NCBI GenBank assembly: GCA_029269845.2
Contig: CP149973.1
Location: 270,001-302,000, forward strand
Direction: 5' to 3'
Length of the DNA: 32,000 bases
Source of the DNA: Opitutia bacterium KCR 482
Lineage (GTDB): Bacteria; Verrucomicrobiota; Verrucomicrobiia; Opitutales; Intestinicryptomonadaceae
Below the pieces are notes generated by a model that made no database searches, was not told where the DNA came from, and was given only the letters and a program-made list of their open reading frames with translations. Positions 1 to 32,000 of the stretch are shown piece by piece. The position numbers and the translations under genes are program-made. Within the stretch, counting starts at the first letter, position 1; every line of letters starts with the position of its first letter.

Positions 1-339
1 TTCGTTCCAAAGAGCTGGAAGAACGACAAGCTTGCAATCAAGCTCGGTAAAATCGTGGGCTGCGACGAAATCTACTTCAACGGCGTAAAGCTCGGCGAAT
101 ATACGGGCGACCCGTGGAAGGGCTGGCTGTTTGAACGCAGCTTCGAGCTGCCGTCGGACATCGTGAAATTCGGCGACTACAACACGGTTTCGATATTCGT
201 AAAACAGCCCGTCTCGACGGGCAGAATATCGGGCGGCCCGCTTAAAATCACGCGCGGCGCAAGCGAAAACCAGTACATGCCCAACTACTCCGACGACCAG
301 CACTACGGCGACAGCCCGTTTAGATTCCTCGGCTGGTAA
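1..339 (+). CDS. 3' end of a CDS entering from upstream; C-terminal beta-sandwich (galactose-binding-like) domain of a probable glycoside hydrolase or esterase
   Basis: Frame 1 is open from base 1 to the stop at 337-339. The pattern FVPKSWKNDKLAIKLGKIVGCDEIYFNGVKLGEY resembles the 'F.vP..W.g..v.L.lG.i.d...vyvNG..vG' strand pattern of sugar-binding jelly-roll domains. GC3-rich codon usage matches the rest of the window, and a strong terminator follows. Confidence 0.55.
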   Translation, partial: FVPKSWKNDKLAIKLGKIVGCDEIYFNGVKLGEYTGDPWKGWLFERSFELPSDIVKFGDYNTVSIFVKQPVSTGRISGGPLKITRGASENQYMPNYSDDQHYGDSPFRFLGW

Positions 340-360
340 AACGCGGAAAAAACTTCCGAG

Positions 361-390
361 AGGACGCCCTCAACGGGCGTCCTTTTTTTT
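361..390 (+). terminator. Rho-independent terminator
   Basis: aggacgccc / tcaac / gggcgtcct gives a 9-bp stem and 5-nt loop, followed by T8 (384-390+). Confidence 0.8.
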
Positions 391-512
391 GCGCAAAACC
401 GCCAAAAACCTCGCCCGAAAACGCCAAAAAGGAGCCAGCGCGAAAAAAGTTGAAAAAAAAGCTTTTCAAAAAGAAATATATGGTATTTCTTTCATGCTTT
501 TCTCATCAGGAA

Positions 513-1616
513 ATGGGCGAGTTTTTCGAATTTAAAAATATTGAAAAATACTACGGAGACACGCACGTCGTAAAAAACGTGAGCTTCGGCGTCCGTTGCG
601 GCGAAGTGTTCTCCCTGCTTGGGCCGAGCGGCTGCGGTAAAACCACAATGCTCAGAATCGCGGGCGGCTTCGAAGACCCAGAAAGCGGCGAAGTTTATTT
701 GGACTCCACCAATATTACAGACCTCGCGCCCAACAAGCGCAAAATCAACACGGTTTTCCAAAACTACGCCCTCTTCCCCCACATGAGCATTTGGGACAAC
801 ATCGCGTTCGGCCCGCGCACGGCGGGGCTGCCGGAAAAGGAAGTCTCGAAAAAAGTCGAGAGAATGCTCGAAATCATCCGCCTCGAAGGGCACGGCGACC
901 GCATGCCCAACACAATCAGCGGCGGGCAAAAACAGCGCGTGGCGATAGCGCGCGCGCTCATAAACAACCCCAAACTGCTTCTTCTCGACGAACCGCTCGC
1001 CGCGCTCGACCTCAAACTCCGCCAGTACATGCTGCTTGAGCTTGACCGTATCCACGACGAAGTGGGCACAACCTTTATATACGTCACGCACGACCAGGGC
1101 GAGGCAATGAGCCTTAGCGACAGAATCGCCGTCATGAACAACGGCGTGATAGAGCAAATTGGCACTCCCGCCGAAATCTACGAAAACCCGCGCACAAAGT
1201 TCGTGGCGTCGTTCATCGGCGACACAAACTTCTTCGACGGGAAAATCGTCGGGCAAATCGACGGCGAAAACTGCAAAATCGCGATGGAAGGCTTGGGCGA
1301 ATTTCCGTCGTTCAACGAGCACAGGCTCCTCAACGGCGCGAACGTCACGGTCAGCATACGCCCCGAAAAATTCAGGATTTTCGGAAGCCGCGCCGAAGCC
1401 GAAAACCTCAACGCGGTAGAGGCGGAAGTAATCGACATCGTCTATCAGGGCGCGCAAACGCGCTACTGGGTTCGCGTGAACGACCACCGCATCAACGTGC
1501 TTTCGCAGCACAACCGCTGCTATCTCGACTACAAACAACCCACTTGGGGCGACAAAGTTTGGCTCGCGTGGCACCGCGACGACGTAACAACCATCCCCGC
1601 GGAAAATCCCCATTAG
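513..1616 (+). CDS. potA: Spermidine/putrescine ABC transporter ATP-binding protein
   Basis: Walker A GPSGCGKTT, ABC signature LSGGQKQRVAIARAL, Walker B LLLLDEP, and a C-terminal TOBE-like region. It is followed by two permeases and a binding protein. The ORF-track start (TTG at 450) adds an implausible K/F-rich leader. ATG 513 (MGEFFEFKNIEKYYG) fits the usual N-terminus, but the start remains uncertain. Confidence 0.9.
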   Translation: MGEFFEFKNIEKYYGDTHVVKNVSFGVRCGEVFSLLGPSGCGKTTMLRIAGGFEDPESGEVYLDSTNITDLAPNKRKINTVFQNYALFPHMSIWDNIAFGPRTAGLPEKEVSKKVERMLEIIRLEGHGDRMPNTISGGQKQRVAIARALINNPKLLLLDEPLAALDLKLRQYMLLELDRIHDEVGTTFIYVTHDQGEAMSLSDRIAVMNNGVIEQIGTPAEIYENPRTKFVASFIGDTNFFDGKIVGQIDGENCKIAMEGLGEFPSFNEHRLLNGANVTVSIRPEKFRIFGSRAEAENLNAVEAEVIDIVYQGAQTRYWVRVNDHRINVLSQHNRCYLDYKQPTWGDKVWLAWHRDDVTTIPAENPH

Positions 1617-1626
1617 GTTATAGGAA

Positions 1627-2544
1627 ATGAGCCACGGAATTTCGCATACGGGCGCGAGAAACGCCAACTCCAAACTATCGGAATACTTTCTGACCGCGCC
1701 GTCCCTCCTTTGGTTGTGCCTGTTTTTCGTAATTCCGTCGATTCTGGTGTTCGCGATTGCGTTCCGCACGGCGGACCCGTCGGGCGGCATAGATTCGGGC
1801 TGGACGCTTTCGACAATAGAAAACGTGCTCAAAAACACGTATCTGGGCGTGCTGTGGCGGACGGTCTGGGTAAGCTGCGCGGTGACGGCAATCTGCCTGT
1901 TTTTGGGCATTCCCGTCGGCTACTGGATTGCCCAGCAAAACCCGAAATACCGCTACTGGTTTTTGCTGGTGATAATTATCCCGCTGTGGACGAACTTCCT
2001 GATTAGAATCTTCGCGTGGCGCGTGCTGCTGCACCCCGACGGATTCCTGCGCCACACGCTGATTTGGCTCGGAATAATCCCCGAAGACTTTTTCCTGCTC
2101 AACAACGTGGGGGCTGTGATAATCGTTACGGTCTACACCTGCCTCCCGTTCGCGATTCTGCCGATTTACGCGGCGGCGGAAAAGTTCGACTTCTCCCTGC
2201 TCGAAGCCGCGCGGGACTTGGGCGCGTCGAGGTTCAAGGCGTTCAGGCAGATTTTCATTCCCGGAATCAAACGCGGAATTTTCACGGCGATTCTCGTGGT
2301 GCTAATTCCCGCGCTCGGCTCGTACGCGATTCCCGACCTCGTCGGCGGCGTAGACGGCGAAATGCTCGGCAACAAAATAGCAATCAAGGCGTCGGCATAC
2401 CGCAACCTGCCCGAAGCGGCGGCGTTGGCGGCGTTCCTTTCAATCATCATAACGATACCCGTCTTACTGTTCCTTGTTAAACAGAAACGGCTTATAAAGA
2501 GCATTATCTCAACAAGACGCTCCGCGGGAGACTCCACAAAATGA
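1627..2544 (+). CDS. potB: Polyamine ABC transporter permease
   Basis: Multi-pass hydrophobic protein with the EAA-loop motif LLEAARDLGASRFKAFRQIFIPGI. It lies 10 nt after potA and overlaps potC by 4 nt. Confidence 0.85.
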   Translation: MSHGISHTGARNANSKLSEYFLTAPSLLWLCLFFVIPSILVFAIAFRTADPSGGIDSGWTLSTIENVLKNTYLGVLWRTVWVSCAVTAICLFLGIPVGYWIAQQNPKYRYWFLLVIIIPLWTNFLIRIFAWRVLLHPDGFLRHTLIWLGIIPEDFFLLNNVGAVIIVTVYTCLPFAILPIYAAAEKFDFSLLEAARDLGASRFKAFRQIFIPGIKRGIFTAILVVLIPALGSYAIPDLVGGVDGEMLGNKIAIKASAYRNLPEAAALAAFLSIIITIPVLLFLVKQKRLIKSIISTRRSAGDSTK

Positions 2545-3314
2545 GGACGCGCTACACATCGCTGCTCGTCACGCTGTTCGTGATGGCGTTCATGTATTTG
2601 CCGATTGTAATGCTCGTGGCGCAGTCGTTCAACGCGTCGCGCTACGGCGGCAAATGGCTGGGCTTCTCGCTGAAATGGTACGAGGCGTTGTTTCGGGACT
2701 CGGCGGTAATCAACGCAACGCTCAACACGCTTGTAATCGCCTGCATAGCGACGCTGTTTTCCACGGCAATCGGAACGTGCGCGGCGTGGGTGCTCAACAA
2801 ATACAAAAACTCGCGCATGCAGACAATCCACTACGGGATAGTCTACGCGCCGCTGATTGTGCCCGACGTCCTGATGGGCATAAGCCTGTTGCTGATGTTC
2901 GTGAGCCTGAAAATCCAGCTCGGAATGTTCACGGTTATACTCGCGCACATAACGTTCTGCGTAAGCTTTGTTACGTTCACGGTGCTGGCAAGATTGCAGG
3001 ATTTCGACTTCAACATTATCCAAGCTGCGCAGGACTTGGGCGCGGGGAATTTCAGAATATTCGTGAAAATCCTCATGCCCCTGCTCGGACCGGGGATTGC
3101 GGCGGGCGCAATGATGGCGTTCACGCTTTCGATGGACGACTTCGTTGTGACGTTTTTCGTCGGCGGCCCGGGAAGCACGACGCTTCCCGTCAAGGTGTAC
3201 AGCATGATGAAACACGGCGCGCCCGCGATAATCAACGCGCTGTCGGTAGTGTTCATGGCGCTGACGTTCACGGTGGCGATACTCGGACAGTTCTTTACAA
3301 AAAAGAAATTTTAG
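2541..3314 (+). CDS. potC: Polyamine ABC transporter permease
   Basis: Hydrophobic protein with the EAA-loop motif IIQAAQDLGAGNFRIFVKILMPLLGPGI. Its start overlaps the potB stop (ATGA at 2541-2544). Confidence 0.85.
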   Translation: MRTRYTSLLVTLFVMAFMYLPIVMLVAQSFNASRYGGKWLGFSLKWYEALFRDSAVINATLNTLVIACIATLFSTAIGTCAAWVLNKYKNSRMQTIHYGIVYAPLIVPDVLMGISLLLMFVSLKIQLGMFTVILAHITFCVSFVTFTVLARLQDFDFNIIQAAQDLGAGNFRIFVKILMPLLGPGIAAGAMMAFTLSMDDFVVTFFVGGPGSTTLPVKVYSMMKHGAPAIINALSVVFMALTFTVAILGQFFTKKKF

Positions 3315-3378
3315 GACAATTTTTCGACCCTTTTTTAACCCCTAAACAAAGAACAAATAGAGGAAAAAATAAAAGGAA

Positions 3379-4422
3379 ATGAAGAAATACATAACAGCAT
3401 CTGCGGTTGCGATTGCAACAATCGCGTGCGCGTTAATCTCGGGCTGCGGGCCCGCAAAGCCCGCGCTCAACGTCTATATGTGGTCGGACTATATAGACAT
3501 GGACTTGGTTCGGGAGTTCGAAAAGCAGAACGACTGTAAAGTCGTCATCGACATTTTCGACTCGAACGAATTTATGTATTCGAAACTCAAAGCGGGCGGC
3601 ACGGGCTACGACGTAATCCTGCCTACCACCTACATGGCGAAGGTTATGTTCGACCAGAACATGCTCGAAAAGCTCGACCATTCCAAGCTTCCCAATTTGA
3701 AGTATATCAACCCCAAGTACCTTGCAGACTTGGCGTTGGACAAAAAGATGGAGTACAGCGTGCCATACATGCTCGGCTTCACCTGCGTTGCCTACAACAA
3801 GGAAAAATGCGGCACGCTCCCCGAAACTTGGGACGTGTTCTCGAACGAAAAATTCGCGGGCAAAATGACGCTGCTCAACGACCACCGCGAAACAATCGGC
3901 GCCGCCCTCTTCTTCCTCGGCAAAAGCATGAACGACACAAACGACGCCGACCTGGCGAAGGCGAAGGAAGTTCTGCTCAAATGGAAAAAGAACCTCGCGA
4001 AATTCGACAACGAGCTGTATAAAGTCGGAATCCAGTCGGGCGAATTTCTCGTCGTACAGGGATACAGCGGCGACCTCTTCCAAGTGTTCGCCGAAGCCCC
4101 GAACCTCACCTACATGTGCCCGAAGGAAGGCATTTCCATGAGCTGCGACGACTGGGTTATCCCCGCGACGGCAAAGAACAAGGAGCTTGCCTACAAGTTC
4201 ATCAACTTTATATGCGACCCCAAGAACGCCGCCAAGAATATGGAATTCACCTGTTATAGCGCGCCCATTCCCGAAGCCCGCAAATACGTCTCCGAGGAAA
4301 ACAAAAACCACCCCGGAATGTTCCTCCCCGACGATCTCTACAAACGCGGCGAACTTATCCGCGACTTGGGCGAGGACAACGCCAAATTCAACGCCCTTTG
4401 GGACGCAGTAAAAGGCAACTAA
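3379..4422 (+). CDS. potD: Polyamine-binding periplasmic lipoprotein (PotD/PotF family)
   Basis: Signal peptide with lipobox (ALISGCG). NVYMWSDYIDMDLVREFEKQ is typical of PotD-type solute-binding proteins, and it is the last gene of the pot block. Confidence 0.85.
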   Translation: MKKYITASAVAIATIACALISGCGPAKPALNVYMWSDYIDMDLVREFEKQNDCKVVIDIFDSNEFMYSKLKAGGTGYDVILPTTYMAKVMFDQNMLEKLDHSKLPNLKYINPKYLADLALDKKMEYSVPYMLGFTCVAYNKEKCGTLPETWDVFSNEKFAGKMTLLNDHRETIGAALFFLGKSMNDTNDADLAKAKEVLLKWKKNLAKFDNELYKVGIQSGEFLVVQGYSGDLFQVFAEAPNLTYMCPKEGISMSCDDWVIPATAKNKELAYKFINFICDPKNAAKNMEFTCYSAPIPEARKYVSEENKNHPGMFLPDDLYKRGELIRDLGEDNAKFNALWDAVKGN

Positions 4423-4440
4423 GCTTCACACAAAGCCAAA

Positions 4441-4473
4441 CGCGGAGCGCAACAACGCCCCGCGTTTTTTTTT
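4441..4473 (+). terminator. Rho-independent terminator after potD
   Basis: cgcgg-a-gcg / caacaa / cgc-c-ccgcg stem followed by T9 (4465-4473). Confidence 0.75.
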
Positions 4474-4565
4474 GCGGGCAATAAATTCCGCAAAAAATTT
4501 TCATATAGACTTGCCAAGCCCGAACACTTGGCGAAAATAGGAAAGATAATCGATAACCAATCTTT

Positions 4566-6482
4566 ATGAGCGATTCTATCAAACACGAATGCGGCATTGC
4601 TTTAATCAGGCTTTTGAAGCCCCTAAAATACTATAAAGACAAATACGACGACCCGATTTACGGATTCCACAAGCTGTTTCTGCTCATGGAAAAACAGCAT
4701 AACCGCGGGCAGGACGGCGCGGGCATCGGCGCGGTGAAAATCGGCGTAGAACCCGGTCAGAACTACATCTACCGCGAAAGAAACGCAAAGCCCAACGGCC
4801 TCTCCGAAATCTTTACGGACCAGTTCGAGAAATACGCCGAAAACATCAAGAAAGGGATAATCCACCCCGAATTTATCGACACCGTCAAGGCGAATTTCGA
4901 CTACGCCGCGGAACTGCTTATCGGACACCTCCGCTACGGAACAAGCGGATCGTACCACAAAAGCAGCTGCCACCCCTTCTTCCGCAAAAGCACGTGGCCG
5001 GCGCGAAACCTCATGCTCGTGGGCAACTTCAACATCACGAACACGGAAGAGCTTAACAACGACCTTATCGAACGCGGAATCCACCCCGTTTTCAGCACAG
5101 ACACTCAGGCGATTTTGGAGGAAATCTGCTTCCAGCTCGACATCGAACACGCCGAAATCTACCGCGAACTCCGCGACGAGGGAATCGCGGGCGAGGACAT
5201 TCTGCGCATGATGAACGAACGCCTAAACCCGCTGAGAATCGTAAGCAACGCAGCAAAGACGTGGGACGGCGGCTACACAATCGCGGGGGCAATCGGCAAC
5301 GGAGACGCTTTTGTTTTGCGCGACGCAAACGGCATACGCCCGTGCTTCTACTATAAAAACGACGAACTCATAGCTTTCGCCTCGGAAAGAGTCCCGCTGA
5401 TGACGGTCTTCGAAGCGGAGGAGGAGGACATCAAGGAAGTCGCCCCGGGAAACGTTTTCGTTATGAAATGCGACGGCACATGCTACGAACACTCGTACCG
5501 CAAGGCGGGCGAAAGGAAGTCGTGCACGTTCGAGCGCATTTATTTCTCGCGCGGCAACGACCCCCAAATTTATCGGGAAAGAAAGGCTCTCGGCGCAGCT
5601 CTCTGCCCGAAACTCATAGAGTCAATCGACAACGATTTCAAACACGCGGTGTTCAGCTATATCCCGAACACGGCGGAAACCGCATACTACGGAATGATGA
5701 GCGGGCTTAGGGTAATCCGCCGGCAGGAAGTCAGGGACGAACTCCTCGAACTCGCGAAATCGGACAGACCGCTCACGCCCGAAATCATCGAAAAACTGGT
5801 GATGGACAACTGGCCGCGCGGCGAGAAAATCGCGCATAAAGACATCAAACTGCGCACGTTCATATCGCAGGAGAAAGACCGCACGCAGCTGGCGTCGCAC
5901 GTCTACGACATCACCTACGGCGTGGTCTCGCCCAAAGACGTGCTCGTCTGCCTTGACGACTCCATCGTGCGCGGCACAACCCTCAAACGCCAAATTTTGA
6001 GGATTCTCAGCCGCACGAACCCGAAGAAAATCGTCATCGCCTCCACCGCTCCGCAAATCAGATACCCCGACTGCTACGGCATCGACATGAGCGAAATAGG
6101 CAAGTTCATCGCATTTCAGGCGGCGATTAAACTGCTCAAAGAAACGGGCAATTCGGAGGTCGTAAAAGAGGTTTACAGGCTCTGCGTGGAGCAGAAAGAC
6201 AAGCCCGCAAACGAAATGGTAAACCACGTCCGCAAAATCTACGACAGATTTACCGACGACGAAATCACCAAAAAGGTAAGCGAACTCGTCTACCCGAAAA
6301 ACGTGGAATGGAACGGCGAAGTGGAAATCGTCTTCCAGACTATCGAAGACCTCCACAAGTCGATTACATCGTGCACGGGCGACTGGTATTTCACGGGAGA
6401 CTACCCCACCCCCGGCGGATACAAAGTGCTCAACAACGCTTTCATAAACTACTACGAAAATCGGGAAGGCCGCAGCTACTAA
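4566..6482 (+). CDS. purF: Amidophosphoribosyltransferase (long form, about 638 aa)
   Basis: Ntn-amidotransferase N-terminus with the catalytic Cys (MSDSIKHECGIALIRL), HLRYGTSG, and the PRTase motif VLVCLDDSIVRGTTLK. Confidence 0.9.
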   Translation: MSDSIKHECGIALIRLLKPLKYYKDKYDDPIYGFHKLFLLMEKQHNRGQDGAGIGAVKIGVEPGQNYIYRERNAKPNGLSEIFTDQFEKYAENIKKGIIHPEFIDTVKANFDYAAELLIGHLRYGTSGSYHKSSCHPFFRKSTWPARNLMLVGNFNITNTEELNNDLIERGIHPVFSTDTQAILEEICFQLDIEHAEIYRELRDEGIAGEDILRMMNERLNPLRIVSNAAKTWDGGYTIAGAIGNGDAFVLRDANGIRPCFYYKNDELIAFASERVPLMTVFEAEEEDIKEVAPGNVFVMKCDGTCYEHSYRKAGERKSCTFERIYFSRGNDPQIYRERKALGAALCPKLIESIDNDFKHAVFSYIPNTAETAYYGMMSGLRVIRRQEVRDELLELAKSDRPLTPEIIEKLVMDNWPRGEKIAHKDIKLRTFISQEKDRTQLASHVYDITYGVVSPKDVLVCLDDSIVRGTTLKRQILRILSRTNPKKIVIASTAPQIRYPDCYGIDMSEIGKFIAFQAAIKLLKETGNSEVVKEVYRLCVEQKDKPANEMVNHVRKIYDRFTDDEITKKVSELVYPKNVEWNGEVEIVFQTIEDLHKSITSCTGDWYFTGDYPTPGGYKVLNNAFINYYENREGRSY

Positions 6483-6516
6483 CACGGCGGCGGCTCGCGC
6501 CGACAGCGTAAATAAG

Positions 6517-8064
6517 ATGAAAAGCGACAGTAAAATCGCCGATTTTTCGTGGCACGGCGGACGGGCTTCGGGCGTGTTTCTACACATATCGTCGCTGCCG
6601 TCCGAATACGGAATCGGAAACATCGGAAGCGCGGCCGACGCGTTTTTGGACTTCCTCGAAAAATCGGGAATGACGTGGTGGCAGATTTGCCCCTTGGGCC
6701 CTACGGGCTACGGAGACTCGCCCTACCAGTCGTTCTCGACATTCGCGGGCAACCCGTATTTTATCGACCTTTCGGAGCTTGTCGAAAAGGGATTGCTTGA
6801 AGAGTCGGAACTCGAACCGCTCAAAAAACTCCCGCGCGACAGGTGCGACTACGGCGCAATCTACAACAACGTGCCCGCCCTGCTGCGCCGCGCCGCATCG
6901 CGCTGGAAGGCGTCGAAACCCGACGGAAAAAAGTTCGAAAAATTCTGCGCCGAAAACGCCGACTGGCTCGACGCCTACGCGCTTTTCACCGCCCTCAAAC
7001 GCGAATTCGGCGGCAAGCCGTGGTACGGGTGGGGCAAAAAATCCGCAAACTACCACTCGGCAAAAAACGCGGAAATCTCCGATGGGGCGCGGGAGGAGGA
7101 GTTCGCCGCAAAATTCGCGCAGTGGGTGTTCTTCGACCAGTTCGAACGCTTCAAGGCAAAGGCGAAAAAGGCGGGAATAGGCATTTTCGGAGACCTGCCG
7201 ATTTTCGTCGCCCACGACAGCGCGGACGTATGGGGCAACGCCGAAATTTTCGAGCTTAACAAAGACGGCACGGCGCGGAACGTCGCGGGGGTAGGCCCCG
7301 ACTATTTTTCGGCGGACGGACAGCTCTGGGGCAACCCGCTCTACGACTGGAAAAACAAAAAGGCGGAAGTCTACGAATTTTGGCGCAGGCGCGTGGCTGC
7401 CGCGGCGAATATGTACGACGCAATCAGGTTCGACCATTTCAGGGGTTTTGCAGACTACTGGTCGATTCCCGCAAAAGCCGCCGACGCCCGCAAGGGTTCG
7501 TGGAAAATCGGGCCCGGGGTCGATTTCTTCAACTTTCTGAAAAGGCATTTCCCCGACGAAAAGTTCGTCGCCGAAGACCTCGGGCTGCTCTCGGAACGCG
7601 CATGCAATTTGCGCGACAGCCTGAAAATTCCAGCAATGGCGGTAATGCAGTTCGCGTTCGGAAGCGACGCGTCGAACCCGTATTTTCCGCACAACGTCAA
7701 GCGCGACTGCGTGTACTACACTGGCACGCACGACAACGACACCGCGTGCGGCTGGTACGCGTCGGCGGACGAAAAGGCGAAAGACCAGCTGCGCCGCTAC
7801 TTCCGCTCGGCGGGCGACGTTCCCAACTGGGACATGATACACGCGGTAATGCTGAGCGTGGCGCGCCTTGCGGTAGTCCCGATGCAGGACATTCTGGGGC
7901 TGCCGTCAAGCTGCCGCTTTAATACCCCCGGGAATCCCGACGGCAACTGGCAGTGGCGCATGACCGCCGAAAGCTTGGAGCTTGCAAAATCCCAAAACTC
8001 GCCCTATTTGAAATCGCTGGCTGTTTTGGGAGGCAGATTTGCCGAAAATAATGTTGAAAAATAG
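6517..8064 (+). CDS. malQ: 4-alpha-glucanotransferase (amylomaltase, GH77)
   Basis: GVFLHISSLPSEYGIGNIG, GQLWGNPLYDW, IRFDHFRGF, VAEDLG and YTGTHDNDT are all classic GH77 motifs. Confidence 0.9.
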   Translation: MKSDSKIADFSWHGGRASGVFLHISSLPSEYGIGNIGSAADAFLDFLEKSGMTWWQICPLGPTGYGDSPYQSFSTFAGNPYFIDLSELVEKGLLEESELEPLKKLPRDRCDYGAIYNNVPALLRRAASRWKASKPDGKKFEKFCAENADWLDAYALFTALKREFGGKPWYGWGKKSANYHSAKNAEISDGAREEEFAAKFAQWVFFDQFERFKAKAKKAGIGIFGDLPIFVAHDSADVWGNAEIFELNKDGTARNVAGVGPDYFSADGQLWGNPLYDWKNKKAEVYEFWRRRVAAAANMYDAIRFDHFRGFADYWSIPAKAADARKGSWKIGPGVDFFNFLKRHFPDEKFVAEDLGLLSERACNLRDSLKIPAMAVMQFAFGSDASNPYFPHNVKRDCVYYTGTHDNDTACGWYASADEKAKDQLRRYFRSAGDVPNWDMIHAVMLSVARLAVVPMQDILGLPSSCRFNTPGNPDGNWQWRMTAESLELAKSQNSPYLKSLAVLGGRFAENNVEK

Positions 8065-8088
8065 AACCGTCGAAAAAAAATAAAGACA

Positions 8089-9858
8089 ATGAGCGAAAAA
8101 CATCAACAGGCGGAACGCGAGTTAAAGGGATTGCCCGTGTCGAAAGGCATAGCGCAGGGCGAGGCGTTCGTTATGTTGAGACGCGAACTCGATACGCCCG
8201 TATACGAAATCCGCGACTCCGACAAACCCGCGGAAATCGAACGCTTCCAAAACGCAATCCTCAAAACCCGCGCCGACATACAGCAGATAAAATCGGAGCT
8301 GTCCGAAACGGTCGGCGACGCGGAATCGGGAATTTTCGACGCGCACCTGCTTGTGCTCGAAGACGTGGCAATCATGCAGGAAACGCTCGCGACGTTCCAA
8401 AAGGAGCATTTCAACATCGAGTACTGCTACTCGAACGTAATCAACAAATTCATCGACGCGTTTGAGAAAATAGACGACTCGTTTATCCGCGAAAGAATCT
8501 GCGACCTCAAAGACGTGTCGCGGCGCGTGATAGCAAACATGCTGGGAATCGAGACGTCGAAAATCGGCGCGCTTTCCGACCCGCTGATTCTTGTAAGCTC
8601 CGACTTCGCGCCGTCGGACTTCGCGCTCGTAGACAAGAGCAAAATCCTTGCAATCGTTACGGAAAAAGGCTCGCAGACAAGCCACACGGCGATTCTCTCG
8701 CGCTCGCTCGGCATTCCGTGCATTGTGGGCGTGGACGGCGTTGCCGACAAAATTTCGTCGGGCGAATTCCTGCTGGTTGACGGCTACAACGGAAACGTCG
8801 TTGTGAACCCGTCGCGCGACACGCTCTGCCACTTCACGGAAATAGAGTCGGTGCACCGCGAAATCCAAAAGGTTTTCGACACGTCGCTGCCCTACCCCTC
8901 GATAACCTCCGACGGCAAGGAATTCAAAATAGAGCTTAACATAAGCTCCGCAGCCGACATTCCCGAAGGCGCAATGAGCTACTGCGACGGCGTCGGGCTT
9001 CTGCGCACCGAAAACTTTTTCCTCGACAGCGGCTCGTTCCCCGACGAGGACGCGCAGTTCGAGGTCTACAAAAACGCGGCGGTCGCCGCATGCGGCAAAC
9101 CTATAACAATCCGCACGCTCGACCTCGGCGGAGACAAAAACCTGAACCTCATGAAAATGGTAAACAAAGAGGAAAATCCGTTCATGGGGTACAGGGCAAT
9201 CAGGTTCTGCCTCGACCACAAGGACATTTTCCTCACGCAGCTGAAAGCAATACTCAGGGCGAGCGCGTTCGGCAAAGTGAAAATCATGCTGCCGATGATA
9301 AACTCGATTCGCGAGGTCGAACGCTCGCGCGTGCTGATTGAGCAGGCGAAGGACGAGCTTGCGGCGGCGGGAATAGCCTTCGACAAAAACATTCAAGTCG
9401 GCGCAATGATTGAAGTTCCGAGCGCGGCAATTACAGCCGACATCATCTGCGACGTCTGCGATTTCATAAGCATCGGCACGAACGACCTTATCCAATACAT
9501 TCTGGCGGTTGACCGCGTTAACGACATGGTAGCCTACCTCTACGAGCCTACCCACCCCGCGGTAATCCGCACGCTCGACATGGTTGTATCGGCGGCGCAA
9601 AGGGCGAACATTCCCGTATGCGTCTGCGGAGAGCTTGCGGCAGACCCGATTTTCGCGCCGCTTCTGCTCGGCATGGGCGTTAGCGAGTTCAGCATGAGTC
9701 CGAAGGCGGTCAACGAAATCAAATTTTTGCTGAGAAAAACGAAATATGAAACCGCCCGCGCGCTCAGAAACGAAATACTTTCGCTCAAACGCGCGCGGCA
9801 CATCGTAAGCAGGCTGCGCACGTTCCACTACGAATCAATGCAGCCGTATCTTAAATAG
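8089..9858 (+). CDS. ptsI: Phosphoenolpyruvate-protein phosphotransferase (PTS enzyme I)
   Basis: Phospho-His region GSQTSHTAILSRSLGIPCIVG, PEP-utiliser TIM-barrel motifs FISIGTNDLIQY and VCVCGELAADP. No HPr or EII gene is adjacent. Confidence 0.9.
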   Translation: MSEKHQQAERELKGLPVSKGIAQGEAFVMLRRELDTPVYEIRDSDKPAEIERFQNAILKTRADIQQIKSELSETVGDAESGIFDAHLLVLEDVAIMQETLATFQKEHFNIEYCYSNVINKFIDAFEKIDDSFIRERICDLKDVSRRVIANMLGIETSKIGALSDPLILVSSDFAPSDFALVDKSKILAIVTEKGSQTSHTAILSRSLGIPCIVGVDGVADKISSGEFLLVDGYNGNVVVNPSRDTLCHFTEIESVHREIQKVFDTSLPYPSITSDGKEFKIELNISSAADIPEGAMSYCDGVGLLRTENFFLDSGSFPDEDAQFEVYKNAAVAACGKPITIRTLDLGGDKNLNLMKMVNKEENPFMGYRAIRFCLDHKDIFLTQLKAILRASAFGKVKIMLPMINSIREVERSRVLIEQAKDELAAAGIAFDKNIQVGAMIEVPSAAITADIICDVCDFISIGTNDLIQYILAVDRVNDMVAYLYEPTHPAVIRTLDMVVSAAQRANIPVCVCGELAADPIFAPLLLGMGVSEFSMSPKAVNEIKFLLRKTKYETARALRNEILSLKRARHIVSRLRTFHYESMQPYLK

Positions 9859-9859
9859 C

Positions 9860-11272
9860 ATGCCCGATTTATGCGAAATGCTCCGCAGACTCAAAGAATG
9901 CGGAATTGCTTGCGCGACGGACAAACACTCGCGCTTTGCGGCGTCGCTCGACCAAATGCGGTACAGCTTTTTGCCCGACGCCGTGGTCTACGCAAAGTCG
10001 GAGGCCGACGTTTCGGAAACGATGAAGGCGGCGTCGGACTGCGGCGTTCCGATTACCGTAAGAGGCTCGGGAACGGGCTGCGCGGGCGGCTGTGTGCCGA
10101 CATGCGGGGGCGTTGTGCTCGACATGTCGGGAATCGACTTCATCGAAATCGACGCGGTCTCGCGCATGGCGCACGTCGGCGCGGGCGCAATCACGGCAAA
10201 TGTGGACGAGGCGGCAAACAAATTCGGGCTGTTCTACGCGCCCGACCCGTCCTCGCACAAATTCTCGTCGATAGGCGGAAACATCGCGTGCAACGCGGGC
10301 GGACTGCGCGCGCTCAAATACGGCACGACGCGCGAAAACGTGCTCGCACTGAAAGCGGTGCTCGCCGACGGCCGCGCGGTATCGGGGGCATTGCCGCTGA
10401 AAAAATATTCTGTGGGAATCAACCTGCGCGACATTTTCATAGGCTCGGAGGGCACGCTCGGAATCGTAACGGAGGCGTGGCTGAAACTGCTTCCGCTCCC
10501 GAAGTCGCGCACGGCGGCGCTTGCGTTTTTCAAAAGCGATACAGAGGCGTTCAAGGGCGTCGGGAAAATCATGCGGGCAAACCTCTCGCCCTGCGTGCTC
10601 GAATTCATGGACGTCGAAACGGTCTCGTGCATTCGGGCAAGACACCCCGACTTCGGCGTGCCCGCAAACTCGGCGGCAATCCTCGCGGAATTCGACGACG
10701 ACGACAGCGCGGAACAGGCGCGGAAATTCGCGCAAACGCTCTCGCCCGAAGCCGACGCAAAATACGCCGCCGACAACGCCGAAACCGAAAGGCTTTGGGA
10801 AATCCGCCGCAAGGCGTCGCAATCTATGTTCGAGCTTGGCGACGGAAAAATAAATCAGGACATCGTTCTGCCCGCGGAATCGCTCGACGCGTACTTCGAA
10901 TATTTCAAAAATTTGGGCAGGGAATACAAGCTCGCAACACCCGTATTCGGACACGCGGGCGACGGCAACTACCATATCCACTTCATGTACAAATCGTCGG
11001 ATCCGACGGGACGCGCCCGCGCGCTCGCGGCGATGGACAAGGCTATTTCAAGGGCTGTGGAAGTGGGCGGCGCGGTGTCGGGCGAACACGGAATAGGCTT
11101 TTTGAAGTCGAAATACATGTCCAAACAGCACACGCCGACCGAGCTTGAACTGATGCGCTCAATAAAAAAAATCTTCGACCCTCGGGACATTCTGAACAGG
11201 GGGAAAATCCTTGTCCCTGTTGACACGTCGAATCTCCGCCCGCTAAGCGGCGTAAAACTTCCGTGGGACTAA
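9860..11272 (+). CDS. FAD-linked oxidase (GlcD / D-lactate dehydrogenase family)
   Basis: FAD_binding_4-type PITVRGSGTGCAGGCVP, and C-terminal GAVSGEHGIGFLKSKYM and IKKIFDPRDILNRGKI. The start is 1 nt after the ptsI stop. Confidence 0.8.
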   Translation: MPDLCEMLRRLKECGIACATDKHSRFAASLDQMRYSFLPDAVVYAKSEADVSETMKAASDCGVPITVRGSGTGCAGGCVPTCGGVVLDMSGIDFIEIDAVSRMAHVGAGAITANVDEAANKFGLFYAPDPSSHKFSSIGGNIACNAGGLRALKYGTTRENVLALKAVLADGRAVSGALPLKKYSVGINLRDIFIGSEGTLGIVTEAWLKLLPLPKSRTAALAFFKSDTEAFKGVGKIMRANLSPCVLEFMDVETVSCIRARHPDFGVPANSAAILAEFDDDDSAEQARKFAQTLSPEADAKYAADNAETERLWEIRRKASQSMFELGDGKINQDIVLPAESLDAYFEYFKNLGREYKLATPVFGHAGDGNYHIHFMYKSSDPTGRARALAAMDKAISRAVEVGGAVSGEHGIGFLKSKYMSKQHTPTELELMRSIKKIFDPRDILNRGKILVPVDTSNLRPLSGVKLPWD

Positions 11273-11312
11273 GCGCTCGCCCCGCCGCATTCGATTGAGG
11301 CGAGATTTGCGG

Positions 11313-11340
11313 TTGACAATTACGCCCCTCAAAATAGAGT
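11313..11340 (+). promoter_or_regulatory. Candidate sigma70-like promoter
   Basis: TTGACA (11313-11318), a 16-nt spacer, then TAGAGT (11335-11340). It lies only about 7 nt upstream of ATG 11348, so it would imply a near-leaderless mRNA. This is a sequence match only. Confidence 0.3.
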
Positions 11341-11347
11341 CTTGCGC

Positions 11348-12019
11348 ATGAAGAAATGTCTTTTGCTTGCGGGATTATTTGCGTGCGCGGCGGAACTGCT
11401 CGCGGCGCAGTTTACACTTTTCGACAAAAACGGCACGGCGCAAAAGGGGATTATCCAAAACTTCACGCTGATAAAAAACGCGGCGAAATCTAAAAAAAGC
11501 TTTAATAGCTTTGTCGAAAGAGTCAAAACCGACACGGGCAAAGTGAAAAACCGCGACCCTGAAACGGAGCGAATCTGGCGGCAATTTCTCTCCGACATGC
11601 ACTTCGAAAAGGGAACATTCCCCGAAAGGCTTGCGCACATCTCGAAGCAATCGGCAAATTTCGAAAACGCGGTTGCGGAAATCGAAAAATCGCTTCCAAG
11701 CCTGCAAGAACCGTCGCGGAAATTCCTGCGGACAAACCTGCTTTCACACGCGCTGATAATGCGGGCGTGCTCCGACATCTACAAGCATTCGACCTCCTCA
11801 GTCATCGCGCTCTCAAAACGCGACTGCGCCGCCGCGCAGGCTGAGCTTGACAAGGCCTTGGAGGCATTCGGATACTTCGACCGCGCAAAGGAAATCAACA
11901 CCGAGGGCGGGTGGAAAAACTGGTACAGGGGCGAGTTGAAAATGAACTTCGCCGAACTGTTAAAACTTGCGAAATCCGCGCGTGAATCGGCGGATAAAAT
12001 CAAAAATTCGGATTTTTAA
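11348..12019 (+). CDS. Hypothetical secreted protein
   Basis: ATG at 11348 gives the signal peptide MKKCLLLAGLFACAAELLAAQ; the track start TTG 11342 adds 2 aa. Codon usage is consistent with the window. I recognise no motif. Confidence 0.6.
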   Translation: MKKCLLLAGLFACAAELLAAQFTLFDKNGTAQKGIIQNFTLIKNAAKSKKSFNSFVERVKTDTGKVKNRDPETERIWRQFLSDMHFEKGTFPERLAHISKQSANFENAVAEIEKSLPSLQEPSRKFLRTNLLSHALIMRACSDIYKHSTSSVIALSKRDCAAAQAELDKALEAFGYFDRAKEINTEGGWKNWYRGELKMNFAELLKLAKSARESADKIKNSDF

Positions 12020-12042
12020 ACAAAACGCAACTTTTGAAAAAA

Positions 12043-14244
12043 ATGAAAAAAACAGCATTCGGATTTATCGCAATGGGAATCGCCTCGGCGGTCGCGTCGG
12101 CGCAAAGCTACATTGCAAACGAAGATTTTGAAGGGGCAAAACCGACGCTCGAAATCGGGGCGCAATCGCGCATAACCGACGCGAAAGACGAAGCCATCGG
12201 CGGCTCGCGCTCGCTTTTGTGCGACGCCGCCAACGGCAAAGACGAGACCGCGTTCGAAGTGTCGAGCGACAAATTCAACGTCTTCGAAGTCTCGTTCAAC
12301 TACAAAACGCTCAACGGCGCGAAAGGCGCGCCGCAAGTCGGCTTTATCGACCGGAACGGGAAGTACACCGACTTCCGCAGCGAACGCCCGTTTTTTCTGC
12401 ACAACGACGGCGACATCGAAACGTTCAAGGCGCTCTTCCACGGACGCGCGGAGCAAAAGTGCACTCTGCGCGTTTGCGTGTCGGCGGGCGGTCGCGCCGT
12501 GTTCGACAACGTTAAAGTACGCGGCTTCAACGCCCCCGCGAAAAGCGACTGGGCGGTGCACAATGCAAAAGTGTTCGCGTCGTGCCGCAGCAATCCGTTC
12601 AAGAACTACTATCTGAAAGCGGACGACAAAATTCTGTCGATGTCGGAAGCCGAATTTTTCCCGTTCATCGACAAATACGGGCAGTACAAGCACCGCGACT
12701 GGACCGACAAGGTTCACTCCGACGCCGACTTGAAGGCGCAGGCTGCGCGGGAGAAAACGCTCGCCGACGCCCTGCCCGACTCGCGCCCCGACCGCGACAA
12801 GTATTTTGGCTTTGTCTCGCCCGACAAAAAATTCGCGGCGACGGGCAAATTCAGGACGCAGAAAATCGACGGCAAATGGTGGTTCATCACGCCCGACGGC
12901 AATCCGTTCTTTGCGGTGGGCGCGTGCAAAGCGGGCTTCGGGTGGAGTCTGAATCCGCCGAAACTCGACGGGCGCGACTGCGAAAAGCGCACGCCGTCAA
13001 CGCCCATTGAAGGGCGCGAAAAATTCTTCGAAAAACCCATCGGCGAAAAGTACACGCTTGCAACCGCGCCTTTCAAACGCTCATACTTTCAGGGCAAGCC
13101 CGCAAAAAGCTTCAACTACTACGCCCGAAATATCGACATAAAATACGGCAACCCCGACGCCGACTTTCTCGCAAAAATCTTGGCGCGGCGCGCAAAGCTT
13201 TTCGGCGTAAACCTCGGCGGGCATTTGAGCGAGTACCCGCTTCTCGAAAAGGCGAAAGTGCCCTACACCGTTACGGTTTACTCCGCGCCAGAAGAGTTGA
13301 TTGACGGCGACTACAAGCTCCACGGCTGGTGGCAGCTGCCGCCCGACTGGTTCTCGCCGAAGTTCGAAAAATCCGTGCGCGAGCGGCTCGCCGAATGCGC
13401 CCCATACATAAAGAGCGCGTACTGCTTCGGCGTGTTCGTAGACGGCGAGCTGCCGTGGGTCGAAAAGCGCGCCGAAATTTCGAAAGGCGTGCTCTCGTGC
13501 GGAGAAACGCAGAGCGCGAAAATCGCGTTCTGGCAAATGCTCGAAAAAAAATACAAAACGCTCCGAGACCTGAACGACGCGTGGGGCTCAAAGTACGAAT
13601 CGAAAGCCGGATTCCTCAAAACAAAAAACTTCTTCCCGACCACCGAAAAAGGCATTGCCGACTTGTACGACTTCGAAGAACTCTACACGCGCCAATATTT
13701 CAAAGTCTGCCGCGATGCAATCAAGAACATCGACAAAGACGCTATGTACTTGGGGTGCAGCTTCGGAACATACGGCTCGGCGTGGGAATACGCCGCGATG
13801 ATTTCGGCCGACTACTGCGAAGTCGTTACAGCCAACATCTACCGCTACAATATCTCGAACCTCGCCCTGCCCGCAGGCTCGAAAGACCGGCCGATTCTCA
13901 TCGGCGAATACCACTTCACGCCCTACGACGGGGGCACGTTCGGCATAACTATGGTTCCCGTCGAAACCGCGGAAAATCAGGCGCGGTGCACGCTCGAATT
14001 CATGCGGAGCGCGGCGCACAACCCCGCCGTTGCGGGCATAGAATGGTTCGCGTGGTTCGACCTTCCCGCCACGGGCAGGTACGACAAAGCCGACAGCGGA
14101 ATCGGGCTTGTCGACATGGCGGACACCCCGCACTACAAGCTTGTGGAAACTTTCAAAAAGTTTTCCGAAGAAGTCTACAAAATGCGCTTCGAAGCAAAGG
14201 GCGCGTACGGTAGCGGAGCGCAAAACGACCGCAACTGGCACTAA
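12043..14244 (+). CDS. Secreted putative glycoside hydrolase (N-terminal beta-sandwich/CBM-like region plus C-terminal TIM-barrel-like region)
   Basis: Signal peptide MKKTAFGFIAMGIASAVASAQS; I prefer ATG 12043 over the track TTG 12034. The segment KIDGKWWFITPDGNPFFAVG and the following WxxW-rich region resemble the entry into GH42/GH50-type catalytic barrels. I cannot assign a family by eye. Confidence 0.65.
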   Translation: MKKTAFGFIAMGIASAVASAQSYIANEDFEGAKPTLEIGAQSRITDAKDEAIGGSRSLLCDAANGKDETAFEVSSDKFNVFEVSFNYKTLNGAKGAPQVGFIDRNGKYTDFRSERPFFLHNDGDIETFKALFHGRAEQKCTLRVCVSAGGRAVFDNVKVRGFNAPAKSDWAVHNAKVFASCRSNPFKNYYLKADDKILSMSEAEFFPFIDKYGQYKHRDWTDKVHSDADLKAQAAREKTLADALPDSRPDRDKYFGFVSPDKKFAATGKFRTQKIDGKWWFITPDGNPFFAVGACKAGFGWSLNPPKLDGRDCEKRTPSTPIEGREKFFEKPIGEKYTLATAPFKRSYFQGKPAKSFNYYARNIDIKYGNPDADFLAKILARRAKLFGVNLGGHLSEYPLLEKAKVPYTVTVYSAPEELIDGDYKLHGWWQLPPDWFSPKFEKSVRERLAECAPYIKSAYCFGVFVDGELPWVEKRAEISKGVLSCGETQSAKIAFWQMLEKKYKTLRDLNDAWGSKYESKAGFLKTKNFFPTTEKGIADLYDFEELYTRQYFKVCRDAIKNIDKDAMYLGCSFGTYGSAWEYAAMISADYCEVVTANIYRYNISNLALPAGSKDRPILIGEYHFTPYDGGTFGITMVPVETAENQARCTLEFMRSAAHNPAVAGIEWFAWFDLPATGRYDKADSGIGLVDMADTPHYKLVETFKKFSEEVYKMRFEAKGAYGSGAQNDRNWH

Positions 14245-14269
14245 GCTCCTCCGCAATTTTCATAAGCAA

Positions 14270-14300
14270 GCGGCACGGCAAAAATGCCATGCCGCTTTTT
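14270..14300 (+). terminator. Rho-independent terminator
   Basis: gcggcacggca / aaaa / tgccatgccgc forms an 11-bp stem with 1 mismatch, followed by T5 (14296-14300). Confidence 0.7.
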
Positions 14301-14342
14301 AGTATCGTCAGGCGTAAGCAACAGAGAGCGGCATTTTACAAT

Positions 14343-14379
14343 AAAAAAGAGAAATCCCATGAACGAGATTTCTCTTTTG
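14343..14379. terminator. Bidirectional terminator-like hairpin
   Basis: aagagaaatc (14347-14356) pairs with gatttctctt (14367-14376). An A-run lies on the left and a T-run on the right. Confidence 0.45.
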
Positions 14380-14406
14380 ATAAAAACCGATAAGCGTTTT
14401 TTTAAG

Positions 14407-14605
14407 CGTTTTCCACCTCATTTTGCGCGGTTTCCCGCTCTTCTCAAAAATTGGGGCAACCCGCTTCGCGTGCTGCCCCTTTTTGCGCGGTTTTCCGCCT
14501 TTCTCAAAAATTGGGGCAACCCGCTTCGCGTGCTGCCCCTTTTTGAGGTTTTCCACCTCTATCTCAAATTAGGGCAACCCGCTTCGCGTGCTGCCCCTTT
14601 TTGAG
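14407..14605. repeat. Tandem ~60-bp repeat, 3 full units plus partial flanks, each with a terminator-like hairpin
   Basis: Units are 14421-14480, 14481-14540 (3 mismatches in 60 versus unit 1) and 14541-14598 (more diverged in its 5' half). Each carries GGGGCA..acccgcttcgcgtgc..TGCCCC (14453-14479, 14513-14539, 14572-14597) followed by TTTTT. A partial 'ttttccacctc' copy lies at 14410-14419. Confidence 0.85.
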
Positions 14606-14606
14606 A

Positions 14607-15806
14607 CTACGCCTGTCCGATTGCTTTCAGCAATTCGACAAACCAAGCCTGCTTTGTATCGAACGGTTTTCCGCCTTTGATACGCTCAAATTCACAAGCG
14701 CGGAGGACGTTGCCGTTGTTTTCGTCGTGCCCGATTACGCCGCTTTCCCTGCGCATTGCGCATTCTACGGCGAGGTCGGTGCAGCTCTTGATGAGGCGCA
14801 GGTCGTCGGCGTTTGCCGCAGCCGCGCGGGCAAAATAGCCGCTCTTCTGAACCATAACCTTTTCCGCGCCAATCATTTCGGCGAACTGTTTGCCGAACCA
14901 TTTGCCGGGGTTTACGGCGTCGAGCTTGACGTGTCCGAAAGCGTCGCGGGGAACCTCCTCGCCCTTTGTCTCCATTTCGGCGACAATCGTCTTAACGCCC
15001 GCGCCCTCGGAGATAAAGATGTTTACGCAGTCGTTCTTGTCCATGACTTCTTTGAGGCGTTTCGCTTCCTTGGCGATGTCGATTTCCATTTCGGGAATGA
15101 ACACTGCGTGGACGTCGCGGCGCGCTTTTGTGAGTCCGAGACCGTCGGCGTATTCGCCGCGGTTGAGCATTTCGCGGTATTTCGCCGCAGTCGCCGCAGT
15201 AAGCCAGCCGCAGTTGCGCCCCATTACTTCGTGGATAATAAGCATGCGCGGGTTTGCGCCGCATTCGCCGACGACGTTCTTGAAGAACTTTGCGCCCTCT
15301 TCCGCCGCCGTCCACGCGCCGAGGCTCTGGCGAATGGGATAGACGTCGTTGTCAATCGTCTTGGGAAGCCCGATGACGGTGAGTTCGTAGTTATTTTCTT
15401 TAAGGAATTTAGCCAAGTCGGCAGCCGCGGTGTTGGTATCGTCTCCGCCGATTGTGTGGAGAATGTCTACGCCGTCCTTGACGAGCTGGTCTGCCGCAAC
15501 TTTCTGCGGGTCCTGACCTTCTTTGACGAGGCCGCGCTTTACGCAGTCCTTAACGTTTGTAAGCTTCACGCGCGAGTTGCCGATGGGCGAGCCGCCGTAG
15601 AGGTGGAGCAAGTGCGCCTGTTCGCGCATTTTTGCGTCTACCTTGATGCTATCGCCGAGCAACAGCCCCTTGTAGCCGTTGATGTAGCATATGATTTCGA
15701 TGGAGGGGTCGATTTCCGTATAACGTTCAATCAGACCGCCGATTGCGCTTGACAGGCAGGGCGCGAGTCCGCCCGCCGTGAGTATTCCGACTTTTTTAGG
15801 TTTCAT
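14607..15806 (-). CDS. pfp: Pyrophosphate-dependent 6-phosphofructokinase (PPi-PFK)
   Basis: GILTAGGLAPCLSSAIGG, GLPKTIDNDV, MGRNCGWLTA. The motif TIGGDDTNT (GGDDT rather than the GGDGS of ATP-PFKs) is the usual PPi-dependent signature. Confidence 0.9.
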   Translation of the reverse strand: MKPKKVGILTAGGLAPCLSSAIGGLIERYTEIDPSIEIICYINGYKGLLLGDSIKVDAKMREQAHLLHLYGGSPIGNSRVKLTNVKDCVKRGLVKEGQDPQKVAADQLVKDGVDILHTIGGDDTNTAAADLAKFLKENNYELTVIGLPKTIDNDVYPIRQSLGAWTAAEEGAKFFKNVVGECGANPRMLIIHEVMGRNCGWLTAATAAKYREMLNRGEYADGLGLTKARRDVHAVFIPEMEIDIAKEAKRLKEVMDKNDCVNIFISEGAGVKTIVAEMETKGEEVPRDAFGHVKLDAVNPGKWFGKQFAEMIGAEKVMVQKSGYFARAAAANADDLRLIKSCTDLAVECAMRRESGVIGHDENNGNVLRACEFERIKGGKPFDTKQAWFVELLKAIGQA

Positions 15807-15918
15807 AATTTTTTCTGAAAGAAATTAAGCCGCCTATCCTACGGGTTCCGACGCGCCGCGCAAGCAAAATGCCGCGCGGTGGCGCAAAAAATGGGCGCGG
15901 CTTTCGACGCGCGGGCGC

Positions 15919-15951
15919 AAAAAAAAATCCGCAAGCCGAATGCCTGCGGAT
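15919..15951 (-). terminator. Rho-independent terminator after clpC
   Basis: The minus strand reads auccgcagg / cauucgg / cuugcggau (9-bp stem including one G-U), followed by U9. Confidence 0.75.
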
Positions 15952-15967
15952 TGCGGAAATTTTTAAA

Positions 15968-18454
15968 CTACGCCTTTTTACACGGTTTCTTTTTCTGCGA
16001 GAATGCGATATGTTTGCCGCCGTCGGCGAGCGTTGCGAAAATTTCGCCAGCGTCGGTGATTGTTCCGCGCAGGATTTCCTCGGCAAGGGCGTCTTCAAGC
16101 TCGCGTTCGATTGCGCGTTTGAGCGGCCGCGCTCCGTACTTTTCGTCCCACCCTTTCGATATGAGGAAGTCCGTCGCGGGCTTGTCGAGAACAAGCGACA
16201 TTCCCTTTTCGGCAAGTCTTGCGCGGAGTTTGTCAAGCTCAAGCCCGACGATTTTTTCCATGTCCGCCTTTGTGAGCATGCGGAAGAGGACGATGTCGTT
16301 TATGCGGTTGAGAAATTCGGGGCGGAACGATTTTTTCATTTCGTCCATGACTTTCTCTTTGAGCTTGTCGTAATCGTCGTCGAAGCCCGCCGCACCGAAG
16401 CCCATCGACGGGTTCTTTTGCAGAATGTTCGCACCGACGTTGCTTGTAAGAATTATAATCGTATTGCGGAAATCGACCGTTCTGCCGAGGCTGTCGGTGA
16501 GTCTGCCGTCCTCCAAGACTTGCAGGAGAATCTGCACGACGTCGGGGTGCGCCTTTTCGATTTCGTCGAAGAGTATTACGCTATACGGGCGTCTGCGAAC
16601 CTGCTCGGTGAGCTGTCCGCCGTCTTCGTGCCCGACGTATCCGGGGGGCGAGCCGATTAGCCGCGAGACCGAGTATTTTTCCATATACTCGGACATGTCG
16701 ATTTGAATGAGAGCCTCCTGCTTGCCGAACATCTGTTCGGCGAGCATCTTTGCCAAATACGTTTTCCCGACGCCCGTCGGACCCAAGAACAGAAACGAGC
16801 CTATCGGGCGTTTCGGATCTTTAAGCGCGGCGCGGGAGCGTCTGAGGGCGCGGGCGATAACCGACGTAGCCTCCTCCTGCCCCACGACGCGTGCGCGCAG
16901 GCGGTCTTCGAGTTCGAGCAGTTTTTTGCTCTCCTCTTTTTCCATGCGCGAAAGCGGAATGCCCGTCCACGTCGAAACCACCGCGTAGATGTCGTCCTCG
17001 CCGACTTCCACGCGCTTGTCTTCGAGCGACTTCTTCCAGTTTTTGACGATTTCGTCGCGCTCGCGCGAGAGCGATTTTTCGGCGTCTCGCAGTTTTGCGG
17101 CGTCCTCGTAGCGTTGGTCGCGGATTGCGTCCTCCTTCGCCTTTTCCGTATCGGCGATTTTCGCGTTGATGTCGAGCACCTCCTGCGGGCGTTCGAGCGT
17201 TTTGATTCTCGCGCGGGAGCCTGCCTCGTCGATTACGTCGATTGCCTTGTCGGGCAAAAACCTGCTTGTGATGTAGCGTTCGGAGAGTTTTACGGCGGCT
17301 TCGAGCGCGGCGTCGGAGTACACGCAGTGGTGGTGTTTTTCGTAGTTGCCGCGCAGGCCTTTGAGAATCAGAATGGCGTCGTCGCGCGACGGTTCTTCGA
17401 CTTTGACACTCTGGAAACGCCTGTCGAGCGCGCTGTCCTTTTCGATAAACTTGCGGTATTCTGCGATAGTCGTTGCGCCTATGCACTGCAACGACCCCCG
17501 CGAGAGCGCGGGCTTGAAGATGTTGGAGGCGTCCATTGCGCCCTCCGCCGCGCCCGCGCCGACTATCGTGTGGAGTTCGTCGATGAAAAGAATGACGTCG
17601 CCCGCCTTTTCGATTTCGTCCATGACCGCCTTGATTCGCTCTTCGAACTGTCCGCGGTATTTTGTTCCCGCGACCATCAGAGCCATGTCGAGCGTGATTA
17701 CGCGTTTTGAGGCAATCAGTTCGGGGACTTCGCCTTTTGCGATTTCCTGCGCCAAGCCCTCGACTATCGCGGTTTTGCCGACGCCCGCCTCTCCCACGAG
17801 AACCGGGTTGTTCTTTGTGCGGCGGCACAGAATTTGAATTACGCGCATGATTTCGTTTGCGCGTCCCACGACGGGGTCGAGCTTGCCGTTGCGGGCAAGT
17901 TCGGTGAGGTCGCGACCGAACGCTTTAAGCGCGCTCTGTTTGCCGTGTTCGGAGCGTTCGCCGCCCTCGGACTGGGGAATGTCGGAGTCGGGGTCGTCGG
18001 GAGTGTCGCCCACAAACTTTGGGTCTAGCTCGGCAAGAATCTGGTTGCGGCAGGCGTCGATATTCACGCCCAGCTTGCGCAGAACTTCCGCCGCGACTCC
18101 CTCGCCCTCGCGAAGAAGCCCAAGCAAAATGTGTTCCGTGCCTATATAGTTGTGGTTGAGTCTGCCCGCCTCGTTCGACGCCAGCGAGAGCACTTTCTGC
18201 ACTCTCTGTGTGTATTTGAGGTCGTTTGCCGCCTGCATCATGGCATCTCCCCCGCCGACTTGGCGCATGATTTCCGCGCTCACGTTTTCGAGGTTTATCC
18301 CCATTTTGCGCAGGACGTTCACGGCAACCCCCTGCCCCAAGCGGATTATGCCGAGCAAGATGTGTTCCGTGCCTATGTAGTTGTGCCCCAGACGCGCCGC
18401 TTCTTTGCGCGCCAGCGTTATTACCTGTTGGGCTCTCGGTGTAAAGTGCTGCAT
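15968..18454 (-). CDS. clpC: ATP-dependent Clp protease ATP-binding subunit ClpC
   Basis: Two Clp_N repeats ([12 protein letters not shown] twice), Walker [16 protein letters not shown] and [15 protein letters not shown], and a UVR-like linker [15 protein letters not shown] prefer ATG 18454 ([10 protein letters not shown]), which has GGAAGGA about 12 nt upstream; the track start at 18502 adds 16 aa. Confidence 0.9.
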
Positions 18455-18514
18455 TTTATGATAATTCCTTCCGTGTTGCGCGTTGTTTATCGGACGCAAC
18501 ATGCCGATATTAAC

Positions 18515-19561
18515 TTATTTTGCGGCGAATTCGGGAAGTCCCGCGGCGAACGTGTTAAGATACGCCGCCCTCACCGCGTCGCGCTCGGACGCCTCGGATT
18601 CCCTGATATTGAATTTGTCCTGCAAATGCGCGGGCTGAATGTCGAGAATTGCGTTGTCGACATCTTCTATGACGTCTCCCGCCGACTTGCAGAAGCCCAT
18701 GTCCGCCGCCATGCGAATGTTCGAAAGCAGCGAGACCGCCTCGGCTGTGTCTATAAGTTTGCAGTTTTTCAATATCGCGACCGACCGCGCTATCTTATCG
18801 ACAATCACAACGGGCGTTTGTTGCATCGTTTTCAGCCGCGCGTTTGTTTCGAACTCGACGAGCTTGTCGGTAAATTTTGCGATTTTTGCTATGATTTCCT
18901 CTTCGGAAATTCCAAGCGTCTGCTGGTTCGACAGCTGGAAGAACGCCCCGTAAGAGTCGCTGCCTTCGCCGTTCGCGCCCCTGACTACCATTCCCAGCTG
19001 GTTAAGCCCGCGCACTATTTTCTCTATCTGGCCGCCGAGCGAAAGCGCGGGAAGGTGCAACATGACCGACGCCCGCATTCCCGTTCCGACGTTTGTCGGG
19101 CACGCCGTGAGGTAGCCGAAGTTGGGGCTGAACGCGTATTCGAGCCGCTCCTCGACGGCGTCGTCTATGGAATTTACCGTGCGCCACAGCGCGTTGAGCC
19201 GCTGCCCCTTTGCGACAGCCTGAATGCGGAGGTGGTCTTCCTCGTTAATCATTGCGCTTGCCGCGCCGTCTTTTGAAATGTACACGCCCGCGTTTTCGGT
19301 TGCGCCCGCGAGTTCGCGGGTTGCGTGGCGTTCCTCGACGAGCATGCTCTTTCCGAAGTCGGAGATTTCGGACATCTTTACGAGCCTGCCGCCCTTGAAT
19401 TTCCCCGTCTTTGAGAGCGCGTCGGCGCATTTTTCGAACACCTCTGCAAGCTCCCCGCAAGACGCCGCGTTCGAGAAGCGCGTGTGCGCCAAGTTCCGCG
19501 CAAGCCTTATGCGCGAAGTCATCACGATTGCGGAGTTTTTTCTGTGGATTTTCAAGACCAT
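18515..19561 (-). CDS. mcsB: Protein arginine kinase McsB
   Basis: ATP:guanido phosphotransferase motifs EEDHLRIQ and CPTNVGTGMRASVMLHLPAL. The real start is ATG at 19561 (MVLKIHRKNS), sharing one base with the mcsA TAA stop (TAATG). The Arg-rich 151-aa extension in the track ORF runs out of frame across mcsA. Confidence 0.9.
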   Translation of the reverse strand: MVLKIHRKNSAIVMTSRIRLARNLAHTRFSNAASCGELAEVFEKCADALSKTGKFKGGRLVKMSEISDFGKSMLVEERHATRELAGATENAGVYISKDGAASAMINEEDHLRIQAVAKGQRLNALWRTVNSIDDAVEERLEYAFSPNFGYLTACPTNVGTGMRASVMLHLPALSLGGQIEKIVRGLNQLGMVVRGANGEGSDSYGAFFQLSNQQTLGISEEEIIAKIAKFTDKLVEFETNARLKTMQQTPVVIVDKIARSVAILKNCKLIDTAEAVSLLSNIRMAADMGFCKSAGDVIEDVDNAILDIQPAHLQDKFNIRESEASERDAVRAAYLNTFAAGLPEFAAK

Positions 19562-20226
19562 TATTTGTTCTTTTCGGACAGTTTTTTGAGCTTGTCGCGC
19601 AGGTCGGCGGCGTCTTCGTACCGCTCCTCGGCGACGGCTTCGTCGAGCATTTTCTGCAAGAGTCCGGGAGTCTCCTCCGCGGGTTGGGCGTCGGGCTGCG
19701 AATCCTCCACAACCTCGGCGTTGAGCTTTACGGGCTGCGTTTCCGACAGGAACGCGTCGAGCGTGTTTTCGAGCGTTTCGTCGAACAGCTCGCCGCCCGC
19801 GATTTCCTCGAAATCGCGCAGTTTTTTGGAGTTGTCTATCGACGCAAAGCAGTTTGCGCCGTGCGTTTTCGGCGTCTTGCCCTTGTGCTCCGTCGCTGCG
19901 TGCATTTGGGCGAAAAGCTCGAAGAGCCTGTTGCCCAGCGCGACGTAGCAGTCGGGACACGAGAACCTCGCGCCCTTTTCGATTTCCGAAAGCGACGCCC
20001 CGCAAGTCGGGCACGAATCCGGGTTTGCCGCCTTTGCCGACACTATTTTCTCTTCCAGTTCCTTCAATTTCGGAAAAAGGTCGAGCGGCAGATTTGCGGC
20101 GTCGAGCGACGCCTTTTCAGCGCACTCGGAGCACAAATGCACCTTCACCTTTTTACCGTTTACGATTTTGGTGATGTGGAATGTTGCGGGCTTGCCGCAT
20201 ATGTCGCATTTATATTCCGTAGCCAT
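19561..20226 (-). CDS. mcsA: McsA-like zinc-finger / UVR-motif activator of McsB
   Basis: CxxC pairs (CDICGK...CSECA and CPTCGA...CPDCY), a C-terminal UVR motif EERYEDAADLRDKLKKL, and its position directly upstream of mcsB-clpC. Confidence 0.8.
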   Translation of the reverse strand: MATEYKCDICGKPATFHITKIVNGKKVKVHLCSECAEKASLDAANLPLDLFPKLKELEEKIVSAKAANPDSCPTCGASLSEIEKGARFSCPDCYVALGNRLFELFAQMHAATEHKGKTPKTHGANCFASIDNSKKLRDFEEIAGGELFDETLENTLDAFLSETQPVKLNAEVVEDSQPDAQPAEETPGLLQKMLDEAVAEERYEDAADLRDKLKKLSEKNK

Positions 20227-20283
20227 TTTACGATTCCGCGCGCGCCGCGCGTTTTGCGGAGCGGCGGCGCAAGTGTGTGCGTG

Positions 20284-21825
20284 TTATACGAGTTTTAGAA
20301 GTTCGTCGGTCGAAGGTATGTCTCTTATGATTTGGGACTGCATCGGCCCGACACCGATATATCGCAAATTCGGCTTGTTGTTTAAGCCCGACTTCGACGC
20401 GACTTCCACGACGCTTTTCAGGCAGAACGCGACGTATTTTTTCGCGTTTTCGGGGAGGTCGGCAAACGAGCGGACTTTCGAAATGTCTTCGCTCCAGCCC
20501 GCAAGTTTTGCGTACACGGGGCGCAGTTTTTTGCGGAGCGCGTCGCAGCGCGGAACGCCGTGGTATACTTCGCCCGTGGAGTCGTCCACATACGAAGTGC
20601 ACACAAGCAGGTCGCCGTTCCAATCGCCGGAGTACGACAGCGCGTCGAGCTTGTTTATTACGATGTCTTCGTAGCCGCCGTAGCGGAGCGCGTCGCCCTT
20701 TTCGACGGCGTCGAACCAGCCGACCATGCGCTGGCGGCCGGTGCTTGTGCCGTATTCGAGCTTTTTGAGCTTCTGGGCGAGCGGGTGGGCGTCGTCCATT
20801 TGCGTGAGGAAGACGTGCGTGCCTACTTTCGTGTCGTAAGCCTTGCAGCAGCCGAGCGTGTGGACCGCGCGGAGCGGAATGCACGCGCTTTCGAAAAATT
20901 CGGGAACGCCCGTGTGCGACGCCGTTACATTGGGCGCAAAGCCGTGGCGTTTGTCGAGCCAGTACGACTGCCCGTATTCGCCGACGATATACCTGCCCTC
21001 CGACAGCGCTTTCAGGCAGATTTCGCGCACGTCGCCGATGTTCTTTGCAAGTTTCCGTCCAGCCGACCAATATTCTTCCACAACCGCGTCGATATTGATT
21101 TCGAAGGGATTTGCGCCCATGAATTTTTTGAAGTCGAAGTCCGACTCCGCAAACACGCCGTCTTTGATTGCGTCGGCGTTTGCCCTAAGTTCCGCGTTTG
21201 TGAGCTTTTCGAAAAACTGCGCCCACTTTTCGGGCGACACTTTGCAGACGTATTTTATTGTGTCGCAGGCGCGGGTGAGTTTTGCGGAAAGTTTGCGGGC
21301 AAAGTCTTCTTTGTGTCCGAGAAATTCGGCGTAGCAAATTTGGAACTGGCTGACTTCGTCGGCGTAGGACGGCGTGATGCCCCTGCCCGTCGAGCCGCGC
21401 GGCTCGTCTTTGAGGACGTTTACGCGGTAGTCTTCCCACGCGAGGTCGAGAAGTCTGTGTCCGAGGTCGGACATCATTGTGCGTTCGTCGATTACGAGTC
21501 TGTCGAAAATTTTGTATCCGCGTTTTTCGAGCGGCGCGCCCTCCCAGATGAATTTGCGGGGGTCGGCAACAACGCCCGCGCCGATTGCCAGCGTTTCGAC
21601 GTCGTTTTCTATCACGCCTGCGGGGAGGAGGTTGAGTTTGACGCCGCCGGCGGTGTGTCCCGAATTTGCGCCGCCGTTTACTTTGATTACGATGGCGGCG
21701 ATATTTTTCCGTCCCGTTTTCGATTTGAGTTCGTCTATGACTTCGTAGACGAGGCGTCCCTTACCTTCGTCGCCCATGCTGATTCCGACATCGGCGATAA
21801 TCTGACTTTTAAATTCCGTAAGCAT
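20284..21825 (-). CDS. purA: Adenylosuccinate synthetase, long divergent form (513 aa)
   Basis: GDEGKGRLV (P-loop), [24 protein letters not shown] (for FEGAQG), [28 protein letters not shown]. The catalytic and aspartate-binding positions appear retained. The protein is clearly longer and more divergent than canonical PurA of about 430 aa. Confidence 0.8.
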
Positions 21826-22045
21826 TGCGTTTCCTGTTTAATAAATCAATCCGACAAGATTGAAGTTTTACGGGCATTTTACAACCCCATTTTTCAAAAA
21901 ATTTCCGCTTTTTGCGCGAAAAGTCGGAAAATCGGGCGGAGGGGGCGGGCTATCTTGACAAAAGCGGAGGGAGGGGACGGAGGAGGCTTTTTCGCACAAG
22001 GGGTGCGAGGGAGGGCAAAAAAGAGGAGGAAGGGAAATTTTCCAT

Positions 22046-22084
22046 TTGACAAATCATAATTCAAACTCAATATCACATTATAAT
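22046..22084 (+). promoter_or_regulatory. Candidate promoter elements for the cassette (uncertain pairing)
   Basis: TTGACA at 22046-22051 and a perfect TATAAT at 22079-22084 lie in an AT-rich patch 30 nt upstream of ATG 22114. Their spacing (27 nt) is too long for a single sigma70 promoter, so at most one of them is used with a weak partner. Confidence 0.25.
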
Positions 22085-22113
22085 TTCCATTCAACTTTTC
22101 CCGCGCCCTTCAA

Positions 22114-22374
22114 ATGAAAGTGAGAGTTTGGTACAGCCAAATCGAACGCTCGGACGAAAACTCCTCGGTGCTTCTCGTCGGCGGAAAGCGCGTCGAGCTT
22201 CCGAACGACGCCTTCAAGACGGGCGCGCGCAACTCGGTGATTCTCGAAAAGTCTATAGCCGAAAAGCACGGGCTCAGGTGGAAGCTGCTTTTCCACATTC
22301 CGCCGAAAATCGCTCCCGTCTACAACCAGATTTGCATAGATGAACTTAGAATCAAACCAACGGTCGGCTGTTGA
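22114..22374 (+). CDS. Small hypothetical protein (86 aa), first ORF of the cassette
   Basis: GC3-rich codon usage matches that of real genes here. It overlaps the helicase start by 35 nt in a different frame. I recognise no motif and see no clear Shine-Dalgarno sequence. Confidence 0.45.
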   Translation: MKVRVWYSQIERSDENSSVLLVGGKRVELPNDAFKTGARNSVILEKSIAEKHGLRWKLLFHIPPKIAPVYNQICIDELRIKPTVGC

Positions 22375-23584
22375 AAAGCTGTCGAAGCTTCGCGCGGGCG
22401 CGTTGTTCATGAAGATGGGTTCGGGCAAAACAAAGGTTGCGTGCGACCTCGTAAGGCTCAGGCTCGGAAACATCGACGCCGTTATCTGGATTGCCCCCGC
22501 CTCGCTCTTGAAGTCGGCAAGGTATCTGTCGGAAATAGAAAAGTGGTCTGCGGGCTTTTTCGGACTGATTTTCTTCTTTTCCACGGAAAGCGTTTCGCAG
22601 AGCGACTCGAAATACCTCGAAATGCGCAAAATTGCGGAGTCGCGCCGCGTCTTCTGCATTGTGGACGAAAGCATTTTCATAAAAAATACAAAGGCCCTGC
22701 GCACGCGCCGCCTTTTGGGAGACTACCACCTTTTCGATTTCAGGATTATCCTAAACGGCACGCCAATCACGAAAAGCCTGCTCGACCTCTACGCGCAGAT
22801 TTCGTTCCTCTCGCCCAACATTCTCAAAATGACCGAGCGGCAGTTCGCCGACAATTTCCTCGTCTATTTCTTCGACGGAATCGACCCCTTCCCGTGGCGC
22901 AGGTGGTCGAAACCCGCGAATGTGGAGGCTCTCGCCGAAATCATCAAGCCCTACGTTTTCGACGCAGACTTCGACAACGAGTGCCGCATTAGAGTCTATA
23001 ACCGCGAGTTCGACCTCGATTCCGCCGAGCGCAGACGCTATTCCGACTTCAAGCGGAAATACCTCAACGGCAAATTCTACGTCTGCTTTTTTTCGGTCGC
23101 GCAGGCGTTCCAGCACGCGTACACGGTATCGTGCAAGGCTAAGTTTTGCGCGGCGATAGAAATCGTCAACAGGATACTCGACCGCGGCGAGAAAGTCGTG
23201 ATTTTCGCGAAGTTCGTGGCGGAGGCGCAAATGCTGAACAGGACATTCGGCGGGCTTGTCTACATGGGCGGCAGAAAGGACGACCTCTCGCTTTTCGAAA
23301 CAGAAGAAAGCGTGCTCGTCTGCACCTACGGAGTCGGAAGCATGGGACTGAACCTCCAATGCGCAAACAACGTCGTCTTCTATTCGCAGACTTTCGACTA
23401 CAAGGAAAAGGAACAGGCGACGCACAGAATTTTCAGGACGGGACAGACAAAAACCGTCAACGTCTACAACCTCTGGATTAACACGGGGCTTGAAGACATC
23501 ATAAAGTACAGTCTCGACAGAAAACGCGACCTGCTCGAAATGTTCGAGCGCGTAATCACCGCGCAGGAGGCGCAAAAACTTTGA
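22340..23584 (+). CDS. Compact SNF2-family helicase/translocase (414 aa)
   Basis: An ordered SNF2 motif set is present. Q-like LESNQRSAVEKL; I MGSGKT; Ia IWIAPASLL; II IVDESIFIKN; III LNGTPITKSLLDLY; IV KVVIFAKF; V GVGSMGLNLQCANNVVFY; VI QATHRIFRTGQTKTVNVYNL. Confidence 0.85.
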   Translation: MNLESNQRSAVEKLSKLRAGALFMKMGSGKTKVACDLVRLRLGNIDAVIWIAPASLLKSARYLSEIEKWSAGFFGLIFFFSTESVSQSDSKYLEMRKIAESRRVFCIVDESIFIKNTKALRTRRLLGDYHLFDFRIILNGTPITKSLLDLYAQISFLSPNILKMTERQFADNFLVYFFDGIDPFPWRRWSKPANVEALAEIIKPYVFDADFDNECRIRVYNREFDLDSAERRRYSDFKRKYLNGKFYVCFFSVAQAFQHAYTVSCKAKFCAAIEIVNRILDRGEKVVIFAKFVAEAQMLNRTFGGLVYMGGRKDDLSLFETEESVLVCTYGVGSMGLNLQCANNVVFYSQTFDYKEKEQATHRIFRTGQTKTVNVYNLWINTGLEDIIKYSLDRKRDLLEMFERVITAQEAQKL

Positions 23585-24867
23585 AGCAATATCTCGACAA
23601 AAACGTTTACGAAGCCGCAACGGAGCGCATGGAATTCATCTTCGACAATTTCGAGCGCGTCTACGTCTCGTTTTCGGGCGGAAAAGACAGCTCGGTTGTG
23701 CTCAACCTCGCGCTCGACTGCATGCGGCGGAAAAAAATCAAAAAAAAGCTCGGCGTGCTCTTCATAGACTTGGAGGGACAGTACCTTACAACGATAGACT
23801 ACATCAGGGAGACGCTTCTCGAAAACGCCGACATGCTCGACGTCTACTGGTGCTGCCTGCCGCTCACCCTCCGCAACGCCGTCAGCGTCTTTTCGCCGTT
23901 CTGGACTTGCTGGGACTTGGACGAGCGCGACAAGTGGATTCGCGAATACCCCGACTATCCCAATCTCGCCACAGAGCAAAACAATCCATTCCCGTTTTTC
24001 CAAAAGAAAATGGAGTTCGAAGAGTTCGTCCCCGCTTTCGGCAAATGGTACTCCAACGGGCAAAAGACCGCGTGCCTTGTCGGAATCCGCTCCGACGAGA
24101 GCCTAAACCGATACCGCACTATCCGCAACTATGTAAAGGAAACCCTCGACGGCAAAAACTGGACGACGAAAATTACCGACACCCTCTACAACGCCTACCC
24201 CATCTACGACTGGAACGTCCGCGACGTGTGGGTCGCCAACGGCAGGCTCGGCTGGAAGTACAACAGGCTCTACGACCTCTTCTACAAGGCGGGCGTGCCG
24301 CTCGCCTCCCAGCGCATTTGCCAGCCCTACGGCGACGACCAGCGCAAGGGGCTTAACCTCTACCGCGTCATAGAGCCTGACACTTGGGCGAAAGTCGTCA
24401 ACCGCGTAAGCGGCGCGAATTTCGGCAACATCTACTGCGGAAACCGAATCATGGGCTATCGCAATGTCAAACTGCCGCAGGGGCACACTTGGAAAAGCTA
24501 CTGCAAGCTGCTTCTTGCAACCCTCCCGCCCGAACTTGCCGCCCACTACAAGGCGAAGTTCAAACGCTTCATCTGGTGGTGGCACAAAAAAGGCTCGCCC
24601 GTCGGCGGCGAATTTATCGGCGACCTCCCGCCCGAAGCGAAAATTACCGACAGAAAATCGCCCTCGAACGAGCCTATCGTGCGCTACTCCAAAATTCCCG
24701 ACCACATCGACAACGGCTTCGAGCAGAAAAAGCTCGCCCCGTCTTGGCGGCGCATGTGCATTTGCATTCTCAAAAACGACCACCTCTGTTCGGGGCTGAG
24801 TTTCTCGCAGACAAAGCACCAACAGGAAAAAATGAGAAACCTTCTGGAAAAATATAAAAATTTATGA
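23581..24867 (+). CDS. PP-loop ATP pyrophosphatase of the PAPS-reductase family with an extended C-terminal domain (IbrA-like)
   Basis: PP-loop VYVSFSGGKDSSVVLNL near the N-terminus, followed by a C-terminal extension of roughly 200 aa. The CysH-type C-terminal ECGLH motif is not seen. The TTG start overlaps the helicase TGA (TTGA at 23581-23584); an internal ATG at 23629 is an alternative start. Confidence 0.85.
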   Translation: MKQYLDKNVYEAATERMEFIFDNFERVYVSFSGGKDSSVVLNLALDCMRRKKIKKKLGVLFIDLEGQYLTTIDYIRETLLENADMLDVYWCCLPLTLRNAVSVFSPFWTCWDLDERDKWIREYPDYPNLATEQNNPFPFFQKKMEFEEFVPAFGKWYSNGQKTACLVGIRSDESLNRYRTIRNYVKETLDGKNWTTKITDTLYNAYPIYDWNVRDVWVANGRLGWKYNRLYDLFYKAGVPLASQRICQPYGDDQRKGLNLYRVIEPDTWAKVVNRVSGANFGNIYCGNRIMGYRNVKLPQGHTWKSYCKLLLATLPPELAAHYKAKFKRFIWWWHKKGSPVGGEFIGDLPPEAKITDRKSPSNEPIVRYSKIPDHIDNGFEQKKLAPSWRRMCICILKNDHLCSGLSFSQTKHQQEKMRNLLEKYKNL

Positions 24868-25376
24868 CAGACAAACCGAAAAGTCCCGTGTACGGCGTCC
24901 GCGCCGTGCCGGTAGAGAAAATCAGGGCGAACTGCTACAACCCCAACAAGGTAGCCCCGCCCGAAATGAAGCTCCTTTACGACTCAATCAAAGAGGACGG
25001 CTACACCCAGCCCATCGTCTGCTACTACCTGAAAGACGAGGACGTTTACGAAGTCGTGGACGGTTTCCACCGCTTCCGAATCATACAAATCCACCCCGAC
25101 ATCTACGAGCGCGAAAACGGCATGCTACCCGTGGTAGTCATCGACCGCCCAATCGACGACCGCATGGCGTCAACTATCCGCCACAACCGCGCCCGAGGCT
25201 CGCACGACGTTGACCTTATGAGCAACATCGTAGCCGAACTCACCGAAATGGGTAAGTCGAACGCGTGGATTTCAAAACACCTCGGCATGAGCGCAGACGA
25301 AATCCTCCGCCTTAAACAAATTACTGGCATCGCCGCCCTCTTCAAAGATACCCCCTTCTCCAAATCTTGGCTCTAG
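24864..25376 (+). CDS. ParB/sulfiredoxin-fold N-terminal domain protein with C-terminal HTH (IbrB-like)
   Basis: VPVEKIRANCYNPNKVAPPEMKLLYDSIKEDGYTQPIVC...YEVVDGFHRFRI is a ParB N-domain with the DGxHR box, followed by IRHNRARG. The C-terminal GKSNAWISKHLGMSADEILRLKQ is HTH-like. The start overlaps the upstream stop (ATGA at 24864-24867). Confidence 0.85.
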   Translation: MTDKPKSPVYGVRAVPVEKIRANCYNPNKVAPPEMKLLYDSIKEDGYTQPIVCYYLKDEDVYEVVDGFHRFRIIQIHPDIYERENGMLPVVVIDRPIDDRMASTIRHNRARGSHDVDLMSNIVAELTEMGKSNAWISKHLGMSADEILRLKQITGIAALFKDTPFSKSWL

Positions 25377-25392
25377 GCAGGCTGCAGCCTGC
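25377..25392. repeat. Perfect 16-bp palindrome GCAGGCTGCAGCCTGC
   Basis: It begins 1 nt after the TAG stop of the ParB-like gene. A near copy lies at 25560-25576. Confidence 0.9.
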
Positions 25393-25401
25393 ACGGCGCA
25401 G

Positions 25402-25454
25402 ATGGGGGCTTGCCCCCATGAGGCGGATTTTGCTTTGCAAAATTCCTCCGCCTC
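25402..25454. other. Two adjacent GC-rich hairpins
   Basis: ATGGGGGC-TT-GCCCCCAT (25402-25419) is a perfect 8-bp inverted repeat. GAGGCGGA(25420-25427)...TCCGCCTC(25447-25454) encloses the inner TTTTGC-TTT-GCAAAA. No U-run follows on either strand. Confidence 0.8.
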
Positions 25455-25559
25455 CGCCCCCAATCGCGAGCCGCGCCACTCGTCGGAACTTCGGGTGCGG
25501 GTCGCACCTCCCTACAGAGCTTCGCTCCTTTCTGTGATTAAACGGCGCGGCTATAACCG

Positions 25560-25576
25560 ACAGGCTGGCAGCCTGT
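25560..25576. repeat. 17-bp palindrome ACAGGCTG-G-CAGCCTGT (near copy of 25377-25392)
   Basis: It shares the CAGGCTG/CAGCCTG arms with the first palindrome. It is flanked by one of two copies of ACGGCGCGGCTATAACCG (25542-25559 and 25611-25628). Confidence 0.85.
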
Positions 25577-25612
25577 ACGGCAACGGAACTTCGTTCCTTA
25601 TAGTTATAATAC

Positions 25613-25636
25613 GGCGCGGCTATAACCGCGCCTTTT
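25613..25636 (+). terminator. Candidate terminator of the cassette transcript
   Basis: ggcgcgg / ctataa / ccgcgcc gives a 7-bp GC stem, then TTTT. This is the first hairpin followed by a T-run downstream of the ParB-like gene. Confidence 0.5.
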
Positions 25637-25736
25637 CTATATCAGTCCGTATTGGCTTCGCCAATTACTACGCTTGGGATATACTTAATATTTTAAAGAA
25701 ACAGAGATAAAACAGATGCGCTTTGCGCGGAGAAAT

Positions 25737-25756
25737 AAAAAAAAGCGGATTTCCGC
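25737..25756 (-). terminator. Weak intrinsic terminator downstream of rho
   Basis: The minus strand reads GCGG-AAAU-CCGC followed by U8. The stem is only 4 bp and is nested inside a larger 8-bp stem (25727-25734 / 25766-25773). Confidence 0.35.
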
Positions 25757-25841
25757 AAACACAGATTCTCCGCTTACCAATCAACTCTACTTTTCTCCCA
25801 GCGCACTCTAAAAACCTTTGTGCGTTAGCACTGTAATTTTA

Positions 25842-25964
25842 GGCGCGTCAAAGTGCTTTCATAAGGGTGGCTTTCCTGTGCACGCAGGGCGCGTGGCGTA
25901 CTTATCGTACGCGAGCGGTCTGCGGGTACAGGGAAACGCCCTTAGGGAAGTGCTTTCACGCGCC
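25842..25964. other. Structured ~125-nt element abutting the rho stop codon (3'UTR structure or small RNA)
   Basis: An outer 7-bp stem pairs ggcgcgt (25842-25848) with acgcgcc (25958-25964). An 11-nt direct repeat aagtgctttca occurs at 25851-25861 and 25948-25958. A central imperfect hairpin spans 25875-25932: 13-bp base with 2 mismatches, and an apical gcgtac/gtacgc stem with a 5-nt loop. Confidence 0.4.
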
Positions 25965-25965
25965 G

Positions 25966-27084
25966 TTAAAGAATCATGGATATGAAGTCCTGATTTGTTT
26001 TCGACTGGCTCATTCTTTTTATAAGCGTTTCCGCCGAATCTTCCGGCTTGGCCCCCGCCATTGCTCGTCTCAAAAACGACGCCGCCTCCAGCTCGTCCGC
26101 CGACAGCAAAAGTTCCTCGCGCCGCGTCCCCGACGCCGAAATGTTTATCGCAGGCCAAATCCTCAGTTCCGCGACTTTCCTGTCCAGAACCATTTCCATG
26201 TTGCCCGTGCCCTTGAACTCCTGAAAAATCAGGTCGTCCATTCGCGAGCCTGTCTCAATCAACGCCGACGCTATAATCGTCAGGCTTCCGCCCTCCTCCG
26301 TGTTTCGCGCCGCCGAGAAAATCTGCCTCGGACGCTCCAACGCCCGAATGTCGAGGCCGCCGCTCATCGTGCGTCCGCCGTTTGCCTTTGCCGAATTGTG
26401 CGCGCGAGAGAGCCGCGTGAGTGAGTCCATCAAAAGCACAACGTCTTTGCCCGTTTCGACCAAATGCTTTGCGCGCTCTATTGCGAGGTCGGCAATTCTG
26501 ATGTGGGTTTCGATATTTTCGTCGTTCGACGACGCGTAGATTTCGGCTTCGGGCAAGTCCATGCGGAAGTCGGTGACCTCTTCGGGGCGTTCGTCGACGA
26601 GCAGAATCATGAGTTTGCATTCGGGGTGGTTTTGTATTACCCCATAGGCGATGTCTTTAAGCAGCGTCGTTTTCCCCGTCCGCGGGGGAGCTACAATCAG
26701 CCCGCGTGTGCCCTTGCCTATCGGGCAGAATATGTCGATTACGCGGTTTGTCATGCGCTCGTCTTTTGTTTCGAGGCGGAGCTTTTTGTTAGGCGCGATA
26801 GTCGTCAGCTGTTGGAATGACGGCAGTTTGCGGCGTTCGGTGCACGGCACGCCGTCGATTGTTTCGATAAACCGCACTTTCGGGTTTTGATGCCCGTTTG
26901 CCTGATGCGCCTTTGCGGTGATGTACTGCCCCTTTTTGACGTTGAACCTGCGCACAAGCTCCTTCGGAACGTAGGGGTCGGTACGGCGGGTTTTGCCGCC
27001 GCGCTTCGGGTCGAGAAGCACGCCGTTGTTGTTTGTTGTGGGCGCGAAAATTCCGCCCACTTCGACTATTTCAAGGTTGTCCAT
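25966..27084 (-). CDS. rho: Transcription termination factor Rho (about 372 aa, short N-terminus)
   Basis: CPIGKGTRGLIVAPPRTGKTTLL (Walker A), LVDERPEEVTDF, DSLTRLSRAHN, GGSLTIIASALIETGSRMDDLIFQEFKGTGNMEMVLDR. I prefer ATG 27084 (MDNLEIVEVGGIF...). The 58-aa upstream extension in the track ORF has no Rho-like sequence. Confidence 0.9.
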   Translation of the reverse strand: MDNLEIVEVGGIFAPTTNNNGVLLDPKRGGKTRRTDPYVPKELVRRFNVKKGQYITAKAHQANGHQNPKVRFIETIDGVPCTERRKLPSFQQLTTIAPNKKLRLETKDERMTNRVIDIFCPIGKGTRGLIVAPPRTGKTTLLKDIAYGVIQNHPECKLMILLVDERPEEVTDFRMDLPEAEIYASSNDENIETHIRIADLAIERAKHLVETGKDVVLLMDSLTRLSRAHNSAKANGGRTMSGGLDIRALERPRQIFSAARNTEEGGSLTIIASALIETGSRMDDLIFQEFKGTGNMEMVLDRKVAELRIWPAINISASGTRREELLLSADELEAASFLRRAMAGAKPEDSAETLIKRMSQSKTNQDFISMIL

Positions 27085-27270
27085 GATTGTTAAATTTTGA
27101 TGTTTGCTGCGATTCCCGCGCACTCCGTCCCAAACGAAAAAATCGGCAAAATTGCGAGCGGAAAGAAAACCGCAAACGGCAAGCCCATGAAGAAAAAACG
27201 AAAATCGCGGACGCCGTTTTAACAAGAGACATTCAAGCGCGTTTTGCCCGCAAGACAAGCATATTTTGCG

Positions 27271-27317
27271 AAAAAATCAGCGCGTTGCAACCGCGCGGGC
27301 TTCGCGCATTATGCGCG
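27271..27317 (-). terminator. Candidate terminator after the exbD-like gene (two hairpins plus U-run)
   Basis: On the minus strand, cgcgca-uaa-ugcgcg is followed by gcgcg(g)u-ugca-acgcgc, then uga and U6 (plus-strand A-run at 27271-27276). Confidence 0.45.
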
Positions 27318-27380
27318 GAGGCGACGCCGCAAAAAGTCAGCCGCAAAGAAAACGCGCGGAGTTTTCGGCGGAGGCGGAAG

Positions 27381-27773
27381 TTATTTGTCGGTTTGCAGGC
27401 TGAGCTTTTTGATTTTCGCGACCTTCACGGAGTCGATAACGGAAGTCACGAAATGAAGAGGCGTCTGTTTGTCGGCAAGCAGAATGAGCGACGCGTCTTT
27501 GGGCAGCTCGCGTATCGTTTTTTCGAGGGCTTCGAAAGAGACTTCGCCCGCGTTGAAGTAGTAGCGTCCGTCCCTGTCAATCGCGATTGTGTCGGGCTTT
27601 TGTTTCGACGTCCCGACGGAGCTTTCCATGTTGGGCGGCGTGATGTCAACCGCGTAGATGTTTTTAAACTGCATCGTCAGAAGAAAGAAAAAGATAAGCG
27701 CGGTGAGAACGTCCACCATCGGGACGATGTTCACTTCCGCCTTTCTTCTGCGCCTGTTCTTCCTGATGTCCAC
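27381..27773 (-). CDS. ExbD/TolR-family biopolymer transport protein
   Basis: N-terminal basic stretch plus NIVPMVDVLTALIFFFLLT, the typical ExbD/TolR transmembrane segment. About 130 aa. Confidence 0.85.
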   Translation of the reverse strand: MDIRKNRRRRKAEVNIVPMVDVLTALIFFFLLTMQFKNIYAVDITPPNMESSVGTSKQKPDTIAIDRDGRYYFNAGEVSFEALEKTIRELPKDASLILLADKQTPLHFVTSVIDSVKVAKIKKLSLQTDK

Positions 27774-27776
27774 GGA

Positions 27777-28340
27777 CTATTTTCCGCTTTTTTGCTGAAT
27801 GTCGATAAGGCTTTCAACGCAGATGTTCAGACGCGCGCAAAGCTTGTCTATGCGTCTGTTGAGGTAGGAATTTCCGACGATGGCGGGAATCGCAATCGTA
27901 AGCCCCAAGATTGTGGTCGAAAGCGCAAGACCCACGCCGCGCGAGATTGTTTCGGGTGTCGGCAGGGAAGAAGAATCTACCGAGAACACCGCGACCAAGC
28001 CCGCGACCGTTCCCAACAGCCCCAAGAGCGGAGCGGCGGAAATCACGATGTCGAGCCAGAACATGCCGCGTTCGAGGCGCGTCATTTCAAGCTGGGCGAA
28101 AGCTTTGAGGGCTTCGGGATCGGGCTTGGAGGTGTTGAAATAGTACAGAATTCTTCCGACGGACGACGCGGGCGAAGCCGACGGCAGCACGCCCGAGACA
28201 AGCATGCCCGCGATTTCGCGCGGAACTACCTTTGAGTCGCGCAAAGAAATCAGCCTCTCTATGATTATAAAGAGAGCCAGAAACGAGCAAAAACCGAGCG
28301 GATAAATGAATATCCCCGCGCCTTCCAGAATGAATTTCAT
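27777..28340 (-). CDS. MotA/TolQ/ExbB-family proton channel protein
   Basis: Three hydrophobic segments and the conserved AAPLLGLLGTVAGLV motif. It lies 3 nt upstream of the ExbD-like gene. Confidence 0.85.
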   Translation of the reverse strand: MKFILEGAGIFIYPLGFCSFLALFIIIERLISLRDSKVVPREIAGMLVSGVLPSASPASSVGRILYYFNTSKPDPEALKAFAQLEMTRLERGMFWLDIVISAAPLLGLLGTVAGLVAVFSVDSSSLPTPETISRGVGLALSTTILGLTIAIPAIVGNSYLNRRIDKLCARLNICVESLIDIQQKSGK

Positions 28341-28342
28341 GA

Positions 28343-28942
28343 CTATTTAAAGTAAGGCAGAGACGCCGCCTTTTCCCTGATTGCCGACTCCGCGTCGAGT
28401 AGTTCCGCAATCGGGTCCCAAGTGCCAGAAACGAGAGCCGCGCGGGCGGTGTCGGGCATGGAGCACTTGCACGAGAAATCTCCGCAGGAGACCGTCATTG
28501 CGTCGAGGTTGACGTCCACGGGGGCGTCGGGGTTCTTCTCGATGAGTTCGCCGATTTTTTCGATGTCGGCGTGCGAGGCGCAGACGCAGGGAATGCCGAG
28601 TGTCGTCGAGTTGCCGAAGAAAATTTCGGCGAAGCTTTCGGCGACAATCGCCCTGAACCCGTAGTGCCAGAGCGACTGCGGCGCGTGCTCGCGCGACGAG
28701 CCGCAACCGAAGTTCGCGCCCGAAAGCAGGATTTTCGCGTTCTGTTTGCGCGGGTCGGTAAGCGGGTGGATCTTGTCCGTGCCGTCGGCGTTCTTGCGTT
28801 CGTCGTAAAATGCGTATTTGCCCAAGCCTTCGAAAGTCACGCAAACCATGAAGCGGGCGGGAATGATTCTGTCGGTGTCGATGTCGTTTCCGGGAATGAA
28901 AACGGCCTTGCCTTTAACGTCGTTGATTTTTTCGAGTGCCAT
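28343..28942 (-). CDS. leuD: 3-isopropylmalate dehydratase small subunit
   Basis: It aligns by eye along its length with E. coli LeuD: DIDTDRIIPARF, ILLSGANFGCGSSREHAPQSLWHYGF, AESFAEIFFGNS. No leuC is adjacent. Confidence 0.85.
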   Translation of the reverse strand: MALEKINDVKGKAVFIPGNDIDTDRIIPARFMVCVTFEGLGKYAFYDERKNADGTDKIHPLTDPRKQNAKILLSGANFGCGSSREHAPQSLWHYGFRAIVAESFAEIFFGNSTTLGIPCVCASHADIEKIGELIEKNPDAPVDVNLDAMTVSCGDFSCKCSMPDTARAALVSGTWDPIAELLDAESAIREKAASLPYFK

Positions 28943-29134
28943 AATTTTTTACAATCCCTCCATTAGAACGATTTTAATTTTTTCGACAACAATTTTTTCC
29001 GCCCCGCCGAAAATACGCGCGATTTTTCCGAACGCCCGCCGCCGAACGCTGTCTTAATAATAAAAGGAAAGCGCGGGACGGAAAAATGAAAGTCCGCTGC
29101 AATTTCCGCGAAAGAATACTCCTATTTTTACGAT

Positions 29135-29641
29135 ATGCAAAACATGAACGGATTAAAAAAACTTGTCTACCTGTTTTTCGCGTGCGCGTCGCTTGCGGCG
29201 TGCAACACCCAGCCTCCCGCGCAGAAAAGCCCCGAATGCACGGCGATTGAAACGGTCTATGCAATCGACAAACAAATAGTCTCGACGTCGAACACGGTTT
29301 CGGAAGTCGCGGCAAAGTCGCAGTCGGTGGCGCTGACTGGCTGCCCTCCCGAATTTATCGACGCGTATAGGGCGAACGTCAAGGCGTGGCAGAAACTCGC
29401 CGACATCGAAAAAAAGATGTACACGGTCAACATGACGAAGGCGCAAACCGACATCGCGAACTTCCTCTCCGAATACCAGTCGAACCCGTCGAAAGCTGCG
29501 GTGGAACTGAAACGCCGCTGGCCGTCGCAGGCAAAAGCAATCGACGAATGCACCGCGCAAATCGCATCGACCCGCGCCGACTACATCGCAATAGGCGTGA
29601 AGTACGACGCCGTCTACAACCAAAATTCGGGGCTGTTCTAA
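29135..29641 (+). CDS. Hypothetical lipoprotein
   Basis: Signal peptide with lipobox (LFFACASLAACNTQ) and consistent codon usage. I recognise no motif. Confidence 0.6.
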   Translation: MQNMNGLKKLVYLFFACASLAACNTQPPAQKSPECTAIETVYAIDKQIVSTSNTVSEVAAKSQSVALTGCPPEFIDAYRANVKAWQKLADIEKKMYTVNMTKAQTDIANFLSEYQSNPSKAAVELKRRWPSQAKAIDECTAQIASTRADYIAIGVKYDAVYNQNSGLF

Positions 29642-29704
29642 GCTCCGCAACGCAAAAATTCGGACATTTCGGCGGATTTTCGGAACAAGCCGCCCTATTC
29701 GCAA

Positions 29705-29733
29705 CGCGCGCCCGTTTTCGGCGCGCGCTTTTT
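29705..29733 (+). terminator. Rho-independent terminator
   Basis: cgcgcgcc / cgttttc / ggcgcgcg gives an 8-bp GC stem, then c and T5. Confidence 0.7.
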
Positions 29734-29831
29734 GCGCATTCGATTGATTTTGTATTTCGCTTGACTTTGCAAACGCCCGCGGTAGGGTAAAAAAAAATCG
29801 AATTGGGCGCAACCGCCCGAATTTTTGACGT

Positions 29832-30785
29832 ATGAAAATCGACAACCTGAAAATCTTCACCGGCAGAACGCACCCCGCTCTCGCCGAAGCAATCTGCAAA
29901 CAGCTGTCGCTGCCCCTTGGAAACGCATTGGTCGAATCCTTCCCCGACAGCGAAACTTTTGTCAAGATTATCGACCATATCCGCGGCGACGACGTTTTTA
30001 TTATCCAGCCCACGAGCCGTCCCACAAACGACAGCTTCATGGAATTGCTCATCATGATTGACGCCGCCCGCAGGGCTTCGGCAAAGCGCATCACGGCGGT
30101 TCTGCCCTTCTTCGGCTACGCCCGTCAGGACAGAAAAGACCAGCCGCGCGTTCCGATTACCGCAAAGCTTGTCGCAAACCTCCTGGTCGCAGCGGGCGCA
30201 AACCGCGTGCTTACGCTCGACCTCCACGCCAACCAGATTCAGGGCTTCTTCGATATTCCCTGCGACCACCTCTACGCGTCGCCGGTCATCTACGAATATC
30301 TGAAAAACCAGCCCGCAGACAACCTCACGATTTTCGCGCCCGACGTCGGCGGACTGAAACGCGCGCAGGCATACGCAACGCTTTTCAACTGCCAGCTCGG
30401 ATTCATCGCAAAGCGCAGAATCAGCGCGGAAGTTGTCGAGGCGACAAGCCTTGTCGGCGAAGTCGAAGGCCGCGACATTCTGATTGTTGACGACATGACG
30501 GAAACCGCGGGCACGCTTACCGCCGCCGCGAAAATCCTCAAAGACAAGGGCGCAAAAACAGTCAGAGCAGCAGTCACACACGCAGTGCTTACCGACAGCG
30601 CGTACGACAGACTTTCGGAAAAGTGGCTCGACGAACTCATTATTACAGACTCCACCCCGCCAGACCCGCGCTATGCCGACTACCCCATCACGGTACTCAG
30701 CGTCGCGAACCTGCTCACGGAGGCGATTCTGCGAATCCACAACAATATGTCGGTCACATCGCTCTTCAAAGTCAAGGGCTTCTAA
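29832..30785 (+). CDS. prs: Ribose-phosphate pyrophosphokinase (PRPP synthetase)
   Basis: FPDSETFVKI, FGYARQDRK, DLHANQIQGFFDIP, and the PRPP-binding loop ILIVDDMTETAGTL. Confidence 0.9.
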   Translation: MKIDNLKIFTGRTHPALAEAICKQLSLPLGNALVESFPDSETFVKIIDHIRGDDVFIIQPTSRPTNDSFMELLIMIDAARRASAKRITAVLPFFGYARQDRKDQPRVPITAKLVANLLVAAGANRVLTLDLHANQIQGFFDIPCDHLYASPVIYEYLKNQPADNLTIFAPDVGGLKRAQAYATLFNCQLGFIAKRRISAEVVEATSLVGEVEGRDILIVDDMTETAGTLTAAAKILKDKGAKTVRAAVTHAVLTDSAYDRLSEKWLDELIITDSTPPDPRYADYPITVLSVANLLTEAILRIHNNMSVTSLFKVKGF

Positions 30786-30810
30786 GCGGAAGACAGCTTG
30801 CAAAACAGAA

Positions 30811-30840
30811 AACGCCGTCGAATTTCGACGGCGTTTTTTT
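30811..30840 (+). terminator. Rho-independent terminator after prs (possibly bidirectional)
   Basis: cgccgtcga / att / tcgacggcg gives a 9-bp stem, then T7. An A-rich stretch on the left could also serve the convergent minus-strand gene. Confidence 0.8.
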
Positions 30841-30958
30841 GCCGGAGGAGACAATTACGGCGGAGAAAAATCGCCCTCCTATGCGCGAAGTTTTCAGTGA
30901 AAAAATAGACAAAAAAGCGGGCGCCTGTGGCGTCCGTTTCGAGGCGGGGTTGTTGCAG

Positions 30959-31930
30959 CTATGAGTTTGCGACGCTGTCGTAAAAGTCGGCAAGGCTTGG
31001 GCGCGGCTGCGTTTTGCCGTACTCCATAGCCGCCGACGGGTGTTTGCCGAAAAGCCCCGTCGCCATGTACGCGTGGTCGAAGCCCCACGAGTATTTTCCG
31101 CGCAGGGGTTCGATGAAGTTTTGCGCGCACTCCAAAATCGGGCGCATGTCAAGGCGTTTCAAATATCCCGCCAAAAGCTCCGTTCGACAGTTGCCCGCGC
31201 CGCGCCCAAGCCCGCAGAGCGTGCAGTCTACGATGTCCGCGCCGTTTTCGACCGCCTCAATCGTGTTGGCGAAGGCAAGTTGCAGGTTGTTGTGAATGTG
31301 CACGCCTGCGCGCTTTTCCGTACAGATATATTTGCACTTTGCGAGAATGTAGCGCAGGCGGTGTCCGTCAAGACCGCCGAAGCTGTCCATCATGTAGACA
31401 ATGTCGGCGCGGCTTTCGGCGGCGGCTTCGAACGACAGGTTCAGCTCGCGCTCGGAAAGCGTCGAAGTCGCCATGATGTTCACGCTCGTTTCGTAGCCGA
31501 GGTCGGCTGCGTATTTTACGATGTCGAGGGCTGCGGGCAAGTCTTTCGCGTATGTTGCAACCCTTATCAAATCGACGGGGCTGTCCGATTTTTTCGGCAG
31601 CTTCGGCTCGCATTTGCCGACGTCGAACATTGCAGCGATTTTAATCGGGCGCGGATTGTCGCCCACGATTTTCTTTACGGAATCCTCGTCGCAGAACCGC
31701 CACTTTCCGTATTTTTCGGGGTCGAAAAACTTGCGGCCGTTCTTGTAGCCGATTTCCATGTAGTCTATGCCGGCGTCGGCGCAGGCGTCGTAGACGGCGC
31801 GAACGGTTTTGTCGTCGAAGCGGCTGTTTGTGATTGCTCCGCCGTCGCGGATTGTGCAGTCGAGCACGGCGACCCCCTCGTTCGGGAATGTGCGTTCCGC
31901 CTCGATTTTCTTTTTGTCGAACGTTTCCAT
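30959..31930 (-). CDS. HMGL-like (DRE-TIM metallolyase / pyruvate carboxyltransferase fold) aldolase-family protein
   Basis: LDCTIRDGG near the N-terminus, and HIHNNLQLAFANTIEAVENGADIVDCTLCGLGRGAGNC (metal-binding HxH and GxGxRAGN-like motifs). Confidence 0.8.
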   Translation of the reverse strand: METFDKKKIEAERTFPNEGVAVLDCTIRDGGAITNSRFDDKTVRAVYDACADAGIDYMEIGYKNGRKFFDPEKYGKWRFCDEDSVKKIVGDNPRPIKIAAMFDVGKCEPKLPKKSDSPVDLIRVATYAKDLPAALDIVKYAADLGYETSVNIMATSTLSERELNLSFEAAAESRADIVYMMDSFGGLDGHRLRYILAKCKYICTEKRAGVHIHNNLQLAFANTIEAVENGADIVDCTLCGLGRGAGNCRTELLAGYLKRLDMRPILECAQNFIEPLRGKYSWGFDHAYMATGLFGKHPSAAMEYGKTQPRPSLADFYDSVANS

Positions 31931-31933
31931 TTC

Positions 31934-31964
31934 AAAAAAAAGCCGCGCGCACGCGGCGCACGGC
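31934..31964 (-). terminator. Terminator of the upstream minus-strand gene, abutting the next start codon
   Basis: The minus-strand hairpin (plus strand gccgcgcgc-acgcg-gcgcacggc, 31942-31964) has 4+4 bp with one mismatch. It is followed by U8 (plus-strand A-run 31934-31941), which ends 3 nt before ATG 31930. Confidence 0.5.
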
Positions 31965-32000
31965 TTTTCCCCATTCCGCGTGTTATTTCATCATTTCGTC

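Follow-up and report, generated by a model that had tools for sequence, protein, structure and literature searches.

The closest described relatives of the locus analysed here are the IbrA/IbrB pairs of E. coli, encoded by the ibrAB island of ECOR-9 and, in K-12, by the paralogues YbdN/YbdM. In these a PAPS_reduct+DUF3440 protein stands, as at our locus, beside a ParB_N+HTH protein of about 170 aa. E. coli ibrAB reportedly activates prophage eib genes (Sandt et al. 2002), and no other genetic phenotype is known to us. In Listeria monocytogenes, lmo1309 (IbrB), lmo1310 (IbrA), lmo1311 (SNF2) and a small ORF upstream form a four-gene cassette, which sits between housekeeping genes. One publication on ybdN/ybdM mentions no SNF2 gene. 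The original prediction had supposed that ibrAB was without established biochemistry, and indeed none was found for the IbrA/IbrB family in the literature searched, where it is stated that 'YbdM is completely uncharacterized'. As none of these E. coli and Listeria loci has known biochemistry, a function shared with them can be claimed as homology only.

In the window, by which is meant the whole 32,000-nucleotide stretch of DNA that was analysed, positions 22114-25376 hold four overlapping ORFs on the + strand, and the predicted coordinates and all three overlaps were reproduced. They encode an adaptor-like protein, ORF1 (22114..22374, 86 aa), a compact SNF2-family ATPase (22340..23584, 414 aa), an IbrA-type PP-loop enzyme (23581..24867, 428 aa) and an IbrB-type ParB/Srx-fold protein with a C-terminal HTH (24864..25376, 170 aa). 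ORF1 and the SNF2 gene share 35 nt (22340-22374), the SNF2 and IbrA genes meet in TTGA (23581-23584), with AGGAGG about 10 nt upstream of the IbrA TTG start, and IbrA and IbrB meet in ATGA (24864-24867). Relatives with 74-76% identity in IbrA keep both the TTG start and the 4-nt overlaps, which are therefore not due to chance. The four ORFs are a real, tightly coupled unit of small adaptor, SNF2 motor, IbrA and IbrB. The Listeria cassette shares this order and these sizes and overlaps; the two IbrA proteins are 43% identical, and the host phylum differs, that of the window probably being Verrucomicrobiota (Opitutales). The cassette falls within the IbrA/IbrB family, which already has a name, is very large and occurs widely in bacteria, Listeria and E. 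coli among them, as well as in phages and plasmids. The suggestion that it might be a minimal, distinct new system must be given up, as the same four-gene unit is already present in the L. monocytogenes core genome and in many phages.

Alignment with two related cassettes (L006 and L009) showed that similarity starts some 80-90 nt ahead of the ATG of ORF1 and that the DNA farther upstream is unrelated. The stretch 22035..22113 (+), whose boundary is approximate, was thus assigned as an upstream leader or putative promoter region; no convincing match to a sigma-70 promoter was seen upstream of the cassette. On the other side, 25377..25700 (+) is a structured 3' region (RNA fold z = -5.4) with a 46-nt direct repeat (D2) and a terminator-like hairpin at 25613-25632 followed by a T-run. 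It has no homology in the cassette's relatives and is probably the end of the transcription unit, lying outside the conserved cassette. Both of the expected housekeeping flanks were found: an adenylosuccinate-synthase-like gene, which scores under the cut-off of the purA equivalog model, and rho (PRK09376, 441 bits; cut-off 315). The GC3 of the cassette equals that of the host, a point counted against a defence role. As an IbrAB-type module of four genes the locus is complete and probably active.

IbrA scored above the Pfam gathering cut-offs for both DUF3440 (182.8 against 25, E = 7e-54, full length) and PAPS_reduct (51.4 against 22.5), and matched phrog_2302 (E = 6.6e-101). It is a PAPS-reductase-like ATP-pyrophosphatase domain, with the motifs SGGKDS, GIRxDES and YPIYDW, fused to DUF3440, in agreement with the predicted PP-loop protein with a C-terminal extension. 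The family search gave at least 8000 homologues; SGGKDS is invariant in the family, conservation is at least 95% in the PP-loop and in the GIRxDES...R loop, and no Cys reaches that level among 294 sequences. An AF2 model (pLDDT 78) was compared with known structures using Foldseek. The top matches were the FAD synthase PAPS domain, FMN adenylyltransferase (FMNAT), CysD and CysH, followed by TilS, LarE and TtuA; the DUF3440 domain gave no recognised fold match. Assignment of IbrA as assimilatory CysH was rejected, as had been predicted, since it scored 18 bits with TIGR00434 against a cut-off of 165 and has neither the catalytic Cys nor the ECGLH tail, nor any conserved Cys.

Database names for such proteins include 'phosphoadenosine phosphosulfate reductase' and 'moron, auxiliary metabolic gene', and the reading of IbrA as a sulfur-metabolism auxiliary gene is common in virome annotation. 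The CysH results argue against it, as does the obligate pairing of IbrA with a ParB-like DNA-binding protein. TASmania has lmo1309/1310 as a putative toxin-antitoxin pair through guilt-by-association, but highly conserved enzymes of 428 and 170 aa do not match toxin-antitoxin architecture, and published overexpression of E. coli YbdM lowers the growth rate by only about 10%. An explanation of either kind is extremely improbable.

The third predicted protein, with the DGxHR box of a ParB N-domain and a C-terminal HTH, was also borne out. IbrB scored 32 with ParB_N (gathering cut-off 26.3), residues 121-150 match the canonical HTH repeat, and phrog_2159 was matched with E = 2.9e-77. Its motifs NxYNPNxVA, DGFHR, T..HNRARGxH and GM..E..RLKQ..G are 90-100% conserved across the family, DGFHR being invariant. 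Conservation of IbrB is very strong, with a median identity of 65%; its best 120 database matches, among them named proteins of Opitutales and Lachnospiraceae (Muricomes), have 75-88% identity or more. The Pfam, PHROG and NCBIfam results uphold the IbrA-like and IbrB-like identities. IbrB was linked to IbrA in 167 of 170 loci selected by IbrA; the two are an almost obligate pair, which moves between phages, plasmids and chromosomes. Some subfamilies carry extra enzymes, namely an EctC-type cupin between IbrA and IbrB (10 loci) and a SAM methyltransferase downstream of the cassette in Listeria, suggesting a multi-step modification.

The SNF2 protein has motifs I, II, III and VI intact (GSGKT, DESI, LNGTP and HRIFRTGQ), scores above the gathering cut-offs for SNF2-rel_dom (36.4 against 24.9) and Helicase_C (33 against 23.5), matches phrog_62 (E = 8.5e-63) and has no accessory domains in its 414 aa; it is the compact helicase with ordered SNF2 motifs that was predicted. 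IbrA lies within 2.5 kb downstream in 147 of 148 viral loci selected by SNF2 (immediately in 113, within 2.3 kb in 34 more), and the gene order is SAB in 138 of 157. Thus the predicted synteny with other loci was found, but SNF2 is present in only about 20% of IbrAB loci, and the proposal of three genes as one unit has to be replaced by a core pair with a dedicated add-on, optional to IbrA and IbrB, made up of this SNF2 clade together with the small adaptor. The SNF2 ATPase motifs have been lost in nine chromosomal loci, which implies that motor activity is not always needed.

The small ORF is no mere curiosity but a genuine fourth component, a conserved adaptor family across phyla. Residues 1-58 of ORF1 form a small N-terminal beta-barrel (AF2 model of the protein, pLDDT 90.4), and its C-terminal tail, FHIPPKIAPVYNQICIDELR, is conserved; the protein gave no Pfam match. 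Its length is the same in close relatives, and a scan of 1.84 billion proteins returned 16 cluster representatives of 74-131 aa, mostly 80-87 aa. The tail motif HxPxKxxPxxNxxI[DE]EL[KR] occurs in the gene just upstream of SNF2 in Bacteroidetes-type phages, in Listeria, and in Lactobacillus and Streptococcus phages.

The composition of the cassette bears on the possibility that IbrA acts like TilS, TtcA and TtuA, modifying or repairing a universally conserved RNA (e.g. tRNA or rRNA), with IbrB as an NTP-dependent kinase-like or targeting partner. A universal substrate would suit the very high conservation of both proteins. TilS, TtuA and LarE, together with NcsA, appear at the lower Foldseek ranks for IbrA, which has weak NCBIfam PP-loop matches to TtcA and TilS, and IbrB weakly matches SerK, a serine kinase of ParB/Srx fold. 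However, the dedicated partner is a SNF2 dsDNA translocase, IbrB has a classical HTH, a Pfam search of the cassette detected no RNA-binding domain (THUMP, PUA or S4), and IbrA is structurally closer to FMNAT, CysD and CysH than to the tRNA enzymes. Action on RNA is very unlikely.

The possibility that the cassette senses or modifies nucleic acid to restrict invading phages or plasmids, like Dnd, Dpd and DISARM, was also considered. The C-terminal half of the SNF2 protein resembles the helicases ZorD, DpdE and DrmD (73, 59 and 43 bits), IbrA weakly matches DndC and BrxP, Dnd and Dpd contain pairs of ParB-like and PP-loop proteins, and the untested candidate clusters of a 2026 preprint combine a PAPS reductase and a ParBc protein with a nucleoid protein. 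All matches to defence models are, however, partial and far under the family cut-offs, and neither the cassette nor its flanks contain a nuclease (its absence had been predicted) or other effector. The 145 genes flanking 37 chromosomal loci include just two type I methyltransferases and one AbiEi, the rest being mostly housekeeping or heterogeneous, which contradicts the supposed defence-island location. The IbrA/IbrB pair is not represented among the PADLOC models. The module also belongs to the conserved content of phage genomes, lytic as well as temperate, and the conservation of its components far exceeds that typical of arms-race proteins. The 'defence system' label, set against housekeeping flanks, phage carriage, high conservation and the missing effector, is not supported, and such a role is quite unlikely.

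A role in gene expression, in which IbrB loads on DNA like the CTP switches VirB and KorB and relieves silencing by nucleoid proteins, SNF2 remodels nucleoprotein or RNA polymerase complexes and IbrA gives an accessory nucleotide-dependent step, is unlikely. The annotation traces to the reported eib activation, the ParB_N plus HTH architecture of IbrB would fit, and its very high conservation would agree with a conserved cellular target. In Lactobacillus, Streptococcus and Clostridium phages the module directly follows the lysis genes, with same-strand early genes after it in the first two and an integrase nearby in the third, and chromosomal copies are solitary amid housekeeping genes. Against this, a catalytically intact PP-loop enzyme as obligate partner is left unexplained, neighbours vary by locus so that no conserved target genes adjoin the cassette, and lytic Flavobacterium columnare phages place the module within a block of core genes, between terminase and portal.

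We tentatively favour, at somewhat less than an even chance, an autonomous, mobile, ATP-dependent module that acts on DNA, probably by modifying it, and that has no restriction or effector arm, rather than abortive or restriction-type defence. IbrB, with its ParB/Srx fold, fully conserved nucleotide-pocket-like motif set and HTH, would bind DNA and probably NTP and position the complex. IbrA, as a cysteine-independent PP-loop ATP pyrophosphatase, would use ATP to adenylylate, and thereby activate, a nucleic-acid oxygen (backbone phosphate or base carbonyl), which would then be substituted or processed. The adaptor, through its conserved C-terminal tail, would couple the SNF2 motor, whose translocation along dsDNA may spread the complex or provide it with access. 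The DNA of the element itself or of its host would in this way receive a covalent mark or undergo a processing step.

In favour of DNA as the target are ParB_N with HTH, the SNF2 dsDNA translocase and the replication and recombination genes (DnaB, a YqaJ-domain protein) that the phage modules adjoin; by inspection, further phage neighbours belong to families resembling DEAD/ResIII-type helicase and primase-helicase. Several points count against modification. The literature searched contains no demonstration of it for any member of the family, RNA, protein or a small molecule could equally be the substrate, and DUF3440 matches no recognised fold. Conservation as high as that of IbrB is unusual for a specificity subunit of DNA modification, and no sequence-specificity domain is evident. 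The eib activation points to gene regulation instead, and the loss of SNF2 ATPase motifs in chromosomal loci also counts against.

The cassette fits none of Dnd, Ssp and Dpd, as had been predicted, since every system-specific model scored far under its cut-off and the partner genes are absent; membership of DISARM or Zorya was rejected on the same grounds. The pairing of IbrB with IbrA nevertheless parallels DndB-DndC and DpdB-DpdA, an analogy counted in favour of modification. In DNA phosphorothioation DndB-DndC likewise combine a ParB/Srx-superfamily DGxHR protein with a PAPS-reductase-like PP-loop ATP pyrophosphatase acting on DNA, and IbrA weakly matches DndC around the PP-loop and GxRxxES loop. 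IbrA was, however, rejected as DndC (TIGR03183, 23 bits against 290): DndA, DndD and DndE are missing, IbrA has no conserved Cys dyad or Fe-S ligands, and DUF3440 takes the place of the DndC C-terminus, making sulfur insertion unlikely. In the 7-deazaguanine system Dpd, the ParB-like NTPase DpdB aids the base-modifying transglycosylase (TGT) DpdA, with SNF2-type helicases including DpdE, a common theme. The cassette lacks the transglycosylase, QueC and DpdC, and although the C-terminal half of its helicase matches DpdE models, the NCBIfam score is 11 bits against 500 and the protein has 414 aa against about 1050 aa for the DpdE model.

The best PDB sequence matches of IbrB are Spo0J, Noc and ParB. 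As in the ParB-family CTP switches (ParB/Spo0J, Noc, KorB and VirB), an N-terminal ParB fold carrying box-like motifs precedes the HTH, but IbrB scores 24 bits with TIGR00180 (cut-off 58), has DGFHR and HNRARGxH in place of GERRxR and ENxQR, and lacks the C-terminal dimerisation domain and a ParA partner, its obligate partner being an enzyme. For the catalytic domain of IbrA, the best structural matches (Foldseek E = 2e-7 to 2e-6) are FMN adenylyltransferase/FAD synthase PAPS domain and the ATP sulfurylase CysD, which have an intact PP-loop, as in IbrA, and transfer adenylyl to a phosphate or sulfate oxygen. The nearest folds, CysH included, are those of enzymes acting at the alpha-phosphate of an adenine nucleotide. 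IbrA is just 15-18% identical to FMN adenylyltransferase and CysD and has about 190 extra C-terminal residues (DUF3440) and, in contrast to these enzymes, its genomic partners are a DNA-binding and a DNA-translocating protein.

The cassette consists of four forward-strand genes: ORF1, the adaptor (window 22114-22374, 86 aa), SNF2 (22340-23584, 414 aa), IbrA (23581-24867, 428 aa) and IbrB (24864-25376, 170 aa). All four open reading frames were found at exactly the coordinates of the original prediction, and the junctions it described were present too: a 35-nt overlap between ORF1 and SNF2, TTGA between SNF2 and IbrA, and ATGA between IbrA and IbrB, where the overlap is 4 nt. Some 10 nt ahead of the TTG with which IbrA starts there is an AGGAGG. 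The gene sizes, the TTG start and the 4-nt overlaps recur in relatives with 74-76% identity in IbrA, so the arrangement is conserved and not accidental. The predicted domains were borne out by profile searching, in which SNF2-rel_dom, Helicase_C, PAPS_reduct, DUF3440 and ParB_N all exceeded the Pfam curated cut-offs.

The location between a purA-like gene and rho also agreed with the prediction. One flank carries the adenylosuccinate-synthase-like gene, mcsA, mcsB and clpC, and the other rho, exbD, exbB and leuD-like genes. The third-position GC content of the cassette (GC3 0.73-0.76) is the same as that of its neighbours. No tRNA gene or Rfam element was found in the window, and no direct or inverted repeats bound the cassette as a mark of insertion. 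After the IbrB stop, the region 25377-25700 contains a GC-rich hairpin cluster (RNA fold z = -5.4 against shuffles) with a 46-nt direct repeat (25514-25559 and 25583-25628, 80% identical), the second copy of which terminates in a terminator-like hairpin. This region showed no conservation in relatives, no other copy in the window and no Rfam match.

Two neighbouring genes are unusual in themselves. The purA-like gene (20284-21825, reverse strand) is unusually long at 513 aa, a form shared by the relatives L005-L008 (515 aa). Two stretches of its product match adenylosuccinate synthase; the score is 233 against the NCBIfam purA cut-off of 402, and the N-terminus weakly matches PurZ (42 bits against 300). 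An ORF at 29427-30854 (reverse strand, 475 aa) has no Pfam or NCBIfam match and a GC3 of 0.54, compared with about 0.72 in the adjoining genes; it may be foreign or mis-called.

Close Verrucomicrobia relatives were obtained through exact-protein look-ups. DNA similarity to the related cassettes extends from about 80-90 nt 5' of ORF1 to the IbrB stop. In L005-L008 the cassette is placed after clpC. The purA-mcsA-mcsB-clpC block (window 15968-21825; 259-6161 in L005-L008) adjoins the cassette in both arrangements, but in L005-L008 it is inverted compared with the window, and one breakpoint of this inversion is the upstream edge of the cassette. The downstream neighbour is rho in the window but a secretin gene in L005-L008. 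In two further loci, L009 and L010, the cassette has a citrate transporter gene on one side and an oxidoreductase gene on the other, and an integrase gene lies about 2.6 kb 3' of it, past the oxidoreductase and AP-endonuclease-family genes. No terminal repeats were found.

IbrA has at least 8000 homologues, all at E ≤ 1e-10, with matches in 224 phage and 731 plasmid records. The PHROG families matched were phrog_2302 for IbrA (7e-101), phrog_2159 for IbrB (2.9e-77) and phrog_62 for SNF2 (9e-63). A set of 170 loci was selected by IbrA alone (4 phage records, 6 close relatives, 80 species-representative genomes and 80 viral contigs). IbrB was linked to IbrA in 167 of them, directly downstream in 121 and otherwise a few hundred bases downstream or directly upstream. 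SNF2 lay directly upstream of IbrA in 35 of the 156 loci with enough sequence, about one in five (by source, 12/73 genomes and 14/74 viral contigs). The reverse test used 159 viral loci chosen by two SNF2 subclade alignments, since the full SNF2 alignment was too divergent for a locus scan. Among the 148 with at least 1.3 kb downstream, IbrA followed SNF2 directly in 113 and an IbrA-family gene was present 0.5-2.3 kb downstream in 34 more, leaving one locus without; the order SNF2-IbrA-IbrB was seen in 138 of 157 loci. These two-way counts show that IbrA and IbrB form the core and that the SNF2 clade is a dedicated yet optional partner. The syntenic unit originally proposed therefore stands for the IbrA/IbrB pair, but not for SNF2 in most IbrA loci. 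No further general partner family of IbrAB emerged, the neighbours being heterogeneous: integrases, DnaB and YqaJ in phages, together with DEAD/ResIII-type and primase-helicase genes recognised by inspection, and transporters in bacteria.

The SNF2 protein scored 36.4 against 24.9 for PF00176 and 33 against 23.5 for PF00271, and motifs I, II, III and VI are intact in the window (GSGKT, DESI, LNGTP and RIFRTGQ). Nine chromosomal loci, mostly from uncultured Alphaproteobacteria (L015, L017, L019, L022-L026 and L055), have an SNF2 gene upstream of IbrA in which Walker A and motif VI are destroyed, with IbrA and IbrB still intact; there the SNF2 protein may serve only as a scaffold.

At most SNF2 loci the product of the gene just 5' of SNF2 has a C-terminal tail that is conserved. 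Two classes occur. The short one, of about 95-140 aa, has the tail H-x-P-E/x-K-x-x-P-x-x-x-N-x-I-x-E-L-K/R; the long one, of about 360-420 aa (phrog_16123), has KDGLKEILNSSxDILDDLKDD, along with an apparent zinc-ribbon (Cys-pair) N-terminus. The C-terminus of ORF1 in the window, FHIPPKIAPVYNQICIDELR, fits the short class, as do the adaptors of Listeria and the Flavobacterium columnare phage. An exhaustive scan of 1.84 billion proteins gave 16 cluster representatives of the ORF1 family, of 74-131 aa and mostly 80-87 aa. In an AlphaFold model built on this family (pLDDT 90.4), residues 1-58 form a small barrel of six strands, and the tail after it is extended. No significant PDB match to the fold was found (best E = 0.15, to SH3/Sm-like barrels), BFVD gave only marginal matches to small uncharacterised phage proteins (E = 5e-3), and no Pfam family matched the adaptor proteins. 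For the dN/dS of ORF1, dS was saturated; ORF1 is a genuine gene on the grounds of family conservation and the structure model. The tail is conjectured to dock on the SNF2 protein.

IbrB is the best conserved of the four proteins. Median identity to the window across 176 trios was 65% for IbrB, 42% for IbrA and 30% for SNF2, and in 288 of 300 loci IbrB exceeded IbrA in conservation, giving a gradient IbrB > IbrA > SNF2 > adaptor. Its best 120 database matches, with named proteins of Opitutales and Lachnospiraceae among them, had an identity of 75-88% or more. The N-terminal domain matches ParB (PF02195, 32 bits against 26.3) and residues 121-150 match a canonical helix-turn-helix (HTH) repeat. 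In 285 sequences 21 positions are 100% invariant, including N23, N26-P27-N28, D66-G67, H69-R70, T104, N108, G112 and H114, and in the HTH region G141, M142, E146, R149 and G155. The motifs match ParB boxes I-III in position but differ from them in sequence. DGFHR departs from the ParB boxes and recalls the signatures of Srx and DndB, which suggests, at the level of sequence, that the nucleotide pocket of IbrB may be of a distinct kind. IbrB is not a ParB of a ParABS system: it scored 24.4 against 58.45 for TIGR00180, only 20 residues follow the HTH and there is no adjacent ParA. VirB/KorB-like gene activation or anti-silencing would account for the label 'co-activator of prophage gene expression', which reportedly goes back to genetics from 2002. 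It leaves the obligate catalytic partner unexplained, and is considered unlikely.

That partner, IbrA, combines an N-terminal domain with an intact PP-loop, SGGKDS (PF01507, 51.4 bits against 22.5), and a C-terminal DUF3440 (PF11922, E = 6.8e-54, profile positions 1-181 of 182). Among 294 distinct sequences S32, G34, K35, D36 and S37 of the PP-loop are at least 95% conserved, as are D63, E65, Y68, G168, R170, E173, S174, R177, P207, D210 and W211. No cysteine reaches 95% in the same 294 sequences, the best being at 83%; this argues against PAPS reduction, a persulfide relay and Fe-S-dependent thiolation. As had been predicted, IbrA is not an assimilatory CysH: it scored 18.4 against 165.1 for TIGR00434 and 17.8 against 154 for PRK02090, the catalytic cysteine of ECGLH is missing and the C-terminus is DUF3440. 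IbrA also fell short of the curated models for CysD, TtcA, TilS and LarE. Readings of the cassette as a toxin-antitoxin pair or as a sulfur-metabolism auxiliary gene were both rejected and are very improbable. Viromics routinely miscounts IbrA as a sulfur-metabolism gene.

No relative of IbrA was found in the PDB by sequence. The closest structures to its AlphaFold model (pLDDT 78) were the human FAD-synthase PAPS domain, yeast FMN adenylyltransferase, CysD and CysH, followed by TilS, LarE and TtuA; the DUF3440 fold had no separate structural match. The FAD-synthase PAPS domain, FMN adenylyltransferase, CysD and CysH act at the α-phosphate of an adenine nucleotide. Since these are the nearest folds, the simplest inference from the model is that IbrA would catalyse adenylyl transfer to an oxygen nucleophile.

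Counterparts of the cassette occur in phages. Clostridium phage phiCs5676-1, Streptococcus equinus phage Pika and Lactobacillus phage CR28 have the order helicase-IbrA-IbrB with one or two small genes in front. In all three the module comes directly after the lysis genes; early genes on its own strand follow it in the Lactobacillus and Streptococcus phages, and the integrase is nearby in the Clostridium phage. All 90 of the 90 Flavobacterium phage records with an IbrA match also match SNF2. In the one phage of this group examined, the lytic F. columnare phage FCOV-F18 (L330, 3820-7004), the adaptor, SNF2, IbrB and IbrA lie in this order between the terminase and portal genes, with IbrB ahead of IbrA, whereas in the window IbrA comes first.

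The original prediction had also raised defence. As it had stated, the cassette does not fit Dnd, Ssp or Dpd, whose models were under cut-off and whose partner genes were not found. For Dnd, the DndC model TIGR03183 gave 22.9 against 290.4, IbrA has no conserved cysteine, and the flanks are purA-like, mcsAB, clpC, rho and exbBD in place of dndA/dndD/dndE. For Ssp, PADLOC SspD gave 13.4 bits (E = 0.012) with no stretch passing and no partner genes. For Dpd, there is no TGT among the four proteins or the flanking genes, and NF041062 (DpdE) gave 11.4 against 500. DISARM, Zorya and BREX do not fit either: DrmD and ZorD scored far under the NCBIfam cut-offs (43.6 against 950 and 42.5 against 1500), the PADLOC matches to the ZorD, DpdE and DrmD helicases being confined to the C-terminal lobe of SNF2. 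PADLOC gave only weak partial matches on IbrA (DndC, 33 bits; BREX BrxP, 24.8 bits across 23 residues, PP-loop only) and has no model recognising IbrB.

A census of 145 proteins, taken from the four large genes closest to each of 37 chromosomal IbrAB loci, was not defence-like. The commonest families were ABC transporters, chemoreceptors, aldo-keto reductases, LpxK, MutL and sigma factors. Known defence genes came to two type I methyltransferases and one AbiEi in 145, a raw count from a modest sample with no background rate, and by such counts defence genes were not enriched around the 37 loci. The remaining 'mad' matches, equal in number to the ABC_tran/SMC_N proteins that the Pfam census counted, probably reflect generic cross-matching of ABC ATPases. 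The housekeeping context, the lack of an effector and the occurrence of the module in lytic phages make a role in restriction or abortive infection less likely. A 2026 preprint describing candidate defence clusters with a nucleoid protein, a PAPS reductase and a ParBc protein offers a lead only. A defence system, as first proposed, is improbable.

Additional enzymes accompany the pair in some lineages. Ten IbrAB loci (L030, L109, L117, L121, L123, L124, L130, L137, L140 and L147; e.g. L121:2285-2665) have an unexpected insertion between IbrA and IbrB, a 127-aa cupin of the ectoine-synthase family (EctC-type; PF06339, E = 2e-44), which may hint at the chemistry. The Listeria monocytogenes chromosome has an identical four-gene unit, between pyrH/frr and tkt/lexA, followed on the same strand by genes for a class I SAM-dependent methyltransferase and a DUF2785 protein (L331, the Listeria locus, 8840-10432); these two genes are outside the unit in other lineages. 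The presence of such accessory enzymes, the EctC-type cupin and the Listeria SAM methyltransferase, in some subfamilies fits a multi-step modification pathway.

The reading tentatively preferred, at somewhat less than even confidence, is that the cassette is an autonomous ATP-dependent DNA-acting module, probably a DNA-modifying one. IbrB would bind DNA and nucleotide, IbrA would adenylylate a backbone phosphate or a base carbonyl oxygen, and SNF2 with the adaptor would provide translocation or access. Modification of RNA is, as a rival to action on DNA, rather improbable; it, defence and the sulfur or toxin-antitoxin readings are all weaker than gene activation. A more specific form of the DNA proposal is possible though doubtful: IbrA/IbrB would carry out an undescribed, cysteine-independent, ATP-dependent covalent modification in which a non-sulfur nucleophile displaces the adenylyl-activated phosphate or base carbonyl, with SNF2 and the adaptor as a processivity add-on, and would mark the own DNA of phages, plasmids and some bacteria. 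If so, thousands of 'phage PAPS reductase AMGs' in viromes would be mis-annotated DNA-modification enzymes, and the predicted DNA chemistry would be a new type of DNA modification.

The analysis defines an invariant IbrA+IbrB core with the SNF2 clade and the tailed adaptor as dedicated partners. It excludes membership of CysH, DndC and DpdE, and argues against Cys/Fe-S sulfur chemistry and classical defence. The dedication of the SNF2 clade, the tailed adaptor family, the lack of a conserved cysteine, the conservation gradient and the non-defence context may be new to the literature. The locus is not the distinct system first supposed, as it belongs to the known, uncharacterised IbrA/IbrB family, which is among the most widespread mobile-element enzyme pairs without known function. 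E. coli K-12 carries the pair, and so does the core genome of L. monocytogenes. The K-12 paralogues are ybdN/ybdM, and YbdM was called 'completely uncharacterized' in a 2022 paper. According to a published comparison, lmo1309 (IbrB), lmo1310 (IbrA) and lmo1311 (SNF2) are found specifically in Listeria sensu stricto. Genetically tractable models are available in Listeria lmo1309-1312, E. coli ybdNM and the Flavobacterium columnare phages.
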